A stretch of 64,000 bases of DNA from positions 609,378 through 673,377 of the forward strand of contig CAVXIV010000023.1 in assembly GCA_963761805.1 (NCBI GenBank). The letters run 5' to 3'. Position numbers and translations under genes: made by a program. A model generated the notes under the pieces. The model was not told the DNA's origin and ran no database searches. It worked only from the letters and a program-made list of their open reading frames with translations. Shown here one piece after another: positions 1 through 64,000 of this stretch; positions within the stretch are counted from its first letter, which is position 1; each line of letters opens with the position of its first letter. Source of the DNA: an uncultured Acidobacteriota bacterium (lineage in GTDB: Bacteria; Acidobacteriota; Thermoanaerobaculia; Multivoradales; UBA5704).

Positions 1-148
1 CGACCCCTCCCTCCCACCCACACCGGGAGAGGGGAGAGGTTAGTCAGGGTTTGTCTGCTTCCTCTTCTGGCTAACTTCTCCCTCCTCTCCCGGTGTGGCG
101 TGGGAGGGAGGGGTCGGGAGAGGAGGGCCGGGGAGGTGAGGGCCTCGA
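1..148. repeat. GC-rich palindromic repeat element: two inverted arms, left arm cut by the window edge
   Basis: Positions 1-45 (cgacccctccctccc..caccgggagagggg) are nearly the reverse complement of 71-117 (ctaacttctccc..cccggtg..gggagggaggggtcg). Positions 118-148 continue the arm (ggccggggaggtgagggcc). Same family as the copies at 49276, 56291 and 60682. Confidence 0.65.
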
Positions 149-178
149 AGGGCACCCCGCCGAGTAAACTCCACCACC

Positions 179-1753
179 ATGAACCGCCTCAGCTTTCCGA
201 TCCTCTTCCTGCTTCTCCCTGTCCTCCTTTGGGCCGCTGATCCGCCTTCGCCCGCTGACCTCGAGAAGCAGATCGCCCGGGGTCGCCAGATCTACATCGA
301 GGGCACCAGCCCCTCGGGCGGCGAGATCACCGCCGTGATGAGCGACGCGGGGGTCGAGGTGCCGGCGGCGGCGGTGCCGTGCGCGAGCTGCCATGGCCGC
401 GACGGCAAGGGGCGGCCCGAGGGCGGGGTCATGCCCACGGATCTCACGTGGACCAACCTCACCAAGCCCTACGGCGTCACCCACGCCAGCGGCCGCAAGC
501 ATCCGCCGTACGACGAGCGGTCGTTGAAGCGCGCCATCTCTCTCGGTCTCGATCCGGCGGGACAGAAACTGCACGTGGCCATGCCCCGGTTCCGCATGAG
601 CCTCCAGGACATGGCGGACCTCACGGCCTACATGAAGCGGCTCGGCACCGAGCGCGATCCCGGAGTCAGCGAGACCTCGCTACGGGTGGGCGTGATCCTG
701 CCGCCCGCCGGAAACCTGAGCGGGATGGGACTGGCGGTCCGCTCCGCGCTCACCGCGCGGTTCGAGGCGCTCAACAAGGAGGGCGGGATCTACGGCCGCC
801 GTGTCGAGCCCCGCTTCCTGGAGGCCCCCGCCGCGGCCGATCAGCGGCGGGCCTGGAGCGCCGACTTCCTCCAGCGCGAGGAGATCTTCGCCGGCGTGGC
901 CTCCTTCCTGGCCGGCGCGGACGCCGAGCTGGCCGCGCTGTTTCAGGAGAAGGAGGTCCCGCTGATCGGGCCGTTCACCCTCCACCCCCGCGAGGCGTTC
1001 CCGCTCAACCGCTACGTCTTCTATCTGCTGCCCGGGGTCGAGGCGCAGGGCCAGGCGCTGCTCCGTTTCGCCGCGGGTAAGTGGGAAGGCAAGCCGCAAG
1101 CCGCCGTCGTGGCTCCCGCCGGTCAGGAGCTGGACGGCGCCGTCGAGGCCCTCACCAAAGCCGCGACGGCCGCCGGATGGCCCGCGCCGCTCGTGCTCCG
1201 CCTCCAGGACGGCTCGGCCGCTCAGGACCTCCAGCGTCTGGCGGCGGCCAAGGCCGATCCCGTCTTTTTCCTGGGCTCGGGCGCCGAGGGAGCGGCCCTG
1301 CTCCAGGCGGCGGACCGCCTGGGCTGGCGTCCGCGCTTCCTCGCCACCGCCGCGGCGGCCGACGACTCCCTGTTCAGCGCTCCGGCGGCGTTCGATGGAA
1401 AGGTTTTTCTCGCTCTCCCCACCTCGCCCGCCGGCCCCTCGCCCGAAGCGGCGGCCTCCTACCGCGCCCTGGCCGCCGAGGCGAAGCTGCCCGCGGACAA
1501 CGTCTCGGCGCAGCTCTCGGCCCTGGCCGCCGCCGAGGTGCTGATCGAAGCCCTGGAAAAGGCCGGGCGGGAGCTCAGCCGCGAGAAGCTGGTGGACGAG
1601 CTCGAAAAGCTCCGCCAGTTCCAGAGCGGCTTCGCCCCGCCCGTCACCTACAACGTCAGCCGCCGCCTGGGCGCCCGCGGCGCCTACGTGATGCGGCTCG
1701 ACCTCGCCGGCAAGAGGCTGGTCTCCGAAGGCGGCTGGGTGGAAGTGGAGTAG
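179..1753 (+). CDS. secreted c-type cytochrome domain fused to a periplasmic solute-binding (Leu/Ile/Val-binding-like) domain
   Basis: N-terminal signal peptide (LFLLLPVLLWA). Single CxxCH heme motif (CASCHGRDGKG). The remaining ~380 aa resemble a type I periplasmic binding protein (LRVGVILPPAG..GIYGRRVE..). Clean 524-aa ORF. Confidence 0.7.
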   Translation: MNRLSFPILFLLLPVLLWAADPPSPADLEKQIARGRQIYIEGTSPSGGEITAVMSDAGVEVPAAAVPCASCHGRDGKGRPEGGVMPTDLTWTNLTKPYGVTHASGRKHPPYDERSLKRAISLGLDPAGQKLHVAMPRFRMSLQDMADLTAYMKRLGTERDPGVSETSLRVGVILPPAGNLSGMGLAVRSALTARFEALNKEGGIYGRRVEPRFLEAPAAADQRRAWSADFLQREEIFAGVASFLAGADAELAALFQEKEVPLIGPFTLHPREAFPLNRYVFYLLPGVEAQGQALLRFAAGKWEGKPQAAVVAPAGQELDGAVEALTKAATAAGWPAPLVLRLQDGSAAQDLQRLAAAKADPVFFLGSGAEGAALLQAADRLGWRPRFLATAAAADDSLFSAPAAFDGKVFLALPTSPAGPSPEAAASYRALAAEAKLPADNVSAQLSALAAAEVLIEALEKAGRELSREKLVDELEKLRQFQSGFAPPVTYNVSRRLGARGAYVMRLDLAGKRLVSEGGWVEVE

Positions 1754-1902
1754 CCGGCGTCCTCGACGGCAAAGAAGAGGAAAACGAAGGTTCCAGGATC
1801 TGTAATGCCCGTGTAAGGTTCCCCTCTTTAACCTCCCCGACAAGCAGTACCGGATCAAACCCCGGGAGCCCCGTGCTCCCGCAACAGCACGAGGGAGGTT
1901 CA

Positions 1903-4900
1903 ATGGACACGCGAGTTGTCGTTCGCAGAGGTCTCCTGTCTCTGGCGGCATGCCTGATGTTGCTGGGCCTGCCGCCGTCCGCCGGCGCGGCCGGCGCCAC
2001 GCAGGCCGTCCCGAACGAAGGAACCACTGTAATCATCACTCCGGTCGACGACGTGCAGCCCGTGATCCCCGCGGGCTGCTCCAACTACGTCTGGGCGGAC
2101 GTGGTGGCGCTGGATCAGCCGTGGACGTGGAACCGGTTCGGCGCCATGGAGCCGCAGGGCATGATGTACGCCCTGCGCCGCGACGTGGTGCCCACCAGCG
2201 ACGCCGACGGCCTGCCCGATCCCGGGGTGACCTACACCCTGACGGCGGGCAACGTGAAGCTGCGCCGCGACAAGCGCCCGCGGCCGCTGGTGCTGCGCGT
2301 CAACGCCGGCAATTGCCTGCGCGTGCATTTCACCAACCTGCTGTCCAGTTCGGTTCCCCTCTCGGGCCCGCGCGACGAGCAGCCCCGGACCCGCGCCGCC
2401 TCGATCCATTTCGTCGGGCTGGAAGCGGTCACCTCGATCCGTGACATGGGATCGAACGTCGGCAACAACCCCGCCGGCGGCAACGGCATCGTACCCTCCG
2501 GCGGCAGCGTCGACTACTGGGTGTACGCGCCGCGCGAAGGCTCCTACGTCTTCTACAGCAACGGCGCCATGACCGGCGGCGAAGGGGACGCGGGCAGCAT
2601 CTCGGAGGGCCTCTTCGGCGCCGTCAACGTGGAGCCCGCCGGCTCCGTCTGGTACCGCAGCCAGGTGACGCGGGAAGACCTCAACCACGCCCGCGCCCCC
2701 GGTTTCGATCCGGCGGTGGACAGCTTCCCGGTGCTCAACTACGACGGCGCGGTCTACCCCGCCGGCCATCGCTACGCCGGGCTGCCGGTCCTCAAGATGC
2801 TCAAGGGCAACGAGATCGTCCACTCCGACCTGACGGCGATCATCGCCGGCCCGGCGTCGTCGAACTACCGGCTGGCCGGCGTCAGCAGCACCAACACCTA
2901 TCCCAACCGCAACCAGCCGTTCCGCGAGTTTTCGATCATCTTCCATGACGAGGTCGGGGCGGTGCAGGCGTTCCCCGAGTTCGAGACCGACGATCTGTTC
3001 CACACGTTGCAAAGCGTCCGCGACGCTTTCGCGATCAACTACGGCACCGGCGGCGCCGGCGCGGAAATCCTTGCCAACCGCCTCGGCGTGGGCCCGGCCC
3101 GCGACTGCGCGGAGTGCAAGTACGAGGAGTTCTTCCTGACCTCCTGGGCGCTCGGCGATCCCGCCATGGTGGTGGACAAGCCGGCCAACTTCCCCTGCTC
3201 GAAGTCGCAGATCGAAGCGGGCGACACGACCTGCTACTCCAAGGGTCCCAAGGCGACCATCGCCTACTACCCGGACGACCCGTCGAACGTCTACCACAGC
3301 TATCTCTCCGACCATGTGAAGTTCCGCAATACGCACGCGGGCAGCGACGACCATCACATCTTCCACCTGCACGCCCACCAGTGGCTGCACACGCCGAAGA
3401 GCGATTCGTCGTCCTACCGCGACAGCCAGGCCATCGGCCAGGGCCAGGGCTTCACCTACGAGATCGCCTACGACGGCAGCGGCAACCGCAACCTGACGGT
3501 GGGCGATTCGATCTTCCATTGCCATTTCTATCCGCACTTCGCGCAGGGCATGTGGAGCCTCTGGCGCGTGCACGACGTGCTGGAGCTGGGCACGCGCCTC
3601 GACGCCAACGGCCGCCCCGCCGGCGGCGCGCGCGCCCTGCCGGACAACGAAATCCTTGCCGGCACGCCCATCCCGGCGATCGTGCCGCTGCCGACTCTCG
3701 CGATGGCGCCGCTGCCCAGCCCGGTCTCGATCAACGCCGCGACCGGCCAGGTGCAGTTCCCCGGCGCGGTGACGACGAACCCCGGCTTCCCGTTCTTCGT
3801 CCCCGGCATCGCCGGCCGCCGGCCGCCCCACCCGCCCAAGGACTTCGCGATCAACCCGCTCAACGGCCAGGCGATCGACGGCGGCCTGCCGCGCCACGTC
3901 GTGGTCAGCGGCACGGCGGTGAGCCACCAGACCCGCTTCAACATGGACAAGGAGATCAAGACGGCCAAGGTGCAGTGGCTGAACGAGGCGGGCGAGCCGG
4001 TGGAGCAGGTGGCGATGAATTTCCACGCCACGGCCAACCACCCGACCTTCACCCCGAGCGGCGCGCCCGCCACCTTCAAGGCCAACGGCTTCCCGGCCCA
4101 GCAGGGCGCCCCGTTCGCCGATCCCTGCGTGGACGACAACGGCAATCCGATCACCCAGATGCGCTACTACAAGGCGGCGGACATCCAGCTCGACGTGAAG
4201 TTCAACAAGGCCGGCTGGCACTTCCCGCAGCAGCGCATGATCGCCCTGTGGAACGACGTCGGCGGCTTCATGACGGGCGCCAAGGCGCCGGAGCCGTTCT
4301 TCTTCCGCGCCAACAGCGGCGAATGCATCGAGTTCTGGCATACCAACCTGGTGCCCAACAAATACGTCGCCGACGACTTCCAGGTGCGTACGCCCACCGA
4401 CATCCTGGGCCAGCACATCCACCTGGTGAAGTTCGACGTCATGGCCTCGGACGGCGGCGGCAACGGCTGGAACTACGAGGACGGCTCCTTCGGCGGTGAG
4501 GAGGTGCAGGAGCGCATCTGCGCCATCCGCCAGGCCCAGCCCGGCCGTTGCGGCGAGCCGTACACCGATCACTGCACCTTCGCCGGCACCGCGACTACGA
4601 GCTGCCCGGTGCCGCAAGCCCATCCGGCCTTCACCCAGAACGAGGACCAGGACTGCAACGGCGTCAACGACTACCTGGGCGCACAGACCACCGTACAGCG
4701 CTGGTGGGCCGATCCGATCACCAATCTCGACCAGAGCCAGCGCACCCTGCGCACGGTGTTCACGCACGACCACTTCGGTCCGTCCACCCACCAGCAGTCC
4801 GGTCTCTACGCCGGCCTGATCGTCGAGCCCCCGGGCACCAACTGGTACCACAACGAGACCGGCACGCCGCTCAGCACCAACGGCGGCACCGGCCTCAATC

Positions 4901-7317
4901 AGGACGGTGGCCCGACGAGCTGGCAGGCCGTGGTCAAGGGCACGAGCCGCAAAGACAATTACCGCGAGTTCATGATCGAGTTCGGCGACTTCCAGCCGAT
5001 GTACGAGCCGGGCGGCCCGGCCTGCCCGGACAAGGACCCGGAGGTCGGCTGGATCGACGTCGCCCGCGCCATCAACCCGCCGGCCAAGGAAGAAGTAGGC
5101 CTGCCGGACCTGTACGCCAAGTCCAAGGAGTGCCCGGTGCCCGACGGCAGCACGGCCTCCCTGCTGGCGCCGTGCCCGGAGGCCGTCTCCGCCGCCGACA
5201 TCGGCATGATGGTGGTCAACTACCGCAACGAGCCCCTGGGGCTGCGCGTCCTCGTGCCCGGCGCCAACACGCAGGCGCCCGGCAAGGCGGGAGACCTCTC
5301 CTTCGCCTACCAGTCGCGCACCGACCGCGCCGACGCCGCGTTCAACGTCCAGCCGGGCTTCTATCCGCCTCTGACGTTCGGATTGTTCAAGGGCGATCCC
5401 TACACGCCGCTGCTGCGCGCGATGGAGGGCGACCAGGTCAAGATCCGCACGCTCGTCGGAGCGCACGAGGAGCCGCACAACATGACCGTGCACGGGCTCA
5501 AGTGGCTCTTCGAGCCCGACGACGTCAACTCGGGATACCGGAACTCCCAGGTGACGGGCATCTCCGAGTGGTACGACCTGGAGATCCCGCGCGTTCCCAG
5601 CCTGGAGGACGGCCGCTTCGCGGACTTCCTCTACAAGCCGAGCGCCTCGGTGGAGTCGCAGTGGACCGGCGCCTGGGGCCTCCTGCGCATCTACCGCAAC
5701 GACGACAACTCCACGATCACGAACGGCAAGTTCGGGCTGACGCCGCTGACGGACTACAACCCCACCGGCAAGTCGCCGACGCCCGACACGGCCTTCGACG
5801 AGATCACCGTGAGCCAGGCCAAGACGGAAGGCGTCGCCGGCTCGGACGTCGATTCCACCTCGGCCGTGGCGACCAACACCAGCGTCTCCTCGACCAGCAG
5901 CCCCTCGACTCTCGGCGAATCCGCCGTGGGCACCTCGCTGGTCAGTCCGACGGCGGACTCCCCGACGCCGGTGGCGACGCGCCCGGCCACCAGCACCATC
6001 CGCGTCCTCTGCCCGTACGGCAGGACCTACAAGAACTACTTCATCGCCGCCGTGTCGGCGAAGGAGGTATTGCAGAACGATCCGATCGGCCTCGACGGCC
6101 TGATCTACAACGCGCGTCCCGATTCCGTGTCGGGGCCCAGCGGCTCCTTCGTGGGCCCGCTCTGGGATCCCACCGCCATCATGTTCGTCTACTACGGCGA
6201 CCTGACGTTCGTGGGCGGCCGTCCGCGGCTCAACCCGACCGTCCGCCGGGAGCCGCTGGTGATGCGCGCCAACGCGGGCGACTGCATGCGGGTGTCGCTG
6301 ATCAATCTGTTGCCCGGAAATTACACCGACACGCCGGGCTACAGCGGCGTCAACATGATCGTCGAAGGCTTCAACCAGAACGACGTCGCGCCCTCGATGG
6401 AAGTCAGCCTGCACCCGCAGCTCGTCCACTACGACGTGCAACGCAGCGACGGCTCCAACGTCGGCCTCAACCCCAGCCAGTTCGGCCGCCAGAGCGTGCT
6501 GCCCGGCGAGACCCGGACCTACTACTGGTATGCCGGCGACGTGACCGGCGCCACCGTGACCCCCATCGAGTTCGGGGCCACCGGCCTGACCTCGTCCGAT
6601 CCCATCAAGCACAGCAACAAGGGCCTGATGGGCACCCTGATCATCGAGCCGGCCACGTCGCAGTGGACCTACGACACCGACTCCAACGGACAGACCACCC
6701 GCGCGTCGGCCGTGATCAGCTCGACCAACAGCTCCTTCACCCCGTTCCACGAGTTCGCCTTCGTGGTGCAGGACGACGTCAACATGCAGTACGCCAACGG
6801 CACCGCGGTGCGCAACCTGGAGATCGACGACGATCCGGAGAACAGCGGCCAGAAGGCGGTCAACTACCGCGCCGAGCCGGTCTGGTTCCGCGCCGGCTGG
6901 ACGCCGGAGACGGAGCTCACCGACACCCGGATGTTCCCGCAGTTCGACCAGGTGCTCCACAACAACTGGGTGGGCGGCGATCCCGAGACGCCGGTCTTCT
7001 CCGCCCGCGCTACCGAGAGCATCCGCCTGCGCGTCGTGCATCCGTCGGGCCACACCCAGGCGCACTCCTTCGAGGTCTACGGCCACTCCTGGCTGGAGCG
7101 GCCCTACGTGACCGGCACCGGCTCGACCCGGCTCGGTACCAACACCACCTCGGAGTGGATCGGCACCCGCAGCCTGGGACCGACCGACCACTTCGACGCG
7201 ATCATCCCGGACGGCCCGGGCGGCGTCTTCGACGTCACCGGCGATTACCTGTACCGCTCCTACGGCGGCCCGCGGATGGACGCCGGCATCTGGGGTCTGC
7301 TCAGGATCCTGCCGTAA
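1903..7317 (+). CDS. giant secreted multicopper oxidase (~1804 aa, multiple cupredoxin domains; MofA/MnxG-like size class)
   Basis: ATG at 1903 follows a gagggagg RBS and opens a signal peptide ([19 protein letters not shown]). Copper-ligand motifs: [11 protein letters not shown] (~3347), [13 protein letters not shown] (~3516), HIHLVKFDV (~4414), [17 protein letters not shown] (~4759), [11 protein letters not shown] (~5464), [18 protein letters not shown] (~7039). Ser/Thr-rich linker at ~5800-6000. No frame disruption in 5.4 kb. Confidence 0.9.
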
Positions 7318-7323
7318 CGATCC

Positions 7324-7353
7324 AAGGGCGGAGGGACGACCTCCCCCGCCCTT
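7324..7353. terminator. GC hairpin between convergent genes (candidate bidirectional terminator)
   Basis: aagggcggaggg-acgac-ctcccccgccctt lies between the multicopper oxidase stop (7317) and the tricorn stop (7362). No clear U-tract. Confidence 0.4.
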
Positions 7354-7361
7354 CCTGAAGC

Positions 7362-10300
7362 CTACTGAGTTCTCACAGGCGGCGCCGGGCGGGTTGGCAT
7401 CCGCTTCGGCTCCGCCTGAATCTTTTTCATCACCTCGGCCACGCCCCGCTCGAGCTGCGGATCGCGCCCCGCGAGGATCGACTTCGGATCGTTCTCCACC
7501 ACGATGTCGGGATCGACGCCGTGGCCTTCGATGATCCATTCGCCCTGCGAGCGAGACGGAGCCGGCTTCGGGCACGAAGATCTGGCCGCCGTCGATCAGC
7601 GGGCCGCGGCCGGAGATGCCCACGACGCCGCCCCAGGTGCGGGTGCCGATCAGCGGCCCCATGCCCTTCTCGCGGAACATGTAGGGGAAGATGTCGCCGT
7701 CCGAGCCGGAGCCCTCGTTGATCAGGCAGGCCATGTGGCCGTTGAAGACCACCTGCGGGATAGGGTGTGGGATCGTCGCTCGCGCTGCCGTAGTCCACCG
7801 CCAGCGGCTTGCGGCCCAGCCGCTCCAGCAGCGTCTGCGAGATGAAGCCGCCGCCGTTGTCGCGCACGTCGACGATCAGGCCCTCCTTGCGGACCTGGCC
7901 GAAGTACTGCTTGATGAACTCCCGCATGCCGTCCGCGCCCATGTCGGGAATGTGGATGTAGCCGATCCTGCCGTCGCTCAGCTTGTCGACGCGCTCGCGG
8001 TTCTGCGTGATCCAATCGAGATAGATCAGGTTCGTCTCGGTGTCGATGGGCCGGAACGTGATCTCCCGCGATCCTTCCATCGTGGGCCTGGAATTCACGG
8101 TGAGGCGCACGGGCCGGCCCGCCTTGTGGCGGAGCAGGCGGTAGGGGTTGTCGTTGCGCTTCGAGATCGATGCCGTCGATCGCCAGGACGTAATCCCCTT
8201 CCTTGACGTTCACGCCCACCTCGGTCAGCGGCGAGCGGTAGGTGTCCTCCTCGTTCTGGCCGTGGAAGATCCTGGCGATCTTGTAGCGGCCGGCCTTCTC
8301 GTCGAGCTCGAAGCGGGCGCCGGGCAGGGCCACGCGCGGCCGGGCTCGGGGGCTGAAGTCGCCGCCTTCGACGTAGGCGTGAGAGATGTTGAGCTCGGCG
8401 ATCATCTCACCGATCACGTAGTTCAGATCCGAGCGGTGGCCCACGTGGGCGACCCAGGGCTCGTACTGCTTGCGCAGGGCTTCCCAGTCATAGCCATGCA
8501 TGTTCTTGACGTAGAAGAAGTCGCGGAACCGCCGCCAGGACTCGTGGAAGACTTCGGCCCACTCCTCCGCGGGCACGCGGTCCACCACCAGGCCGCCGGT
8601 GTCGATGGTCTTCTTGGAGTCCTTGCCGCCCGCGTTGGCGTCATAGACGTTGAACTGTCCGCTGCTGGCGCACCAGCACCTTCTCGCCGTTGGCGGAGAG
8701 GGAGTAGCCGTTCACGCCCTCGGTGAGGGTCGTGGCTTTGCGGTCCTTGAAGGTGAAGATCTGGAGGGCCGGTTGCGAGGCTGGCTCGCCGAAGCTGTTC
8801 GCCGGGAACTTGACGTAGATCAGGCGGCCGTCGGCCGCGTAGAGGCCGCCGTAGTTGTCGAACGGCACGGGGATGCGGACCACCCGGCTGGCCAGGCCGT
8901 CGAAGTCGATCTTGAGGGATTTGACGGGCGCTTCCTTTTTCTCGTCCTTCTTTTCGTCCCGTCCTTCTTTTCTTCGTCCTTCTCGTCCTTCTTCTCCTCC
9001 TCGACCGTCACCTTGTCTTCCTCGGGCGGGAAGGGGTTCTCGACGTCCTTGCGCAGGGCGAGGGCGAAGAGGCCGATCGTTGCGGTCCAGGGCCAAGTTG
9101 AAGTCGATGGCGTCGAACTGCGGCGCGTAGTCGCGGCCCGAGATGTAATAAAGGTATTTGCCCTTGGGGTCCCAGACGGGCTCGCGCTCGTTGAAGTCCT
9201 CGCCGGTGACGCGGCGCAGCTTGCCGTCCTCCGCGCTCCAGATCCAGATCGAGCGGAAGTTGTTGGGATCGGTCATGCTGAAAGCGAGGTAGGCGCCGCC
9301 GGGGGACCAGTGGTAGTCGCCGATCTCCTGGCGGCGGTCCTGGGCGACCTGGACGAGCTTCTTGTCGGCCACGGTGACCACGTAGAGGCGGCCGTCCTTG
9401 TCCGAAAAGGCGATCTTCTTGCTGTCGGGCGACCACTCGGGGCCGTAGCGCATGGCCTTGCCGCCCGTGGTGAGCTGCTCGGGCTTGCCCTGGCCCAGGG
9501 CATCGATCAGGTAGATCTCCTCCTCGCCGCGTCGCGTCGGAGATGAAAGCGATCTTCCTGCCGTCGGGCGACCATCGGGCCCCCCTGTCGTGCGCGCCGG
9601 AGGTGCGGGTGAGGTTGCGCGTCACGCCCTTTTCGATGGGGGCGTTGAACACGTCGCCGCGGGCCACGAACACGGCCCGCTCGCCCTTGGGAGAGAGGAC
9701 GGCGTCCTCGATGCGGTCGGCCACCGGGATCTGCGAGGGCCGGCTGTCGAGCAGGTCGCTGGGGACCTGGATCGAGAGGTGCCGCGAGGCTGCCCGAGCG
9801 GGTGTCGAAGACGTTCAGCTCGCCGTCCATCTCATAGACGATCTGGCCCGTCGCGTCGGCGCTCGGCCAGCGGACGTCCCAGTCCCTGCTCTGCGTGAGC
9901 TGGGTCGTCGGCGCCGGTCGCCACGTCGTAGGCGTAGAGGTTGAGGGTGCCGGTGCGGTCCGAAGTTGAAGTAGATCTTGCCGCCGATCCACATGGGATC
10001 GCGCTCGGTGCGCGGGGTGTTGGTGATGTTCTTCGCCTCGTGGGTGGCGAGGTCGAAGATCCACAGGTCCTGGGCCCAGCCGCCCTGGTAGCGCTTCCAG
10101 GTGCGGAAGTCGCGGGCGAAGGGGGTGTAGACGACCTTCTTGCCGTCCGGCGAGAGGTCGGCGCCGCCGCTGATCGGGCATGGGCAGCGGCTCGCCGAGG
10201 CCGCCGTCCACGGGCACGGTGTAGATGCGGCTGTCGGAGAGGTCCCAGCCGTCGCGCAGGGAGCGGAAGAAGACGGACTTGCCGTCGGCCGTCCAGCCGT

Positions 10301-10670
10301 AGACCTGGTTGTCGTAGCCCCACCGCGGGTTCAGGGGGCCGCGGGCGGGATACCAGGTGAGCTGCTTCGGGACGCCGCCGGCCGCCGGGATGACGTAGAC
10401 CTGCTCGTCGCCGTCGTACTGGCCGGTGAAGGCGATCCATTTGCCGTCCGGCGAGAACTGGGCGAACATCTCGAGCCCGGGATGGGCGGTCAGCCGGGTC
10501 GCCCCGCCGCCGTCGGCGGAGGCGGTCCACAGGTCGCCGGCGTAGGTGAAGACGACCTTGTCCTCGTGGATGTCCGGGAACCGGAGCAGCTTGGTCTGGG
10601 CGGAAGCCTCCCCGGCGGCGGCGGCGAGAGCCGCCGCGAGACAGAGAAGAGAGCGTCGGACGCGTTGCAT
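7362..10670 (-). pseudogene. tricorn protease homolog (beta-propeller/PDZ/S41 peptidase), reading frame broken at least 11 times
   Basis: Typical N-terminus: LLRFPDIHEDKVVFTYAGDLWTASADGGGATRLTAHPG..FSPDGKWIAFTGQYDGDEQVY. Recognisable tricorn sequence hops between all three minus frames near 10180, 9975, 9915, 9790, 9535, 9075, 8950, 8655, 8165, 7790 and 7545. The true C-terminus (..[30 protein letters not shown]) ends at 7362. Confidence 0.8.
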
Positions 10671-10804
10671 GGGAACCTCCCCTGAAAGGGTTCAGGCATG
10701 GCGAAGCCCCGCCGGAGCGCGGCGGGGGCAGGGTGTCTACGGAGGGGTGGGGGAGCGGGTTGCAGGCAAGGACAGGACGCTTTCCCGGACGCGAAGCGGC
10801 GAAA

Positions 10805-11124
10805 CTACGCGTCTACGCGTCCGACTACGCGCCAGAGCAAAAATCTATGCGCCGCAGATTTCATCTTTGCGCCTCAGGAAAAATCTACGCGTCTCAGATT
10901 TTGTCTACGCGTCTCAGCAAAGGACTACGCGCCAGAGAAAACGACTACGCGTCTCCGGATATCGCTTTGCGCCTCCGCAATCGTCTACGCGTCAGGGATT
11001 TCGACTATGCGTCTCGGATTTCATCTACGCGCCACGGCGAATGTCTACGCGCCTCGGAATTCGTCTATGCGTCTCCGCAAGCTCCTATGCGCCGCCGGAT
11101 TTCGCTACGCGTCAGGTCCGCTCA
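10805..11124. repeat. tandem array of 16 in-phase 20-bp units with a conserved CTAYGCG core
   Basis: Core ctacgcg / ctatgcg / ctttgcg occurs at 10805, 10825, 10845 ... 11105 with exact 20-bp spacing, plus one out-of-phase core at 10813. Unit consensus is roughly CTAYGCGYCNCNGNAWWTCNT. The stretch is AT-richer than its surroundings and non-coding, since 20 is not a multiple of 3. Confidence 0.85.
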
Positions 11125-11349
11125 ATCCGCGGGAAACCCCACCCGCCGGTCGCGCTTGGCCGTTCCCTCCAGCTCCTTGATCTTCTGGAGCAGGTCGTCG
11201 CGCTCTTCCGTCACTTCGACGCTCGCTCCCGAGAGGAGGAGGAGCAGGGAGCCGGCGGCGTTCACTCCACGCGCCGTGATCCCGAGGATGGACTCGCTGC
11301 GCAGCCAGACTTTGCTGTCGGGTATCTGGGAAACCTGAATCCAAGGCAT
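11122..11349 (-). CDS. small hypothetical protein (75 aa)
   Basis: ATG preceded by aaaggagagag RBS. Starts 16 nt downstream of the preceding gene's stop in the same operon. No recognisable motif. Confidence 0.5.
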   Translation of the reverse strand: MPWIQVSQIPDSKVWLRSESILGITARGVNAAGSLLLLLSGASVEVTEERDDLLQKIKELEGTAKRDRRVGFPAD

Positions 11350-11364
11350 CTTTATCTCTCTCCT

Positions 11365-11979
11365 TTACAGCGCCACTCCGGGCGCCTCTTCCGTGGCCGA
11401 GCCCATGCGGCAGAGCTCGTCCAGCACCTCGGCGAAGAGGTCGAACAGCCTCTTCAGGCGCTGCACGTCGTTGATGTCGCCGTGGATCTGCAGCCAGAGC
11501 TCGTCCACCCCTTCGGGGAACTGCTTCGCGAAGCTCCCCTCGTCGTCCTTCAGCTCGAACAGGACGTCCGGCTGCTCCTGGAGCAGGCGGAGGATCTCCT
11601 GGTTGGCGAACAGCCTCCGGACCTTGTGCTCGTCGTTGCCCTGGAGGATGAAGTCGTCGTCGAAGCGGGCGGAGCTGCCGGCTTCGATGTCCTGCATCCC
11701 CAGCATCTTCCCCAGGCCGCTGAAGACGCTCTTGCGGTAGGCCCGGAAACGGAAGCCGTCGCGGCTGACGAAGGGCGCCCGCAGGCGGGTGTAGACGATG
11801 ACCGCCTTGCCGGCGTGCACGACGTAGCGGTCGAGGGTGACGGTCCAGTTCTTGACCCGCGCCTGGACCTTGTCGCCCTTCCAGAAACCGCCGTCCACGA
11901 AGTCGGCGCCGATCTCGCTACAGAGCTGGCGCCAGATTTCCTCGCGGCTGGGGCCGAAGAGGTCTCGCAGCAGTCCCAT
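11365..11979 (-). CDS. hypothetical protein (~204 aa)
   Basis: Internal ATG (MGLLRDLFGPS) with a ggaggag RBS 5 nt upstream. Coding-like composition. No catalytic motif recognised. Confidence 0.6.
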   Translation of the reverse strand: MGLLRDLFGPSREEIWRQLCSEIGADFVDGGFWKGDKVQARVKNWTVTLDRYVVHAGKAVIVYTRLRAPFVSRDGFRFRAYRKSVFSGLGKMLGMQDIEAGSSARFDDDFILQGNDEHKVRRLFANQEILRLLQEQPDVLFELKDDEGSFAKQFPEGVDELWLQIHGDINDVQRLKRLFDLFAEVLDELCRMGSATEEAPGVAL

Positions 11980-12141
11980 GTCGTTCTCCTCCGGGGCCGG
12001 TCGGCGCACATTAGAGCACGGATCGGCCCTGACAATTCTTCGCCAGGCGCCCTGAGAATTTTTGCTAGTCCGCGGTCCTGTCAAGGCCCTGGCGGATCGC
12101 GGCGCTACTTACAAAGGCCCCGATTTCTCGATAGATATTTT

Positions 12142-12903
12142 TCAATTCTCTTTTCCGCCCACGTCGAAGACCTCGCCGCGCCGGGCCCAACGGACGGGCA
12201 GGCCCCCCGCGGACTCGCGGGCCTCGCGCAGGGAGACCTCCGGGTCGAAGGTGGGCCAGAAGTGGGTCAGGGCCAACTCCCGCGCGCCGGCGCGCAGGGC
12301 CGTCTCCGCGGCCTGGCGGGCGGTGAGGTGGACGGGAGCGCCCACCTTGCCGTCCTGATAGGTCGCCTCGCAGAGGAAGAGGTCGCTCCCCTCGGCGAAG
12401 GGGGCGAGATCCACCCCGGGGCCGGTGTCCGCCGAGTAGGTGAGGGCGCGCCCCCCCGCCTCGGCGCGGATCGCCAGCGTGTGCGCGGGGTGGTCGGTGC
12501 GCCGGAAGCTCAGGCGGACGCCGGCGATCTCCACCGTCTGTCCGTCGTCCACCGTGTGGAAGTCGAAAGCCTCGCCGAGCTGCTCCCAGCCTCCTTCCAT
12601 CAGCAGGGGCGCCAGGATCTCCCGCGTCCCGGGCGGGCAGTAGAGCGGCAGCCGGAATCCTCCTCCCACGCCGTAGCGGATGGCTACATATAAAGGATAG
12701 ACGTCGGCGCAGTGGTCCGCATGGACGTGGCTGAGGACCAGGGCGTCGATCTTCGTGAAGTCCGCCGCCCGCTGGAGCTCGGCGAAGGTGCCGTTGCCGG
12801 CGTCGAGCCAGAGCTTCGCGCCGCCGTGCTCGAGGAGGAATCCGCTGCTGGGGTTGTCCGGAACGGGGTAGCCGCCGGAGCTGCCGAGGACTCGTAGACG
12901 CAT
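12142..12903 (-). CDS. MBL-fold metallo-hydrolase
   Basis: HxHxDH motif (LSHVHADHCAD) and N-terminal LRVLGSSGGYP typical of the metallo-beta-lactamase / RNase Z-like fold. Confidence 0.85.
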   Translation of the reverse strand: MRLRVLGSSGGYPVPDNPSSGFLLEHGGAKLWLDAGNGTFAELQRAADFTKIDALVLSHVHADHCADVYPLYVAIRYGVGGGFRLPLYCPPGTREILAPLLMEGGWEQLGEAFDFHTVDDGQTVEIAGVRLSFRRTDHPAHTLAIRAEAGGRALTYSADTGPGVDLAPFAEGSDLFLCEATYQDGKVGAPVHLTARQAAETALRAGARELALTHFWPTFDPEVSLREARESAGGLPVRWARRGEVFDVGGKEN

Positions 12904-13048
12904 CGACTCACCTCCCGGACGGAGGATATCGCGGAACTCTTTACAAAGCCGTGCGTACCTCTCTCAGAGGCGCGGCGCTGGCATCCCGGATGCACTTCCG
13001 TCTGTGCAACGGCAAGTCGTCAGCTCCGCCGGCACCAGGAGGTCTTCG

Positions 13049-14470
13049 ATGCAAGACGAAGGAGCGCGTCACGCGATCGTGGTGGGGGGCAGTATCGGAG
13101 GGATGCTCGCCGCTCGGGCGCTTGCCGATCATTTCGATCAGATCACCGTCCTCGACCGGGACCGGCTGCCGGAAGGGTGCGAGAACCGCCCCGGCGTCCC
13201 GCAGGCCCGGCATCTCCACTTCTTCCTCAAGCGCGGCCTAATGATCGTCGAGGAGCTCTTCCCCGGCGTCAAGGCCGACCTGCTCGCCGCCGGCAGCGTG
13301 CTGCTCGACCAGGGCGAGGACTTCCGGATCCTCTACCGCTCGGGGTGGTCGCCCCGGGTGGCCTGCGACCTGGAGATCTGCGCGTTCACGCGGCCCTTGC
13401 TGGAGTCGACCCTCCGGCGCCATCTCCTGCGCGACCCGAAGATCCACTTGACCGACGGCGTCGAGGTGACGGGGCTGGTGATGGACGAGGCCGGCTCCCG
13501 GGTGGAGGGCGTACGGATGCGGCCGCGCCGCCGCGAGGGGACCGCGGCCGGCGAGGAGACCGTGCTCCGGGCCGACCTGGTGGTGGACGTGAGCGGCCGC
13601 GGCTCCAGGGCGCCGGAATGGCTGCGGGAGCTGGGCTACCCCGCTCCGAAGGAGACCGTGGTGGACGCCTTCTGGGGCTACGCCACCCGGATCTACGAGC
13701 CGGTGCCGGGCTTCTCGGCGGATTGGAAGAGCCTGTTCATCCTCAACCGCCCGCCCCACCAGCCGCGGGCCGGCATCATCCAGCCCATCGAGGGGAACCG
13801 CTGGATCGTCACCGTGGCGGGCGTGATGAAGGACTACCCGCCCACGGACGACCAGGGCTTCCTCAAGTTCGCCAAGAGCCTCTCCTCGCCGGAGTTGTAC
13901 CGGGCCATCGCGAACGCGCGCCCGATGACCCGGGTGTGGGGCTACCGCCAGACCGAGAACCGGCTGCGCGAGTACGCGGCGATGCCCGCGGGCTTCGTGA
14001 CCCTGGGCGACGCGGTCTGCTCGTTCAACCCGGTCTACGCGCTGGGGATGACGGTGACCTGCCTGGCGGCGCTGGAGTTGCGCGACGGGTTGCGCGACGG
14101 CGAGGGCCGCCTGGACAGCCGCGCCTTCCAGAAGCGGATCTCGAAGCTGGTGGCCGCGCCCTGGGCCCTGACCACCGGCGAGGACATGCGCTGGCCGATG
14201 ACCCAGGGCGGCGAGAAGACTCCCAAGGTGCGCTTCATGCACTGGTACCTGGAGCAGGTCATCCAGTTGATCCCCAAGAGCGAGGAGGTCTTCCGCCGCT
14301 TCCAGGAGGTCAACCACATGCTGAAGCCGCCGACGGCGCTGTTCCACCCCGCGATCTTGGGACGGGCGCTGCGGCAGGCGCTGGGGCTCTACAACCCGAA
14401 GCCGCTGCCGAAGCCGGAGGCGTCGCGGACGCCGAGGACCGCGGCGGCCGCCGTAGCGGTCCGCCACTGA
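13049..14470 (+). CDS. FAD-dependent oxidoreductase/monooxygenase
   Basis: ATG at 13049 after an aggagg RBS. Dinucleotide-binding GxGxxG (AIVVGGSIGGMLAA). 473-aa uninterrupted frame. Confidence 0.8.
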   Translation: MQDEGARHAIVVGGSIGGMLAARALADHFDQITVLDRDRLPEGCENRPGVPQARHLHFFLKRGLMIVEELFPGVKADLLAAGSVLLDQGEDFRILYRSGWSPRVACDLEICAFTRPLLESTLRRHLLRDPKIHLTDGVEVTGLVMDEAGSRVEGVRMRPRRREGTAAGEETVLRADLVVDVSGRGSRAPEWLRELGYPAPKETVVDAFWGYATRIYEPVPGFSADWKSLFILNRPPHQPRAGIIQPIEGNRWIVTVAGVMKDYPPTDDQGFLKFAKSLSSPELYRAIANARPMTRVWGYRQTENRLREYAAMPAGFVTLGDAVCSFNPVYALGMTVTCLAALELRDGLRDGEGRLDSRAFQKRISKLVAAPWALTTGEDMRWPMTQGGEKTPKVRFMHWYLEQVIQLIPKSEEVFRRFQEVNHMLKPPTALFHPAILGRALRQALGLYNPKPLPKPEASRTPRTAAAAVAVRH

Positions 14471-14487
14471 TTCAGGGAGTTTTCAAA

Positions 14488-14524
14488 GGGGCGCCGGCCG
14501 GAGGAGGGGCCGTGCCGGCGCCCC
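14488..14524 (+). terminator. GC-rich hairpin downstream of the FAD oxidoreductase gene
   Basis: ggggcgccggc ... gccggcgcccc is a perfect 11-bp stem, 18 nt after the stop. No U-tract on the plus strand. Confidence 0.35.
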
Positions 14525-14652
14525 GCCTCCCGTAGAACCTCTTTAGTCCTTGCCTCCCAATTTCCGCAAGCTGGTTCTATGTCTCGCTTTTTGGCATGGG
14601 CTACACTCCCGATTCGGGAGTAGAAGCAAACGTTGTAAATCCCAGACGAAAA

Positions 14653-14706
14653 GCAGCCCCGGCGGCAGGTCGGAGTAGGGTACTGCCACCGGGGCTTTTC
14701 TTTTCG
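14653..14706 (+). terminator. intrinsic terminator-like hairpin with U-tract, not attached to an obvious gene
   Basis: gcagccccggcggcag - loop - ctgccaccggggct followed by tttcttttc. An A-rich run (cgaaaag) precedes the stem, so it could act bidirectionally. Confidence 0.5.
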
Positions 14707-14866
14707 TCGAGGCGGAAAGGGGATCTCGATCCTAACCGCTCAACCCGCAAGGAGGACTGCTCAGATGCCGGCTACTCAGAACAACCCTCTAGCTCACGGT
14801 ACGGATCGGCTGGAAGAAATGGATGTGCCCGGCCTCATCCCCAGAGAGTCACTCCAGAGTGTCCCG

Positions 14867-15063
14867 CTTTTGGAACACGCAGGCACTCTCAACGTAGACG
14901 CAGCTGTATAGGTCGTCACCGGCTTGTAAGTTGGACCAGCCAGGCAAAGGACTTCCCCGCCCCAGGTCAGGCCAGGACCTGAAGACGGGGTCTTCACCGG
15001 CGCCCGGCTGAGCGCAGAAGTCAACACGCTGGAAAAGAACGCTCAACCGCCAGGGAGGAAAGT
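14867..15063 (+). promoter_or_regulatory. conserved upstream leader, copy A, of the haloperoxidase-like paralogs
   Basis: Aligns with 17881-18042: gtcccg..tggaaca..cactct..agacgNagctgtatag..hairpin..aaaacgctcaaNcg..cagggaggaaagNatg. Copy A carries a ~37-nt insertion. Confidence 0.4.
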
Positions 15064-16842
15064 ATGTCGAAGCCAGAGAACGACGTTCTCAATGTAGCTA
15101 CGGACGCCGCCGCGACGGCAGATGTATCCGGACTGAGCCGCCGCAAGTTCCTCGGCGGCTTGGGCGGCGCCGCGGCGGCCACGATGGCCGCAGGTGTCGT
15201 GGGCGGTGTCGCCCTCGAGCCGCTGATGGACGCGGCGGCCACGGCCGAGGCGGCCCCTGGAGGGCCCTCCGTCGCGAACCACCGGAGCCAGCGCGCCTGG
15301 CAGATCCGCAAGGACATGGCGGACTACTGGAAGGGCCAGAGCCCCGTGACCCACCTGACCAACGGCGACGAGGCCCGCTACCCGAGCAGGATCGGGAACT
15401 GGTCCAAGGGCATGCCGCACAACCAGTTCGGCGAGGTGGACCCGGCCGCGTACAACAGCTTCCTGAAGGCCATCGATTCCGGCAAGCCGGAGGACTACGA
15501 TGCCATCATTCTCGGATCCCCGGGAAAAAAGCTGACGAACCCGCAATCCGGCCTCGCCTTCGACATGCAGGGCATTGATTGCCAGGCCGCGACCGTGCCG
15601 CCGCCGCCGGCCCTGGCCAGCCGGGAGCAGGCCAGCGAGATCATCGAGCACTACTGGCAGGCCCTGCTGCGCGACACGAACTTCCTCGACTATGGTTCCT
15701 CGGCGGATGCGACGGCGGCCTGCGCCGACCTGAACGCCTTCGGCGCCGACTTCAAGGGCGTCAGGATCGGTGGTGTGGTCACGCCTCAGACCCTGTTCCG
15801 CGACATCGGCCCCGGCATGACCGTCGGACCCTACATCTCCCAGTTCATGTGGTTGAACACGCCCTACGGCGCCGAGCAGATCGACCGCAGGACGTGGACC
15901 CTGGCTCCCGGCTCCGATCACCTGCAGACCTTCGACGACTACCTGGCGTCGCAGCACGGGCTGGTGCCCCAGCCGGCGCAGTTCCTCGGTCTGCGGCGTT
16001 ACATCATCAATGGCCGCGACCTCGCCGAGTGGGTGCACATCGACGTCCTCTACCAGGCCTACTTCAATGCCATGCTGATCATGGCGACCCCGCCGGACAA
16101 TTCCGATAATGGCGGCGGCCTGGGCGTGGGGCTCAATCCCGGCAACCCGTACATCGGCAATCCGACGCAGGCCCCCTTCACCACGTTCGGTCCCCCGGGC
16201 ATCGCGACGCTCCTCACCGAGGTCTCATCGCGCTGCCTCAAGGCCACCTGGCACAAGAAGTTTCAGATCCACCGGCGGCTCCGTCCCGAACATCACGCCG
16301 GACGCATCGAGGTGCACCTCAACCAGTCGCCGGGCCGCTACAACGGCGCCCTGCACCCGGACACCTTCAACGCCACCGCGCTCGACCGCATCGAGACCCA
16401 TAACGGCGGCAGCTACCTGCTGCCGATCGCCTTCCCGGAGGGCTGCCCGACGCATCCCTCCTACACCGCCGGCCATGCCACGGTGGCGGGCGCCTGCGTC
16501 ACGCTGCTGAAGGCGATGTTCGACACCGAGAATCACATCATCCAGAACCCGGTGGTTCCGACCCCTGACGGCTCGGCCCTGGTGCCGTACGTCGGCCCGG
16601 CGCTGACGGTCGAGGGCGAGCTCAACAAGGTGGCCTCCAACGTCGCCACCGGCCGCAATATCGCGGGAATGCATTGGCGGTCCGACGCCTGGGCATCCAT
16701 GCGTCTCGGCCAGAAGGTGGCGATCAGCCTCCTGCAAGAGCAGACGAAGATCCACAACGAGCCCGACCCCTTCTACACGTTCCGCGGCTTCGACGGCGAG
16801 CGGATCGTGGTCAGGAACGGCGGCGTGACGATCACCCCGTAG
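15064..16842 (+). CDS. Tat-exported vanadium-dependent haloperoxidase / PAP2-superfamily protein
   Basis: Twin-arginine signal (SRRKFLGGLGGAAAATMAAG). PAP2/VHPO motifs: KKFQIHRRLRPE (Kx6RP), HPSYTAGHAT (PSGH-like), GRNIAGMHWRSD (R..H..D). Confidence 0.8.
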   Translation: MSKPENDVLNVATDAAATADVSGLSRRKFLGGLGGAAAATMAAGVVGGVALEPLMDAAATAEAAPGGPSVANHRSQRAWQIRKDMADYWKGQSPVTHLTNGDEARYPSRIGNWSKGMPHNQFGEVDPAAYNSFLKAIDSGKPEDYDAIILGSPGKKLTNPQSGLAFDMQGIDCQAATVPPPPALASREQASEIIEHYWQALLRDTNFLDYGSSADATAACADLNAFGADFKGVRIGGVVTPQTLFRDIGPGMTVGPYISQFMWLNTPYGAEQIDRRTWTLAPGSDHLQTFDDYLASQHGLVPQPAQFLGLRRYIINGRDLAEWVHIDVLYQAYFNAMLIMATPPDNSDNGGGLGVGLNPGNPYIGNPTQAPFTTFGPPGIATLLTEVSSRCLKATWHKKFQIHRRLRPEHHAGRIEVHLNQSPGRYNGALHPDTFNATALDRIETHNGGSYLLPIAFPEGCPTHPSYTAGHATVAGACVTLLKAMFDTENHIIQNPVVPTPDGSALVPYVGPALTVEGELNKVASNVATGRNIAGMHWRSDAWASMRLGQKVAISLLQEQTKIHNEPDPFYTFRGFDGERIVVRNGGVTITP

Positions 16843-16860
16843 GCTCTACCGCGTCATTCC

Positions 16861-16894
16861 CACGGGCCGTCCGGAGCGATCCGGACGGCCCGTG
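16861..16894 (+). terminator. hairpin terminator candidate
   Basis: cacgggccgtccgg-agcga-tccggacggcccgtg, 18 nt after the stop at 16842. Weak U-tract. Confidence 0.5.
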
Positions 16895-16978
16895 TCGTCA
16901 TCCCCTCTCTCCGCGCGCGGTTGACGGATCTCTCGCTCTGCGCTATGTAGCGCCGCAACGGAGGAGACCCATCCGATC

Positions 16979-17842
16979 ATGACCACTCCTGGCCGCAATG
17001 ACCCGTGCCCCTGTGGGAGCGGGAAAAAATACAAGCAATGCTGCCTGCGGGGAGGCCAAGGCTCGATACCCATCCTGGGCGGCCCCTCCATCACGCCGGC
17101 AAGCCCGCAGCCGGTCCGCCCGATGGAGAACACCCTGTATCAGCTTTACCTGAAGGAGGAGCCTGCGTTCCGTTGGTTTGCGGACCTGGACGCGGAGTCG
17201 TTGCGCCGTCTTCTGATTTACACCTGGTACACCATGCTATGGAACCCCGTCAACTTCGATGCGTCGCTGCAGAAATTCTACGGCCACGCCATCGACGGAC
17301 CGAACGCGGCGCGCTTCATCCAGACGCTGGAACGGCGGCACGCCTACTGTGAAACGTACGCATGGGCCATCCCCAACCAGGAGGCGATCGACACCCTGGT
17401 CAAGCACTCCCCGCTGATCGAGATCGGAGCGGGCCGGGGGTACTGGGCCGCCCTCGCGGCCGCGCAGGGGGCCGACATCGTCGCCTTCGATCCCAGCCCT
17501 CCGGACAGGGACGGGATCAACAGTTGGCATCGTCAACCCGGAATGTTTTTCGATGTCGCGAGGGCCGATCTCGAGATCGTCGGCAGGCATCCAGACCGGA
17601 CCTTGTTCTTGTGCTGGCCGCCCTTCAACTCGGACGCCGCACTGAGGACCCTGCGGAGCTACAAGGGAAAAACCGTCATCTATGTGGGTGACGAGGGCCG
17701 CGACGCCGGCACGCCGCAGTTTTGCGCTGAGCTGGCGAAATACTTCACCCGCATTCAAGTTGTAGAGATCCCAAGATGGCCGGGGATCAACGACCGTCTG
17801 GAAGTCTGGCGGCGGCTGGACGTCGCGTACCGCACGATCTAG
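16979..17842 (+). CDS. SEC-C motif protein with a Rossmann/methyltransferase-like C-terminal region
   Basis: N-terminal SEC-C metal-binding motif (NDPCPCGSGKKYKQCC). Later IEIGAGRGYWAALAAAQGADIVAFD resembles SAM-methyltransferase motif I. Lies between the two haloperoxidase paralogs. Confidence 0.7.
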   Translation: MTTPGRNDPCPCGSGKKYKQCCLRGGQGSIPILGGPSITPASPQPVRPMENTLYQLYLKEEPAFRWFADLDAESLRRLLIYTWYTMLWNPVNFDASLQKFYGHAIDGPNAARFIQTLERRHAYCETYAWAIPNQEAIDTLVKHSPLIEIGAGRGYWAALAAAQGADIVAFDPSPPDRDGINSWHRQPGMFFDVARADLEIVGRHPDRTLFLCWPPFNSDAALRTLRSYKGKTVIYVGDEGRDAGTPQFCAELAKYFTRIQVVEIPRWPGINDRLEVWRRLDVAYRTI

Positions 17843-17880
17843 CCTGTCCTCCGCTCAGCGTTCCATCTCGCCGGTTGAAT

Positions 17881-18042
17881 GTCCCGTTTATGGAACAGAA
17901 CCGCACTCTACGCTTAGACGTAGCTGTATAGATCGGGAATCCCCCGCTCTAGGTTGGCCAGAACCTAAGGCGGGTTTCGCGGGAGTCCCTCCGAGCGTAG
18001 GGCCAAGGAAGAGAAAACGCTCAATCGGTCAGGGAGGAAAGC
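17881..18042 (+). promoter_or_regulatory. conserved upstream leader, copy B, of the haloperoxidase-like paralogs
   Basis: See 14867-15063. Shares the tggaaca / agacgtagctgtatag block, the hairpin and the RBS context. Confidence 0.4.
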
Positions 18043-19650
18043 ATGTTTCTCACTGTTACTACGGATGCCGCCGCGACGGCAGATGTATCCGGGTTGAGCC
18101 ACCGCAAGCTCCTTGGCGGCCGGGGCGGCGCCGCCCCGGCCAGGCAGCTCCGCAAGGACGCGGCGGACTACTGGAAGGGCCAGGGGACCCTCCAGCACGC
18201 GGTCAACGGCGACGAGACTCGCTATGCCAACCGCATCGGCAACTACTCGAAGGGCCTGCCGCACAACAGCTTCGGCGAGGTTGCTCCAAACGCCTACCAG
18301 AGCTTGCTCGACGCCATCGGCTCGGGTGATCCGGCCGGTTGCGACGCCATCATCCTGGACGGCCCCAACAAGCTGACCAGTCCCCAGGGCGGCCTGGCGT
18401 TCGACCCCAAGGGGGCGGACTCTCAAGCCTTCGCGGTGCCCGCTCCGCCGCCGATCGCCAGCGCCGAGATGGCCAGCGAGGGTGTCGAGCACTACTGGAT
18501 GTCGCTGATTCGCGACGTCAACTTCCTCGACTACGGCAGCAACGCGGACGTGGCCGCGGCCTGCGCCGACCTCAACCAGTTCGGCGCCGATTTCAAGGGC
18601 CCCAAGGTGGGCGGCCAGGTGACGCCGCAGACCCTGTTCCGCGACGTCCTGCCCGGCTGCACGGTCGGCCCCTGCATCTCGCAGCTCATGTGGATGAACA
18701 CCCCGGTCGGCACGGAATACGTCGAGCGCCGCCAGCGCACGCTGCTGCCCGACACCAACCATCTGACCAACTACGGCAACTGGCTGGCGGCCCAGAACGG
18801 CTACTTCCCGGAGAACGCCGCCGCGGACTTCGATCCGGTCCGGCGCTACATCCGCAACGGCCGCGACCTCGCCCAGTGGGTCCACATCGACGTGCTGTTC
18901 CAGGCCTACTTCAACGCCTGCCTGATCCTCGGCACGCCGCCGGACTCCGAGCCGCTCTCCGGCGGCATCGGCGCGCCGTCGAACCCGGGAAACCCCTCTA
19001 TCGGCAACCCGGCGCAGACCGGCTTCACCACCTTCGGCCGGCCGCACTTCAAGGCCCTGCTGTGCGAAGTGGCCTCGCGCGCCCTCAAGGTGACCTGGCA
19101 CAAGAAATGGCAGGTCAGCCGGCGCCTGCGTCCCGAAAACTGGGGAGGCCTGGTGCACAACCAGATCGTGCACAACCGCTACCCCGGCGTCATCGACTCC
19201 CGGCAACTCAACTCGCCGGCGGTCGCCCGGACCTTCACCAAGTACGGCACCTACCTGCTGCCGCAGGTCTACCCGGAAGGCTGCTCGACGCATCCGTCCT
19301 ACACCGCGGGCCACGCGACCGTCGCCGGCGCCTGCGTGACGATCCTCAAGGCGCTGTTCGATGAGAGCTTCGTGATCCCGGACCCGGTCGTGCCGACGCC
19401 GGACGGCCTGTCGCTGGTGCCCTACACCGGCCCGGCGCTGACCGTGGGCGGCGAGCTCAACAAGCTGGCCTCCAACGTGGCCACCGGCCGCAACATCGCC
19501 GGCGTGCACTGGCGGTCGGACGCCATCGAGTCGATGCGGGTCGGCGAGGCGCTCGCCATCAGCATCCTCCGCGACCAGCGGAAGCTCTACAACGACAACT
19601 TCGGCGTCTTCACCTTCACCAAGTTCGACGGTACGTCAACTACCGTCTAA
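18043..19650 (+). CDS. vanadium-dependent haloperoxidase / PAP2-superfamily paralog lacking a functional Tat signal
   Basis: Collinear with 15064-16842 and keeps the same catalytic motifs (KKWQVSRRLRPE, HPSYTAGHAT, GRNIAGVHWRSD). The N-terminus reads SHRKLLGGRGGAAPARQLRKD, so the RR pair is lost and the h-region and cleavage region (roughly 40 aa) are deleted. Confidence 0.8.
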   Translation: MFLTVTTDAAATADVSGLSHRKLLGGRGGAAPARQLRKDAADYWKGQGTLQHAVNGDETRYANRIGNYSKGLPHNSFGEVAPNAYQSLLDAIGSGDPAGCDAIILDGPNKLTSPQGGLAFDPKGADSQAFAVPAPPPIASAEMASEGVEHYWMSLIRDVNFLDYGSNADVAAACADLNQFGADFKGPKVGGQVTPQTLFRDVLPGCTVGPCISQLMWMNTPVGTEYVERRQRTLLPDTNHLTNYGNWLAAQNGYFPENAAADFDPVRRYIRNGRDLAQWVHIDVLFQAYFNACLILGTPPDSEPLSGGIGAPSNPGNPSIGNPAQTGFTTFGRPHFKALLCEVASRALKVTWHKKWQVSRRLRPENWGGLVHNQIVHNRYPGVIDSRQLNSPAVARTFTKYGTYLLPQVYPEGCSTHPSYTAGHATVAGACVTILKALFDESFVIPDPVVPTPDGLSLVPYTGPALTVGGELNKLASNVATGRNIAGVHWRSDAIESMRVGEALAISILRDQRKLYNDNFGVFTFTKFDGTSTTV

Positions 19651-19675
19651 ACATAGCCGGTCCCCTACTCCAAAG

Positions 19676-19709
19676 AAGGCCGCCCGGAGCGTGTCCGGGC
19701 GGCCTTTTT
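19676..19709 (+). terminator. rho-independent terminator
   Basis: aaggccgcccgg-agcgtgt-ccgggcggcctt followed by ttttta, 26 nt after the stop at 19650. Confidence 0.8.
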
Positions 19710-19803
19710 AGTTTCCCCGGTTGACGTGCCCATCGGCGCTGCGCTATGTAGCTCCGGGATGTCGTACTTCCCTTGCCCACGCTTCAATCTCGGGAGAGAG
19801 CTC

Positions 19804-22800
19804 ATGCGCAGACCCATGTTCCTCGCCATCGTCGCCGCGTTCGCGCTGGCGCCCGGAGCGCTCCGGGCCGCCGACGCGGTGAACCCCGACCTGCTCGCCG
19901 GCCTCTCGGCCCGCTCGATCGGCCCCGCCGCCATGAGCGGCCGCGTGGCCGACGTCGACGTCGTCGAGTCGAACCCCGACATCATGTATATCGGGACCGC
20001 CACCGGCGGCGTCTGGAAGACCGTCAACGGCGGTCTCACCTGGGACCCCATCTTCGACGACCAGCCCGTGCACTCCATCGGCGCGGTCGCCGTCTTCCAG
20101 CCCAACCCGGACGTGGTCTGGGTGGGCTCGGGCGAAGGCAACGTCCGCAACAGCGTCTCGATCGGCAACGGCGTCTACCGCTCGCTGGACGGCGGCAAGA
20201 CCTGGTCCCACCTGGGGCTGGAGAAGACGGAGCGCATCCATCGCGTCGTCCTCCATCCCACGGACCCGAACGTCGCCTGGGTGGCCGCCCTCGGCCAGCT
20301 CTGGGGGGAGAACCCGGAGCGCGGCGTCTTCAAGACCACGGACGGCGGCAAGACCTGGCGGAAGGTGCTGTACGTCGACGACAAGACCGGCGCCGCCGAC
20401 CTGATGATCGACCCGAGCAATCCGAACAAGCTCTTCGCCGCCATGTGGCAGTTCCGGCGCTGGCCCTGGATCTTCAACTCGGGCGGACCCGGCTCCGGCC
20501 TCCACGTCTCCCATGACGGCGGCGAGACCTGGAAGCGGATCACCGAGGACGACGGCCTGCCCAAGGGGAACCTCGGGCGCATCGGCCTCGCCATCTCGCG
20601 CTCCAACCCGAGCATCGTCTATGCCCTGGTGGAGAACGCCGACAAGAGCCAGATCCTGCGCTCCGCCGACGGCGGCCAGACCTGGAAGAAGGTGAGCGAG
20701 GACACCCGCGCCACCGAGCGGCCGTTCTACTACGCCGACCTCAAGGTCGATCCCGTCTGGCCGAACCGCGTCTACAGCCTCACCGCCCGCCTGCTGGTCT
20801 CCGAGGACAGCGCGCAAGACTTCGACAACCTGGGCCGCTCGCGGGAGATCCACGGCGACTACCACGACCTCTGGATCAACCCCCGGGACCCCGAGCACAT
20901 CGTCGCCGCCAACGACGGCGGTCTGGGCATCAGCCGCGACCGCGGCGAGACCTGGATGTTCGTGGCCAACCTGCCGCTGGCGCAGTTCTACCACGTGGCC
21001 GTGGACATGGACCGGCCGTACAACGTCTACGGCGGCCTGCAGGACAACGGCTCCTGGCGGGGTCCCAGCTCGCTCTTCGAGCAGGGGGGCGGCATCCGCA
21101 ATTCCCGCTGGGACGTGGTCGGCGGCGGCGACGGCTTCGACACGCGCCCCGATCCCGAGGACTCGATGGCGGGCTACTCCATGTCGCAGGGCGGCGAGCT
21201 GACCCGCTGGAACCTGCAGACGCGGGAGTTCAAGAGCATCAAGCCGCCGGAGGTAGCTCCCGGCGACAAGAGCCGCGAGCGGCTCCGCTTCAACTGGAAC
21301 GCCGGCCTGGCCCAGGACCCCTTCGAGCCGGGCACGATCTATTACGGCAGCCAGTACGTCCACAAGTCCACGGACCGGGGCGATTCCTGGACGATCATCA
21401 GCCCCGACCTGACCACCGACAACGCCGAGTGGCAGCAGCAGTCGAAAAGCGGCGGCCTGACCCTGGACGTCACCGCCGCCGAGAACCACACGACGATCAT
21501 CGCCATCGCCCCCAGCGCGCTGCAGAAGGGCGTGCTCTGGGTGGGCACGGACGACGGCCGCCTGCACGTGACCCGCGACGGCGGCCAGACCTGGACGAGC
21601 GTCGAGAAGAACGTCAAGGGCGTGCCGGACAACACCTGGATCCCCCACATCACGCCCTCCAGGCACGACGCCGCCTCGGCGTTCGTGGTCTTCGACAACC
21701 ACCGCCGGTCGGACTTCGCGCCCTACGTCTACCGCACCGATGACTGGGGGAAGACCTGGAAGAGCCTGGCGACCAAGGACCTCCGGGGCTACGCGCTGTC
21801 CGTCGAGCAGGACCCCGTGGACAAGGATCTCCTGTTCCTGGGCACGGAGTTCGGCCTCTGGGCCTCGCTGGACGGCGGCGCGCGCTGGATGAAGTGGAAG
21901 CACGGTGTGCCCACGGCCTCGGTGATGGACATGGTGATCCATCCCCGCGATCACGACCTGGTGCTCGGCACCCACGGCCGGGCGGTCTACGTGATCGACG
22001 ACATCTCGCCGCTACGCGACCTCTCGGCGGAGACGATGGCGAAGCCCGTCCATGTCCATCCGATTCCGCCCGCGGTGATGTACCGCGCCCTGCGCAGCCG
22101 GGGCGTGCGGGGCGGCGGCGCCGGCGAATACCAGGGCGAGAACCGCGACTACGGCGCCCTGATCACCTTCTCGCTGAACGCGCCGAACCTGCCGTTGCCG
22201 GACAAGGAACAGGAGCGGGCGCGCAAGGAGGCCGAACGCGCCGCCGAACGGGCCCGGGCCCAGTCGGTGGTCACCCAGCAGTCCGGTGTGATCAAGGAGG
22301 ACGCCCCGGCGTCGGAGGCCGCTCCCCAGCCCGAGGAGGAAGGGAGGAGGGGCGGCAAGGGGCCGCAGGCGGAGATCAAGATCAGCGACGCCTCCGGCAA
22401 GGTGATCCGGACGATCAAGACGGACGTCCACCGGGGCCTCAACCGGGTGGTCTGGGACCTCGGCCGCGACGATTTCCGCTCGCCGCCGAGCGAAGGCCGG
22501 GGCTTCCCGCGGGACGGCTCCGGCCCCTCGGTCCGTCCCGGCACCTACACCGTGGCCGTCAAGTACGGCAAGGAGGAGGCGCGAAGCACGGTGGAAGTGA
22601 AGGCCGACCAGGATCTCGCCGGCAACGACTGGCAGGCCTGGGACGCCGAGGTGAACCGGGTGGGCCAGCTCCAGAACGCCGTGGTGGAGGCCATCGAACG
22701 GGTCGCCGCCACCAAGGCGGACGTGGACGTGGTGCTCTCCAAGCTCGACGCCCGCGCCAAGGCGCGCACGCGGGGAGGAGAGAGCGGCGGCGAGGATCCG

Positions 22801-23130
22801 GACAAGGACCTGAAGAAGGCCGCCAAGGATCTCCAGAAGCGGCTCGGCGAAGTGGAGCGGAAGCTCTGGGTGCCGCCGGCCACCAAGGGGATCGTGGAGG
22901 ACCGGACGGCGCAGAACCGCATGGGCCTCATGCGCCGCTTCGTGGGCTCCTCCTGGACCGCCCCGACCGGCACGGCCAAGGCCCACCTCGACAACGCCGA
23001 GGCCGAAGTCCGCGAGGTCCTGGCCGAGGTCAACAAGCTCTACGCCGAGGACGTCCCCGCCTTCCGCCAGAAGGTGGCCGCGGCGCAGATCGACCTCCTG
23101 GGGGCGCAGGGACCGATCGAGGTGAAGTAG
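19804..23130 (+). CDS. secreted BNR/Asp-box repeat protein (sortilin/VPS10-like beta-propeller)
   Basis: Signal peptide MRRPMFLAIVAAFALAPGALRA. Repeated SxDxGxTW boxes: SLDGGKTW, TTDGGKTW, SHDGGETW, SADGGQTW, SRDRGETW, TRDGGQTW, TDDWGKTW. Confidence 0.8.
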   Translation: MRRPMFLAIVAAFALAPGALRAADAVNPDLLAGLSARSIGPAAMSGRVADVDVVESNPDIMYIGTATGGVWKTVNGGLTWDPIFDDQPVHSIGAVAVFQPNPDVVWVGSGEGNVRNSVSIGNGVYRSLDGGKTWSHLGLEKTERIHRVVLHPTDPNVAWVAALGQLWGENPERGVFKTTDGGKTWRKVLYVDDKTGAADLMIDPSNPNKLFAAMWQFRRWPWIFNSGGPGSGLHVSHDGGETWKRITEDDGLPKGNLGRIGLAISRSNPSIVYALVENADKSQILRSADGGQTWKKVSEDTRATERPFYYADLKVDPVWPNRVYSLTARLLVSEDSAQDFDNLGRSREIHGDYHDLWINPRDPEHIVAANDGGLGISRDRGETWMFVANLPLAQFYHVAVDMDRPYNVYGGLQDNGSWRGPSSLFEQGGGIRNSRWDVVGGGDGFDTRPDPEDSMAGYSMSQGGELTRWNLQTREFKSIKPPEVAPGDKSRERLRFNWNAGLAQDPFEPGTIYYGSQYVHKSTDRGDSWTIISPDLTTDNAEWQQQSKSGGLTLDVTAAENHTTIIAIAPSALQKGVLWVGTDDGRLHVTRDGGQTWTSVEKNVKGVPDNTWIPHITPSRHDAASAFVVFDNHRRSDFAPYVYRTDDWGKTWKSLATKDLRGYALSVEQDPVDKDLLFLGTEFGLWASLDGGARWMKWKHGVPTASVMDMVIHPRDHDLVLGTHGRAVYVIDDISPLRDLSAETMAKPVHVHPIPPAVMYRALRSRGVRGGGAGEYQGENRDYGALITFSLNAPNLPLPDKEQERARKEAERAAERARAQSVVTQQSGVIKEDAPASEAAPQPEEEGRRGGKGPQAEIKISDASGKVIRTIKTDVHRGLNRVVWDLGRDDFRSPPSEGRGFPRDGSGPSVRPGTYTVAVKYGKEEARSTVEVKADQDLAGNDWQAWDAEVNRVGQLQNAVVEAIERVAATKADVDVVLSKLDARAKARTRGGESGGEDPDKDLKKAAKDLQKRLGEVERKLWVPPATKGIVEDRTAQNRMGLMRRFVGSSWTAPTGTAKAHLDNAEAEVREVLAEVNKLYAEDVPAFRQKVAAAQIDLLGAQGPIEVK

Positions 23131-23131
23131 C

Positions 23132-24134
23132 TCAGATCCGCACCACGATCTTCCCGAAATGCCCGCCCGCCTTCATGTGCTCGAAGGCGGCGCGGGCATC
23201 CTCCAGAGGGAACGTCCGGTCGATCGCCGGACGCAGCCCGTGCAAGGCGATGGCGCGGTTCATCGCTTCGAAGCCCTCGCGGTGGCCCACGAGGATGCCG
23301 TTGACGCGGACCTGCTGCATGAAGATCTGGGTGAGGAGGATCTCGGCCTTGGTCCCCGCGAGGTTGCCGATCAGGCTGATCGTGCCGCCGAAACGCACGG
23401 CCTGCAGCGACTGCTGGAGCGTCCCGGCTCCTCCCACCTCGATCACGTTGTCGACTCCCACGCCGCCGGTCAGCTCCTTGGCCTTCTTCCCCCAGTCCGC
23501 GGCTTCCCGGTAGTTGATCGCCTCGTCCGCGCCCATCTCGCGGACACGCCGCAGCTTGTCGTCGCTGCTGGAGGTGGCGATGACGCGGGCGCCCTGGAGC
23601 TTCGCGAGTTGCAGGGCGAAGAGCGAGACGCCGCCCGTGCCCTGCACCAGCACCGTGTCGCCGGCCGTCGTGCCCTCCAGCGCGCTCCAGGCGGTGACGG
23701 CGGCGCACGGCAAGCGTCGCGGCCTCCTCGTCGCTCAGGTGCGGAGGTGTGAGGACGACCGACTCCTGATCGAAGACGGCCAGCTCGGCGAGCGTTCCAT
23801 CCAGCGGACCGCCCAGGGTCGAGCGCAGCCGCTCGCGGACAGGCCGGCCGGAGATCCACTTCTGGGCGAACAGGGTGCAGATCCGGTCGCCGGGCCGGAC
23901 GCGTGTCACCCCTTCTCCGACTTCCACGACCTCGCCCGCGCCGTCCGAGCAGGGGATCAGCGGCAGCGGCTGCTTCGGGTTGTACTTGCCTTCGGCCGTC
24001 AGCAGGTCGCGGTAGTTGAGGGAGGCGGCGCGGAGACGCATCAGGACCTGCCCGGGACCGGGCCGCGGATCGGGCCGCTCCACCAGGGCGAGATTCTCCA
24101 GGCCGAAGCCGCCGCGGATCTCGAGCGCCCGCAC
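23132..24134 (-). pseudogene. NADPH:quinone oxidoreductase / zinc-type alcohol dehydrogenase family, one frameshift
   Basis: The N-terminal half is in one frame (..GDRICTLF..SDEEAATL). The C-terminal half is in another (PCAAVTAWSAL..VLVQGTGGVSLFALQLAK..). The switch is at ~23708, where cttg looks like a 1-nt insertion. Confidence 0.75.
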
Positions 24135-24137
24135 GCG

Positions 24138-24563
<426 letters not shown>

Positions 24564-25261
24564 GCGGCCTATTCTATCGGCACGGCTTCCCTGCTACTCT
24601 GAAGTCACGAAAATGACTCCGCTCCCTTTTTACCGGACCCTGAGACTCCTCGTAGAAAGATCTGCCAATCTTCGTCCGGAATCCCGGTCGCGGGACGCGT
24701 TCCAGGCCGCCGTACCCGCCAGAAGGATCGGTTCTGATGCCTGGAGAAAAGTTGGTTCGGGAATTGCACCAAGCGTATTGCCGTGAGAGGAGTTGTATTC
24801 GCCCCTGGCGGGGCCCGCAATCCGACACGGAACGGCATGGTCAGCGCCGGCTGGCGCCGGGCTTCCCGGCTGACCGGCCGCAACGCGTTGCTCGACGCGC
24901 CGCGACCGGTCACGACGCCGCTCCTCCCCGGAGCGGAGGAGCCTGTGACTCGTGAGAGTCTGGACTCCAGCGTGCCTCCCGACCAACCTCCGAGTAGCCC
25001 GGACAGCCCCGCCGATCTCCGGCCCGGGCTGTCGGCCTCCGACCCCGAATTTCTCTGCCTCACGCTCCCCACTGACCGCGCATTCCTCGGCGGCCACTTT
25101 CGGCTGCGAGGCCTCCCCTAACGGGTTGGCACGCTAGATCCATGCGCACGGAGCCCCCCGGGGCATTCCCGCCGGATTCCACATCCGGGTGGGTCGTCGG
25201 CGTTGAATCCCCGTTCACCCATCTACAGTCCATCATTCCGTCTTCACGGAGGAGCAGGAAA

Positions 25262-26416
25262 ATGAAGCAGGAGGCGTCCGCCTCGGCGGCGTTCGAGCCT
25301 TCGCGGCACGAGGAGATCTGCGCGATCTTCGGCGAGCCGTACGACCCTGGACTATGGAACGACTGGCACTGGCAGTTGCGGCGCCGCCTCACCCGCCTCG
25401 ACCAGCTCGAAAAGCTTCTGAACCTGACGGACGCCGAGCGGCGCGGCCTGCTGCTGGCCAGCGAGAAGTTCTCCGTCGCCGTCACACCCCACTTCGCGTC
25501 GCTGATCGATCCCTATGATCCCCGCTGTCCCCTTCGGCTCCAGGTCGTGCCGCAGGAGAGCGAGCTGGTGGTCAGCCGGGGCGACATGACCGATCCCTGC
25601 GGCGAGGACGGCTCCAGCGTCGTCGAAGGCCTGGTGCACCGCTATCCCGACCGCGTGCTCTTCCTGGTGCTCGACACCTGCGCCGCCTACTGCCGCTACT
25701 GCACCCGCAGCCGGCTGGTCAGCCAGGGCGAGCTCGACCCCCTGGGCCGCCGCATCGAGGCGGCGCTGGCCTATCTTGAACAGCATACCGAGGTGCGGGA
25801 CGTGCTCCTCTCGGGCGGCGATCCGCTGCTGATGTCCGACGCCACCCTGGACAAGCTCCTGGGCCGTCTGCGGGCCATCCCGCACATCGAATTCCTCCGC
25901 ATCGGCACCCGCATCCCGAGCTTCCTGCCGCAGCGCATCACGCCGGAGCTGGTGGCCGTGCTGCGCAAGCACCGCGTCTGGCTCTCCCTCCACTTCTGCC
26001 ACGCCCGCGAGCTGACGCCCGAGGTGGCCGCGGCCTGCGACCTGCTGGCCGACGGCGGCATCCCGCTCGGCTGCCAGACCGTTCTGCTCCAAGGGGTCAA
26101 CGATTCGGTGGAAGCGCTGCGCGACCTCTTCCACGGCCTGCTCAAGCTGCGGGTGCGGCCCTACTACCTCTACCAGTGCGATCCCGTGCTGGGCACCGGC
26201 CACCTGCGGACCTCCGTCGAGAGGGGGCTGGAGCTGATGTCGAAGCTCCGCGGCCACACGACCGGATACGCGGTGCCCACCTACGTCATCGACGCGCCCG
26301 GCGGCGGCGGCAAGGTGCCGATCCAGATGGAAACCCTTCTCGGTCAGGAAGACGGCGTCTGGCGGCTCCGCAACTGGGAGGGAAAAACCTTTTCATACGT
26401 CGATCCGGAGCGCTGA
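25262..26416 (+). CDS. kamA: lysine 2,3-aminomutase family radical-SAM enzyme (KamA/AblA-like)
   Basis: ATG at 25262 after a ggaggagcagg RBS. CxxxCxxC cluster motif CAAYCRYCTRS. KamA-like context (YPDRVLFLV, LLSGGDPL, YVIDAPGGGGKVP). Confidence 0.85.
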   Translation: MKQEASASAAFEPSRHEEICAIFGEPYDPGLWNDWHWQLRRRLTRLDQLEKLLNLTDAERRGLLLASEKFSVAVTPHFASLIDPYDPRCPLRLQVVPQESELVVSRGDMTDPCGEDGSSVVEGLVHRYPDRVLFLVLDTCAAYCRYCTRSRLVSQGELDPLGRRIEAALAYLEQHTEVRDVLLSGGDPLLMSDATLDKLLGRLRAIPHIEFLRIGTRIPSFLPQRITPELVAVLRKHRVWLSLHFCHARELTPEVAAACDLLADGGIPLGCQTVLLQGVNDSVEALRDLFHGLLKLRVRPYYLYQCDPVLGTGHLRTSVERGLELMSKLRGHTTGYAVPTYVIDAPGGGGKVPIQMETLLGQEDGVWRLRNWEGKTFSYVDPER

Positions 26417-27401
26417 TTGAAACGCCTGCGCATCGGCCTCTGCTACGACCTCAAGTCGGACTATCTCGCCGCGGGTTTCCCGCCCGAGGACGTGATGGAG
26501 TTCGACGAGGAGGAAACCATTCAATCCCTCGCCGGCGGCGCTGGAGGAGATCGGTCACGAGACCGAGCGGGTGGGGCGCGGCCTCGAGCTGGCGCGACGG
26601 CTCGCGGCGGGGGAGCGCTGGGACCTCGTCTTCAACGTCGCCGAAGGCGTGCGCGGACGCTCGCGGGAGGCCCAGGTGCCGGCCCTCTGCGAGCTGTTCG
26701 ATCAGCCCTACACCTTCTCGGACCCGCTGACCTGCGCCGTCACGCTCGACAAGCCGCTGACCAAGCGGCTGGTGCGCGACGACGGCATCGCCACGCCGCC
26801 CTTCGCCGTGGTGGAACGGCCGGAGCAGGCGGATGATCTATCTCTGGAATTTCCACTTTTCGTGAAGCCCGTGGCCGAGGGGAGCAGCAAGGGCGTGACC
26901 GGCCGTTCGCGGGTGTCGAGCCGAGAGGAGCTGCGGGAGGCCTGCGCCGAGCTGATCCGCACCTTCCGCCAGCCGGTGCTCGTCGAGTCCTACCTGCCGG
27001 GCCGCGAGATCACGGTGGGGATCGTGGGCAACGACGGCGACGCCGGTGCGGTGGGCGCCATGGAGGTCACCTTCCGGGAAGGCATGGACGGGGACTACAC
27101 CGCCGTCAACAAGCAGGACTTCGAGAACCGGGTCACCTACCGTCTGGTGGACGGACCGCTCGGCGCCAAGGTCCGCGCGATGGCCCTCTCGACCTTCCGC
27201 CTCCTCTCGTGCCGGGACGTGGCGCGGGTCGATTTCCGCTGCGACGCCGCGGACGAGCCGCATTTCCTCGAAGTGAATCCGCTCCCCGGCCTTCATCCCA
27301 CGTACTCGGACCTTCCCATCCTGTCCACCCTGGCGGGAATCTCCTACACCGATCTGCTCGGCCGCATTCTCGAAGCCTCCATCCGCCGGTGGGGCCTGTG
27401 A
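26417..27401 (+). pseudogene. D-Ala-D-Ala-ligase-family ATP-grasp enzyme 1, apparent 1-nt frameshift near 26535-26545
   Basis: Starts right after the kamA stop (LKRLRIGLCYDLKSDY..EEETIQSLA). Continues in the next frame (LEEIGHETERVGRGLEL..FPLFVKPVAEGSSKGV..EVNPLPGL). Confidence 0.7.
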
Positions 27402-28375
27402 ACCTGAGCGCCATCTCCCGCGTCCTCATCGCCCACAATCCGACGGATGAGGGGGACGACCCCTCGACGGCGGACGTGCTGGCGCAGGTCGGTCTGGTGA
27501 GGTCGGGCCTGGAAGAGCTGGAGATCCCCTGCCGGGCCGTGGCGATTCCCGACTGGATGCCCTGGCTTCATCTCGCTCCGGAACCCGGCGCGGTCGTCTT
27601 CAATCTCATGGAAGCGCCCCCCGGGGTGCCGCACGTCCATCCGGACGCGGCGGCCGTCCTGGAGCTGATGGGCATTCCCTTCACCGGCGCCTCCGCGGCG
27701 GCGCTCTCCCTGACCACGGACAAGCTGGCGACGAGGGCGCTTCTGGCGTCCGAGGGATTGCCGATCGCGCCCGGCGGCCGTCTCGATCCGGACTGTCCCG
27801 GCTTGCTCCACCGGATCCCCGGCCCGTGGATCGTCAAGCCCGCGAAGGAGGACGCGTCCCTGGGGCTCGAAGGCGATCCGGTCTGCGCCACGCGCGAGGC
27901 CGTCCTCGCCCGCGCCTGGAGCCTGGCCGCGCGCTTCCCGGGTCAGCCCCTGGTCGTGGAGACCTTCCTCCCCGGCCGCGAGCTGAACGTCTCTCTCCTG
28001 GCGGGCGAGGTCCTGCCGGTGGCGGAGATCGTCTTCGAAGATTTCCCCGAGGGTATGTCGCGGGTCGTGGGCTACGAAGCGAAATGGCGGGAGGACTCCT
28101 TCGAGTACATTCACACCGTGCGCCGCTTCCCGGAGGGCGATGAGGACGCGGACTTACTGGAGAATGTCCAAAAGCTTGCGCTGAAAGCGTGGCGGATCTG
28201 CGGGTTGCGGGGCTACGCCCGGGTCGATCTCCGTCTGGATCACAACGGCGAGCCGCATATCCTGGAAGTGAACGCCAATCCCTGCCTGGCTCCGGACGCC
28301 GGCTTCATGGCCGCCGCCGGACAGGCCGGATTGACGGCTGGCGAGGTTGTCCGGAAGATTCTCGCTGAGGTGTAG
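27398..28375 (+). CDS. D-Ala-D-Ala-ligase-family ATP-grasp enzyme 2
   Basis: GTG overlaps the preceding stop (GTGA). ATP-grasp hallmarks: WIVKPAKEDASLGL, ARVDLRLDHNGEPHILEVNANP. Confidence 0.8.
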   Translation: MNLSAISRVLIAHNPTDEGDDPSTADVLAQVGLVRSGLEELEIPCRAVAIPDWMPWLHLAPEPGAVVFNLMEAPPGVPHVHPDAAAVLELMGIPFTGASAAALSLTTDKLATRALLASEGLPIAPGGRLDPDCPGLLHRIPGPWIVKPAKEDASLGLEGDPVCATREAVLARAWSLAARFPGQPLVVETFLPGRELNVSLLAGEVLPVAEIVFEDFPEGMSRVVGYEAKWREDSFEYIHTVRRFPEGDEDADLLENVQKLALKAWRICGLRGYARVDLRLDHNGEPHILEVNANPCLAPDAGFMAAAGQAGLTAGEVVRKILAEV

Positions 28376-28377
28376 GA

Positions 28378-28851
28378 ATGGAGATCCGCCGCTCTCTCGA
28401 ATCCACTGACCGCGAGCCCCTGGAGGCGCTGATCCGGGAGACCGACTTCTTCAATCCCCAGGAGATCGGCGTCGCCCTGGAGCTGATCGACGACCGGCTC
28501 GCCAACGGCGAGTCCAGCCACTACCAGTTCCTGGTGGCGGAGCGGGACGGCGAGATCGCCGGCTACGCCTGCTGGGGCCCGATCCCCGGGACCGTCGCCG
28601 CCGCCGACCTCTACTGGATCGTGGTGCGTCCCGGCCAGCAGGGGAAGGGAGTCGGCGCCAAGCTCCTCGCCGCCGCCGAAGAATGGATGGCGAGCGCCGG
28701 GAGGACGCGCGTCTACGTCGAGACCTCCACCCGTCCGCAATACCTGCCGACGCGGGCGTTCTACGCTTCGTGCGGGTACCAGCAGGTCGCGGAGCTGGTG
28801 GACTTCTACGCGCCGGGGGATGGGAAGGCGACTTTCCTGAAGGTGCTCTAG
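28378..28851 (+). CDS. GNAT-family N-acetyltransferase
   Basis: Acetyl-CoA binding motif VRPGQQGKGVGAKLL. 157 aa. Starts 2 nt after the ATP-grasp 2 stop. Confidence 0.85.
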   Translation: MEIRRSLESTDREPLEALIRETDFFNPQEIGVALELIDDRLANGESSHYQFLVAERDGEIAGYACWGPIPGTVAAADLYWIVVRPGQQGKGVGAKLLAAAEEWMASAGRTRVYVETSTRPQYLPTRAFYASCGYQQVAELVDFYAPGDGKATFLKVL

Positions 28852-28854
28852 AAC

Positions 28855-29218
28855 ATGGAAGAACAACTGACTGGAAACCTGGACCATCCACAACCGCATC
28901 AACCGCTATGTCCTGGACGCCATCCCTCCCGAGGCGCTCTCCGCCGTCTCAGCCTCCAAAGGACGCAGCGTCGCCGAGCAGTTCGCGCACCTGCACAACG
29001 TCCGGCTGATGTGGCTGAAGCAGGCCGCGCCCGAATTGCTGGAGGGACTGGAGAAGATCGAGAAGGAGCAGGCGAACGATGCGGCACGGTTGAGCGCGGC
29101 ACTGGAAGCTTCGGGGGGCGCGGTGACGGACCTGCTACGTCAGAGCATCCGCGCCGGAGGCGCGTACTCTCGCTATAGGAAGCAACGTTGTCCTGGCGAG
29201 CTCCCGCCCGGACAGTGA
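28855..29218 (+). pseudogene. DinB-like fragment (disrupted or truncated)
   Basis: ATG frame MEEQLT.. switches near 28870 to WTIHNRINRYVLDAIPPEAL..AEQFAHLHNVRLMWL, which resembles the DinB superfamily. The C-terminus is atypical. Weak call. Confidence 0.3.
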
Positions 29219-29242
29219 TGCCCAGGCGGGCCTTGAGGCAGG

Positions 29243-29488
29243 CTAGCTCGGATAACGGCTCGGATCCTCGCCGTACGTTGACTCGTACTCCATGTTGCCG
29301 TCCTGTTTGTGGACCTTGATCTGCCCGAGCTCGCCCTCCTGGGCCTTCTGCCGGGCGTGCTCCACGGCCTCTTCCTTGGTGGCGAACTCCTTGCGGTACT
29401 CGGCGTTCTCCTGGGAAACCACCCAGCGCTCGCCGGACGAGTTCGGTACGACGTGATAAACAGCCCTTTCCTTGGTGGCTTGAGGCAT
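29243..29488 (-). CDS. DUF2188-like small protein
   Basis: YHVVPNSSGERWVVSQENA..FATKEEAVEHARQKA..IKVHKQDG matches the characteristic DUF2188 pattern. RBS aaggaggatag. Confidence 0.75.
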   Translation of the reverse strand: MPQATKERAVYHVVPNSSGERWVVSQENAEYRKEFATKEEAVEHARQKAQEGELGQIKVHKQDGNMEYESTYGEDPSRYPS

Positions 29489-29677
29489 GGTGGCTATCCT
29501 CCTTTACACCAAGAAGATGCGGCAATAAGCATGCCAGGAAGAGGACGGCCTTTCCGGATTCCCCGCTCCACACGACCGAAGGGCATCAAAGCGCGATCCT
29601 GCGTGCGGCAACCCCACTTGCGGTATTATTCCCTGTAGACTTCCTGAGCCTTGGGACATAGGAGACCAGGAGCACTA

Positions 29678-29926
29678 GTGGCGCTTAAAGCTTACGAGGA
29701 AGTAGTGGATCTTATAGCGCGCGGGAGCGATCCCGGGCGTGTTGTCGCCTTCCATCCATCGGAAGAGACCCAAGCCCGGGTAGAGGCCTTGATCTCTCGG
29801 GAGAAGAGTTCCGGGTTGACGGCAGAAGAGAAGTCCGAGCTCGACCATTATCTTCTGATCGAACACCTCATGCGCCTGGCCAAGGCACGGGCTCGGCAGT
29901 ATCTTTCTACATCCCAGCCCCAGTGA
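29678..29926 (+). CDS. small hypothetical protein translationally coupled to the HNH endonuclease
   Basis: GTG at 29678 after an aggag RBS (the ORF track opens at TTG 29651). Its stop overlaps the HNH start (GTGA). Helical and charged. Lower-GC region. Confidence 0.5.
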   Translation: MALKAYEEVVDLIARGSDPGRVVAFHPSEETQARVEALISREKSSGLTAEEKSELDHYLLIEHLMRLAKARARQYLSTSQPQ

Positions 29927-30372
29927 GCAGCATATCCCCGGGCCTTAGATGGTTCGTGGCGACACGAGCTGATCATCTTTGCGAATACTGCCTTCTGCAT
30001 TCAGAAGACATGTTCTTCGGTGGCCAGATCGACCACATCATCAGCGAAAAGCACGGGGGACGAACGCAGGAAGAGAATCTCGCCTTTGCCTGCGCCTACT
30101 GTAACCGCTACAAAGGAAGCGATGTCGCGTCAATCGTTCCTGAATCGGGCGAGTTGGTCCGCCTCTTCAACCCACGCACGGATCGATGGAGTGACCACTT
30201 CAGTCTCGGTCCGGACGGCATCACAATCCTTCCCCTGACGACTATCGGTGAGGTCACCTGTCGAACCCTTCGAATGAATGAAAGCCCTCGCCTCCTTGAA
30301 CGCGAAGCTCTTCGCCAAGTCGGGCGCTATCCGCCGCCAGGGGCGAAGAAACATTTGGGTGGTCTTGGCTGA
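29923..30372 (+). CDS. HNH endonuclease
   Basis: CEYC ... DHIISEKHGG ... NLAFACAYCNRYK is a classical HNH/zinc-finger arrangement. Confidence 0.8.
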   Translation: MSSISPGLRWFVATRADHLCEYCLLHSEDMFFGGQIDHIISEKHGGRTQEENLAFACAYCNRYKGSDVASIVPESGELVRLFNPRTDRWSDHFSLGPDGITILPLTTIGEVTCRTLRMNESPRLLEREALRQVGRYPPPGAKKHLGGLG

Positions 30373-30378
30373 ACAGCC

Positions 30379-31032
30379 TCAGCCGCCGCCGATCTCCACC
30401 ACCTCATCCCCGGCCACCACATAGACCCGCTCTCCACGCCGGGGGCGGACGGAGGCGCCGCCGGTGAAGTCCCCAAAAGCCGGGAGGAGCCCCACCCGCT
30501 CGCCGAAGTAGAAGCACGGCAGCTTCTCCCGCTGCCTGCCGGGGCCGGAGAGGGAGACCGCCGGGTGGATGTGCCCGGCGAGGACGTAGCCGCCGGCCTC
30601 CTCGGCGGGATGGTGACGGAAGGCGAAGGGGGGCTCGAAGCAGGGCTCGTCACAGCAGGTGAAGCCCCATTCCACAGGCGGGTCCCCTGCTGCCCGATCA
30701 TGGTTGCCGCGCACGAGAACGATCTCCAGCTCCTTGTGGCGGTCCCTCCAGGACGAGATCGCCGCAAGCGTCCGGCTGGCCTTTCCGGACTTCGCATGGA
30801 AGAAATCTCCCAGCAGGAGAAGACGTTCCGAATTTGTCCGCTCGATCGCCAAGCTCAATCGGGCGAGCGTCTCCGTGGTGGTGCCGCCGGGCAGCGGGAT
30901 GGCGGCGGCGCGGAAGGAGGCGGCCTTGCCGAGGTGGACGTCGGCCGCGATCAGGGTGCCGGTCCTCTCCCAGAACAGAGCGCGCTCGGGGAGGAGGACC
31001 AGGGGCTCGCCCTGGACTTCGGCGCGGATCAT
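30379..31032 (-). CDS. pdeM: ligase-associated DNA damage response metallophosphoesterase PdeM
   Basis: Calcineurin-like motifs DVHLGK, GDFFH, GNHD, GHIHP. ATG overlaps the helicase stop (ATGA). Confidence 0.85.
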   Translation of the reverse strand: MIRAEVQGEPLVLLPERALFWERTGTLIAADVHLGKAASFRAAAIPLPGGTTTETLARLSLAIERTNSERLLLLGDFFHAKSGKASRTLAAISSWRDRHKELEIVLVRGNHDRAAGDPPVEWGFTCCDEPCFEPPFAFRHHPAEEAGGYVLAGHIHPAVSLSGPGRQREKLPCFYFGERVGLLPAFGDFTGGASVRPRRGERVYVVAGDEVVEIGGG

Positions 31033-33488
31033 CCCGCCGCCTTCTCCAGCCGCGCCTGCATGCGCCGCACGCGGTCCGCCAGCTTCTCCGAGCTGATCTT
31101 CTGCTCCCGCAGGCGGTCCACCATCAGCGGGAACGCCATGGGGCTGGGCCGCGCGATCTCCACCAGCTTCACCCGCGTCCCCGCGAGACGGGCCAGGGCC
31201 TGGCCCATGCGGCTGCGCTCGAGCTGCTGCTCCAGCACCTCGCGGTGGGCCTGGAGGAGCAGCAGATTGCCCGGATCGTACTTGGCGAAGACCTCGTAGA
31301 AGAGGCCGCTGGAGGCCTGGAGGTGGCGGGCCGTCTTGCGCTGGCCCGGAAAGCCCTGGAACAGGAGGCCGGCGATGCGGGCGATGTCCCGGAACTGGCG
31401 CTTGGCCATCTCGGCGGCGTTGAGACTGGCGGGGATGTCCTTGGCCAGGTTGCCCGGCGACAGGAGGCCCGCCTCCAAGGCGTCCTCGAAGGGGGCGGGA
31501 TCGGGCGAGAGCAGCTCGATACCGTAGTCGTTCACCGCCAGGGTGAAGGTGATGGGGGTCAGGCGCGAGATCCGGTACGCGAACAGCGCCGCCAGCCCCT
31601 CGTGCACCAGCCGGCCCTCGAAGGGATAGAGGAAGAGGTGGTGGCCGTCCCGGGTCTTCAGCCGCTCGATCATCAGCTCGTCCACGGCGGGGACGGCGCT
31701 CCACGCGGCCTGCAGCTCCAGGAGGGGGCGCACCGCCTCCATCTCCGGACCCTGGAAGACGCTCCGCCGGGCCTCCTCCAGCCGCTCGCGCACGGCGGCG
31801 GCCAGGGCCGTCGAGAGGGGGAGGCGGCCGCCCATCCAACGCGGGATGGCCCCGGAGCGGCCTTTGGCTTTCTTGACGTAGGCCGTCATGTCACGGACGG
31901 ACTCCAGCTCCAGCAGCCGGCCGGCGAACACGAAGCGGTCCCCCAGCCGCATGCGGGCCACGAAAGACTCCTCCACCGTGCCCAGCTTGCCCCCGGAGAG
32001 GTATTGGACGGAGACGGAGGCGTCGCTGGTGATGGTGCCGATGGCCATGCGGTGCCGGCGGGCCACGACGCGGTCGGGCACGACGTAGAGGCCCTCCCTC
32101 TCCTCGACCCGGCGGTACTCCGGATAGGCGGCCAGGGCCGGACCGCCCCGGGTGACGAAGTCGAGGGTCCACTCCCACTCCGCCTCGCCGAGGTCGCGGT
32201 AGGCGTGGGCGCCGCGCACCTCGGCCAGCATCTCGGCCGAGCGGAAGCCACCGCCGGCCGCCACCGTCACCAGGTGCTGGGCCAGCACGTCGAGCGGCTT
32301 CTCGTAGGGGGTGCGGGGCTCGATGCGGCCGGTCTCCAGGGCGCGCCGGGCGGCGGCGACCTCGATCAGCTCGAAGGCGTGGGTGGGGACGCAGGTCACC
32401 CGGCTGGGTGCGCCGGGCCGGTGACCGCTGCGGCCGGCCCGCTGGAGCAGGCGGGCGATCCCCTTGGGGCTCCCCACCTGGAGGACGCGGTCGACGGGCG
32501 CGAAGTCCACCCCCAGGTCGAGGCTGGAGGTGCAGACCACGCAGCGCAGCCGCCCGGAGCGCAGGCCGTCCTCCACCCAGTCGCGGACCTTGCGGTCGAG
32601 GGAGCCATGGTGGAGGGCGATCTCGCCCGCCCAGTCGGGCCGGGCTTCGAGGATCGACTGGTACCAGATCTCCGTCTGCGAGCGGGTGTTGGTGAAGACC
32701 AGGGCGGTGCGTCCTTCCTCGACGGCGGCGATCACCTGCGGCAGGAGCCGCACCCCCAGATGGCCCGCCCAGGGGAAGCGCTCGAGGGTCTCCGGGATCA
32801 CGGAGTCGATGCGGATCTCCTTGGGCGCGGCGCCGCGGACGAGCCTCCCGGCGCGGCCGGTCCCGACCAAGGAGGAGAGGGCGGTGTCGATGTTGCCGAG
32901 GGTGGCGGAGAGGCCCCAGACGCGGAGGTCCGGCTGGAAGCGGCGGAGGCGGGCCAGGGCCAGCTCGGTCTGGACGCCCCGCTTGTTCCCCATCAGCTCG
33001 TGCCACTCGTCCACCACCACCAGGCGCAGCTCGTCGAAGCGGCCGCGGGCGCCGGGGAAGGAGAGGAGGAGCGAGAGGCTCTCGGGTGTGGTGACCAGCG
33101 CGGTGGGGAGCTTCTCCCGTTGGCGCTCGCGGACCGTGGAGGTGGTGTCGCCCGTGCGCCGCTCCAGGGTCCAGGGGAGCCCCAGCCCGGCGAGAGGAGC
33201 GCGGAGGCTCGCCTCGGTGTCCGCGGCCAGGGCGCGGAGGGGCGTCAGCCAGAGGACGCGCAACGGGGGAGCGGCGGCCCGGCGGCGGGGGCGCTTCTCG
33301 GGCTCGGGATGGTCCTCCATCCATTCCAGGAGAGCGGCCATCCAGGCGGCGTAGGTCTTGCCCGTGCCCGTGGCCGCGTGGATCAGGCCGCTCTCGCCGG
33401 CCCGGTAGGCGGCCCAGACCTCGCGCTGGAACGCGAAGGGGGTCCAGCCGCGGGAGGCGAACCAGGAGTCGAGGCGGTCGTGGCTCAT
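31029..33488 (-). CDS. lhr: Lhr-type DEXH-box helicase (ligase-associated DNA damage response helicase)
   Basis: Walker A ATGTGKT, DEWH box, SATLGN, TSSLDLGVDF, QRAGRSGH. 819 aa intact. Confidence 0.9.
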   Translation of the reverse strand: MSHDRLDSWFASRGWTPFAFQREVWAAYRAGESGLIHAATGTGKTYAAWMAALLEWMEDHPEPEKRPRRRAAAPPLRVLWLTPLRALAADTEASLRAPLAGLGLPWTLERRTGDTTSTVRERQREKLPTALVTTPESLSLLLSFPGARGRFDELRLVVVDEWHELMGNKRGVQTELALARLRRFQPDLRVWGLSATLGNIDTALSSLVGTGRAGRLVRGAAPKEIRIDSVIPETLERFPWAGHLGVRLLPQVIAAVEEGRTALVFTNTRSQTEIWYQSILEARPDWAGEIALHHGSLDRKVRDWVEDGLRSGRLRCVVCTSSLDLGVDFAPVDRVLQVGSPKGIARLLQRAGRSGHRPGAPSRVTCVPTHAFELIEVAAARRALETGRIEPRTPYEKPLDVLAQHLVTVAAGGGFRSAEMLAEVRGAHAYRDLGEAEWEWTLDFVTRGGPALAAYPEYRRVEEREGLYVVPDRVVARRHRMAIGTITSDASVSVQYLSGGKLGTVEESFVARMRLGDRFVFAGRLLELESVRDMTAYVKKAKGRSGAIPRWMGGRLPLSTALAAAVRERLEEARRSVFQGPEMEAVRPLLELQAAWSAVPAVDELMIERLKTRDGHHLFLYPFEGRLVHEGLAALFAYRISRLTPITFTLAVNDYGIELLSPDPAPFEDALEAGLLSPGNLAKDIPASLNAAEMAKRQFRDIARIAGLLFQGFPGQRKTARHLQASSGLFYEVFAKYDPGNLLLLQAHREVLEQQLERSRMGQALARLAGTRVKLVEIARPSPMAFPLMVDRLREQKISSEKLADRVRRMQARLEKAAG

Positions 33489-35185
33489 TCCACCGGTCTG
33501 GGCCGCGGCTTCTCGATCCCCAGCCAGTCCGCCACCCGGCCGGCCACCTCCGTGGTCCGCACCGGACCGGTGCTCCCCTTGGCGACGCCGCCGCCGAGGG
33601 CGAGGAAGATCCCGTGCATCGCGGGGTAGGTGTTGAGATACCCGTGCCTGCCGTAGACCGTAGTGGGCGCGGCCGGGACGCCGCCGGCCAGGAGACCGTC
33701 TTGGACGCCGAAGCCGGGACGGACGAGCAGGATCAGGTCGCCGCTGTTGGGGTGGTTCAACTGGAGCTCCGCCGCCTCCTCGCGGGCGACGATCCGTTCG
33801 ACCGGCCGCTCGCCGTCCACCGTCCAGACGGCGAACAGCTCGCGCAATCGCGGCAGGAGGTCCCGGCGGCCAGGAGCCACCCAGACGTGGCTGATCCCTC
33901 CCGAGCCCACGGCGTGAGCCACCGTTCCCTGCGCCAGGACGTTCCCCTTGGCGTCGGCGGCCAGAAGGCCTTCCCGCCGCAGGAGGACGTTGGGGTCGAT
34001 CGCGGTGTGGACGGGCGCCATGCCGTGGTCGCTCACCACCGCGACCACGGTGTTCCGCAGATCGAGGGAGCGCAGCAGGCGGCCGAGCTCCCGATCCACC
34101 GCCTTCCAGACGCGGTGCCGGGCCCGTTCCAGCTCCGCGCGGCGCTGCGGCGAGAAGCCCGGCTGGCGGGGATCGGCGAGGGTGAGCTCGTGACCCGCCT
34201 CGTCGATCACGGGGATGTAGCCCATGAGCAGATCCCAGCCGGGGCGCTCGGAGGCGGCGAGGAGGCTGTCGCCGAAGAAGCGGGCGAAGCGCTCGGCCTG
34301 CTCGGTCCAGGTGCCGAGATCGATCCCGTTCTCATCGTCCGGCGCGCCGGGCCAGTAGAGCCCCCGCCGGGCGAGGTCGGCGGCGAAGTCGGCCGGGTAG
34401 GCCTTGAGCGGGTAGACCCCGTTGAAGTAGATCCGGACGCGCCGCAGATCGGGAGAGGCCTCCAGGAGCTTGACGGGACAGACGGCGTCCCTGCCGCCGA
34501 GACTGCAGGGGATCTCCCGCCAGACGTTGAGGACGAGCGGCCGGCCCTGGACGGTCAGGGTGCCGCCGCTCGCCACCCGGATATGGAACGTCTGCGCCGC
34601 GGGCGTGCCCCGGGACAGCTCGAGCCGGACCCGCTTCCCGGCCTCTCCGGCGGACGCCCACTGCCCCTGCTCCAGCGTCACGAGCTGGGCCGGACGGTCT
34701 GGGTTGTTGACGTAGACCATCCCCCAGTCGGCCCGCCGGCGCTCGCCCCGGTCGTCGGCGCCCGGGAAGGTGTTGACAGCCACGCGCCGGCCCTGCCGCC
34801 GGGCCGCCTCCCACAGGGTTTCGGTCTCGATGGTGTGGTCGAAGCCGCGGACCGTCGTGGTGAAGGGGGCGCCGGGGAGCTGGATCGTGTTCCCCACGAT
34901 CCCCGTCTGGTCGGCGGGATAGCCGGTCGCCAGGCTGATGTGGTTCGGCGCGGTGAGCGTCGGATTGACGTTCACCAGCCGTTCCGCGACCTGGCCCTCC
35001 TGGAAGAAGCGGGCGAAGCCCCCCTCGGAGAGGACGCCCGCGCGCCAGAGCCGCCGCAGCTCGTCGGCGCCGGCGCCGTCCAGGCTCAGCAGGACGACCC
35101 GGCGCGGGGTCTGTCCGGGAGGAGCGGGAACGCTGGCGCAGGCCGCGAGAAGGGCGAGGAGGACAGGGAGGCTGGAGCGTCGCAT
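33485..35185 (-). CDS. secreted alkaline-phosphatase-superfamily nucleotide pyrophosphatase/phosphodiesterase
   Basis: Signal peptide. LLSLDGAGADEL and NPTLTAPNHISLATGYPADQTGIVGN (NPP-type nucleophile Thr context). VVSDHGM. Confidence 0.8.
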   Translation of the reverse strand: MRRSSLPVLLALLAACASVPAPPGQTPRRVVLLSLDGAGADELRRLWRAGVLSEGGFARFFQEGQVAERLVNVNPTLTAPNHISLATGYPADQTGIVGNTIQLPGAPFTTTVRGFDHTIETETLWEAARRQGRRVAVNTFPGADDRGERRRADWGMVYVNNPDRPAQLVTLEQGQWASAGEAGKRVRLELSRGTPAAQTFHIRVASGGTLTVQGRPLVLNVWREIPCSLGGRDAVCPVKLLEASPDLRRVRIYFNGVYPLKAYPADFAADLARRGLYWPGAPDDENGIDLGTWTEQAERFARFFGDSLLAASERPGWDLLMGYIPVIDEAGHELTLADPRQPGFSPQRRAELERARHRVWKAVDRELGRLLRSLDLRNTVVAVVSDHGMAPVHTAIDPNVLLRREGLLAADAKGNVLAQGTVAHAVGSGGISHVWVAPGRRDLLPRLRELFAVWTVDGERPVERIVAREEAAELQLNHPNSGDLILLVRPGFGVQDGLLAGGVPAAPTTVYGRHGYLNTYPAMHGIFLALGGGVAKGSTGPVRTTEVAGRVADWLGIEKPRPRPVE

Positions 35186-35194
35186 GGACGCATC

Positions 35195-35638
35195 TTACGC
35201 GGTCCCGGTGGAGCCGAAGCCGCCGCTCCCCCGGGAGCTGTCCTCCAGGGAGTCGGCCTCCTCCCATTCGACGGGCTCGACGCGGGTGATCACGAGCTGG
35301 GCGACGCGGTCGCCGCGGCGGAGGCTGAACGGCGCCTCGCCCAGGTTGACCAGGATCACCGCCACCTCGCCGCGGTAGTCGCTGTCGATGGTGCCGGGGG
35401 CGTTGAGGACGCCGACGCCGTGCCGGAGGGCCAGCCCGCTCCGGGGCCGCACCTGGCCTTCCCAGCCCGGCGGGATCTCCAGCACGATGCCGGTGGGAAC
35501 CAGCAGGCGCTCGCCGGGACGGAGCACGACCTCGCTTTCCAGGGCGGCGCGCAGGTCGAACCCGGCGCTGCCGGGAGAGCCTTGCGTGGGGAGCGGCAGA
35601 TCGCGGGCGGCGGGGAGCCGCTTGATCCGTACCTTCAT
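35195..35638 (-). CDS. dut: dUTP diphosphatase
   Basis: [26 protein letters not shown] and C-terminal [10 protein letters not shown] motifs. ATG overlaps the upstream stop (ATGA). Confidence 0.9.
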
Positions 35639-36468
35639 CGCGGGCCGCGCGGAGCGCCGTTCCCGCCCCGCTGCCCGCGCGGGTTCGGAGAGGAATTCGG
35701 CCGTCCGTCCGGGCCCGGGATCTCGCCCTCCCCGCCCCCGGGCAGGTTGCCGCCGGGGACCTGGTTGACGAAGCGCATCGGCCGGCCGACCCAGCGGAGG
35801 GACATGTTCGTGACGGCGTTCGGGTCCGGGTTGCCGATGCTCGGGTTGCCCGGGATGCCCTGCCGCCCAGACGTGACGACATCCTCGGTGAACCGCCACT
35901 CGTCGTAGCGCTCGCGCCCGAACATGATCAGGATCGACTTCTTGGGGCTCTTGCTGTGGACGCCGACGATGGGGCCGACCTGGACGACATCCCCTTTGCG
36001 GGGACCGCCGAAGCCGGGCCGGCCGTCGCTTTCCCCGTCCTCCCCGCCGGGAGCGTTGGGATCGGGGGGAACGTTGGGATCCGGAGGCACGTTCGGGTCC
36101 GGGGGAACGTTCGGATCGCCCCCGGGCTGGCGTTGCAGGTTGGAGCGGGGGTCGTTCTGGAAGATCAGGCCCCATTTGCCGTCCTCGGTCATGGGGTCCT
36201 TCCAGAGCTGGCGGATGCAGCGCGGTTTGACCTCCAGGAGCTCCTCCAGCTTGTTGGGATAGCGCTGGTAGCGCTGGTGGAAGAGGCGGATGGCCTCCGC
36301 GTACTGGAGGCCGCGGAAGACCAGCTCCTCCTCCTTCTCCCGCCGGATGATCTGGGTCCACGAGGGGAGCGCGGCCGCGAGCAGGATGTTCATCACCGTG
36401 ATCGCCACCACCAGGATGACCAGGTTGTAGCCGGCCTCGGACCTTGCGGCGTGGGGCGAGGTCTTCAT
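35635..36468 (-). CDS. pseudopilin-like membrane-anchored protein with a DPNVPP x3 repeat
   Basis: N-terminal hydrophobic helix [23 protein letters not shown] resembles a prepilin-type helix without the canonical GFTLxE. An 18-bp coding tandem repeat at ~36052-36117 gives [24 protein letters not shown]. Confidence 0.6.
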
Positions 36469-36897
36469 CACCACTCGCTGTAGGGCGTGCCGTCCAGACT
36501 GTTCCCTTCGGCTCCGGAGCGCACGTCGACGATGCCGGGCGCGAGCTCGTCGCCTTCGGCGGTCTCCTCCTGCGGATTGTCGGGATCGAGCTCCTCGTAG
36601 ACGGGGACCCAGGTCTCGGCGCTCTTGGTGATGGGATCGATGGGGAGCTTGCGGAGGTAACCCTCGTCCACCAGGGCCTGCAGGCTTTTGGGATAGCGTC
36701 CCTTGTCGCCGTAGTGCTGGTCGATGACGTCGCGGAAGGTCCGCAGGTCGGTCTTGAGGACCGACTCCCGCGGCCCGCGTGGGGACGTCCTTCAGGGCCG
36801 GCATGGCGATGGTGGCCAGGATGCCGATGATGGCGATGACCACGATCAGCTCCAGGAGGGTGAAACCGCTCTGCCGTTGTCCGCCGAGCTTGCGCAT
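36468..36897 (-). pseudogene. gspG: GspG-type major pseudopilin, one frameshift near 36775
   Basis: Prepilin signal [27 protein letters not shown] after a ggaaggagg RBS. Continues in another frame: [47 protein letters not shown].. Confidence 0.7.
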
Positions 36898-36911
36898 GGG
36901 TCCTCCTTCCC

Positions 36912-37385
36912 TCACCACTTCCGGTAGGGGACGCCGTTCAGCCCGACGCCCTGGGAGAGGGAGTACACGTCGTATACGTTGTTACCGTTCCACGACGTTG
37001 AGTCCCACTCGTCGTCGTAGCTGCGCATCCCCCACTCTTCCTTGCCGGTCATGGGATCGACGGGGACCCGGCGCAGCAGCTTCAGCTTCTTGTCGACCTG
37101 GCCGACGACCTCCACCCCTTCCACCAGCACCTCGAGCTTCTTGGGATAGCCCTCGGTGCCGAGGTCCTTCTGGATCATCCCCGCGTCGACGTAGCGCTTG
37201 TATTCGTCGATGGCGTAGCGCATCTCCCGCAGGGCGAGCCGGAGATCGGCCTCCTTCTGGCGTTTGACCGTGAACTTCGCCACCGGCAGGGTGACCGTCG
37301 CGAGGATCGTCAGGATGGCGGCGACCGTCACCAGCTCGGCCAGGGTGAATCCGCTTTCGCGGCGGCGATGCTCCGTGCAAGGCAT
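36912..37385 (-). CDS. gspG: GspG-type pseudopilin
   Basis: [25 protein letters not shown] prepilin N-terminus. ..[19 protein letters not shown]... RBS ggagg. Confidence 0.75.
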
Positions 37386-37417
37386 GACCGGACCTCCAAT
37401 CCGACTCCCTAGAGGTT

Positions 37418-39994
37418 TCAACGTCCGCTGACCGGGGAAGCTTCCCGGTTGCCCGGACGCGGGCGCGGCTCGGCGTCGCCGTCCACCTCGATGCGCGCCG
37501 GGCGGGTGCGCACGGCCAGCGGCTTCAGGCTGGCGTCCAGAGCCTTGCCCTCGAAAGCAAGGTCGCTCCGCCCCTGGGCCACGGCGCGGAAGACGACGCG
37601 GGCCACGGTTCCCTTGCCCTTCACGCCCGGGACCTGGCCCAGCCGGCTGGCGCCGATGACCAGCGAGCCGGGACGGCCGAAGTCGGACATCACCTGCGCC
37701 TGGCCCGTGCCGCCGAGGAAGTCGCCGGCGTCCACCCGCTCGACCTCCAGAACCTTGGGGTCGAACGACAGGGAGAGCGGCAGATGGGAGACGGCCCGTC
37801 CGGCCTCGGCCTGCACCCGCACCTCGAAGGTGTCGCCGGGGGAGACCGAGAGCTTGCCGGGGGTGAGCCAGAGCCGCACGGCGGGCGCCGCGGCGGCGGT
37901 CTCCGCGGTCATGACTTCCGCCGTGTCGGCCTCGCCGGCCTTGATGGAGGCGGGAACGGCCAGCGCGGCCGTGCCGGAGGCCGTCCGCCCGGAGACCAGG
38001 CCGCCCGGCGGCGGCACCTCCTCTTCGGGCGGTGGCGGCGGCGGCTCGGTGGGCTGCTGCGGCTGCGGCTGCCGGAAGATGTCGCTGGGCGGCGCCGACG
38101 GCACGAGGTTGACGCCGCCGGGCGGCTGCTGCGGCTCCTCCTCGGGCGGGACCACCTCGCCCTCCTCGCCGGTCTCGCCCGGCCGCAGGCCGCGGGGCAG
38201 GCGCTGGAGGCGGCGGCGGATGGCGTCCTGGATCTCCTCCGGCGTCCCTTCGTTGCCGTCGAACGGCCCCTCCTCGGGGGACTCGACCCGCGGGCTGCCG
38301 CCGCGGAAGGTGATGTTCGCCTCGGTGCCCACCCAGATCGGCTCCAGGTCCTCCTGGGTGATCTCGGCGTTGCGGATGATGTGCGGCGTCAGCGTCAGGA
38401 TCACGTCCGTCCGCTGGTTCTGGGTGTTCCGGCGCGAGAACAGCCGGCCGAGCACCGGCATCTCCGACAGCCCGGGGACACCGGCTTCGGAGTCGCTCTC
38501 GTCGCTGCGGATCAGGCCGGCCAGGAAGTTGGTCTCGCCGTCCTGGAGGCGGATCACCGAGTCGATGGTGCGGGTGCCGATGATCGGCTGCGACTGGCCG
38601 CCCGAGCCCTGGACGTTGCCGGCGAGGTTCGAGACCTCGACCTTGACCTTCAGCGTCACCTGGCGGTTGTGGTGCACCCGCGGCTCCAGGTCGATGCGGA
38701 TGCCCACGTCCTGGTACTGGAACGAGGTGATGGGGACGATGCCGCCCTGCCCGCCGACGTTCTGGGTGTTGAACGTGGTGAGCGGGATCGGCACGCGGTC
38801 GCCGATCACCAGGCTCGCCTTCTCGCCGTCGGTGATGCGGAGCTGGGGCTTGGCCAGGAGCTGGGCGTCGGTGTTGGTCTTGACGAAGCTGTAGATGAAG
38901 TTGGGCAGCGTCAGGATCCAGTTGCTCGAGTTGATGAACTCCAGGTCCGACAGGCGCACGCCGTTGTTGGAGCCTTCCTCCCCGGAGTTGCCGAAGTCCA
39001 GGCTCTGGGTGACCGAGTACTGCGACAGGCTGACGCCGAGGTCGCGCAGGCGGGCGGTGTTGATCTGCAGCAGCTCGACGTCGATCACCACCTCGGCCTT
39101 GGACTTGTCGTTGGCCTCGATGATGCGCTCGGCCACCTTCACCTTGTCCGCCGTGTCGCGGAGGATGATGGCGTTGAGCTGCTCGTTGGTGGCGATCTTC
39201 TGCGCGTCGATGAGGCTGCGGAGGATCGTCAGCATGTCCTTGACCTCGGAGTTCGAGAGGAAGAACGTCTGGATGACGAGGTCCTCGTAGGTGCGGCGGT
39301 TCTGCGGCGTGTCCTGGGCGATGATGATGGTGTGCTCGTCCATCACCTTGTAGAAGTGGCCGGAGGCGCGCATCAAGGTCTCGAGCGCCGCCTGGGCGGT
39401 CACGTCCTTGAGGTCGATGGCGATCTCCTGGTCGCGCAGGTTGGGATCGAACAGGATGTTGATCCCGAACGCCTGGCCGAGGGCGCGGTAGATGGCGAAG
39501 ATCGAGGCCTGCTGCGGGAACTCCAGCGAGATGGGCTTGTCCGAGCGCGGGTTGAGGACCGGCGGCTGCGGCCGGGCGCCGCGCGCCTTCAGCTTCATCT
39601 GCTCGATGGTCTCGACGCCCTGGCTCTGCCGCTGGGCCACATAGGCCCGGTGGGTGTTCTCGAGCTGCGCCTTGGCGTACTGGTTGGTGGAATCGAGCTG
39701 GACCGCCTGCTGGTACTCGACCAGCGCCCGCTCCAGCACGCCCGCCTTCTCGAACTCCTGGCCCTTCTCGAGGTGGGCCTGCGAGGCCTTGATCTTGGCG
39801 CGCATCAGGGCGGCGCGGTAGGAGATGTTGTCCGGCTCCAGCTCGACCGCCCGCATGTAGTGGAGAACGGCGTCATCCCACTTCCCCAGTTGGAAGGCGA
39901 TGTCGCCCTGCCGGTAGCTCTGGTGGCTGGTGCAGCCGGCCAGCAGCCCGAGGACGAGCAGCGGGATCGACATCCGGACGATGAATTGGCGCAT
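37418..39994 (-). CDS. gspD: secretin (GspD/PilQ family) with N-terminal lipoprotein/TPR region and C-terminal cohesin-like domain
   Basis: Lipobox LLAGC. TPR-like helices. Secretin-N repeats and secretin core (..VIRLQDGETNFLAGLIRSDE..VPGLSEMPVLGRLFS..ILTLTPHII). Pro-rich linker. Then LSVSPGDTFEVRVQAE..LSLSFDPKVLEV..GKGTVARVVFRAVAQG, which is cohesin-like. Confidence 0.85.
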   Translation of the reverse strand: MRQFIVRMSIPLLVLGLLAGCTSHQSYRQGDIAFQLGKWDDAVLHYMRAVELEPDNISYRAALMRAKIKASQAHLEKGQEFEKAGVLERALVEYQQAVQLDSTNQYAKAQLENTHRAYVAQRQSQGVETIEQMKLKARGARPQPPVLNPRSDKPISLEFPQQASIFAIYRALGQAFGINILFDPNLRDQEIAIDLKDVTAQAALETLMRASGHFYKVMDEHTIIIAQDTPQNRRTYEDLVIQTFFLSNSEVKDMLTILRSLIDAQKIATNEQLNAIILRDTADKVKVAERIIEANDKSKAEVVIDVELLQINTARLRDLGVSLSQYSVTQSLDFGNSGEEGSNNGVRLSDLEFINSSNWILTLPNFIYSFVKTNTDAQLLAKPQLRITDGEKASLVIGDRVPIPLTTFNTQNVGGQGGIVPITSFQYQDVGIRIDLEPRVHHNRQVTLKVKVEVSNLAGNVQGSGGQSQPIIGTRTIDSVIRLQDGETNFLAGLIRSDESDSEAGVPGLSEMPVLGRLFSRRNTQNQRTDVILTLTPHIIRNAEITQEDLEPIWVGTEANITFRGGSPRVESPEEGPFDGNEGTPEEIQDAIRRRLQRLPRGLRPGETGEEGEVVPPEEEPQQPPGGVNLVPSAPPSDIFRQPQPQQPTEPPPPPPEEEVPPPGGLVSGRTASGTAALAVPASIKAGEADTAEVMTAETAAAAPAVRLWLTPGKLSVSPGDTFEVRVQAEAGRAVSHLPLSLSFDPKVLEVERVDAGDFLGGTGQAQVMSDFGRPGSLVIGASRLGQVPGVKGKGTVARVVFRAVAQGRSDLAFEGKALDASLKPLAVRTRPARIEVDGDAEPRPRPGNREASPVSGR

Positions 39995-40015
39995 GTTTCG
40001 AAATTCCTCTCCGCG

Positions 40016-40677
40016 CTAGCGGCGACGGACGCCTACACGCTTCGCGGGCACGTCAGGAAAGCCCACGAAACGGATATCCACGGATTCGTAGCCGATGCGT
40101 TCCACGATGAACTGATTCTGGATCTTGTCCCCTTCGAGGACGTTGATCTGCTTCTTGCCGTCGATGAAGACGGCGATCTTCTTGTCCGCCGGGCCGAAGA
40201 AGCCCATGTACTCCATGGTGAACTCCGGCGGACGCGGCTTGGCCGCTTCATCGGCCGCTGCCGCTCCAGCTCGGCCAGCCGCTCGCGCTCGAGCCGCTCG
40301 GCCTCGAGCCGCTTCAGATCCTCGTCCGACGGCGGCCGCGGCGGCGGCGGCGGCTTGACCGGCGGCGGCGGCGGATCGATGAACCGCCACGGATCGCGCC
40401 CGGCCACCAGGGGCCCGGGCGGGCGGTCGAGCTCGGCCACGCGCAGGATCTCCACCCGGTCTCCGGGCCGCGCTCCCCGGCTCTCCTCGCCGGAGCCGGA
40501 GGAGGCCGGCGGCGCCGGCCCATCCTCGTCCAGCCCGCCGCCCGGCGCCGTTCGCGCCGGGACCACGACTTCGTCGCCGCCGCCCAGCAGCGGCGAGATC
40601 CCGTAGCGCCACGCCACGATCAGCGCCAGGACGCCGAGCACCATCATCAATCGCTTCTGCCGCTCGGCGGGCGTCAT
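40016..40677 (-). pseudogene. PilP/GspC-like periplasmic assembly protein, one frameshift near 40262
   Basis: N-terminal TM helix (LMMVLGVLALIVAW), Pro-rich and coiled-coil region. The C-terminal beta domain lies in another frame (EFTMEYMGFFGPADKKIAVFIDGKKQINVLEGDKI..). Confidence 0.55.
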
Positions 40678-41288
40678 GACGCGCCTCCCGCGCCGGTCCC
40701 GCCGGTTTCAGCCGGCGCCGCGGCCTCCGGTTCCCTGGCGAACAGGGTCGAGATCGCGATGTCGATGCGCAGCTCCGGCCCGCCGCCGGAGGCGCCCGCC
40801 AGGTTGATCTCTTCGACCGTCAGGAACGAGCGGGAGGCCTCCAGGAGGTGGAGGAACTGGCGCAGCTCGGCATAGGTGCCCTCGACCTGGAAGAGGGAGG
40901 ACCGCTTGATGAGGCCGTAGTCGTCGATGTCCTCTTCCGGATAGGAGTACGCCCTGGGCTCGAGCCCGGCCTTGCGCGCCAGGCTCCGTACCTCGGACGT
41001 GAAGCGGGTCACGCGCTGGCTGCGGGTGGCGAGGCGGTCGGTGTAGAGCTGCCGGACCTGCCGCTCGTTGATGCTGACGCGGGTGAGCTGGGTCTGCAGA
41101 TCCTTCTTCTTGGTCTCCAGGTCCCGCAGATCCTTCTCCTGCTGGGTCAGGGTGCTCTCCAGCGTCGCCACCCGGCCGGAGTAGCCGAGCCGGTAGACGA
41201 CGAAGCCGGCGGCGTTGGCCAGGAAGAAGACCAGGGCGGGCGCCCAGATCCACACGCGCAGGCGCCAGGCCTCGCCGCGCGACCTCAC
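40674..41288 (-). CDS. pilO: PilO/GspM-like assembly protein
   Basis: Single TM helix, coiled coil (LESTLTQQEKDLRDLETKKKDLQTQL), C-terminal ferredoxin-like region. Start overlaps the upstream stop (GTGA). Confidence 0.65.
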   Translation of the reverse strand: MRSRGEAWRLRVWIWAPALVFFLANAAGFVVYRLGYSGRVATLESTLTQQEKDLRDLETKKKDLQTQLTRVSINERQVRQLYTDRLATRSQRVTRFTSEVRSLARKAGLEPRAYSYPEEDIDDYGLIKRSSLFQVEGTYAELRQFLHLLEASRSFLTVEEINLAGASGGGPELRIDIAISTLFAREPEAAAPAETGGTGAGGAS

Positions 41289-42053
41289 CGCCGGCCTCCC
41301 GGAGGAGCCGCCGCAGGCGCCTCCTCCTCGACGATCACGTTCTGGGCCTCGGCGCCCGGGATGTACTGTACGGTGAGCTCAAACCTCAAGATGTTGTCCT
41401 GTTCCAGACGCTCTTCGCGGGCCAGGTTCGGCTCCGCGAAGGGATGCGCGAACAGATTTTCTACGAATCGGTCGAGCGCTTCGTCACTCCTGGCCTCGCC
41501 GAAGATCTGCAGCGTCACCTGACCCTCCCGGATCCGGGCCTGGGCAGCCTTCCCCGAGCTCCGGCCCGCCCGCCGGGCCTGCTCGCCGGTCACCGGCGCT
41601 CAGCCGGGAGAGGCGCACGTCGTTGGGCATCACCCGCGAGAGGTGGTCGAACAGACGGTTCCAGGAGAACGTGCGGTCCGCGATCTTCTGGTTCAGGAAG
41701 CGGATCTCGGCGTTGAGGTCCTCGAGGTCGATGCCGTCGAGGCGGTTCTCGAGCTCCCGCGCCTCCGCCTGCCGCCTCTGGACGGCCTCCTCGCCGCGCG
41801 CCACCTCGGCGCGCTTGTCCTCGGACTCCGAGAGGTAGCTCCAGAACAGCGAGACGTTGCCCAGCAGCAGGACCAGCCCGAGCAGCCAGAGCAGCAGCGA
41901 GACCCGCACCACCGGCCGGGTGTTGAGGAACGGCCGGCGCGAGAGGTTGAGCCCCTCGTAGCGGACCGGACCGGCCGGCGGAGCCGGAGACGGCCGCGCC
42001 GCCGGGGCCGCCGGCTCCGGAGGAGAGGTCTGGCTCTGGGGTGGATTCTCCAT
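41285..42053 (-). pseudogene. pilN: PilN-like assembly protein, one frameshift near 41600
   Basis: NLSRRPFLNTRPV + TM helix + coiled coil + FSWNRLFDHLSRVMPNDVRLSRLS is typical of PilN. The C-terminus continues in another frame (QVTLQIFGEARSDEALDRFVENL..). Confidence 0.6.
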
Positions 42054-43016
42054 GATGCTCACGCCGCGATCTCCTGCCGGGCCGCGCCGAGCATGGGCGC
42101 GAGGTCGCGCCAGGCCGGGGTGCCCGCGTCCTCGACGCGCAGCGGCGGCAGGTGGCGGCCGTCGAGCGGCGAGGCGGGGATGCCGAAGCCCTCCTCCAGG
42201 CGGTCGAGCCACACCGGCTCGAGCTCCGGCGGCGCCAGCAGCAGCACCGGCCCCAGGCCGGAGCCGGGGAAATGCTCGTCGATGAAGTTGCGGGTCAGCT
42301 TGAGGTCGCGGGCCACGAAGCTCGTCCGCGAGCCCTCGGGCAGACTGCCGGTGAACCCCTTGAAGCGGTGCAGCACCGGCTCGCCGGCACGGGCGAAGAT
42401 CAGAGTGTAGCCCTCCTCCTCCACCAGCACCAGGGCCGCGAAGGAGCCGGGCGGCGCCGGCGCCACGGCGGAGAGCAGCGACAGGCTGGCGTTGGAGACC
42501 TGGCCCAGGCGCACGCCCGCGGCGGCGAAGGCCTCCTCGACCTGCGCCAGGAGCTGCTCGACGGCGAAGCCCAGCAGCAGCCGGCGGGGCTCGGCCTGGC
42601 CCGGGATGGGGGAGACCTCGGTGGCGCCGATCCGCAGGTCGTCCACGCGGAAGGGCACCAGGCGCTTGAGCTTCCAGCGCAGGACCTCGTCCAGGGCGTC
42701 GCCGGCGGGCGGCAGGTCGCCGCTTTCGGTGAAGGTCACGCGCAGCCAGGCGTCCGGCAGCACCAGGGAGGCGTCGCGGAGCCCGCCGGGGACGCTCTTC
42801 ACCAGGCCGGCCACCAGCGTCTTGAACGCCGCCGGGTCGCGCGGCGGGCCGCCCAGGAGGCCGTGCTGGAAAGGATCCCGGGGCAGGGCCGCCTCGCGGA
42901 ACGCGCGCAGGCGGAAGCCGTGGCGGTCGCGCGCGAACTGGCCATAGCGCAGCCGTCCGGCGTCCAGCGCGAAGACGTGCGGCGGCGCCGGAATCGGATC
43001 GAGGCCCAGCAGGCTC

Positions 43017-44675
<1,659 letters not shown>

Positions 44676-44703
44676 CTCTCCAGACTCTCCGCAACAAGTA
44701 GTG

Positions 44704-45915
44704 CTAGAACTTCGACTGACCGAGCATCGAGAACATCGGGAGGTAGATCGAGATCAGCAGGATCGCGATGATGATGCCCATGAACACCAGCATCATCGGC
44801 TCGACCAGCGACAGCAGACGCTGCATGCGGGTCTCGACCTGCTCATCCAGGAATTCCGACACGCTGTTCAGCATGTCGTCCAACGATCCCGTGGCCTCGC
44901 CGACCTTGACCATGTCGATGGCCATGTCGGTGAAGACCGCGCTCTTCTCGATCGCGGTATAGAAAGGCTTGCCCTCTCGCACCATCTGGATCGTCGGCTC
45001 CAGCTTGCTGCGCACGTAGGCGTTGCTGACCGACGAGACGGCGATCTCGAAGGCCGGCACGAGAGGAATGCCGCCGGAGAGCAACGTCGCGAGGGACCGT
45101 GAGAATTCCGCCAGGGCGAACCGCTGCAGGATCGGCCCGATCAGGGGGACGCGCAGCTTCAGGCGGTCCAGGGCGAGCCGGCCCGTCTCCGTGCGACCCC
45201 AGGAGCGCAGGGCGATCACCCCGGCGCCGGTCCCCAGCACGATCAGCACCCAGTTCGAGTTGGCGAACCGGGAGATGGCGAGCACGATCTGGGTGATCAG
45301 CGGCAGCTCCGCGTCCAGCTCGGAGAAGAAGCCCATGAACTTGGGCACCACATAGATCGACATCACGGCGATCATGGCGATGGAGAGGCACACCAGGACC
45401 GCCGGATAGATCAGCGCCGAGATCACCCGCCGCCGGGCGTCGAGCACCAGCCGCATGTAGCGGATGAAGCGGCGGATGACCAGCTCCAGCTCGCCGGAAC
45501 GCTCGCCCGCCTTGAGCGACGCGGGGTAGAGCCGCGGGAACAGGTCGCCGTGCTCGGCGAAGGCCTCCGAGAGGTCGACGCCGCTCTTGACCCTGTCGCG
45601 GACCTCCAGCAGCACCGAGCGGAAGTGCGGGTTGTGCATCCGCTCCAGCATCAGGTCCAGGGTCTGCAGCAGCGGCAGGCCCGCCTTGAGCAGGGAGGCC
45701 AGCTCCTGGTTGAAGACCAGGAACTCCTGGTCGGGAATGCGGCGGCGGCGCAGGGAGCGCCCCGGCAGCTTGCGCGCCACCCCGCGGCGGCGCACCTCGA
45801 ACAGGTGGTACCCGCGCTTGCCGAGGTCGCTGCGCAGCGCCGTCTCGTCGCTGGCCGTGAACACCTCCTCCAGCACCCGGCCGTCCGGCGTACCCACTCG
45901 ACAGAAGAACTGCAT
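44704..45915 (-). CDS. gspF: type II secretion / type IV pilus platform protein (GspF/PilC family)
   Basis: 403 aa with duplicated GspF domain and three TM regions. C-terminal LLISIYLPMFSM. Confidence 0.9.
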   Translation of the reverse strand: MQFFCRVGTPDGRVLEEVFTASDETALRSDLGKRGYHLFEVRRRGVARKLPGRSLRRRRIPDQEFLVFNQELASLLKAGLPLLQTLDLMLERMHNPHFRSVLLEVRDRVKSGVDLSEAFAEHGDLFPRLYPASLKAGERSGELELVIRRFIRYMRLVLDARRRVISALIYPAVLVCLSIAMIAVMSIYVVPKFMGFFSELDAELPLITQIVLAISRFANSNWVLIVLGTGAGVIALRSWGRTETGRLALDRLKLRVPLIGPILQRFALAEFSRSLATLLSGGIPLVPAFEIAVSSVSNAYVRSKLEPTIQMVREGKPFYTAIEKSAVFTDMAIDMVKVGEATGSLDDMLNSVSEFLDEQVETRMQRLLSLVEPMMLVFMGIIIAILLISIYLPMFSMLGQSKF

Positions 45916-45936
45916 CCTGGACCCTTGTCTCCTTCT

Positions 45937-46632
45937 CTATGGGTTCCGGCGGGGGGAGTCGCCCTCCCGCAGGGTCAGCACCAGCATCAGAGCCTCGCGG
46001 CTCTCCTCGTTCTTGGCCAGACCCAGGCTGAGCGGCTGGTCCATCCAGAGGTTGAGATGGGCGTTGAGAAGCGTGCTCTCCACCCGGTTTTCCCCCCGGC
46101 GGGCGATGCGGAAGTTCACCAGCTTCGCCCGCTGGCCGTCCTGCAGGGTGCCGAAGCGGAAGCTCACCTTGTACTCGGTCCCCAGCTCGTAGACGACCGA
46201 CTGCCCTTCCACCCCCGCAAGCTGCGCCTGGGCCTGCTTCTCGAAGACATGGTATCCCAGCAGGTCGCGCAGGCGCTGGGTCAGCGCCTCCGGCAGGTCC
46301 GAGCGGTGCACCTGGGGGGACACCACCGACTTGCTCGCCCGCACCACGAAGATCTCCACCCGCAGCGGCCGCGGCGGGTGGTCGAAGTTGCGCAGCACCG
46401 GCATGATCCGGTTGATCGCGGCCTGGACGTCGCGGACGATCAGCGTGTTGCCCGCCGGCTGCAGCTCCACCGTTCCCCGCGGGGAGAGCAGCGGATGCAC
46501 CAGCGCCAGCGCCTCACTGGCGCGCTGGTGCTGAAACGTGTAGGCCCGCACCACGATCTCGGCCTGCGGCTGCGCCGAAAGCATGGAAGCGAGGGCCAGA
46601 AGCCCCAGGAAGCTCGCGATGGAGCGCCGCAT
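45937..46632 (-). CDS. secreted protein with a secretin-N-like domain (stand-alone)
   Basis: Signal peptide MRRSIASFLGLLALASMLSA. YTFQHQRASEALALVHPLLSPRGTVELQPAGNTLIVRDVQAAINRIMPVLRNFD resembles a GspD N-domain. Confidence 0.5.
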   Translation of the reverse strand: MRRSIASFLGLLALASMLSAQPQAEIVVRAYTFQHQRASEALALVHPLLSPRGTVELQPAGNTLIVRDVQAAINRIMPVLRNFDHPPRPLRVEIFVVRASKSVVSPQVHRSDLPEALTQRLRDLLGYHVFEKQAQAQLAGVEGQSVVYELGTEYKVSFRFGTLQDGQRAKLVNFRIARRGENRVESTLLNAHLNLWMDQPLSLGLAKNEESREALMLVLTLREGDSPRRNP

Positions 46633-46725
46633 CGGCAACACGGAGTTTCTCGGGAGTTTATCGCGACAGGAGGCACGAGCGGCCAGGCCGCGGACGGGGG
46701 CAGGCATCATGGCTCCGGTCTGACA

Positions 46726-47244
46726 TCAAAGCTTCTCGGGGACGTTCTCGTTGAACACCATGACCACGGGCATCCGGCCGCCGTTCATCTCGATGTGGAT
46801 CCGGGAGTCGCGGTCCAGCCCCTCGACCGGCGGCTCGCCGATCTCCGGGATGGCGGCCCCGCGCGGCGGCGCCGCCGTCTCCAGCGCGGCCAGCTCGATC
46901 TCGGGGGCCTTGTCCCAGCTCAGCGAGAGGGACGCCACCGCCAGCACCGCGGCCGCCGCCCAGCGCCGCCAACTGGCGAAGCGCCGTCCCGACTCCAGCC
47001 GCTTCGCCGTGCGCATGGCGGCCACCGCCTGACGCATCGACTCCACCTCCGACCGTTCCTGGTCGGGCGGCAGGTCGGGCGCCGGCAGCCGGCGGAAGAC
47101 GAGCAGGGGATCGGCCTCGAGGGCGGCGCTCCGGCACTCGCGGCAGGCGTCGAAGTGCGCCAGGGCCTCCGTCCAGCCTTCCGGATCGGCGCCGTCGCGC
47201 TCGCGGCGGACGGTCAGGTCCTTCCAGTCGGGGCAGGCCGTCAT
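46726..47244 (-). CDS. anti-sigma factor (zf-HC2-like) with one TM helix
   Basis: HFDACRECR (Hx3Cx2C). Central TM WAAAAVLAVASLSL. ATG overlaps the sigma factor stop (ATGA). Confidence 0.6.
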   Translation of the reverse strand: MTACPDWKDLTVRRERDGADPEGWTEALAHFDACRECRSAALEADPLLVFRRLPAPDLPPDQERSEVESMRQAVAAMRTAKRLESGRRFASWRRWAAAAVLAVASLSLSWDKAPEIELAALETAAPPRGAAIPEIGEPPVEGLDRDSRIHIEMNGGRMPVVMVFNENVPEKL

Positions 47245-47909
47245 AGCGCTTCCTCCGCGTCGTCCGCCACCAGCCCGAAGCCGCCGGCGTACTCGGGGTA
47301 GCGCCGCAGCAGCTCCCGGCGCAGATACTTGCTGGCGTTGAACAGGTGGTTGCGGACCGTCGACTCGCGGCACTCCAGGATCTCGGCCACCTCGGGGGAG
47401 GAGAGGCCTTCCAGCTCGCGGAGCAGGAAGACCATGCGCTGCTTCTCGGAGAGCCCGGCCGACAGCTCGCGGAAGATCGCCGCCACCTCGGTCTGCTGCA
47501 CCCGGGAGAGGTCGCGGTTGGCGCGGCCGTCGGCCACATGGAGCAGGTGCTGGCGCACCGGCTCCTGGCTGCGCTCCCGGCTCTTGCGCGACCGCAGGTG
47601 GTCGATGGCCAGGTTGCTGGCGATGCGGTAGATCCAGGTGTTGGGGCTCCACCGCTCGTCGAACTTCTTGCGGTTCTCCCACACCTTGAAGAAGGTCACC
47701 TGCACGACGTCGCGGGCCTCCTCGGAGTCGCCGCCGAGGATGCGCTGGCAGAGCTGGAGGAGCGGCCGGGTCTTGCGCCCGATCAGCTCGTCCAGCGCCG
47801 ACTCGTCCCCTTCGCGGACGGCCAGCAGGAGGTCGCGGTCGGACACCTCGGCCCACGGAGCGCGCTGGGGGCTGCTGGACTGGCGGCTGGAGTGGACGAG
47901 TTTCAGCAT
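47241..47909 (-). CDS. ECF-type sigma-70 family RNA polymerase sigma factor
   Basis: Region 2 (EEARDVVQVTFFKVWEN..WIYRIASNLAIDHLR) and region 4 (LSEKQRMVFLLRELEGLSSPEVAEILECRESTVRNHL). Confidence 0.85.
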   Translation of the reverse strand: MLKLVHSSRQSSSPQRAPWAEVSDRDLLLAVREGDESALDELIGRKTRPLLQLCQRILGGDSEEARDVVQVTFFKVWENRKKFDERWSPNTWIYRIASNLAIDHLRSRKSRERSQEPVRQHLLHVADGRANRDLSRVQQTEVAAIFRELSAGLSEKQRMVFLLRELEGLSSPEVAEILECRESTVRNHLFNASKYLRRELLRRYPEYAGGFGLVADDAEEAL

Positions 47910-48015
47910 ATCTGGACCTATATACGGGGGCCGGCCTCCGGGCGTCTATATCCGCCGACGTACGCCGTCCGACGCCGACGGCCTCCGAAGCCAACCATTA
48001 TACTGCCGCCCCGAG

Positions 48016-49355
48016 ATGCGTTCCGTTCTCTGGGGACTCTACCAGCTCGCGGCCGGGGCCGCCCTGCTCCTTGCCGGGCCGTTCCTGCTCGCCCGGCGGG
48101 GGAGCCACTACCTCCCCACGCTCTCCGGACGGCTTGGCAACGGCCGGCGTAAGCCCCCGGGGCGCTCTCTGGATCCACGCCGTCTCCGTGGGCGAGGTCG
48201 GGGTGGCCGCCACCCTGGCGCGCGCCCTGCCGCCCGACCTCCCCCTGCTGGTGACCACCGTCACCCCCACCGGGCAGGAGCGGGCCCGGGCCGCCTTCGC
48301 CAACCGCGCCGAGGTCGCCTATCTTCCCTTCGACCTCGGCTTCGCCGTCGGACGCTTCTTCCGCCGCTACGAGCCCCGCGCCCTGGTGCTGGTCGAGGGG
48401 GACTACTGGCCGCTGGTCCTGCGCGAGGCGCGCCGCCGGGGGCTCCCCGTCGCCGTGGTCAACGGCCGGGTGGGCGACCGCAGCTTTCCGCCGCATGCGC
48501 CGCCTGCGCCCGCTGCTCGGCCCCCTCTTCTCCGGAGTGGACCGCTTCGGCGTCCAGAGCCGGCAGGACCACGACCGCCTGGTCAGCCTGGGCGTCGATC
48601 CCGGCCGCGTCACCGTCACCGGCAACCTCAAGTACGAGACCCCCGAGCCGCCCGCCAGGCCCGAGCTGGAGGACGCCCTGCGGCGCCTCGCCGGCGGCCG
48701 GCCGATCCTCCTCGCCGGCTCGACCATGGCCGGGGAGGAGGAACAGGTGCTCGACGCCTTCCAGGAGATCGGCGGCGGCGAGCGGGCGATGCTGGTCGTC
48801 GCGCCCCGTCACCCTGAGCGCTGGGACGAGGTCGCCGCCCTCCTGCGCTCCCGGGGGATCGGCTTCGTCCGGCGAAGCGCGCTGCCGGAGCCGGGAAAGC
48901 CCGCCGTGATCCTCCTCGACAGCCTGGGCGAGCTGGCCGGCCTCTACCGGCTGGCCGCGGCGGCCTTCATCGGCGGTACCCTGGTCCCCACCGGCGGCCA
49001 CAACCCCCTGGAGCCGGCCCGCTTCGGGGTGCCGCTGGCGGTCGGTCCCTCGATGCACAACTTCCGGGAGATGGCCGAGGCCTTCGACCGCGCCGGCGCC
49101 TGGCGGCGGGTGGCGGACGCGCGGGGGCTCGCGGCGGTCTGGCGCGAGTGGCTGGACGATCCCGCCGCCGCCCGGGAGACCGGCGGGCGCGCCCTGCGGC
49201 TGGTCGAGGAGAACCGGGGGGCTTTGGCGCGGACGGTGGAGATGCTGGCGGGAGTGTTGCCGGTCCCCCGCCCGAGCCCTCACCCCCTGGCCCCCTCTCC
49301 CGACCCCTCCCTCCCTCCCTCACCGGGAGAGGGGGAAAAAGAAGTCAGGAAATGA
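48016..49355 (+). pseudogene. waaA: 3-deoxy-D-manno-octulosonic acid (Kdo) transferase, two frameshifts (~48140, ~48490); C-terminal tail encoded by a repeat element
   Basis: LWIHAVSVGEVGVAATLA, VTTVTPTG, LVEGDYWP, then RLRPLLGPLFSGVDRFGVQS..LLAGSTMAGEE..GGHNPLEPA, spread over three frames. The last ~25 aa (SPHPLAPSPDPSLPPSPGEGEK) come from the repeat. Confidence 0.8.
49276..49335. repeat. GC-rich palindromic repeat element, single arm (short variant)
   Basis: gccctcaccccctggccccctctcccgacccctccctccctccctcaccgggagaggggg. Internal 10-bp stem cccctctccc / gggagagggg. Confidence 0.7.
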
Positions 49356-50359
49356 TGAAGGCTCCTGTCCCGCCCTCCTCTCCCTGGCAGCTCGTCTACG
49401 GCGGAGCGCACCGGCTGCGCTGGCGGTGGTACCGGGAACGGGCGAAGCGGCTTCCCCGGCCCGTGGTGAGCGTCGGCAATCTGCACTGGGGAGGATCCGG
49501 GAAGACACCCCTGGTGGCGGCTGTCGCCAGGCATCTGCGGGACCGAGGGCTCGCCGTCTGCGTCCTCTCCCGTGGCTACGGCGGCAAAGGGGAGGGGGTG
49601 CGGGTGGTCAGCACGGGCGAGGGTCCGCTCCTGGGTCCCCGGGTGGCGGGGGACGAGCCGGTCCTGCTGGCGGGCGAGCTGCCGGGCGTCGCCGTGGTCG
49701 TGGGCCCCGACCGCCACGAAGCCGGGCTCCAGGCCCTGCGGCGGCTGGACCCGGCTCCCGACCTCTTCTTATTGGACGACGGCTTCTCCCATCTGCGCCT
49801 CGCCCGCGACCTCGATCTTGTCGCCTTCCCGGCCGCCGATCCCTTCGGCGGCGGCCGCCTCTTCCCCTCGGGCCGCCTGCGCGAGCCCCTGGCCGCGATG
49901 GCCCGGGCGGACGCGGCGATCCTGACCGGCTCTGAAGATACCGCCGCGGCCCGGGAGCTGACTGAGGCCCTGCGTCCCTACGGCTTCACCGGTCCCGGCT
50001 TCGCCAGCGCCACCCGCCCGGGCGAGCCCCGTCTCGCCCCCGGCGCCCGGGTCTTCCTGGCCACCGCCATCGCCCGGCCGGAGAGCTTCGCCGCGACCGT
50101 CCGCGGCCTCGGCTTCGACGTCGCCGGCGAGATGCGCTTCCCGGACCACCACGCCTATCCCCCCGCCAGCCTCCAGCGCATCCAGGAGGCTTTCCGGTCC
50201 AGCGGCGCCGAGACCGTGCTCACCACCTCCAAGGACCGCGTCAAGCTCCACGGCCGCCTGGACGTCCCCCTGGCCGAGCTGCCCATCCGCGCCGAGCCCG
50301 AGCCGGCGTTCTGGGAGTGGTTGGAGGGGAGGATCGGGGAGCTTCGGGAGGAACGTTGA
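49352..50359 (+). CDS. lpxK: tetraacyldisaccharide 4'-kinase
   Basis: VVSVGNLHWGGSGKTPLV P-loop, LSRGYGG, LLDDGFSH. ATG overlaps the waaA stop (ATGA). Confidence 0.85.
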   Translation: MMKAPVPPSSPWQLVYGGAHRLRWRWYRERAKRLPRPVVSVGNLHWGGSGKTPLVAAVARHLRDRGLAVCVLSRGYGGKGEGVRVVSTGEGPLLGPRVAGDEPVLLAGELPGVAVVVGPDRHEAGLQALRRLDPAPDLFLLDDGFSHLRLARDLDLVAFPAADPFGGGRLFPSGRLREPLAAMARADAAILTGSEDTAAARELTEALRPYGFTGPGFASATRPGEPRLAPGARVFLATAIARPESFAATVRGLGFDVAGEMRFPDHHAYPPASLQRIQEAFRSSGAETVLTTSKDRVKLHGRLDVPLAELPIRAEPEPAFWEWLEGRIGELREER

Positions 50360-50417
50360 TGCTCTCAGAACTTTACAGCGCCTCTCAGATTTTTCCGGCG
50401 GCGCTCAGAATCCTCCG

Positions 50418-51299
50418 ATGAAGAACCGTCCCGTCCGCCACCGCGTCGAGTACGGCTTTTATCTGGCCATCAAGGGATTCCTGCGCGCCCTCTCTCCGGA
50501 CGGCGCCCGCGCTTTCGGCCGCGCTCTGGGGGGATTGGCGCACCGCCTCGACCGCCGGCATCGCGAGGTGGCGCTGCGCAACATGGCCCTGGCGCTGCCG
50601 GAGATCCCGGAGGCAGAGCGGCGGCGTCTGGTCCGGGCCTGCTTCCGCCATTTCGGCGCGGCCCTCTGCGACGCCATCTCCTCGACCCGCTACGGCGCCC
50701 GCGATCTCTGCCACCGATGCTCGCTGGTGGGCTGGGAGAACCTCGAGGAGGCGGAGCGGCGGGGCAAGGGGACCTTCATCCTCTCCGCCCACCTGGGGTT
50801 CTGGGAGCTGGTCCCGCCCATGATCGGCCTCACCCGCGGCCGCATGGACACCGTCTTCCGTCCGGCGGACAACCCCTGGCTGGACCGCGAGGTGCGCGCT
50901 CTCCGCGAGCGCTTCGGCAACGCCGTGATCCCCAAGCGTGGCGCCGCCCGCAAGATGCTGGAGGTGCTGCGGTCCGGCGGCCGGGTGGGCATCCTGATCG
51001 ACCAGCGGGTGCAGGAGAAGGAGGGCATCCAGGTCCCCTTCTTCGGCCGCCCCGCCCTGACCAGCCCCGTCCTCGCCCGCCTCTCCCTGCGGACCGGAGC
51101 GGCCGTGGTCCCGATCACCTGTTACCCCGAGCCGCGAGGCCGCTACCGCATCGTGGTCCGCCCGGCGATCCTCCCTCTGGAAGGAGAGGACGGGGACGAA
51201 GCCGTGGCCGCCCTCACCCGCCGGTATTTAGAGGTAGCGGAGGAGGACATCCGGGCGCATCCGGAGATGTGGCTTGTGGATGCACCGGCGGTGGGATGA
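50418..51299 (+). CDS. lipid A biosynthesis (LpxL/HtrB-family) lysophospholipid acyltransferase
   Basis: Family-typical FILSAHLGFWEL (HX4-type acyltransferase context) and ILIDQRV. Follows waaA-lpxK. Confidence 0.8.
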   Translation: MKNRPVRHRVEYGFYLAIKGFLRALSPDGARAFGRALGGLAHRLDRRHREVALRNMALALPEIPEAERRRLVRACFRHFGAALCDAISSTRYGARDLCHRCSLVGWENLEEAERRGKGTFILSAHLGFWELVPPMIGLTRGRMDTVFRPADNPWLDREVRALRERFGNAVIPKRGAARKMLEVLRSGGRVGILIDQRVQEKEGIQVPFFGRPALTSPVLARLSLRTGAAVVPITCYPEPRGRYRIVVRPAILPLEGEDGDEAVAALTRRYLEVAEEDIRAHPEMWLVDAPAVG

Positions 51300-51314
51300 G
51301 CGGAAGAAGTGAGG

Positions 51315-51780
51315 TTACGGCTCATTCATCTCGTCGCGATACCGGAAACTCCTGTCTGCCAGATGGACTCGCAGCTCGCGATAAAGCCGCTTCTCCTCAA
51401 AGGGCCGGCGATCCAGGCCCTCGATTCCGCAGTGCCCGTCCGCTCCAGGCAACTCCGAGAGCGGGGGATCCAGCGGATCGCGCAAGACTCTTCAGGCGTC
51501 GGTCGAGGCCGGCGACCTGAATCTGCCGGACGGCTTCAACCCGGAGCCCGAAAGCCGCGGATTCAGCCTGCACTCCTCGGATGACCAGGGCTTGCGCCAC
51601 TGTGGTCCTGACACCCTCGAAGACGGAAAGCAGAGGAGGAGAACCTGTCTCCTCGGCGCGCCGTTTGTCGTTCTCGCTTAACTCGAAGTGCGAGACGTGG
51701 AGTTTTTCAGAGTCCGGTGGGAAGGTGTCTTTGAGAGTCGCAAGCCGGAAGATGGTGCCCCGCTCTAGCTCCTCCATCAC
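51315..51780 (-). pseudogene. hypothetical protein, apparent frameshift near 51465
   Basis: Frame 1: MMEELERGTIFRLATLKDTF..VRQIQVAGLDRRLK. Continues plausibly in another frame (DPPLSELPGADGHCGIEGLDRRPFEEKRLYRELRVHLADRSFRYRDEMNEP*). Lower-GC region. No family recognised. Confidence 0.4.
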
Positions 51781-52166
51781 CCTTTCTCGAGAGTCCGCCG
51801 CAGATACGAGAACATCTCGGGGGAAAAGAAGCCGACCTGGATGTCTTCCTGGCTGGCCCGGGCTTCCGATTCGCGGTCCATGTAGAACCAGTCGTACTTG
51901 CCGTCAGGCGTGACGTCAATCTCGAAATGATGCCGGCCCTTGTCCCAGGTCATGGAGAGCCCCCCCGTCGGGGTTACCGCCGCGTGGGGAGGGCGCACTC
52001 TTTCATCCCCTCTTTCGAGAGCGCTCCAGAGATCCCGGATCTGCTTTGCGCACGTGGGTGTGAGTGGCCCCTGAGGTTGAGCCAGTCCTCGGACGAAAGA
52101 CTCCCAGGAAAGCGATGGGTCCTCGACCGGGTGCGTCATTCCGAGTCGTCCATATCCTGCGGCCAT
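51777..52166 (-). CDS. hypothetical protein (~129 aa) coupled to the downstream ORF
   Basis: ATG (MAAGYGRLGMTHP) after a ggaggg RBS. Stop overlaps the next start (ATGA). No family recognised. Confidence 0.45.
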   Translation of the reverse strand: MAAGYGRLGMTHPVEDPSLSWESFVRGLAQPQGPLTPTCAKQIRDLWSALERGDERVRPPHAAVTPTGGLSMTWDKGRHHFEIDVTPDGKYDWFYMDRESEARASQEDIQVGFFSPEMFSYLRRTLEKG

Positions 52167-52230
52167 GTTTTCCCTCCAAGCATAGGATACAACGGCGACT
52201 CCTGGATTGGGAATTCCTGGCCGCGTCTCC

Positions 52231-52983
52231 CTACTTTTTCCCACCGCAGAGCTGGAAGTAATTCAAGAACTCCGCGATCTTCGCCGGATCGGCGGCGGAG
52301 CCGGCGTAGCTCGCTTCCTGGACCGGCTGGTCCGGGGCCGGATCGGGGCCGAACCAGATGCCCGTGCGGAGGCGGCCGGCGCCGCAGTCGGGCATCACCA
52401 TGGTGACGATCCCTCGGCTGTTGCCGCTGTCGCTGCCCTTGCCGGAGATCGAGCCGCGGCTCGCGGCGTAGAGGACCTTCGTGCCGCCGGCCTGCACCTC
52501 GCCCCGCCGGATCACGTCCTCGGGATCGAAGCGCACGTTGGCGTCGAAATTGGTGTCCTTGGGCGGCGGCCCCTCGCCGCGGATGTAGCGCTCCATCTCC
52601 TGCCGGTTGTTCCGCATCTCGCGCATGTTGAAGAAGATGAAGCCACGCTCCTTGAAACCGTCGCTGCTGTCCTGGGGGTTCTCGCCGGGCGCGAACTCGC
52701 GGTCCGAGAGCATGGCCATCTCCATGACCATGGGGACGGAGAAGGCGAAGGCGGGATGGTAGCCGGCGGGGAGCTGGTCGTAGGGAAGCACCGCCTTCAC
52801 CCTCTCCTCACGCTTGACCGGGTCGTTCATCGACTCCCCGAAGTCCTTGGCGGTGCGGTAGCCCCACCAGGTCAGCCCCGCCATGGCGAACATCGCGAGC
52901 ACCACGGCGAGGCCGCAGCCCACGACCACGTAGATCCAGGGAGAGGTGGCCTTCTTCTGCGGACGTCCGCTGTAGGGATCCAT
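52231..52983 (-). CDS. membrane-anchored hypothetical protein
   Basis: N-terminal TM helix WIYVVVGCGLAVVLAMFAMAGL. 250 aa with coding-like composition. Confidence 0.6.
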   Translation of the reverse strand: MDPYSGRPQKKATSPWIYVVVGCGLAVVLAMFAMAGLTWWGYRTAKDFGESMNDPVKREERVKAVLPYDQLPAGYHPAFAFSVPMVMEMAMLSDREFAPGENPQDSSDGFKERGFIFFNMREMRNNRQEMERYIRGEGPPPKDTNFDANVRFDPEDVIRRGEVQAGGTKVLYAASRGSISGKGSDSGNSRGIVTMVMPDCGAGRLRTGIWFGPDPAPDQPVQEASYAGSAADPAKIAEFLNYFQLCGGKK

Positions 52984-52985
52984 GG

Positions 52986-54923
52986 CTACATTTTATCCGG
53001 AACGGGCACGCCGAGCAGCTCGCTCAACGTCTCCAGGCAGCGGCGGAAGATCTGCGCCGTGGCCAGCCGGGCCGCCCGCACCCGCGGATCCTTCTCCTGG
53101 AGGATCGGATTGGTGCGGTAGAAGGTGTTGAACCGCTGCGCCACCTCCAGGGCGTGGCGGGCGATCAGGGAGAGCTCCAGCGACTCCGCCGCCTTCTCGA
53201 CCGTCTCGCTGGTCTGGGCGACTTGGAGGATCAGGTCCCACATGTCCTCGCCCCACAGCTCGTGGCCGACGGCGGCGACCTCGTCCGCGAAGACGTCGGC
53301 CGGCATCCCCTCCTGCTGCAGCCGGCGGCGGATGTTGCGCGCCCGCACCACGGAGTACTGGAGGTAGGGGCCGGACTCCCCTTCGAAGGACAGCGCCTCG
53401 TCGAAGTCGAAGGCGATGACCCGGTTGTTGGTCGCCTTGATCATGAAGAACCGCAGGGCGGCGGTGGCGATCTGGCGGGCCAGGGCGTCGAGCTCGGCGT
53501 CCCCCAGGTCGGGATTGCGCTTCTGGGTCTCCTCCCGCGCCTTGAGGATGAGCTGGTCGATCAGGTCGTCCGCCTTGACGCCGATCCCCTTGCGGCCGGA
53601 CATCTCCAGCCGCTTTTCGTCCTCGGCCGACTCCTCGATATAGCCGAGCTGGCGGGCGGTGGCCGGCGAGAGGGCGACCATCTCGTAGGCGAAGTGGACC
53701 GAACGCTCCGCCTCGGCGGTGTGGTCCAGGGCCTGGAGGCCGGCGCGGACGATCTTCTGGAGATAGCTCTGGCGCACGTCGATGACGTTGAAGACCCGCC
53801 AGGCGCGGCCGAAGAGAGGATGCACCTCGACACCGTCGTGGACGGTCTCCCAGACCCCTTCCTCAGCCCAGAAGCGGTAGCCGAAGTCGCGGCCCAGCAG
53901 GCCGAACTTCCAGAGCTGGTAGGCGATGTCCTTGCCCACGTAGGTCACCGTGCCGTCGGAGCGGATGATGACCTTGTCCGGGTCCTCCAGGCCGGCGAAC
54001 TCCTCGGCCTGCGACAGCGGCATGACCCAGCAGCCGGCGTTCTTGCCGTCTTTTTCCAGCCGCACGGCCCCCGTCTCCTTGAGGAGGCCGAAGGCGTGCT
54101 CGAAGAACCGCTGCCCCAGGATCTCGCTCTCGCGGGTCAGCAGGTCGTAGGAGACCTCGATCCGGCGCATGGTGGCGAGATGGCGGGAGACGATCCGCCG
54201 GGCGATCAGGCGGCCCATCTCCGCCCGCTCGCCTTGGCCGATCTCCATCTGGTGGAGGGTATCGCGGCGGAGCGTCTGGCGCCCGGCCTTTCCTTCGGCA
54301 TCCTCTTCATACCAGCGGCCGACCTCGCTGTAGAGGTCCCAGCAGTAGTAGTCGAAAGGCTCGGGGATGGCCGCCACGTCCGCCAGCGAGAGGCCGCGCA
54401 AGTCGACGAAGCCCACCACCACGTCGGCGAGCTGGACGCCGGTGTCGTCGATGTAGTTCTGGATCTCGACCGGGTATCCCAGGCTCTTCAGGGAGCGGCC
54501 GAGGACGTCGCCGAGCACGGCGTTGCGCAGGTGGCCGATGTGGGCCGCTTTGTTGGGGTTGATGTTGGTGTGCTCGATGACCACCTTGCCGCCGCGCGGA
54601 GCGCCGCCGCCGTCCACGAGGGGGGCGTCCAGCAGGGCGGCGGCGAAGGCGGGCCGGTCGAGGAAAAAATTGAGGAAGCCTGCCCCCTCGACCCGCACGT
54701 CGCGCACGATGCCGGGCCGCTCCAGGGCGGCGGCCAGCTCTTCGGCGATGGCGCGGGGGTTGCGCTTGAGCACCCGGGCGAGCTGCAGGCCGGCCGGCGA
54801 GGAAAGGTCGCCCAGCTCGCGCCGCGGCGGCACCTCGAGAACCGGCTCGTGCTCGACGCCGAAACGCTCCTGGATCGTGGCGGCCAGGGCGGCCGCGAGT
54901 CCTTTCTTCAGCTCCGTCCACAT
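52986..54923 (-). CDS. argS: arginine--tRNA ligase
   Basis: ArgRS N-domain (PRRELGDLSSPAGLQLARVLKRNPRAIAEEL), HIGH-type AAHIGHLRN, MSGRKG loop, DALR-type C-terminus ending in M. Confidence 0.9.
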   Translation of the reverse strand: MWTELKKGLAAALAATIQERFGVEHEPVLEVPPRRELGDLSSPAGLQLARVLKRNPRAIAEELAAALERPGIVRDVRVEGAGFLNFFLDRPAFAAALLDAPLVDGGGAPRGGKVVIEHTNINPNKAAHIGHLRNAVLGDVLGRSLKSLGYPVEIQNYIDDTGVQLADVVVGFVDLRGLSLADVAAIPEPFDYYCWDLYSEVGRWYEEDAEGKAGRQTLRRDTLHQMEIGQGERAEMGRLIARRIVSRHLATMRRIEVSYDLLTRESEILGQRFFEHAFGLLKETGAVRLEKDGKNAGCWVMPLSQAEEFAGLEDPDKVIIRSDGTVTYVGKDIAYQLWKFGLLGRDFGYRFWAEEGVWETVHDGVEVHPLFGRAWRVFNVIDVRQSYLQKIVRAGLQALDHTAEAERSVHFAYEMVALSPATARQLGYIEESAEDEKRLEMSGRKGIGVKADDLIDQLILKAREETQKRNPDLGDAELDALARQIATAALRFFMIKATNNRVIAFDFDEALSFEGESGPYLQYSVVRARNIRRRLQQEGMPADVFADEVAAVGHELWGEDMWDLILQVAQTSETVEKAAESLELSLIARHALEVAQRFNTFYRTNPILQEKDPRVRAARLATAQIFRRCLETLSELLGVPVPDKM

Positions 54924-54983
54924 TGCGGCGTGGAGTCTACACTATGAGGATCGGCGAGCCTTGATATCATCCCAGGGGGAGGG

Positions 54984-55562
54984 ATGATGGCGGAAATGGC
55001 TGAGGACAAAGCCGGCGACCGGGCCGACAACAGGGTGGTCGTGACGATGGACCGGACCCAGCTCGAATTGATCGAGGGGGACATCACCGATCTGGAGGTC
55101 GACGCCATCGTCAACGCCGCCAACGAGCAGCTCCAGCTCGGGACCGGAGTGGCCGGGGCCATCCGCCGCAAGGGCGGGGCCTCGATTCAGGAGGAGTGCA
55201 ACCGCATCGGCGGCACTCCGGTGGGGACGGCGGTGATGACCGGCGCGGGCAGTCTCAAAGCCAAGCAGGTGATCCACGCCGTGGGGCCCATGATGGGCCA
55301 GGGGGACGAGGACAAGAAGCTGGCCGCGGCCGTGCGCGCCGCCCTGGCGCTGGCGGACCGGCGGGGCATGAAGTCCATCGCGCTGCCGGCCATCTCCACC
55401 GGCAACTTCGGCTTCCCCATCGAGCGGGCCGCCCGCATCATGCTGACCGAGATCCACCGCTTCCTCCAGGGGGGCACCAAGCTGGAACGGGTGGTCCTCA
55501 GCCTCCACGGCGAGGAGGCCTTCAACGTCTTCAAGCGCGAGCTGCGCCGCGGGTTCCGGTAG
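54984..55562 (+). CDS. macro-domain protein (ADP-ribose / O-acetyl-ADP-ribose binding or hydrolase)
   Basis: GDITDLEVDAIVNAANEQLQLGTGVAGAI .. VIHAVGP .. SIALPAISTGNFGFP. Confidence 0.85.
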   Translation: MMAEMAEDKAGDRADNRVVVTMDRTQLELIEGDITDLEVDAIVNAANEQLQLGTGVAGAIRRKGGASIQEECNRIGGTPVGTAVMTGAGSLKAKQVIHAVGPMMGQGDEDKKLAAAVRAALALADRRGMKSIALPAISTGNFGFPIERAARIMLTEIHRFLQGGTKLERVVLSLHGEEAFNVFKRELRRGFR

Positions 55563-55566
55563 CGGC

Positions 55567-56376
55567 TTGAGCGACCGGCTGCCGCCCGCCGTCGTCCTGG
55601 TCCGCCCCCGGGAAGAGGGCAACGTCGGGTCCACCGCGCGGGCGATGGCCAACATGGGCCTGGACCGCCTGATCCTGGTGGAGCCCGCCGCGCCCTTCGG
55701 CAAGGTGGCCGTCGCCTTCGCCGTGGGGGCGAAGCGGGTGCTCGACGGCGCCGTCCGCGCCGCCAGCCTGGAGGAGGCCCTGGCCCCCTTCCGGCGGGTG
55801 GTGGGGACCACCTCGACGCGGGACCGGCGGCTGGGCGTCCCCGTCCTCGATCCCAGGGAGCTCCCCGGCTGGCTGGCTCAGGACCCGCCGGACACCCCGA
55901 CCGCCCTGGTCTTCGGCCCCGAGGTCGGGGGGCTGACCAACGAGGAGCTGGCCCTGGCGAGCGCGGTCGTCACCATCCCCTGCTCGCCGGTCCAGCCCAC
56001 CCTGAACCTCGGCCAGGCCGTGCTGATCCTCGCCTACGAGCTGTTCCAGTCCCGGGGCGAAGCCCTCGTCCCGTCCGCCGGGGCCGAGGCTCCCGCCACC
56101 GCCGCCGAGCTGGACGGCCTGCTGGGCCACGCCGCCGGCGTGATGCGGCGGGTCGGCTTCGCCCGCGACTCTTCCTTCGAAGGGGTGCTGCGCGACCTGC
56201 GGCGCCTGGCCGCGAGGGCGGCGCCGTCGAGCCGGGACGTGGCGATCCTGCGGGGAATCTGCCGGCGGACGGAGGGGGCGTTGGGGAAGAACCCTCACCC
56301 CCTGGCCCGGTCGATCTCACATGGGCCCGACCCCTCCCTCCCTCCCTCACCGGGAGAGGGGGAAGAACCGGGCTAG
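55567..56376 (+). CDS. SpoU/TrmH-TrmJ family RNA 2'-O-methyltransferase; C-terminal tail encoded by a repeat element
   Basis: VLVRPREEGNVGSTARAMANMGL, LVFGPEVGGLTNEEL, IPCSPVQPTLNLGQAVLILAYE. The last ~25 aa (HPLARSISHGPDPSLPPSPGEGEEPG) are repeat-derived. Non-ATG start is assumed. Confidence 0.8.
   Translation: MSDRLPPAVVLVRPREEGNVGSTARAMANMGLDRLILVEPAAPFGKVAVAFAVGAKRVLDGAVRAASLEEALAPFRRVVGTTSTRDRRLGVPVLDPRELPGWLAQDPPDTPTALVFGPEVGGLTNEELALASAVVTIPCSPVQPTLNLGQAVLILAYELFQSRGEALVPSAGAEAPATAAELDGLLGHAAGVMRRVGFARDSSFEGVLRDLRRLAARAAPSSRDVAILRGICRRTEGALGKNPHPLARSISHGPDPSLPPSPGEGEEPG
56291..56362. repeat. GC-rich palindromic repeat element, single arm (long variant)
   Basis: accctcaccccctggcccggtcgatctcacatgggcccgacccctccctccctccctcaccgggagaggggg. 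Confidence 0.7.
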
Positions 56377-56933
56377 CTCACGTCCTCGTCGTCGTCGTCT
56401 TCCTTCGGGACCGCCAGCTTGGTGAAGCCGCGGGTGACCATCTGGTAGGTCAGCGCGGCCATGCAGCGGCGGGCCACCTTGCGGACGCTGGAGGGGTGGT
56501 AGCCCATGCGCTCGGCGACCTCGCCGGAGTCGTAGCCGAGGCCGTAGCGCAGACGGAGGAGCTTGCGGCAGCGCGGCGGCAGCTCCTCGAGGAGGTTGTT
56601 GAGGTCCCACAGCAGCTCGGAGCGCTCCTGCGGCGCCGCGACCGGCTCGGAGAGCAGCTCCAGGATGGCGGTGTCGACCGAGTTGTAGAGGTTGTTGCGC
56701 CGCTTGCGCCAGTAGACCACGCAGCGGTTGCGCAGGGTGACGAGCAGCCACGCCTCGGGGTCCTGGATCACGTCCCACTTCTGGATGGTCGAGATCAGGG
56801 CTTCCTGGACCAGGTCTTCCGCGTCATGCGCGGGAATGCGATAGCGGCCGAGGACCTGCTTAAGCCTCGGGCGGAGCCGTCGCAGAAGCTGGTCCAGCGA
56901 CTCTCTTTCCGTCGGTTGTCTGGACACTGCCAT
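56373..56933 (-). CDS. ECF-type sigma-70 family sigma factor
   Basis: Region 2 (AEDLVQEALISTIQKW..WLLVTLRNRCVVYWRK) and region 4 (LPPRCRKLLRLRYGLGYDSGEVAERMGYHPSSVRKVARR). The ATG at 56933 is preferred over the TTG at 56984. Acidic C-terminal tail. Confidence 0.8.
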   Translation of the reverse strand: MAVSRQPTERESLDQLLRRLRPRLKQVLGRYRIPAHDAEDLVQEALISTIQKWDVIQDPEAWLLVTLRNRCVVYWRKRRNNLYNSVDTAILELLSEPVAAPQERSELLWDLNNLLEELPPRCRKLLRLRYGLGYDSGEVAERMGYHPSSVRKVARRCMAALTYQMVTRGFTKLAVPKEDDDDEDVS

Positions 56934-57064
56934 TTGCCGTTCGTCGTCCTGCCGAGGAAAGCTCCCACCGTTCGCGTCCGGCAATGATAACCCGGAAGGG
57001 TGCTCTTTCCCAGACGTTGTGCTGGATTCCAGCGCGGGAAGTGGGTGATAGACTCCAGCCCCGC

Positions 57065-57745
57065 ATGATTACGACCGCCGAGAACCGTTCCCGCGTCGCT
57101 CTGAGCCTCCGGCGTGCGCCGGTCATCGGGGTGGTGCGCACCGCCTCCCTGGAGGAGGCCCGCTCCCAGGCCCGGACGCTGGCCGAGTGCGGCGTCGAGC
57201 TGGTCGAGATCACCTTCACCGTGCCGGGAGCCCCGGGTCTGGTCCGGGAGCTGCTGGCGGCCCGGGGCGGCGAGGGACCGCCCTGGTTCGGCATGGGCAC
57301 CGCCACCAACGCCGTCCGCGCCCGCGAGGCGGTCGCGGCGGGCGCCGAGTTCCTGGTCACGCCCAACGTCAGCGCCGAGGTGGCCGCGGTGGCCCGGGAG
57401 GCGGGACTGTTCCTGGTCATGGGCGCGCTCACCTGCACGGAGATCGTGACGGCCAGCGAGCTGGGGGCGGACCTGATCAAGGTCTACCCGCTGCCCACGG
57501 TGGGCGGACCGGCCTACCTCTCGACCATCCGCGGGCCGCTGGGGGACATCCCCATGCTGGCCGCCGGCGGCTTCGGCGTCGAGGAAATCCCGGCCTACGC
57601 CCGGGCCGGCGCGGTGGCGTTCGGCCTCGGCGCCCCGCTGCTCGGCGTGGGCGCCGGCGAGGACGAGCCCCGGCGCCGCATCGCCCGAGCCCTCGCCCTG
57701 GCCCGGGGCGAGTCCGTCGCCGCTACTCTTGAGGAGGAGAAATGA
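57065..57745 (+). CDS. eda: KDPG/KHG aldolase family protein
   Basis: PVIGVVR .. GVELVEITFTVPGA .. GMGTATN .. FLVTPNV .. DLIKVYP .. AAGGFG pattern typical of Eda. Confidence 0.75.
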   Translation: MITTAENRSRVALSLRRAPVIGVVRTASLEEARSQARTLAECGVELVEITFTVPGAPGLVRELLAARGGEGPPWFGMGTATNAVRAREAVAAGAEFLVTPNVSAEVAAVAREAGLFLVMGALTCTEIVTASELGADLIKVYPLPTVGGPAYLSTIRGPLGDIPMLAAGGFGVEEIPAYARAGAVAFGLGAPLLGVGAGEDEPRRRIARALALARGESVAATLEEEK

Positions 57746-58158
57746 GCTCAACCCCGCCCCGGCAGGTCGTGTTCGACGCCACGCCCGAGATCTTCGCCAC
57801 CGACACCGCGGGTTCCTTCACCTATCCCCTGCTGGTGGCCGGCAAGGCGTTCCTGGGCACCAGCTCCTACGACGAGGTGCGCTTCGTCTTCTCGATCTGG
57901 CACCCCTCGGGGCAGCGCACCATCGACCTCGACCGCGCCTACGTCGAGCTGCGCGCCAACTTCGACCCGGACGAGGACCACTGGACCAAGATCGCCGAGA
58001 TCGAGCCCGTGGTCCCGCCCTACGCCGGCGGAGAGAGCTTCGACGGCTGGATCGTGCTGCCGATCCTGGGCAGCACCAGCGCCTTCGCCGTCGTCGGCAG
58101 CGGATTCGAGGCGCGGGCGCGCCTGCAGATCCGCGCCAGCGCCTATTTCGTGGCCTGA
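57742..58158 (+). CDS. hypothetical protein (138 aa)
   Basis: ATG overlaps the eda stop (ATGA). Coding-like, probably beta-rich. No motif recognised. Confidence 0.5.
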   Translation: MSSTPPRQVVFDATPEIFATDTAGSFTYPLLVAGKAFLGTSSYDEVRFVFSIWHPSGQRTIDLDRAYVELRANFDPDEDHWTKIAEIEPVVPPYAGGESFDGWIVLPILGSTSAFAVVGSGFEARARLQIRASAYFVA

Positions 58159-58172
58159 GGAAGGAGATAGGG

Positions 58173-58475
58173 ATGAGCAGCCTGCGAGCCTACCTGGTCT
58201 TCAGCGGAAGCGGCCCGCTCCTGCTGCTGTCCAGCTTCCCCAAGCTCACGGACGAGCGGCTGGTCAGCAAGCTCCGCTACAAGGGGATCGACAAGTTCTT
58301 TGCCTACGAGGTGGACATGGACGCCGTCAAGGAGCGCTACGCCGCCTCCTTCGACACCGTGGCCAAGGACCTCGAAGGCGTCGAGGACATGCGGGTGCTC
58401 GACTTCAACGGGCACCAGATCATGACCAATTTCCACCGCGACCGGCTGGGGGAGCCGATCAAGTTCGAGGGCTGA
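58173..58475 (+). CDS. hypothetical small protein (100 aa)
   Basis: ATG at 58173 after an aaggag RBS. Followed by a GC hairpin (~58486-58530). Confidence 0.6.
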   Translation: MSSLRAYLVFSGSGPLLLLSSFPKLTDERLVSKLRYKGIDKFFAYEVDMDAVKERYAASFDTVAKDLEGVEDMRVLDFNGHQIMTNFHRDRLGEPIKFEG

Positions 58476-58732
58476 CCTCCCCCCTCCGCGCCCCCCCCGA
58501 GGGGATGTCCCGTTTCCGACGGGGGCGCGCACTACATAGACAGCATTCCAAGTTCTCTTGAAGTCCTCTGATCCTCAAAGGCGCTGAAGTGGTAGTGCGC
58601 CCCGCCGCCGGCCTTGTTCCTAGGGGGGCCCGGCGGCGGGACGCGAGTTCCCTCCCTTACCGTCCGCCGCCTCCCAGGGGGTGTCCGGCGCGTCGCGATC
58701 TGACGTAAGATTTCCGCGGCCTGCCGAAACCC

Positions 58733-61700
58733 GTGAACCGTCCTTCAGCCACCGTCGCCGTCCTCGCCGAGAAGCCCGCCGTCGCCCGGGACATCGCCCG
58801 TGTGCTCGGCGCCACCGAGAGGGGAGAGGGGTTTCTCCGCGGCAACGGCTACGTCGTGACCTGGGCCATCGGCCATCTGGTCACCCTGGCGCAGCCCCAT
58901 GAGATCAATCCGGACTGGCGGAAGTGGCGGCGGGACCTCCTGCCGATGCTCCCCCGCGATTGGCCCCTCGTGGTCTCCGAGGAGACCCGGGCGCAGTTCG
59001 AGGCCGTCCGCAAGGTGATCAACGCGCCGGAGGTGGAGCGGGTCGTCTGCGCCACGGACGCCGGCCGCGAGGGCGAGCTGATCTTCCGCTACATCTACGA
59101 GGCCGCCGGCTGCCGCAAGCCGGTCCAGCGGCTGTGGATCTCCTCCCTCACGGCCAAGGCCATCCAGGACGGCTTCCGCAAGCTGCGGGACGGCCGCGAT
59201 CTCGACCCGTTGGCGGACGCCGCCCGGGGCCGCAGCCGGGCCGACTGGCTGGTGGGGATGAACCTCTCGCGGGCCTACGCCCTGGACTTCAACGAGGACC
59301 TCTCCGTCGGGCGCGTGCAGACCCCCACCCTCGCCATGGTGGTGGAAAGGGAGCTGGCCATCCGCGCCTTCGTGCCGGAGGACTACCTGGAAGTGATCGC
59401 GACCTTCTCGCCCACGACTTCCTCCACGGGCGGCGGCCCCGGCTACAAGGGCACCTGGTTCCGCGGCGAGACGCCCAATCCCGAGGCCAAGCGGATCAAG
59501 GCCGAGCCCGGCAAGGAGGGGGAAGACCTCCAGGAGGCGGCGCGGATCGTCCAGCGGGCGAAAAACGGCCAGGCCGCCGTCGAGTCCATCCGCTCCGAGA
59601 CCAAGCGGATGGCGCCGCCGCTGCTCTACGACCTCACCGAGCTGCAGCGGCACGCCAACCGCCTCTACGGCTTCAGCGCCAAGAAGACCCTGGGGCTCGC
59701 GCAGACCCTTTACGAGCAGAAGAAGCTCATCAGCTACCCCCGCACGGACAGCCGCCACCTCTCCACCGACGTGGCCGCCACCCTGGGGGAGATCGTGCGG
59801 GCCGTCCAGGGCCCCTATCTCGACAAGCTCGCTCCCGGCACCGGCGAGCGGCCCTTGAGCCGGCGCTTCGTGGACGACTCCAAGGTCACGGACCACCACG
59901 CCATCCTCCCCACCCCCACCTCGCCGGAGGGGGCCGGCCTCTCGGAGGACGAGCGGAAGATCTACGACCTGATCTGCCGGCGGCTCCTCTCCGCCTGGCA
60001 CGACGACCACGTCTGGTCCGTCACCACGGTGATCACCGCCATCACCAACCCGCCCCGCTCCGGGGTCGGCGAGCCGTTCGTGGACCGCTACCACAGCACC
60101 GGCACGCTGGTGGAGCAGGTAGGGTGGAAGGTGCTGGACGTCGAGAAGAAGAAAATGGACGCCAAGGACACCAGGGACGGCAAGGACAACAAGGACGACG
60201 AGGGCGCCGCCTCTCCCGAGGAGAACCAGGACCTGCCGCCGGGCCTCGCCCAGGGGCAGCGGCAGGAGGTGCTGGACGCCAGGGCCGTGGCCAAGCAGAC
60301 CCGTCCTCCCAAGCGCTTCACCGAAGCCACCCTGCTGACCGCCATGGAGACGGCGGGCAAGACCCTGGACGACAAGGAGCTCTCCGAGGCCATGAAGGAA
60401 TCCGGCCTGGGCACCCCCGCCACCCGCGCCGAGATCATCGAGACGCTGCTCCGGCGGGAGTACATCGTCCGCCAGGGCAAGTCCCTGGAGGCCACGGACA
60501 AGGGAATCCGGCTGATCGAGGTGGTGCATCCCCACGTGAAGAGCCCGGCCATGACCGGCCAGTGGGAGGCGCAGCTCCAGCGGATCCAGCGGGGGCAGGG
60601 GGAGCTTGGGGAGTTCATGCGGGGGATCGAGGAGTACGTGGAGGGGTGGTGGGCGGGAACGGCTCGGCGGCCCCCCCGCCCGGGCCCTCACCCCCAGCCC
60701 CTCTCCCGACCCCTCCCTCCCTCCCTCACCGGGAGAGGGGAGCCCGATCCGCGGGTGGAGCCTAGTCGGAATGGTGGCGCGCCGCCGACCCGCCTCCCTG
60801 CCCCTCTCCCCCTGGGAGAGGGGTCTCAAACCAGACTAACTTCTCCCCCTCTCCCGGTGAGGGAGGGAGGGAGGGGTCGGGCCCATGCGGGATCAACCGG
60901 GCCGGGGGGTGAGGGCCCGGGCGGGGGGCCGGCCAACGGCGGCTCTCTGGAAACCCTCCTCCACGACGTCTTCCGCCTCCAATCCTTCCGTCCCTACCAG
61001 GAAGCCGTCTGCCGCGCCGTGGTCGAGGGCCGGGACGTCCTCCTGGTGATGCCCACCGGCGCCGGCAAGTCGCTCTGCTACCAGCTCCCGGGACTGGCCC
61101 GGGGGGGCACGACGCTGGTGGTCTCGCCGCTCATCGCTCTCATGGAAGACCAGGTCGCCAAGCTCCGGGAGCTGGGTCTGCGGGCGGAGCGCATCCACTC
61201 GGGGCGGGACCGGTCGGCGTCGCGGCAGGTCTGCATCGACTACCTGGCGGGGCGGCTCGACTACCTCTTCATCGCCCCCGAGCGCCTGGCCGTACCCGGG
61301 TTCCCGGAGATGCTCGCCAAGCGCAAGCCCGCGCTCATCGCGGTGGACGAGGCGCACTGCATCTCGCAATGGGGGCACGACTTCCGCCCGGACTACCGTC
61401 TGCTGGGCCAGCGCCTCCCCATGCTGCGGCCGGCGCCCGTCATCGGCCTGACCGCCACGGCGACGCCGCAGGTGCAGGACGACATCGCCGCCCAGCTCGG
61501 CTTCGCGCGGGAGGGGCGGTTCATCCACGGCTTCCGGCGCACCAACATCGCCGTCGAGGTGGTGGAGATGCTCCCCTCGGAGCGCCGGCAGACCGTGCGG
61601 CGGGTCCTGGCGGACCGGGAGCGGCGGCCGGCCATCGTCTACGCGCCCACCCGCAAGGAGGCGGACGCGCTGGGTGCGGAGCTGGGCGAGGATTTCCCCT

Positions 61701-62984
61701 CCGCCGCCTACCACGCCGGCATGCCCACCGCCGCCCGCGACAAGGTCCAGGCGGCCTTCCTCGCCGGCCGGCTGGAGGTGATCGTCGCCACCATCGCCTT
61801 CGGCATGGGGGTGGACAAGCCGGACATCCGCACCGTCATCCACACGGGCCTGCCGGGCAGCGTCGAGGGCTACTACCAGGAGATCGGCCGCGCCGGCCGC
61901 GACGGCCAGCTCTCGCGGGCCATCCTCCTCTACTCCTTCGCCGACCGCCGGAACCACGAGTTCTTCCACGGCCGCGACTACCCCGAGGTGAACGAGTTGG
62001 AGCGGATCTTCCGCACCCTGCGGCAGGAGTCCCAGGTCGACGGCCAGCTCCGCAAGCGCCTCGCCATGGACGAGGAGCTCTTCGAGCGCGCCCTGGAGAA
62101 GCTCTGGATCCACGGCGGCGCCCTGGTGGACGCGGACGGCAACGTCGCCCTGGGAGCGGACGGCTGGCAGCGGACCTACCTGGCGCAGCGGGACCACAAG
62201 CTGGAACAGCTCGACCGGATGATCCGCTACGCCGAGTCCCACGGCTGCCGCATGCTCCACCTGGTGCGGCACTTCGGCGACCAGGAGGACTCGGGCGCGC
62301 CCTGCGGCCTGTGCGACGTCTGCGTTCCCGAGGACTGCTCGCTGCGCCGTTTCCGTCCTCTGAACAACCTGGAACGGGACCTGGCGGGCCGCATCGTGAC
62401 CTCGCTCCAGTGGCGGGACGGCCAGTCCACCGGCCAGCTCTACCGTGAGGTCTGCCCCGAGGAGCTGTCGGACCGCAAGTCCTTCGAGCGCCTCCTGGGC
62501 GGCATGGTCGCGGGCGGGCCTGCTGCGGCTGGCGGAGGACGCCTTCGAGAAGGAAGGGCGGACCATCCGCTTCCAGCGCGCCAGCCTGACTCCCGAAGGA
62601 AACCGGGCGGACGAGGCGGCCCTGGACCGGGTGGAGATGGCCGAGGAGATGCCGAAGACCCGCAAGAAGCGGGACCGCAAGGAAAGAGCCGAGAGGCCTG
62701 GGAAGGGGAAGTCCCGGCGGCCGGTCCAGGAGTCCTTCGTGCCCGAGTCGGCCCCTGATCCGGCCTCCCCCAGACTGGTCTTCGCCCTCAAGGAGTGGCG
62801 CCGTCAGGAAGCCAATCGCCGGCACATCCCCGCCTTCCGCATCCTCACCGACCGCGCCCTGACCGCCCTCGCCGCCGCCCGCCCCCGCGACGAGACCGAC
62901 CTCCTCAACGTCCCCGGGATCGGCCCCTCGATCGTGCAGAAGTATGGCCGGGAGATCCTGGGGATCGTATCTACTACTGGCTGA
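58733..62984 (+). CDS. topB/recQ: single ORF encoding DNA topoisomerase III (type IA), then a repeat-derived linker, then RecQ helicase; one frameshift near 62512 before the HRDC region
   Basis: Topo IA part: Toprim VAVLAEKPAVARDIA, DAGREGELIFRY, catalytic Tyr context ISYPRTDSRHL. RecQ part from ~60940: FRPYQEAV, MPTGAGKSLCYQLP, DEAHCISQWGHDFRPDY, LTATAT, YHAGM, GMGVDKPD, QEIGRAGRDG, Cys cluster CRM..CGLCDVC. HRDC (FALKEWRRQEANRRHIPAFRILTDRAL) is in the frame of ORF 62445-62984. No stop codon lies between the two enzymes. Confidence 0.75.
60682..60918. repeat. GC-rich palindromic repeat element, composite copy (two inverted arms plus an inner hairpin) inside the topB-recQ ORF
   Basis: Left arm 60682-60741 (short variant). 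Inner palindrome cccctctccccctgggagagggg at ~60801-60823. Right arm 60836-60918 is the reverse complement of the long variant (ctaacttctccccctctcccggtgagggaggg..gggcccatgcgggatcaaccgggcc..gtgagggccc). Confidence 0.75.
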
Positions 62985-64000
62985 CGCGGAAGTTCGCCAC
63001 GGTCTGCCGTACGTTGTTGATGGACTGCGCGTTGTCCTGGGACGCGGTCCCGGTTGGCCAGCCGTTGTAGGGAATCCGCGGATTCGAGAAGCGGAGGATC
63101 CGGGTACACGGTAGCGAGCAGGCGTAGGCCATCATCGTGCGGAACCTGAAGAGGGGATCTTTGTAACCGTAGGAGTAGCTGTAGGCCGCCGGACCGATCG
63201 GATCATCCGGCGCGTGATCGCTGCCCATGTTGTGCGCCAGCTCGTGACCGAACCCGTAGGTCGGGCTGATGCACTGGCGGGCGATGTAGCTGAAAGCCGA
63301 CGACTCGAAGTCGGGACCGATCGTCGACATCACATAGGCGACGCCGCAACCGTTGGCGACGCTGTTGCCCACCAGCATGACCAGATCCGCCTTGTACTGG
63401 TTGCGCAGAGCATGGACGCTGTCCATGAAGCCGTCGTTGGTGATGCGCAGGCGCTGCAGGTCGATTCCGATGCGCTCCGTGGATTCCGTGTACTGGATCT
63501 CGGTCCGATGAACCAGCCGCAGCCGCGTCTGGATGCCGCTGTTGGCGAAGGCGGTGTTGGTCTCCGTCACTCCCAGGGAGATCAGGTTCTCGATCCCCCG
63601 CCTGCCGCCGGAGGCGGAGCGGGCGGCGGGGGTGTAGACCACCAACAGGTCTACCGTCGAACCGTCGTCGGCCTTTTCTACCCTGCCCGGGCGGCGGGGG
63701 CGCCGGACGGTGTCCGCTTCTACCTCGATCGGCTCCGCGCCGTCCGGGAACACTGTGAGGTCCAACTGCTCGACGACGTGGAAGCCCTTCGGGGTGGAGC
63801 GAACCCGGTAGGCGGCGCCTGGCAGGGTGACGCTGCCCACCAGGGAACCGCCGCCGGCCACCAGGGCCACGTGGGTTTCCGTCATCCCCTTCAGATGGCC
63901 GACCCAGGAAACGCTGTCAGCGGTCTCGAAGGCGACGCGGTCCAGGACAGCCGTGAAGGTGGCGCCAGGGAAGAGGTCGAGCCGAAGCTCGGAGCCCGCG
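62974..64000 (-). CDS. metzincin-type zinc metalloprotease (reprolysin/M12B-like), N-terminus beyond the window
   Basis: HELAHNMGSDH (HExxHxxGxxH) plus a downstream Met-turn candidate. The frame stays open upstream of the first Met (63885) to the window end (..FPGATFTAVLDRVAFETADSVSWVGHLKGM..). Confidence 0.8.
   Translation of the reverse strand, partial: AGSELRLDLFPGATFTAVLDRVAFETADSVSWVGHLKGMTETHVALVAGGGSLVGSVTLPGAAYRVRSTPKGFHVVEQLDLTVFPDGAEPIEVEADTVRRPRRPGRVEKADDGSTVDLLVVYTPAARSASGGRRGIENLISLGVTETNTAFANSGIQTRLRLVHRTEIQYTESTERIGIDLQRLRITNDGFMDSVHALRNQYKADLVMLVGNSVANGCGVAYVMSTIGPDFESSAFSYIARQCISPTYGFGHELAHNMGSDHAPDDPIGPAAYSYSYGYKDPLFRFRTMMAYACSLPCTRILRFSNPRIPYNGWPTGTASQDNAQSINNVRQTVANFRVSQ

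What the first reader, a model, noticed from the sequence alone, without database searches (positions are those of the whole stretch)
10805..11124. Strictly phased array of 16 x 20-bp repeats with a conserved CTAYGCG core
Seen: the cores ctacgcg, ctatgcg or ctttgcg recur at exactly 20-bp spacing from 10805 to 11105, with no indel over 320 bp. The 13-nt inter-core segments have diverged strongly and keep only a loose YCNCNG..AWWTC pattern. Seven cores form the palindrome ACGCGT. The array is AT-richer than its surroundings. It starts right at the stop codon of the 75-aa gene (11122) and ends ~135 bp upstream of the start of the disrupted tricorn gene. Established: phased direct repeats of ~20 bp are typical of iterons and partition centromeres, where repeated sites bind oligomerising proteins. 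A 20-bp period, close to two helical turns, places all cores on nearly the same DNA face. Inference: preserved spacing with a diverged filler argues for selection on phasing, so a protein-binding scaffold (regulatory, centromere-like or origin-like) is more likely than a neutral minisatellite.
Basis: partly seen in the sequence, partly recalled or inferred. Interest (0 to 1): 0.65.

Follow-up and report, generated by a model that had tools for sequence, protein, structure and literature searches.

The report
Mobile phased 20-bp repeat array
A real, strictly phased array of sixteen 20-bp repeats in a soil Thermoanaerobaculia chromosome is a recently acquired copy of a small dispersed repeat family whose 9-base core and spacing are kept by selection; it most likely docks many copies of one DNA-binding protein, and it is not a replication origin or plasmid centromere.

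Summary
There are 16 head-to-tail 20-bp units at 10805-11124, with no indel and a conserved core.

The array is not part of the conserved locus. Relatives at 82-95% nucleotide identity have only about 50-130 bp between the 75-aa gene and the tricorn gene. One strain at 96% identity carries the array at the same site. So it is a presence/absence polymorphism, most simply a recent gain of an array that was already diverged.

A homologous array in another Thermoanaerobaculia genome (L035) sits in an unrelated context. It aligns with this one unit by unit: 15 units, 72% identity, no gaps. Between the two copies, the five invariant core positions match in 74 of 75 cells. The filler matches in 59%.

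A second collinear pair (L124, L120) has the same core, (C/G)TAYGCGYC. L124 also has 16 units.

The window is ordinary chromosome with no rep or par genes. I found no RNA structure, promoter, terminator, coding signal or intrinsic curvature.

Best reading (about 0.4): a mobile intergenic module that works as a phased, iteron-like platform for a protein encoded elsewhere. The protein and the benefit are unknown. The main rival is a selfish minisatellite with a recombination-promoting core.

The parts
10805..11124 (+). The array: 16 head-to-tail 20-bp units. Unit consensus on the + strand is CTAYGCGYC-(T/A)(C/G)N-G followed by 7 A/T-rich variable bases. There is an extra core at 10813.
   Evidence: Collinear with L035:4676-4975.
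10779..10804 (+). Degenerate terminal unit(s) at the end of the array nearest the tricorn gene (CTTTCCC...GGACGCG...). This stretch lies inside the inserted block and has no counterpart in the empty sites.
   Evidence: L035 has a similarly decayed CTTTGCG unit at 4634, 22 bp before its first full unit.
10718..11123 (.). The stretch replaced by 52 other bases in metagenome contigs about 95% identical to the window. Against L131 and L132 the insertion maps to about 10778/10789-11118.
   Evidence: joint 10717->11124 in X2 and X3. (alignment A1). (L133).
10671..10770 (-). The native tricorn upstream/leader region (GCAACCCGC ... CCGGCGGGGCTTCGCC ... TTTCAGGGGAGG ... ATG). It is conserved in relatives that lack the array. 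The array was inserted just upstream of it.
11122..11349 (-). The 75-aa gene whose stop codon abuts the array. It is a neighbour, not a component: it is conserved in relatives without the array.
7365..10670 (-). Tricorn-protease-like gene downstream of the array. It is broken into at least 7 frame segments and is probably a pseudogene. The large genes around it are intact.

Best explanation
The array is one copy of a dispersed family of non-coding repeat modules in soil Thermoanaerobaculia (Acidobacteriota). Each module is about 320 bp, or about 16 units of 20 bp.

Shown: it entered this site as a ready-made block whose units had already diverged. It lies in the permissive gap between the stop codon of the 75-aa gene and the native leader of the tricorn gene. 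Across copies, the asymmetric 9-nt core (C/G)TAYGCGYC and the 20-bp register are held by purifying selection, while the 11-nt filler drifts.

Inferred mechanism: it acts as double-stranded DNA. Each unit would bind one copy (or one dimer) of a sequence-specific protein encoded elsewhere. The head-to-tail sites, about 1.9 helical turns apart, would let neighbouring proteins touch. About 16 of them would then assemble cooperatively into a shallow left-handed nucleoprotein filament, as Rep proteins do on iterons or ribbon-helix-helix proteins do on plasmid centromeres. The conserved A/T at position 15, one helical turn from the core centre, would be the minor-groove side of each site.

At this locus the array is not an origin, not a plasmid centromere, and probably not a regulator of the decayed tricorn gene. 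Whether the complex serves the host (insulation, silencing, titration of the protein) or only the element's own spread is unresolved.
For: The array is real and far beyond chance.

It was gained, not inherited. L133 (about 92% nt identity), L131 and L132 (82-88%) and X2/X3 contigs (about 95%) have 50-130 bp at this site. An X25 contig (96%) and an X1 contig carry the array at the same junctions.

Whole-array homology exists in an unrelated context. The window and L035 arrays share 15 collinear units, 14.4 of 20 matches per unit against 13.4 +/- 0.3 after permuting unit order, p = 0.0065. The alignment has no gaps. L035's neighbours are a C39-ABC exporter and a secreted peptide gene.

L124 and L120 form a second collinear pair (p = 0.02) with the same core. 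L124 also has 16 units.

Selection is visible. Core positions match in 74 of 75 cells, the filler in 59%, against 42% for non-orthologous unit pairs. There are 0 gaps per 84 substitutions, against 7 per 81 in the nearby leader, so about 7 were expected. In the X25 strain the two core changes fall only on the degenerate Y positions 4 and 8.

Evidence favouring DNA over RNA. Predicted folding is no better than shuffles on either strand, z = 0.49 and -0.04. There is no promoter or terminator and no Rfam match. Spacing is strict. In a related Holophagales array (L045), blocks of units switch orientation while keeping 20-21-bp spacing. Position 15 is A/T in all four arrays.
Against: No binding protein has been identified, and no conserved gene travels with the arrays.

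The close family has only four members (window, L035, L124, L120). L120 is cut at a contig end.

The core strand is antisense to the adjacent gene in about 9 of 11 arrays of the wider class (using my own GC3-based gene calls). That bias could instead point to an RNA-level or replication-strand effect.

The array is dispensable in close relatives and sits next to a pseudogene, which fits a selfish or neutral element as well as a functional one.

Conservation of the core could also reflect what the element needs to be copied, not binding of a host regulator.

Relatives of the L035 locus carry, at the same spot, either nothing (L136) or a different ~20-bp repeat (L137-139). The lineage may therefore simply be prone to making such arrays.
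Confidence: 0.4

Rival explanations
1. Selfish or neutral minisatellite family with a recombination-promoting core. The shared core promotes in-register exchange or conversion between units and seeds new arrays at new sites, as proposed for hypervariable minisatellites that share a core. No dedicated binding protein or host function is needed. Phase is kept because exchanges are anchored on the cores.
For: Presence/absence polymorphism among near-conspecific strains. Insertion into permissive intergenic gaps and recombination hot spots (L129, L130 and L134 carry other insertions at the same site). Many other ~20-bp arrays in the same lineage, with similar or different units. In the X25 strain, 5 of the 6 array differences fall within one unit. 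The result looks like a chimera of units 5 and 13, which suggests in-register conversion.
Against: Conversion tracts would homogenise filler and core alike. They do not explain 74/75 against 59% identity between collinear units. Unit number and order stayed fixed (15 collinear units) through about 28% divergence, which is unlike a hypervariable satellite. Units are only about 60% alike, too diverged for efficient slippage.
Confidence: 0.25
2. RNA-level element. The array is transcribed with the upstream operon as a 3' UTR, or into the downstream 5' UTR. Its 16 GRCGCRUAG motifs would bind or titrate an RNA-binding protein or a small RNA, in the manner of the CsrB/RsmZ sponge RNAs.
For: It starts within about 0-10 nt of the upstream gene's stop codon here and in L035, L015, L019 and L125. 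The core strand is antisense to the flanking genes in about 9 of 11 arrays. The degenerate positions are Y (C/U) on the + strand, which would tolerate pairing with G.
Against: No promoter or terminator of its own. No structure beyond shuffles on either strand. No Rfam hit. Strict 20-nt spacing is not a feature of known sponge RNAs. L120 and L082 have the opposite orientation, and L045 mixes orientations within one array. No RNA runs were available to test transcription.
Confidence: 0.12
3. Cis-regulatory operator array for a neighbouring gene. Examples: an upstream activating or silencing region for the tricorn gene here, or for the secreted-peptide gene in L035, bound by an HTH-TPR regulator of the kind encoded beside the L035 array.
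For: In the window and in L035 the array lies 135-170 bp upstream of a gene for a secreted protein, just beyond its conserved leader. An HTH-TPR plus Cys-peptide module homologous to the L035 one (46% identity) occupies the very same 75-aa/tricorn gap in L134.
Against: The tricorn gene here is frameshifted at least 6 times. Orthologous tricorn and peptide genes in relatives do without the array. No HTH-TPR homologue is present in the 64-kb window. XRE-type HTH proteins normally bind palindromes, not 16 direct repeats.
Confidence: 0.1
4. Iteron-type replication origin or partition centromere of a plasmid, an integrated element or the chromosome.
For: Unit length (20 bp), head-to-tail arrangement and copy number resemble iterons and parC-type centromeres. 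Tandem-repeat centromeres bound cooperatively by RHH proteins are described in PMC3074162 and PMC5016525.
Against: No rep, parA, parM, parB or parR gene in 64 kb of housekeeping chromosome. No DnaA box in the window and no AT-rich unwinding element. No similarity to any plasmid or phage record. The insertion is only the array itself and is absent in sister strains.
Confidence: 0.03
5. Young slippage-generated satellite, or an assembly artefact.
For: Tandem repeats can arise by slippage. Short-read contigs often break in such arrays (L137-139 end inside one).
Against: Units are about 60% alike, not near-identical. Independent metagenome contigs reproduce both junctions. Homologous arrays exist in other assemblies.
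Confidence: 0.03

Closest known systems
Plasmid and phage iterons (binding sites of Rep initiators such as RepA, pi and TrfA; P1 incA control array)
   Same: Asymmetric direct repeats of 17-22 bp in head-to-tail arrays. Each has a conserved recognition part and a looser remainder, with spacing near two helical turns. Arrays can act as titration or handcuffing sites as well as origins. (From general knowledge of these systems.)
   Different: Sixteen contiguous units is more than typical origins carry. There is no rep gene, DnaA box or AT-rich unwinding element. The setting is chromosomal and dispensable, and copies occur at unrelated loci.
Type II / type Ib partition centromeres (parC of R1 and pSK41, parH of TP228, the pCXC100 centromere)
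   Same: Tandem repeats bound cooperatively by many copies of a small protein to give an extended or superhelical complex (PMC3074162, PMC5016525). From memory, the pSK41 repeats are also 20 bp long. A 20-bp step likewise predicts a shallow superhelix here.
   Different: No adjacent NTPase/centromere-binding-protein operon. Not on a plasmid. The core is not palindromic as RHH half-sites usually are. Found in several unrelated chromosomal contexts.
Hypervariable minisatellite families that share a core (eukaryotic, Jeffreys-type) and bacterial VNTRs
   Same: A dispersed family of tandem arrays at unrelated loci sharing a short core, with the rest of the unit differing. Presence and state are polymorphic between close strains.
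   Different: Here unit number and order are stable (15 collinear units at 72% identity). Units within an array are strongly diverged. Core and spacing show purifying selection, not homogenisation.
REP/BIME elements
   Same: Short intergenic repeats clustered just downstream of stop codons, in lineage-specific families. The core contains the CTAC/GTAG tetranucleotide typical of REP heads. Related Holophagales arrays alternate orientation.
   Different: Units are not palindromic and predicted folding is not better than shuffles. They form long direct arrays at fixed 20-bp spacing. No RAYT-type transposase appears in the window.
CsrB/RsmZ-type protein-sponge RNAs
   Same: About 16-20 copies of a short motif within about 350 nt.
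   Different: No own promoter or terminator, motifs not presented in hairpin loops, strictly regular spacing, and no Rfam match.

Membership tests
Iteron-type replication origin | Tandem direct repeats of about 17-22 bp | tested here: met
   16 x 20 bp, head to tail.
Iteron-type replication origin | Cognate rep initiator gene in cis or on the same replicon | tested here: not met
   Pfam and NCBIfam scans of genes across the 64-kb window found no Rep family.
Iteron-type replication origin | Adjacent AT-rich unwinding element and DnaA boxes | tested here: not met
   No TTWTNCACA anywhere in the window. The lowest GC near the array is 52%, inside the array itself.
Iteron-type replication origin | Supports autonomous replication or exerts incompatibility | not testable with these tools
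   Needs cloning of the array.
Plasmid partition centromere (parC/parS/sopC type) | Repeat array next to a parA/parM/tubZ plus centromere-binding-protein operon | tested here: not met
   The neighbours are an MBL-fold hydrolase, a DUF3137 protein, a 75-aa protein and a tricorn pseudogene. The same neighbours occur without the array in L131-L133.
Plasmid partition centromere (parC/parS/sopC type) | Located on a plasmid or other extrachromosomal replicon | tested here: not met
   Housekeeping chromosome context: ArgRS, LpxK, T2SS, Lhr. No blastn hit in 72,556 plasmids.
Minisatellite / VNTR generated by slippage | Near-identical units; copy number varies freely between strains | tested here: not met
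   Units are about 60% alike. 15 units are collinear between two genomes with no unit gain or loss. The X25 strain keeps the register over 6.5 units. Only whole-array presence/absence was seen.
Minisatellite / VNTR generated by slippage | No position-specific constraint within the unit | tested here: not met
   Core 74/75 identical against filler 98/165 between collinear units.
REP/BIME | Each unit is an imperfect palindrome able to form a hairpin | tested here: not met
   RNA folding z-scores of 0.49 and -0.04 for the two strands. Hairpins between adjacent units occur in only a few units and are not kept in L035 (my reading).
REP/BIME | Many dispersed copies per genome, with an associated RAYT transposase | tested here: inconclusive
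   One array in 64 kb and no Y1 transposase in the window. The rest of the genome cannot be seen. Two arrays of the wider class occur in genome DASVAS01 and at least three in a Holophagales MAG.
CsrB/Rsm-like sponge RNA | Discrete transcription unit with its own promoter and terminator; motifs in hairpin loops | tested here: not met
   Transcription itself could not be tested.
CRISPR array | Repeats of 23-50 bp separated by unique spacers of similar length, with cas genes or a leader | tested here: not met
   The whole period is 20 bp with a 7-11-nt variable part. No cas genes in the window.

The most novel reading that the evidence does not exclude
These arrays are a previously undescribed kind of bacterial mobile non-coding element, a 'phased-site array'. 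It would consist only of about 16 strictly spaced binding sites for one trans-acting protein. It would be copied between loci and genomes, and kept intact because that protein (a recombinase, segregation-like, silencing or defence factor conserved in Thermoanaerobaculia and Holophagae) must polymerise on it.
Probability: 0.15. Interest if true: 0.8.

Novelty: new variant of a known kind. Interest (0 to 1): 0.5.

Why it matters
If the reading is right, uncultured soil Acidobacteriota carry a family of portable DNA modules with about 16 sites. Their only conserved content is a 9-nt recognition core at a fixed 20-bp step.

That would be a natural, chromosome-borne analogue of iteron or centromere nucleoprotein filaments, uncoupled from replication or partition genes. 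It would also give a handle for finding the protein that reads it.

The case is also a clean example of inferring selection on a non-coding repeat from two collinear copies. And it warns that iteron-like geometry alone does not mark an origin or a centromere.

Tried and rejected
- **Coding repeat.** All three + frames are open across the window array. That is not true for L124, L120 or L035, and a 20-bp period cannot hold a codon phase. Rejected.
- **Structured RNA.** Predicted folding is no better than shuffles on either strand. No Rfam hit at gathering or at E <= 10.
- **Hairpins between adjacent units** (A-rich filler + CT ... AG + T-rich filler). Present for a few junctions only, and the changes in L035 are not compensatory (my reading). 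Rejected.
- **Intrinsic curvature from phased A/T tracts.** A wedge-model path gives end-to-end/contour of 0.87, the 12.6th percentile of 320-bp segments of the window, and not different from shuffles. L124 has no A/T tracts. Rejected.
- **Sigma-70 promoter or intrinsic terminator in the array.** None. I saw no sigma-54-like spacing by eye.
- **Plasmid or phage origin.** No blastn hits. The single viral-contig pattern hit (L128) is an unrelated perfect 20-mer repeat.
- **Target-site duplication or terminal inverted repeats** at the insertion, judged against the empty sites L131-L133. None recognisable.
- **The 75-aa neighbour as the binding protein.** It is conserved in relatives without the array.
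- **Dispersed single-copy core (regulon or uptake-sequence type).** CTACGCG occurs 5 + 2 times outside the array, against about 7.5 per strand expected from base composition. Rejected.
- **Similarity of GCGUAGAU to the 16S rRNA 690 loop.** Noted from memory and judged a chance 7-8-mer match.
- **RNA-seq evidence.** No RNA runs could be listed.
- **Literature.** Searches for such arrays in Thermoanaerobaculia or Acidobacteria found nothing.

Full report
**Observation.**
The window holds 16 head-to-tail 20-bp units from 10805 to 11124. Each starts with CTACGCG, CTATGCG or CTTTGCG, with no indel. An extra core sits at 10813. Fifteen of the 20 CTAYGCG on the + strand of the 64-kb window are in the array. 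Triplets of cores at 20-bp spacing occur 14 times, against 0 in shuffles. Self-identity is 0.60-0.63 at lags 20, 40 and 60, against 0.24 elsewhere. TRF finds periods of 20, 40 and 60. GC is 56% in the array and 69% in the window. Seven ACGCGT sites are present. The last unit overlaps the stop codon of the 75-aa gene. The first unit is 135 bp from the tricorn ATG.

**Anatomy.**
The column profile shows C1 T2 G5 C6 G7 C9 invariant, A3 in 14 of 16 units, and Y at positions 4 and 8. G13 is present in 15 of 16 units and A/T at position 15 in 13 of 16. The remaining filler is A/T-rich and variable. The unit is asymmetric and all units point the same way.
- Neither strand is predicted to fold better than shuffles as RNA, with z = 0.49 and -0.04.
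- No Rfam family matches.
- No sigma-70-like promoter or intrinsic terminator lies in or beside the array.
- The + strand has no stop codon in any frame, but homologous arrays do. That property is incidental.
- A wedge-model path shows no unusual curvature.

**Context.**
The flanking DUF3137 protein has hundreds of homologues labelled Thermoanaerobaculia. The closest DNA is in soil and rhizosphere metagenomes. The window is ordinary chromosome: an MnxG-like multicopper oxidase, ArgRS, LpxK, type II secretion/pilus genes, an Lhr helicase and ECF sigma factors. No replication or partition genes are present. There are no DnaA boxes and no AT-rich element.

All genes flanking the array are on the - strand, in the order MBL hydrolase, DUF3137, 75-aa gene, array, tricorn. 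The tricorn gene changes frame at least six times, while the large genes around it are intact. It is probably a pseudogene.

**The array is an insertion.**
Orthologous loci were fetched through DUF3137 homologues. They keep the MBL, DUF3137, 75-aa and tricorn genes but have only about 110-130 bp between the last two.
- L133 is about 92% identical in nucleotides; L131 and L132 are 82-88%.
- Alignment A1 places about 330-350 extra bases in the window. They start a few bases after the TGA and end just upstream of a conserved leader.
- Contigs from two soil metagenomes, about 95% identical to the window, join 10717 to 11124 with 52 other bases between.
- A 260-nt contig from run X25 (96% identity) spans the left junction and 6.5 units. 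A 151-nt contig from X1 spans the right junction.

So the array is polymorphic among near-conspecific strains. Absence in four progressively more distant lineages makes a recent gain the simplest history. The units are only about 60% alike, so they cannot have diverged in place since that gain. The array must have arrived already diverged.

The same gap is a hot spot. L130 carries repeats of about 105-bp period there. L129 carries a different gene. L134 carries a 5-kb island.

**Family.**
A pattern scan of one genome per species found L035 (Thermoanaerobaculia SMAG_U1959), with a 16-unit array of the same type.
- It aligns with the window array unit by unit over 15 units and 300 columns without a gap. 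There are 216 matches and 84 substitutions.
- The collinearity beats permutations of unit order, p = 0.0065.
- Its context is unrelated. It lies between the stop of a C39-peptidase ABC exporter and a 101-aa secreted Cys-rich peptide gene, beside an HTH-TPR regulator.
- A metagenome scan found L124 (16 units) and L120 (at least 12 units, cut by the contig end). This is a second collinear pair (p = 0.02) with the same core, (C/G)TAYGCGYC, but GC-rich filler. Their contexts are again unrelated.

A wider class of 20-21-bp arrays occurs in other Thermoanaerobaculia and Holophagales genomes, with cores such as CTTTGCGMCAGRG. Several occur per genome. In L045, blocks of units alternate in orientation while keeping their spacing.

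**Selection.**
Between the collinear window and L035 units, the five invariant core positions are identical in 74 of 75 cells. The eleven filler positions are identical in 98 of 165, against 69 of 165 for non-orthologous pairs. If the core drifted like the filler, about 30 differences would be expected. One is seen.

The arrays show 84 substitutions and no gap. The adjacent leader region shows 81 substitutions and 7 gap events among relatives, so about 7 gaps would be expected (Poisson p about 1e-3).

In the X25 strain the two changes inside a core hit only the degenerate Y positions. Five of the six array differences lie in one unit, which then resembles a chimera of units 5 and 13. This suggests in-register conversion.

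**Mechanism (inferred).**
Selection on an asymmetric 9-nt core and on an exact 20-bp step is what a cooperative array of sites for a sequence-specific duplex-DNA-binding protein predicts. The lack of RNA structure or a transcription unit fits this reading. So does the orientation switching in related arrays.

At 10.5 bp per turn, each step rotates the site by about -34 degrees. Bound proteins would trace a shallow left-handed helix of about 10.5 units per turn, as in iteron and ribbon-helix-helix centromere complexes (PMC3074162, PMC5016525).

Because the array is dispensable, mobile and next to a pseudogene, selection may act on the element's own propagation and not for the host. I could not separate these two possibilities. 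No candidate protein is encoded next to the arrays.

**Rivals.**
- A selfish minisatellite with a recombination-promoting core explains mobility and polymorphism. It does not explain the contrast between core and filler.
- An RNA-level 3'-UTR or sponge role is suggested by the position next to stop codons and by an orientation bias of about 9 to 2 (my own gene calls). It lacks every other hallmark, and no RNA data were available.
- An operator array for a neighbouring gene or for HTH-TPR regulators is suggested by the L035 and L134 link. It is weakened by orthologous genes that lack the array and by the dead tricorn gene.
- Origin or centromere function is contradicted by the context.

**Novelty and limits.**
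I found no description of such arrays. I classify this as a new variant of a known kind: intergenic repeat families and iteron-like binding arrays.

The close family has four members. Gene calls in fetched loci are heuristic. No binding or expression data exist.

Noticed in passing
window 7365-10670 (- strand): The tricorn-protease-like gene downstream of the array is split over at least 7 frame segments. Neighbouring large genes (2078, 1134 and 1341 aa) are intact. Orthologues in relatives without the array are intact. It is probably a pseudogene specific to this lineage.
   Followed up: partly
L134:10914-16062, L035:2649-7270, L136:6001-7782: A recurrent module: an XRE-HTH + TPR regulator (about 490 aa) lies tail-to-tail with a gene for a ~100-aa secreted peptide carrying repeated GC.IDP.G.C motifs. 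In L035 it sits next to a C39-peptidase ABC exporter. It looks like a peptide-signalling or RiPP/bacteriocin locus. In L134 it occupies the same 75-aa/tricorn gap where the window has the array.
   Followed up: partly
L137:2925-3031, L138, L139 (contig ends): At the position where L035 has its CTAYGCG array, these relatives (77% identical regulator) have a different ~20-bp repeat (GGGCYGTC...ATCSATA). All three short-read contigs end inside it.
   Followed up: no
L130:4480-4880: Immediately after the 75-aa gene, at the same site as the window array, this relative has about three and a half copies of a ~105-bp GC-rich repeat, followed by unrelated genes.
   Followed up: no
window 58733-62758 (+ strand): A 1341-aa protein fuses an N-terminal type IA topoisomerase (Toprim + Topoisom_bac) to a C-terminal RecQ-type helicase (DEAD, Helicase_C, RecQ_Zn_bind). 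The domain order is the reverse of reverse gyrase.
   Followed up: no
window 1081-7317 (+ strand): A 2078-aa MnxG-like multicopper oxidase (NCBIfam NF041487, 1344 bits, below the equivalog cut-off). This is a possible manganese oxidase.
   Followed up: no
window 10845-10864, compared with the X25 contig: In a 96%-identical strain, five substitutions cluster in unit 3 and turn it into CTACGCGTCTCAGAATTCGT. This resembles unit 5 (5' part) joined to unit 13 (3' part), an apparent in-register conversion within the array.
   Followed up: partly
L003:1370-1750, L023 (reverse strand 2530-2860), L001:1346-1650, L045:3548-3890: Other Thermoanaerobaculia and Holophagales loci hold arrays of 300-380 bp made of 20-21-bp units with related cores (CTTCGCGNCAGA, GACTYTGCGYCAGAG, CTTTGCGMC). 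L045 has blocks in alternating orientation. At least three such loci come from one Holophagales MAG.
   Followed up: partly
window 36049-36117 (- strand gene): An 18-bp tandem repeat (GGGAACGTTCGGATCCGG, 3.8 copies) lies inside coding sequence. It appears to encode a Pro/Asn/Val-rich peptide repeat in a gene of the type II secretion/pilus cluster. It is unrelated to the finding.
   Followed up: no

Follow-up and report, generated by a model that had tools for sequence, protein, structure and literature searches.

A conserved cluster of a lysine 2,3-aminomutase homologue, two ATP-grasp ligases and a GNAT acetyltransferase that probably makes a beta-lysine compound

What is the product of an operon in which a lysine 2,3-aminomutase homologue is followed by two ATP-grasp ligases and an acetyltransferase? 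The question was raised by a 64,000-nucleotide stretch of DNA from an uncultured Acidobacteriota bacterium, referred to here as the window, in which four packed genes (kamA, AG1, AG2 and GNAT) occupy positions 25262-28851 of the + strand. Full-text literature searches retrieved neither a description of this cluster nor a characterised pathway with such an arrangement, as a sequence-only reading of the locus had suspected.

Gene organization and conservation of the cluster

The four genes described in that reading as tightly packed and co-directional were all found. The kamA gene (25262-26416) encodes a 384-aa lysine 2,3-aminomutase-family radical-SAM/PLP enzyme with LAM_C and Radical_SAM Pfam domains. 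AG1 (26417-27401) and AG2 (27398-28375) encode Ddl-like ATP-grasp ligases of 327 aa (corrected length) and 325 aa, each with a Dala_Dala_lig_C domain, and the last gene (28378-28851) encodes a 157-aa GNAT N-acetyltransferase (Acetyltransf_1). The TGA of kamA abuts the TTG start of AG1 at 26417 with a gap of 0, AG1 and AG2 overlap by GTGA (27398-27401), and the GNAT ATG at 28378 follows the AG2 stop TAG at 28375 by 2 bases. The sequence-only reading placed these genes correctly but missed the upstream part of the unit, 24753-25261; its inventory likewise left out orfX, uORF2 with its RNA element and an HDAC-like fifth gene found in other phyla.

The apparent frameshift in AG1 is present in the window sequence. 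By comparison with a 90%-identical relative (L001), AG1 carries one extra G near 26537 (TCGCCGGCGGCGCTGGA in the window versus TCGCCGGC-GCATTGGA in L001), and deleting one base yields a 327-aa protein, equal in length to the intact L001 ortholog. The same comparison showed that the C-terminus of orfX is shifted in the window by one extra C near 25067. Four single-base insertions were located within genes or called ORFs, which makes an assembly error the probable cause of the AG1 frameshift; should the extra G truly exist, the window copy may be inactive.

The operon is real and is conserved across at least five bacterial phyla, being found in Acidobacteriota, Gemmatimonadota, delta-proteobacterial MAGs, Desulfovibrio/Oleidesulfovibrio and Planctomycetota. 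Its linkage is not peculiar to one genome, a possibility raised beforehand: kamA, AG1 and AG2 were colinear in 55 of 66 loci from related genomes, and all four genes in 42 of the 66 loci from related species. The core cluster was present in Holophagae, Gemmatimonadota and one delta-proteobacterial MAG, and further in D. mangrovi, in a G20-like Oleidesulfovibrio contig and in other MAGs, one of them from Planctomycetota. The gene order repeats in dozens of species from several phyla, far more than chance would give, and this recurrence bears out the proposal that a lysine-type 2,3-aminomutase is the centre of a single conserved functional unit made up of all four genes. Furthermore, AG2 and GNAT were fused in 54 of the 120 closest AG2 homologs, and an HDAC-like deacetylase gene was added as a fifth member in many clusters of other phyla. 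GNAT was missing from the cluster in about 9 complete loci, and two loci (L035 and L044) carried AG1-AG2-GNAT without adjoining kamA; the parts of the cluster are therefore separable. The cluster contains neither an exporter nor an amidotransferase or other tailoring gene from which a product class might be guessed.

Sequence features of the encoded enzymes

The kamA product carries the motif CAAYCRYC and aligned with PDB 2A5H at 407 bits and 51% identity. It keeps C125/C129/C132, R134, D293, D330 and K337 (2A5H numbering) together with every lysine-binding residue, and the radical-SAM Cys triad, R134, D293, D330 and K337 were conserved in 11/11 cluster-linked KamAs. Relative to 2A5H, it has Ser at the position of Zn ligand C268 and lacks the C-terminal Cys tail. 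Among the NCBIfam models, KamA passed only the KamA subfamily model TIGR00238; the best-scoring equivalog was AblA (447.8 versus a cutoff of 525.4). It reached 246 bits on the EpmB model, for which the cutoff is 369 and on which E. coli EpmB scored 534, and for cluster-linked KamAs as a group the AblA model gave 447-508 bits, compared with about 245 from the EpmB model. Assignment as EpmB was rejected on these values, so that by model score KamA lies outside the EpmB clade, where the sequence-only reading had allowed that it might fall. KamA is predicted to act on free lysine, since it retains D293 and D330, the two residues by which the free epsilon-amine is held. Its activity and stereochemistry are predictions and neither is certain, because the protein scores below the AblA equivalog cutoff and is without the Zn/oligomerisation tail.

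Both ligases share the fold and the catalytic residues of the Ddl/Van family, which supplies their best Pfam, NCBIfam and PDB matches (E 3.6e-34 on Dala_Dala_lig_C for AG1). Their scores nevertheless amount to half of the family cutoffs: all Ddl models were below cutoff for AG1, and on the Ddl model AG1 and AG2 obtained 162 and 122 bits, respectively, versus a cutoff of 243. DdlB residues K97, K144, E180, E187, K215, R255, D257 and N272 were kept in all ligases compared, and E270 in all but one AG-B protein (D in D. mangrovi). In contrast, the D-Ala specificity positions S150, Y216, S281 and L282 are replaced, in a manner specific to each of two groups, AG-A (including AG1) and AG-B (including AG2). 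In AG1, Y216 is replaced by Q/A/E and L282 by D; in AG2, S150 is replaced by A, Y216 by an invariant W and S281-L282 by A-G. The added acidic residues (E in place of H63 in both groups, D in place of L282 in AG-A) would fit a basic substrate. AG1 shares about 50% identity with its positional counterpart, the first ATP-grasp, in the clusters of Desulfovibrio, Planctomycetota and L071, and AG-A and AG-B constitute distinct, anciently separated orthologous groups. Unlike Ddl/Van enzymes, the cluster ligases have no murein-gene context and are co-conserved with kamA and GNAT across phyla. Identification of AG1 and AG2 as ordinary Ddl paralogs unlinked to kamA in evolution, which had been considered earlier, was rejected on the basis of the sub-cutoff scores, the altered specificity residues, this co-conservation and the GNAT fusion.

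The GNAT has an intact QxxGxG acetyl-CoA loop. It passed no NCBIfam equivalog and did not match the AblB model; its match to PDB 2R7H was strong (E 5e-31), and a protein 99% identical to 2R7H lies within the kamA-AG-AG-GNAT cluster of the G20-like Oleidesulfovibrio contig. The 2R7H protein is uncharacterised, and the name under which it was deposited, 'putative D-alanine N-acetyltransferase', is the depositor's guess.

The region upstream of kamA in Acidobacteriota

Acidobacteriota copies of the cluster carry, as a new feature, a sigma-54-type promoter-like element, an orphan ORF of about 120 aa and a proline-rich ORF over conserved hairpins. The promoter-like element (24753-24768, + strand) reads TGGTTCGGGAATTGCA, with GG and GC at the consensus sigma-54 spacing. 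This candidate element was conserved in the alignment and was found at a constant distance upstream of the RNA element in about 36 of the 52 Acidobacteriota loci checked. In D. mangrovi, TGGCATATCTGTTGCT is found upstream of kamA, adjoining a sigma-54 activator gene.

The orphan ORF, orfX (24783-25121, + strand), varies from about 112 to 133 aa and contains the conserved islands AGWRRAxRL, PLDxGEKSAIVKSVDANVPPDQPPST and a C-terminal GCGVTPxGLTY. The spacing between islands was divisible by 3 in 31/31 and 35/42 loci, although its length varied widely, and L001 has a called 116-aa gene at this position. No Pfam domain was detected in that gene or in 57 homolog clusters, all of which are named hypothetical or unnamed.

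A structured RNA element of four hairpins (25076-25204, + strand) shares sequence with the end of orfX and with the opening codons of uORF2. Its covariance model, R1, scored 102 bits in the window and gave 52 matches below E=0.1 in the 1.1 Mb searched, one per locus and all on the + strand, located just upstream of kamA or, in L054, of AG1; two further matches elsewhere (E 0.58 and 0.88) look like noise. In the model-fitted alignment 90.6% of cells pair, compared to 25-51% in slid controls, and 16 pairs change on both sides; the observed value was reached in 0/500 shuffles. The support for pairing is weaker on a plain MAFFT alignment. Third codon positions in this region are conserved like first and second positions. 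No Rfam match was obtained for the element.

The short ORF uORF2 (25142-25261, + strand) has an invariant ATG, located 6-7 nt past the orfX stop in relatives, and begins M-R-TEPPGAFPPD. It stands alone as an ORF of 38-75 codons in 44 of 49 relatives, where it ends in an ATGA overlap with the kamA start, and the distance between the two ATGs is 2 mod 3 in 44/49 loci. In the window and in L001, uORF2 reads directly into kamA, and the joined frame (ORF 25142-26416) encodes a 424-aa form. A parallel is offered by Salmonella mgtP and other short regulatory ORFs whose proline codons respond to EF-P or translation, and by arrest peptides of the SpeFL kind: the conserved uORF2 is likewise short, encodes PPG and PPD, spans conserved hairpins and shows coupling to the first enzyme gene. 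Unlike these, uORF2 is at most a candidate stalling ORF, its sequence and structure match no Rfam family, and some Holophagales copies have lost both PP motifs. The proline-rich ORFs preceding kamA give a hint of some connection with polyproline translation.

The divergent HIT-family gene (24138-24563, - strand; Pfam HIT) is regarded only as a syntenic neighbour; it lies upstream of the cluster in nearly all Acidobacteriota loci and in none of the other phyla.

Predicted pathway and alternative readings

The operon probably makes a beta-lysine compound. The step order, partner substrates, product, role and regulatory logic that we infer would be as follows. KamA would convert free L-lysine to beta-lysine by radical-SAM/PLP chemistry, and AG-A and AG-B would each form one amide bond via an acyl-phosphate, one ligase using the carboxylate of beta-lysine and its partner an amino group of the same molecule. 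The GNAT, working with AG-B, to which it is often fused, would acetylate a remaining amine. Deacetylation would fall to the HDAC-type amidohydrolase found in many clusters of other phyla, either because the acetyl group is a protecting group or for turnover. The product would be a small cytoplasmic tripeptide-like molecule, optionally N-acetylated, for which analogy and the halotolerant habitats of Desulfovibrio species suggest a stress or solute role. In Acidobacteriota, expression would come from the sigma-54-type promoter, and translation would pass orfX and then uORF2 over the RNA hairpins, with translational coupling to kamA. We give this scheme, taken as a whole, about an even chance of being correct.

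Known systems resemble parts of it. In the synthesis of the dipeptide osmolyte N-acetylglutaminylglutamine amide, Ngg, a bifunctional GNAT and ATP-grasp protein, works with AsnO; there, as in the common AG2-GNAT fusions, an acetyltransferase and an ATP-grasp are fused or coupled for a small N-acetylated peptide solute. The cluster differs in its reversed domain order (ATP-grasp then GNAT), in having two ligases and no amidotransferase, and in drawing a building block from a beta-amino-acid-forming enzyme. The kamA-yodP-yodQ operon of Bacillus subtilis, with a beta-lysine acetyltransferase and a deacetylase-like enzyme for lysine catabolism, shares with the cluster KamA, an acetyltransferase and, in other phyla, a deacetylase, and by analogy the acetyl group may be a transient protecting group. 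In contrast to that operon, the cluster has two ligases in place of aminotransferase and CoA-transferase genes, and its deacetylase is of the HDAC type.

The ATP-grasps could instead attach beta-lysine or a short chain to a ribosomal acceptor (EF-P, replacing EpmA; the orfX product with its GCGVTPxGLTY end; or another protein), with GNAT and HDAC writing and erasing the acetyl mark. KamA is a paralog of EpmB, which supplies beta-lysine to an amide-forming ligase, EpmA, and RimK, LysX and PGM1 are ATP-grasp precedents acting on ribosomal peptides or proteins. A conserved small ORF lies directly 5' of kamA in Acidobacteriota, and PPG, PPD and PPS, the first two encoded by uORF2 and the last two by orfX, are EF-P-dependent stalling motifs. 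KamAs of other phyla have N-terminal extensions with EPPS, EPPD or PPPP, and one AG2 homolog has a tubulin-tyrosine-ligase Pfam match. We consider such protein modification unlikely, however: the ligases are ATP-grasp rather than LysRS-like enzymes and lie nearest small-molecule Ddl, not RimK, TTL or graspetide ligases, KamA is not EpmB and its D293/D330 point to free lysine, orfX is confined to Acidobacteriota, and no efp gene was found among about 80 loci (1.1 Mb) or in the window itself. Nor does the distribution of the cluster track EF-P type. A published table lists Planctomycetes with canonical YjeA/YjeK next to efp, and D. vulgaris Hildenborough with EF-P and zero LAM while D. alaskensis G20, of the same EF-P type, has three; the cluster thus has the pattern of an accessory trait. 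A small beta-lysyl peptide antimetabolite or antibiotic, with GNAT providing self-protection by N-acetylation as in streptothricin and tabtoxin resistance and the HDAC-like enzyme unmasking the product, appears quite improbable. Several dipeptide antibiotics are built by ATP-grasp ligases and an acetylate/deacetylate pair would suit pro-drug logic, but the GNAT matches to tabtoxin resistance protein (1GHE, E 3.6e-4) and streptothricin acetyltransferase Sat2 (E 4e-4) are weak and far under any family threshold, no transporter was consistently linked in the Acidobacteriota loci and clusters of other phyla examined, and the stable synteny in nearly every sampled Thermoanaerobaculia species resembles vertically inherited physiology more than a patchy island of secondary metabolism.

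The AblA/AblB pathway consists of beta-lysine formation followed by N-acetylation, and the cluster might be an ordinary pair of this type, making the osmolyte Nε-acetyl-β-lysine, merely beside two cell-wall Ddl paralogs. An aminomutase of the AblA/KamA branch and a GNAT do share the operon, AblA is the best equivalog for KamA and Ddl the best-scoring family for both ligases. This reading is hardly credible and is already contradicted by model scores, specificity residues, gene order and the G20 listing: KamA, ligases and GNAT all score below every equivalog cutoff, the Ddl specificity residues are replaced, and the ligases lie between kamA and GNAT in an order constant across phyla, with AG2 and GNAT fused. 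The GNAT belongs to another family (2R7H-like) than AblB, and KamA lacks the Zn tail. The published table gives D. alaskensis G20 a separate ablA/ablB pair alongside two other LAM-type genes, and the kamA-AG-AG-GNAT cluster is present on the G20-like contig. The framing of kamA and GNAT as an AblA/AblB-like pair in the sequence-only reading was unsupported or incomplete, given this listing, the unmatched AblB model and the loci lacking GNAT. It is also improbable, although on sequence grounds arginine or ornithine is conceivable, that the aminomutase acts on another amino acid (arginine, ornithine or glutamate), giving a product not based on beta-lysine. KamA passed only the general subfamily model and reached 388 bits on the glutamate and 380 bits on the arginine 2,3-aminomutase model; yet D293 and D330, which bind the lysine epsilon-amine in 2A5H, are kept in all cluster-linked KamAs compared, and glutamate 2,3-aminomutase reportedly replaces both carboxylates (Ruzicka and Frey 2007). 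The two scores also fall far short of their respective cutoffs (650 and 600) and are lower than the AblA score.

Gene order and conservation of the cluster

The operon proposed in the sequence-only reading, a kamA gene followed by two ATP-grasp ligase genes and a GNAT acetyltransferase gene, was borne out, junctions included, by ORF listing and direct reading. All four genes lie on the forward strand: kamA (25262-26416, encoding the motif CAAYCRYC), AG1 (26417-27401), the first Ddl-like ATP-grasp ligase gene, whose TTG start abuts the kamA stop, AG2 (27398-28375), the second, whose GTG start lies within a GTGA overlap, and the GNAT gene (28378-28851, 157 aa), which starts two bases past the end of AG2. 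Pfam searches of the window proteins returned LAM_C with Radical_SAM, Dala_Dala_lig_C in the two ligases (E 3.6e-34 and 2.4e-20) and Acetyltransf_1. The frameshift suspected in AG1 was also found: the reading is divided over two frames, and comparison with L001, a relative locus 90% identical to the window, places one extra G near 26537. Removal of one base yields a protein of 327 aa, equal in length to the intact L001 ortholog. Uncompensated single-base insertions relative to L001 occur at four positions (n=4): 23712 in the upstream zinc-ADH gene, 25067 in orfX, an orphan ORF upstream of kamA, 26537 in AG1 and 28865 in a DinB-like remnant. All 4/4 are insertions, each inside an annotated gene or called ORF, a pattern that favors an error-prone assembly as the probable cause over decay of AG1 alone. 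It suggests systematic insertion errors, which calls for caution over any other apparent frameshift in the window. Function of the operon in the window depends on the extra base at 26537 being an assembly error.

Immediately 3' of the GNAT gene, the content of the stretch 28854-30372 is unlike that of relatives. At this position L001 carries BrnT/BrnA, a toxin-antitoxin pair, together with a DinB gene that is intact; of DinB the window has a DinB-like fragment only, past which come a DUF2188-like ORF and two small ORFs. We place the 3' boundary of the operon at this variable stretch.

Homologs of AG2 are plentiful in Thermoanaerobaculia MAGs, and 54 of the 120 best matches have a GNAT domain fused at the C-terminus. 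A scan with the AG2 alignment, limited to one genome per GTDB species, gave 66 loci on which the window proteins were then run by tblastn. The order kamA-AG1-AG2-GNAT was found in 42/66 loci and kamA-AG1-AG2 with no detectable GNAT in 13 (about nine of them complete; L042 was inspected directly). Four loci carried AG1-AG2-GNAT without an adjacent kamA, one being truncated and another, L054, carrying a deletion; in five loci, Myxococcota among them, an AG2-like ligase was accompanied by just a GNAT, and in two it stood alone. The neighbors of the single ATP-grasp and GNAT pairs of Myxococcota gave no functional clue. The full core is also present in a Holophagae MAG (L060), in a delta-proteobacterial MAG (L066) and, in permuted order, in a Gemmatimonadota MAG (L062).

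Further arrangements came from a search with the sequence of PDB entry 2R7H, a close homolog of the window GNAT, followed by context look-up. The ligase genes of these clusters are assigned to the orthologous groups AG-A (that of AG1) and AG-B (that of AG2). The complete genome of Desulfovibrio mangrovi carries sigma-54 activator - kamA - AG-A - AG-B - GNAT - GNAT-HDAC fusion; a Planctomycetota MAG carries amino-acid permease - kamA - AG-A - AG-B - HDAC - GNAT; three loci (L071-L073) carry kamA - CxxCxxCC protein - AG-A - AG-B - GNAT-HDAC - GNAT; and Oleidesulfovibrio alaskensis G20-like contigs, with a GNAT that shares 99% identity with 2R7H, carry sigma-54 activator - kamA - AG-A - AG-B - GNAT. 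An HDAC-type amidohydrolase is thus a frequent fifth member, absent from the window cluster. Its genes (L060 4142-5899 in Holophagae, where it is a GNAT-HDAC gene; L069 8629-10386 in Desulfovibrio; L070 6265-8004 in Planctomycetota; L071 6211-8004 in another MAG) encode proteins of about 580-600 aa with a histone-deacetylase-type amidohydrolase domain and, mostly, a weak GNAT-like domain at the N-terminus. The linkage of kamA with the ATP-grasp genes is therefore not unique to the source genome, and its recurrence over these lineages indicates that the kamA-AG-A-AG-B association is an old one, with at least five phyla represented. The divergent HIT gene upstream of kamA is not claimed as a member of the operon, because its synteny is confined to Acidobacteriota.

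The L054 locus, from a Thermoanaerobaculaceae MAG, shows a clean deletion (6690-7060) in which all of kamA is lost, along with the upstream element's 3' half. The deletion fuses the start of the short ORF that precedes kamA to the AG1 start, and AG1-AG2-GNAT remain behind the same promoter region.

The aminomutase, the ligases and the acetyltransferase

Assignment of KamA to the radical-SAM lysine 2,3-aminomutase family was upheld, as the protein retains CxxxCxxC, K337 and R134 and exceeds the cutoff of TIGR00238 (KamA family; 329.8 bits vs 199.2), this general model being the sole one passed; Pfam LAM_C and Radical_SAM are both over their cutoffs. It scores below the AblA/KamA equivalog TIGR03820 (447.8 bits vs a cutoff of 525.4), and the AblA model gives 447-508 bits, always under the cutoff, for nine cluster-linked KamAs of other lineages, which reach about 245 on the EpmB model. 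The glutamate and arginine 2,3-aminomutase models gave 388 and 380 bits, respectively. Placement in the EpmB clade, which the sequence-only reading had named as part of an outcome that would count against its proposal, was not observed: window KamA reaches 246.2 bits against the EpmB equivalog cutoff of 369.3, whereas E. coli EpmB, run as a control, reaches 533.9 bits. When compared with the Clostridium lysine 2,3-aminomutase of PDB entry 2A5H (407 bits, 51% identity), residues C125, C129, C132, R134 and K337 are kept in 11/11 cluster-linked KamAs, window included, and so are D293 and D330 (window and ten others). We take D293 and D330 to be the carboxylates that hold the lysine epsilon-ammonium, R134 to bind the substrate carboxylate and K337 to be the PLP lysine. 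The Zn-site residue C268 is Ser in window KamA and D or N in the other cluster-linked KamAs; the window protein ends 34 residues past K337 with no Cys motif, and the C-terminal oligomerisation tail is missing. Combined, the model scores and the conserved 2A5H residues predict that KamA acts on free L-lysine and argue for its place in a distinct sub-branch close to AblA/KamA, outside EpmB.

AG1 and AG2 share only about 27% identity, against 35-52% between either ligase and the counterparts it has in Desulfovibrio, Planctomycetota and L071, which argues that AG-A and AG-B are two old orthologous groups. Both are Ddl-type and not graspetide-type in Pfam and NCBIfam searches, and orfX is found as a small ORF before kamA in Acidobacteriota only. 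That they might be ordinary cell-wall Ddl paralogs, the other part of the outcome named against the proposal, does not agree with their scores of 162 (AG1) and 121.7 bits (AG2), about half of the Ddl cutoff of 243 (NF002378), nor with the replacement of the D-Ala residues. The E. coli DdlB residues K97, K144, E180, E187, K215, R255, D257, E270 and N272 are kept in both window ligases. In the D-Ala specificity set that was checked (E15, S150, Y216, S281, L282), E15 is unaligned in AG1 and AG2. Window AG1 has Q for Y216 and D for L282; across AG-A, Y216 is replaced by Q, A or E and L282 by D. In AG-B, window AG2 included, S150 is replaced by A, Y216 by an invariant W and S281-L282 by A-G. H63 is replaced by E in both groups, and the extra acidic residues predicted in the pockets of AG-A and AG-B would fit a basic substrate.

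The window GNAT matches Acetyltransf_1 at 64.8 bits (cutoff 20.7) and has an intact acetyl-CoA Q/RxxGxG/A loop (QQGKGVG). It matches 16 NCBIfam models weakly and passes no equivalog cutoff; a close solved homolog is 2R7H (E 5e-31), named 'putative D-alanine N-acetyltransferase' by the depositor. The description of KamA and GNAT as an AblA/AblB-like pair was not supported: KamA is under the AblA cutoff, no AblB model is among the NCBIfam matches of the GNAT and two ligase genes part it from kamA.

The region upstream of kamA

Across about 50 Acidobacteriota loci, high conservation extends over the 700 bp that separate the divergent HIT gene from kamA. This segment contains a sigma-54-type element at 24753-24768 (TGGTTCGGGAATTGCA), with GG/GC at consensus spacing, found at a fixed position in about 36 of the 52 Acidobacteriota loci checked. 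In D. mangrovi too, kamA is preceded by a sigma-54 site, which lies next to the activator gene; a check of 20 further ORFs of the window revealed no sigma-54 activator. About 15 nt past the element, orfX (24783-25121) begins at a conserved ATG or GTG and encodes 112-133 aa, including PPD and PPS. The spacing between its conserved islands is a multiple of 3 in 31/31 and 35/42 loci, many length variants notwithstanding, and this periodicity shows translation of orfX. Pfam gave no match for it, and each of the 57 clusters of its homologs is named hypothetical or left unnamed.

A proline-rich short ORF (M-x-TEPPGAFPPD...) starts at an invariant ATG (25142) located 6-7 nt past the orfX stop. It lies in the kamA frame in the window and in L001, and its end forms an exact ATGA overlap with the kamA start codon in 44/49 loci, which indicates probable translational coupling to kamA. 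Conserved hairpins at 25076-25204 overlap the codons of the short ORF. When a covariance model was run on 1.1 Mb of sequence, one match per locus was obtained at E<0.1, always just upstream of kamA, and two more matches near E=1 were located elsewhere. On the model-fitted alignment, 90.6% of cells are paired in the hairpins (25-51% in slid controls) and 16 pairs are changed on both sides, and 0/500 shuffles came up to the observed value; support is weaker on the unfitted alignment, and RNAalifold on the plain alignment gave no useful consensus. Conservation by codon position is 90.9/88.2/86.1% in the short ORF and 79.6/81.2/62.8% in kamA. In four loci, single-base indels in the short ORF alter the peptide while the nucleotides are kept. 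Hairpin pairing, third-position conservation and these indels together argue that a constraint at the nucleotide level overlies coding in the short ORF, and the RNA claim is restricted to positions where nucleotide conservation exceeds coding needs.

Several other candidates were considered for this region. A purely non-coding riboswitch occupying the 300 nt upstream of kamA was ruled out by frame analysis, which assigned its 5' half to orfX and its 3' half to the start of the short ORF, and a sigma-70 promoter (TTGACA-N17-TATCGT) was dropped because the same analysis put it inside orfX. A pseudoknot is not claimed, 74% of cells being paired with little covariation. Rfam 15 gave no match at the gathering score in the whole window and, at E<=1, a 21-bit chance match only in 24500-25400.

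PPG and PPD are strong EF-P-dependent stalling motifs. Some Holophagales copies of the short ORF carry neither PP motif, and KamAs of other phyla have N-terminal extensions with EPPS, EPPD or PPPP. Control of kamA by translation sensing may operate here and is an attractive idea: ribosomes on the PPG/PPD codons of the short ORF would remodel the conserved hairpins and would then reach kamA via the ATGA overlap. If this were true, synthesis of a beta-lysine compound would be tied to the polyproline translation capacity of the cell. Together, within 24753-25261, the sigma-54 promoter, orfX and the proline-rich short ORF overlying hairpins make a compact candidate for a new translational control.

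Candidate pathway and other features of the window

The cluster is real, widespread and uncharacterised. Its triad would combine an amino-acid-modifying enzyme with two different amide-forming ligases, and the simplest chemistry would put beta-lysine at the center of a tripeptide-like molecule. We infer that one ligase could activate the beta-lysine carboxylate and the other acylate one of its amines, that the GNAT, often fused to AG-B, could cap a remaining amine, and that the HDAC-like enzyme, where present, could remove the cap. A wider joint reading, which we consider improbable, is that the core, with or without GNAT and HDAC, represents an unrecognised pathway spanning phyla that would either make a beta-lysine peptide metabolite or serve as an ATP-grasp alternative to EpmA, to which Acidobacteriota would have added a translation-sensing device. 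The metabolite would be of a new class of beta-lysine peptide, solute or cofactor-like, and the alternative to EpmA would beta-lysylate a protein.

Among known systems, the window unit shares with AblA/AblB a predicted start from beta-lysine, yet it falls outside AblA/AblB, EpmAB and Ddl alike. The NAGGN pathway (Ngg and AsnO) resembles it in coupling a GNAT with ATP-grasp ligation in a solute or peptide pathway; however, Ngg, compared by description only, is a GNAT-then-ATP-grasp protein whereas the present fusions are ATP-grasp then GNAT, and the amidotransferase that is a feature of NAGGN was found in none of the clusters examined. In published gene lists (PMC2821294, Additional file 1), D. 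desulfuricans/alaskensis G20 has three LAM-type genes, one adjoining ablB, and no YjeA or YjeK; no LAM gene is listed for D. vulgaris Hildenborough; and Planctomycetes have canonical YjeA/YjeK adjoining efp. The G20 list, together with the occurrence of the cluster on a G20-like contig, suggests that the cluster is separate from the N-epsilon-acetyl-beta-lysine pathway of G20. Neither the window nor any of the retrieved loci gave an efp match in a tblastn search with E. coli EF-P, and this result and the gene lists argue against a role as a general EF-P modification system. The Desulfovibrio relatives recovered in the 2R7H search come from saline habitats, as judged by species names, which fits a stress-solute role weakly. 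A full-text literature search found no description of the cluster; one relevant ATP-grasp survey (Iyer et al. 2009) was outside its scope.

Beta-lysine feeding two dedicated amide ligases would be a further, apparently widespread and unnamed use of this amino acid, with the operon present in soil Acidobacteriota, sulfate reducers and Planctomycetota. Cultured carriers include D. mangrovi and the source of a contig that, at the GNAT, is essentially identical to D. alaskensis G20, and such cultured Desulfovibrio/Oleidesulfovibrio relatives, together with the 2R7H crystal structure, make the question directly testable.

Other features were noted downstream of the operon. On the reverse strand, 30379-35194 carries a metallophosphoesterase-like ORF together with genes for an Lhr-type DEAD/DEAH helicase (31029-33488) and for a type I phosphodiesterase (33485-35194). 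Over the latter two stretches identity to L001 is about 94%, and the L001 helicase has DEAD, Helicase_C, WHD_Lhr and DEAD_assoc domains. This block resembles a DNA-damage-response set with no relation to the operon. A type II secretion/type IV pilus-like set follows on the same strand (37418-46725), with a secretin carrying TPR repeats and a C-terminal cohesin domain, a T2SSE ATPase with MshEN, a T2SSF protein and a second Secretin_N protein. On the forward strand, 58709-62758 is a single ORF of 1349 aa that joins an N-terminal type IA topoisomerase (Toprim and Topoisom_bac) to a C-terminal RecQ-type helicase (DEAD, Helicase_C, RecQ_Zn_bind), partners that are normally separate, in the order opposite to that of reverse gyrase.

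What the first reader, a model, noticed from the sequence alone, without database searches (positions are those of the whole stretch)
58733..62984. Topoisomerase III and RecQ helicase encoded as one continuous ORF, bridged by a translated repeat element
Seen: a complete type IA topoisomerase (Toprim, DxDxEG-like DAGREGE, catalytic Tyr in SYPRTDSRHL) runs without any stop codon into a complete RecQ. RecQ has helicase motifs I-VI, a Zn-binding Cys cluster, and RQC/HRDC after one frameshift at ~62512. The ~85-aa connector (60660-60935) is the in-frame translation of a palindromic repeat element also found at three other loci. RecQ has no in-frame ATG after the element. Only a GTG inside the element (ccgGTGagg, ~60856) could serve as an independent start. 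Established: RecQ-family helicases and Topo III act as a functional pair (E. coli RecQ/TopB, Sgs1-Top3, BLM-TOP3A). Reverse gyrase is a helicase/topo IA fusion with the opposite domain order. Inference: this is either a covalent 'dissolvasome' (topo IA N-terminal, RecQ C-terminal) created by insertion of the repeat into the topB-recQ junction, or two genes falsely merged by an indel in a window that clearly has many frame problems.
Basis: partly seen in the sequence, partly recalled or inferred. Interest (0 to 1): 0.75.

Follow-up and report, generated by a model that had tools for sequence, protein, structure and literature searches.

The report
Natural topoisomerase III–RecQ fusion gene
This is a real, evolutionarily conserved gene that joins a DNA-untangling enzyme (topoisomerase III) and its helicase partner (RecQ) into one protein; the flexible linker between them is here made of a translated palindromic repeat, and no paper describing the fusion was found.

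Summary
ORF 58733-62758 (1341 aa) runs from a complete Topo III core into a complete RecQ core. The HRDC domain lies one frame over, after a single extra G at 62510. Removing that G gives a 1416-aa ORF ending at 62984, 91% identical end to end to a Thermoanaerobaculia orthologue.

The fusion is neither an artefact nor a product of the repeat. At least 120 protein clusters share the architecture. In 65 of 68 species-level loci (Acidobacteriota, Myxococcota, Oligoflexus and others) the two modules are in the same frame with no stop. Their linkers are 22-274 aa, unalignable, and always a multiple of 3 nt. The three exceptions are all MFD-labelled MAGs.

The 270-nt palindrome (60666-60934) is a dispersed REP/MITE-like element. 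It entered an existing disordered linker in one Thermoanaerobaculia sublineage. It is open in only one + strand frame. In the closest orthologue part of it is read in a different frame, restored by compensating indels.

Most likely function (inferred): a single-chain RecQ-Topo III "dissolvasome". No paper describing such a fusion was found. Whether the 62510 frameshift is real cannot be decided here.

The parts
58733..62984 (+). Complete Topo III-RecQ fusion gene. It reads as one 1416-aa ORF if the extra G at 62510 is removed. As given, ORF 58733-62758 (1341 aa) plus ORF 62445-62984.
   Evidence: 91.2% identity over the full length to P0002 (1411 aa)
58757..59146 (+). Toprim domain (aa 9-138), with E13 and the D109-x-G-R-E-G-E acidic cluster
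   Evidence: PF01751, 39.5 bits; invariant columns
59207..60619 (+). Type IA topoisomerase core (aa 159-629) with catalytic Tyr335 (SYPRTDSRHL)
   Evidence: PF01131, 362.7 bits; NF005829 and TIGR01056 above cut-off on the orthologue
60653..60937 (+). Inter-module linker (about 95 aa, Pro/Gly/Ser/Arg-rich, no predicted secondary structure)
60666..60934 (.). Palindromic REP/MITE-like element made of two inverted ~70-nt units around a ~105-nt centre that has its own small hairpin (60802-60822). It is translated in frame.
   Evidence: (MFE -230.6 kcal/mol, z -10.7)
60989..61477 (+). RecQ helicase lobe 1 (DEAD; motif I PTGAGKS, motif II DEAH)
   Evidence: (E. coli RecQ 1OYW, E 1.3e-86)
61589..61906 (+). 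RecQ helicase lobe 2 (Helicase_C; motif VI QEIGRAGRDG)
62183..62323 (+). RecQ zinc-binding subdomain (C1172, C1191, C1194, C1197, all invariant)
62510..62510 (+). Single extra G relative to the orthologue, causing a +1 frameshift that puts the last ~157 codons (including HRDC) out of frame
62775..62969 (+). HRDC domain (in the frame of ORF 62445-62984); stop TGA at 62982-62984
1..145 (.). Another full palindromic copy of the repeat (cut by the window start), intergenic, upstream of an ORF starting at 179
49259..49349 (+). Single repeat unit forming the C-terminal tail of ORF 48495-49355, just before an lpxK-like start
56292..56363 (+). Single repeat unit (subtype with a 12-nt insert, the same subtype as the right arm of the linker copy) forming the C-terminal tail of ORF 55567-56376
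   Evidence: (I1, 94%)

Best explanation
**What it is.** The locus encodes one polypeptide of about 1416 aa, a member of a conserved bacterial family. A complete Topo III (TopB-type, type IA) core is tethered through a variable, disordered linker to a complete RecQ helicase (SF2 core, Zn-binding subdomain, HRDC).

**Shown here.**
- The fusion is ancestral to a large clade (Acidobacteriota, Myxococcota and others) and its reading frame is maintained by selection.
- In the lineage of this window a dispersed palindromic REP/MITE-like repeat inserted into the linker. It is tolerated because it is stop-free in one frame and the linker sequence is unconstrained.

**Inferred mechanism.** The protein is a single-chain version of the RecQ-Topo III 'dissolvasome'. 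RecQ uses ATP to unwind or branch-migrate DNA and hands single-stranded regions to the tethered Topo III. Topo III passes strands to decatenate converging forks, precatenanes or double Holliday junctions. The tether replaces the protein-protein contacts (SSB, RMI1) that couple the separate enzymes elsewhere.

**The frameshift.** The 1-nt frameshift at 62510 is more likely an assembly error than biology, but this is undecided.
For: **Architecture is conserved.** At least 120 clusters of 1218-1570 aa carry DEAD+Helicase_C+RecQ_Zn_bind+HRDC behind a Topoisom_bac core, at 64-87% identity; Toprim is missing only from three N-terminally shorter entries (P0054, P0062, P0064). About 50 clusters at 50% identity are longer than 1100 aa and match both halves of a junction-spanning query.

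**Frame is maintained.**
- 65 of 68 loci are in the same frame with 0 stops. Linkers are 66-822 nt and all are multiples of 3.
- Only 31 and 29 of the 65 linkers are open in the other two frames. The summed log10 probability of being open by chance is -31.9.
- The three exceptions are all MFD-labelled MAGs.

**The two modules diverge in parallel.** Spearman rho is 0.49, p = 3e-5.

**Catalytic residues are invariant**.

**Module identities.** The Topo module passes the NCBIfam topB and NF005829 cut-offs, and the RecQ module passes recQ_fam. The closest solved structure to the RecQ module is E. coli RecQ.

**The repeat is secondary.**
- It is absent from the linkers of more distant fused genes.
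- It sits at the orthologous place in L001, with indels of 25, 1, 2, 4, 12 and 15 nt that net to a multiple of 3. The left arm is read in a different frame there (PLSRPLPPSLTGRGE against APSPDPSLPPPPGEGEE).
- It is open in only one of the three + strand frames.

**RecQ-Topo III cooperation is established knowledge.** See PMC7614492, PMC2647321 and the PMC7245102 abstract.
Against: - No biochemical, transcript or peptide evidence is available. The function is inferred from the modules.
- As assembled, the window's copy loses HRDC to a frameshift, so in this genome the protein might be truncated or decaying. A neighbouring tricorn-like gene is also broken.
- In-frame GTGs at 60755 and 60857 could in principle give a separate RecQ.
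- An RQC winged helix was not detected.
- The AlphaFold model was too poor (pLDDT 53, pTM 0.31) to show docking between the modules.
Confidence: 0.8

Rival explanations
1. Assembly artefact: topB and recQ are separate adjacent genes, merged here by an indel in a GC-rich repeat that is hard to sequence.
For: The window has at least one frameshift in this same gene and a multiply broken tricorn-like gene. Three relatives, all MFD-labelled MAGs, are out of frame in the linker.
Against: 65 of 68 loci from many assemblies and sequencing projects are in frame with 0 stops, and every linker length is a multiple of 3. There are at least 120 fused protein clusters. No start codon with a plausible ribosome-binding site precedes RecQ.
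Confidence: 0.03
2. The fusion was created in this lineage when the palindromic repeat inserted between a topB stop codon and a recQ start codon.
For: The whole connector is repeat-derived in the window. Stand-alone RecQ genes of the same subfamily exist.
Against: Fused genes with unrelated, repeat-free linkers occur in deeper Thermoanaerobaculia branches, other Acidobacteriota, Myxococcota and Oligoflexus. The Topo and RecQ modules diverge in parallel. Close relatives carry only half an element, or other repeats, at the same place.
Confidence: 0.04
3. The copy in this genome is a decaying pseudogene: a true frameshift removes HRDC, and the repeat insertion is part of the erosion.
For: The frameshift at 62510. 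Another gene in the window carries several frame breaks.
Against: There is only one lesion in 4.25 kb. Identity to the orthologue is 91% with all catalytic residues intact. The repeat is shared in frame with the orthologue and other relatives. Four neighbouring genes are collinear and intact.
Confidence: 0.12
4. The fusion is a reverse-gyrase-like enzyme: tightly coupled helicase and topoisomerase modules that introduce directional (positive) supercoils.
For: Like reverse gyrase, it has an SF2 helicase and a type IA topoisomerase in one chain (PMC2504306 and PMC7245102 abstracts).
Against: The domain order is opposite. The linker is disordered, 22-274 aa long and unconserved, which argues for tethering rather than a rigid interface. 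The reverse gyrase model TIGR01054 scores 114 bits against a cut-off of 471.7. The helicase is a full RecQ with Zn-binding and HRDC domains.
Confidence: 0.07

Closest known systems
RecQ-Topo III partnership (E. coli RecQ/TopB/SSB; yeast Sgs1-Top3-Rmi1; human BLM-TOP3A-RMI1/2 'dissolvasome')
   Same: The same two enzyme families are involved. The Topo module passes the topB models and the RecQ module passes recQ_fam, with E. coli RecQ as the nearest solved structure. The expected chemistry is helicase-fed single-strand passage for decatenation and dissolution.
   Different: Here the two partners are one polypeptide joined by a flexible tether. In all characterised systems they are separate proteins coupled by SSB or RMI1. 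No RQC winged helix was detectable.
Reverse gyrase (SF2 helicase-like module fused N-terminal to a type IA topoisomerase)
   Same: It is a natural covalent fusion of an SF2 helicase and a type IA topoisomerase.
   Different: The order is opposite (topoisomerase first). The helicase is a complete, canonical RecQ. The linker is long and variable rather than an integrated latch or interface. The relatives recovered are uncultured MAGs of taxa such as Bryobacterales, Terriglobales and Myxococcota rather than hyperthermophile genomes; growth temperature was not tested. The TIGR01054 score is far below its cut-off. The PNAS 2020 abstract (PMC7245102) calls the reverse gyrase fusion unique to hyperthermophiles.
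Rickettsia palindromic elements (RPEs) and other MITEs inserted in frame into protein-coding genes
   Same: It is a dispersed palindromic repeat that sits inside an ORF, is translated and does not destroy the gene. PMC10969869 describes RPEs making in-frame translational fusions.
   Different: This element is GC-rich and from an unrelated phylum. Most other copies lie at gene 3' ends or between genes. It occupies an inter-domain linker rather than a loop of a folded domain. The same DNA is read in different frames in sister species. No target-site duplication could be defined.
REP/BIME elements of enterobacteria
   Same: It is built from short hairpin-forming units of about 70 nt that occur singly or as inverted pairs, mostly at gene ends.
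   Different: REPs are by definition extragenic, and this copy is translated. No RAYT transposase or family relationship was tested.

Membership tests
Type IA topoisomerase, Topo III (TopB) subfamily | Toprim domain with a conserved Glu and an acidic DxD cluster | tested here: met
   PF01751 scores 39.5 bits against a cut-off of 23.1. E13, D109, E113 and E115 are invariant.
Type IA topoisomerase, Topo III (TopB) subfamily | Topoisomerase core with an active-site tyrosine | tested here: met
   PF01131 scores 362.7 bits. Y335 in SYPRTDSRH is invariant.
Type IA topoisomerase, Topo III (TopB) subfamily | Scores above the curated cut-off of the topB models rather than the topA models | tested here: met
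   On orthologue P0002, NF005829 scores 668 (cut-off 597) and TIGR01056 scores 573.8 (cut-off 515.75). The topA models are far below their cut-offs.
Type IA topoisomerase, Topo III (TopB) subfamily | Decatenation loop and decatenase activity | not tested
   A charged insertion at aa ~470-500 (KKKMDAKDTRDGKDNKDDE) was seen but not mapped onto the E. coli Topo III structure.
RecQ family helicase | SF2 helicase core with RecQ-type motifs I-VI | tested here: met
   DEAD scores 89.4 bits and Helicase_C 74.8 bits. TIGR00614 recQ_fam scores 383 against a cut-off of 219.8. E. coli RecQ 1OYW matches at E 1.3e-86.
RecQ family helicase | RecQ-specific four-Cys zinc-binding subdomain | tested here: met
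   PF16124 scores 40.1 bits against a cut-off of 25. C1172, C1191, C1194 and C1197 are invariant.
RecQ family helicase | RQC winged-helix domain | tested here: inconclusive
   No PF09382 hit even at E<=10 on the orthologue's C-terminal 378 aa. The alignment to 1OYW ends at the Zn motif. A divergent winged helix is not excluded.
RecQ family helicase | HRDC domain | tested here: met
   PF00570 scores 74.5 bits in ORF 62445-62984. In the window it is out of frame unless the G at 62510 is removed.
RecQ family helicase | Equivalog of E. coli RecQ (TIGR01389) | tested here: not met
   It scores 469.4 bits against a cut-off of 640.2. This is a RecQ-family member, not the canonical RecQ equivalog.
Reverse gyrase | Helicase-like module N-terminal and topoisomerase IA module C-terminal | tested here: not met
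   The order is Toprim/Topo (aa 9-629) followed by the helicase (aa 753-1058).
Reverse gyrase | Score above the cut-off of the reverse gyrase model | tested here: not met
   TIGR01054 scores 114.1 bits against a cut-off of 471.7.
Reverse gyrase | ATP-dependent positive supercoiling | not testable with these tools
   This needs a biochemical assay.
Dispersed palindromic repeat (REP/BIME- or MITE/RPE-like) | Multiple dispersed copies in the genome and its relatives | tested here: met
   Five units in 64 kb against 0 expected. 27 metagenome contigs carry an exact unit.
Dispersed palindromic repeat (REP/BIME- or MITE/RPE-like) | Strong hairpin or palindrome potential | tested here: met
   MFE -230.6 kcal/mol, z -10.7. 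The inner arms are 100% complementary. The arms co-vary between the window and L001.
Dispersed palindromic repeat (REP/BIME- or MITE/RPE-like) | Terminal inverted repeats flanked by a target-site duplication (MITE definition) | tested here: inconclusive
   Inverted terminal units are present. Only a weak AACGGC direct repeat is seen at both flanks, and the boundaries could not be fixed.
Dispersed palindromic repeat (REP/BIME- or MITE/RPE-like) | In-frame insertion that leaves the host ORF open (RPE-like) | tested here: met
   It is open in the host frame only; the other two + strand frames have stops at 60837/60858 and 60763/60910. The same holds in L001.

The most novel reading that the evidence does not exclude
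This gene belongs to a widespread but never characterised class of bacterial single-chain RecQ-Topo III machines. Covalent coupling might give an ATP-driven strand-passage activity that the separate enzymes lack: processive dissolution or decatenation without SSB or RMI1, or even directional supercoiling with the domain order opposite to reverse gyrase. In addition, the linker's DNA is kept as a near-perfect palindrome even though it is read in different frames in sister species. It could therefore act at the nucleic-acid level, for example as an mRNA hairpin that sets the ratio of Topo-only to full-length product.
Probability: 0.2. Interest if true: 0.8.

Novelty: new variant of a known kind. 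Interest (0 to 1): 0.6.

Why it matters
RecQ helicases and type IA topoisomerases work as pairs from bacteria to humans (BLM-TOP3A). How the two activities are physically coupled is still debated.

Reverse gyrase is treated in the literature as the unique natural fusion of the two. The PMC7245102 abstract says so explicitly.

A second, independent fusion would change that picture. It has the opposite domain order, a full RecQ and a simple flexible tether, and it is conserved across Acidobacteriota and Myxococcota. It gives three things:
- A natural 'Rosetta-stone' confirmation of the partnership in bacteria.
- A minimal one-protein system for studying dissolution and decatenation without accessory factors.
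- A direct test of whether tethering alone is enough for reverse-gyrase-like coupling.

The linker also shows how disordered inter-domain segments can grow by capturing palindromic repeats in frame.

Tried and rejected
- **Literature.** Eight of the nine full-text searches asked for a natural Topo III-RecQ fusion (one search was on Rickettsia palindromic elements). Two reviews were also read. None describes one. Absence from this library is not proof of absence.
- **Source of the window.** An exact look-up of the 1341-aa product found no record.
- **Rfam.** Only sub-threshold miRNA noise matched the palindrome.
- **Structure.** An AlphaFold2 model of aa 1-1200 with a 34-sequence alignment reached mean pLDDT 53 and pTM 0.31. 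This is too poor for inter-module contacts or a fold search, so none was run. It only agrees that aa 639-736 lack secondary structure.
- **Frame survey.** A GC3 frame plot of the whole window could not separate gene boundaries from frameshifts without homology. Only the tricorn-like gene was confirmed as broken.
- **Cluster names.** Names of distant fused representatives are only automatic labels such as 'DNA topoisomerase-3' or 'RecQ family helicase'.
- **Independent RecQ start.** In-frame GTGs at 60755 and 60857 exist. 60857 has no Shine-Dalgarno-like sequence upstream and 60755 has only a distant GAGGGGAG. Conservation of the fused frame makes a separate start unnecessary.
- **NCBIfam.** There is no dedicated model for the fusion.


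Full report
**Observation.** The ORF list shows a single open frame from GTG 58733 to 62758 (1341 aa) on the + strand.
- Pfam places Toprim (aa 9-138) and the type IA core (aa 159-629, 362.7 bits) in its first half. DEAD (753-915), Helicase_C (953-1058) and the RecQ zinc-binding domain (1151-1197) are in its second half.
- HRDC (74.5 bits) lies in the overlapping ORF 62445-62984, in another frame.
- A DNA alignment with the closest relative shows the frame change is one extra G at 62510: GTC-G-CGGGCGGG against GTC-CGGGCGGG. Deleting it yields one 1416-aa ORF ending at TGA 62982-62984. That ORF is 91.2% identical to the 1411-aa orthologue P0002 over its whole length.
- The ~95-aa connector (60653-60937) coincides with a palindromic element at 60666-60934. 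Its inner arms are 100% complementary and its outer arms 89%. It folds into one long hairpin (MFE -230.6 kcal/mol, z -10.7).
- An RQC domain is not detectable.

**Is the fusion real?**
- A search with the 1341-aa product returned at least 120 protein clusters of 1218-1570 aa with the same Topoisom_bac+DEAD+Helicase_C+RecQ_Zn_bind+HRDC architecture at 64-87% identity; Toprim is absent only from three N-terminally shorter entries. Most are from Thermoanaerobaculia and other Acidobacteriota MAGs, and sources name them only 'DNA topoisomerase 3'.
- A scan of one genome per GTDB species gave 80 loci. Fused matches were found in Thermoanaerobaculia, Bryobacterales/Solibacteraceae, Terriglobales, Myxococcota (Myxococcales, Polyangia, Archangium) and Oligoflexus. 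A few MAGs carry other labels.
- In 68 loci the end of the Topo core and the start of RecQ are adjacent. In 65 of these they are in the same frame with no stop. The linkers are 66-822 nt and every one is a multiple of 3.
- Only 31 and 29 of these 65 linkers are open in the other two frames. The summed log10 chance of all being open in frame is -31.9.
- The three out-of-frame cases (L044, L055, L064) are all MFD-labelled MAGs. That fits an assembly indel error, but it was not tested here.
- A library-wide HMMER search with an 800-aa junction-spanning query found about 50 representatives at 50% identity that are longer than 1100 aa and match both halves. One is labelled Zetaproteobacteria.
- The two modules diverge in parallel across loci (rho 0.49, p 3e-5). 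The catalytic residues of both are invariant.
- The fusion is therefore a genuine, selected architecture, not a merge artefact.

**Role of the repeat.**
- Linkers across the family are P/A/S/G-rich, unalignable and 22-274 aa long, with a median of 47.
- Only a Thermoanaerobaculia subset carries this repeat: the window, L001, L002, L018, L033, and the proteins with 'PGPLSRPLPPSLTGRGG' or 'PPLPVREGGRGRERGPGGEG'. More distant Thermoanaerobaculia (L003, L005, L022, L057) and all other clades are fused without it. The fusion therefore predates the repeat.
- In the closest orthologue the element sits at the same place with near-identical arms. The two sequences differ by indels of 25, 1, 2, 4, 12 and 15 nt that net to a multiple of 3. 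Between the indels the same left arm is read in another frame: PLSRPLPPSLTGRGE against APSPDPSLPPPPGEGEE. The frame of the downstream RecQ is conserved, not the linker peptide.
- The element is open in only one of the three + strand frames.
- Its ~70-nt units occur singly or as inverted pairs. Two single units in the window form the C-terminal tails of unrelated ORFs.
- Exact units occur on 27 soil-type metagenome contigs, one of them again in a Topo-RecQ linker.
- Left and right arms of one element share variants that differ between genomes. The palindrome is therefore being maintained, either by concerted evolution or by selection.
- Many other homologues carry different translated GC-rich hairpin-like motifs in the linker. 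This linker seems to be a recurrent sink for such repeats.
- The closest precedent is in-frame insertion of Rickettsia palindromic elements (PMC10969869).

**Mechanism (inferred).**
- The Topo module passes the curated topB models: NF005829 scores 668 (cut-off 597) and TIGR01056 scores 573.8 (cut-off 515.75).
- The helicase passes recQ_fam (383 against 219.8) but not the E. coli RecQ equivalog (469 against 640).
- Its nearest solved structure is E. coli RecQ 1OYW (E 1.3e-86).
- E. coli Topo III cooperates with RecQ and SSB to resolve converging forks. Eukaryotic Top3 works with BLM or Sgs1 and RMI1 (PMC7614492; PMC2647321).
- The simplest reading is a tethered, single-chain dissolvasome. RecQ supplies ATP-driven unwinding or branch migration, and the linked Topo III performs strand passage.
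- A reverse-gyrase-like tight coupling is unlikely. The domain order is opposite, the linker is long, variable and disordered, and the rgy model score is far below its cut-off.

**What remains open.**
- Whether the G at 62510 is real cannot be decided without reads.
- Four neighbouring genes are collinear with the orthologous contig and intact.
- However, a tricorn-protease-like gene at 7430-10670 is split over at least five ORFs. Either the assembly is indel-prone or the genome carries pseudogenes.
- The AlphaFold model was too weak to say anything about inter-module contacts.
- Stand-alone RecQ genes of the same subfamily exist, so fission or an unfused ancestral state occurs elsewhere.

**Novelty.**
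- Eight full-text searches and two topoisomerase reviews gave no description of a natural Topo III-RecQ fusion.
- A 2020 PNAS abstract states that hyperthermophiles 'uniquely' fused these units as reverse gyrase.
- NCBIfam has no model for the fusion.
- The sequences are nevertheless already in public databases under automatic names, so this window is one more member of an unrecognised family.
- I rate it a new variant of a known kind (a helicase / type IA topoisomerase machine), of solid but not extreme interest.

Noticed in passing
window 10805-11113 (+): An intergenic array of 17 copies of the 9-mer CT(A/T)(C/T)GCG(C/T)C. Sixteen are at an exact 20-nt spacing, with variable 11-nt spacers. 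It lies between the 5' end of the tricorn-like gene and the next minus-strand coding stretch. It looks like a phased array of protein-binding sites (iteron-like).
   Followed up: partly
window 7430-10670 (-): A tricorn-protease-like gene (PD40 propeller repeats, Tricorn_C1, PDZ_Tricorn, Peptidase_S41) is split over at least 5 overlapping ORFs in different frames. It is either a pseudogene or a sign of indel-prone assembly.
   Followed up: partly
window 49259-49349 and 56292-56363: Single units of the same repeat are read through as the C-terminal tails of two unrelated ORFs. ORF 48495-49355 ends ...PSPDPSLPPSPGEGEKEVRK, and ORF 55567-56376 ends ...GPDPSLPPSPGEGEEPG. The repeat therefore often extends proteins at their 3' ends.
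   Followed up: partly
linkers of homologues P0006-P0119: Many Topo-RecQ linkers in related genomes contain other translated GC-rich hairpin-type repeat motifs, for example ALTSPALLSQPP, SPSPGGWGGDGRGGQGVRSPT, PPFEKGGLGGIS, VETRGY..PSLRD and VGEGLAPSRAG..EGASPSPT. This suggests repeated independent capture of different repeat families by this one linker.
   Followed up: partly
window 15086-16830 vs 18047-19631: A tandem paralogous duplication of about 1.7 kb at 71-86% identity, with start-to-start spacing of about 2.84 kb (families D2, D3, D6, D7, D11, D13, D14).
   Followed up: no
window 26571-28375 (+): Two overlapping ORFs in different frames (26571-27401 and 27209-28375) both hit the D-Ala-D-Ala ligase C-terminal domain. 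They are either tandem paralogues or another frame break.
   Followed up: no
window 20169-21889 (+): Eight copies of a 38-nt repeat sharing the core GACGGCGGC-AGACCTGG lie inside a long coding stretch at about 19771-23100 (families D5 and D8). It was not identified further.
   Followed up: no
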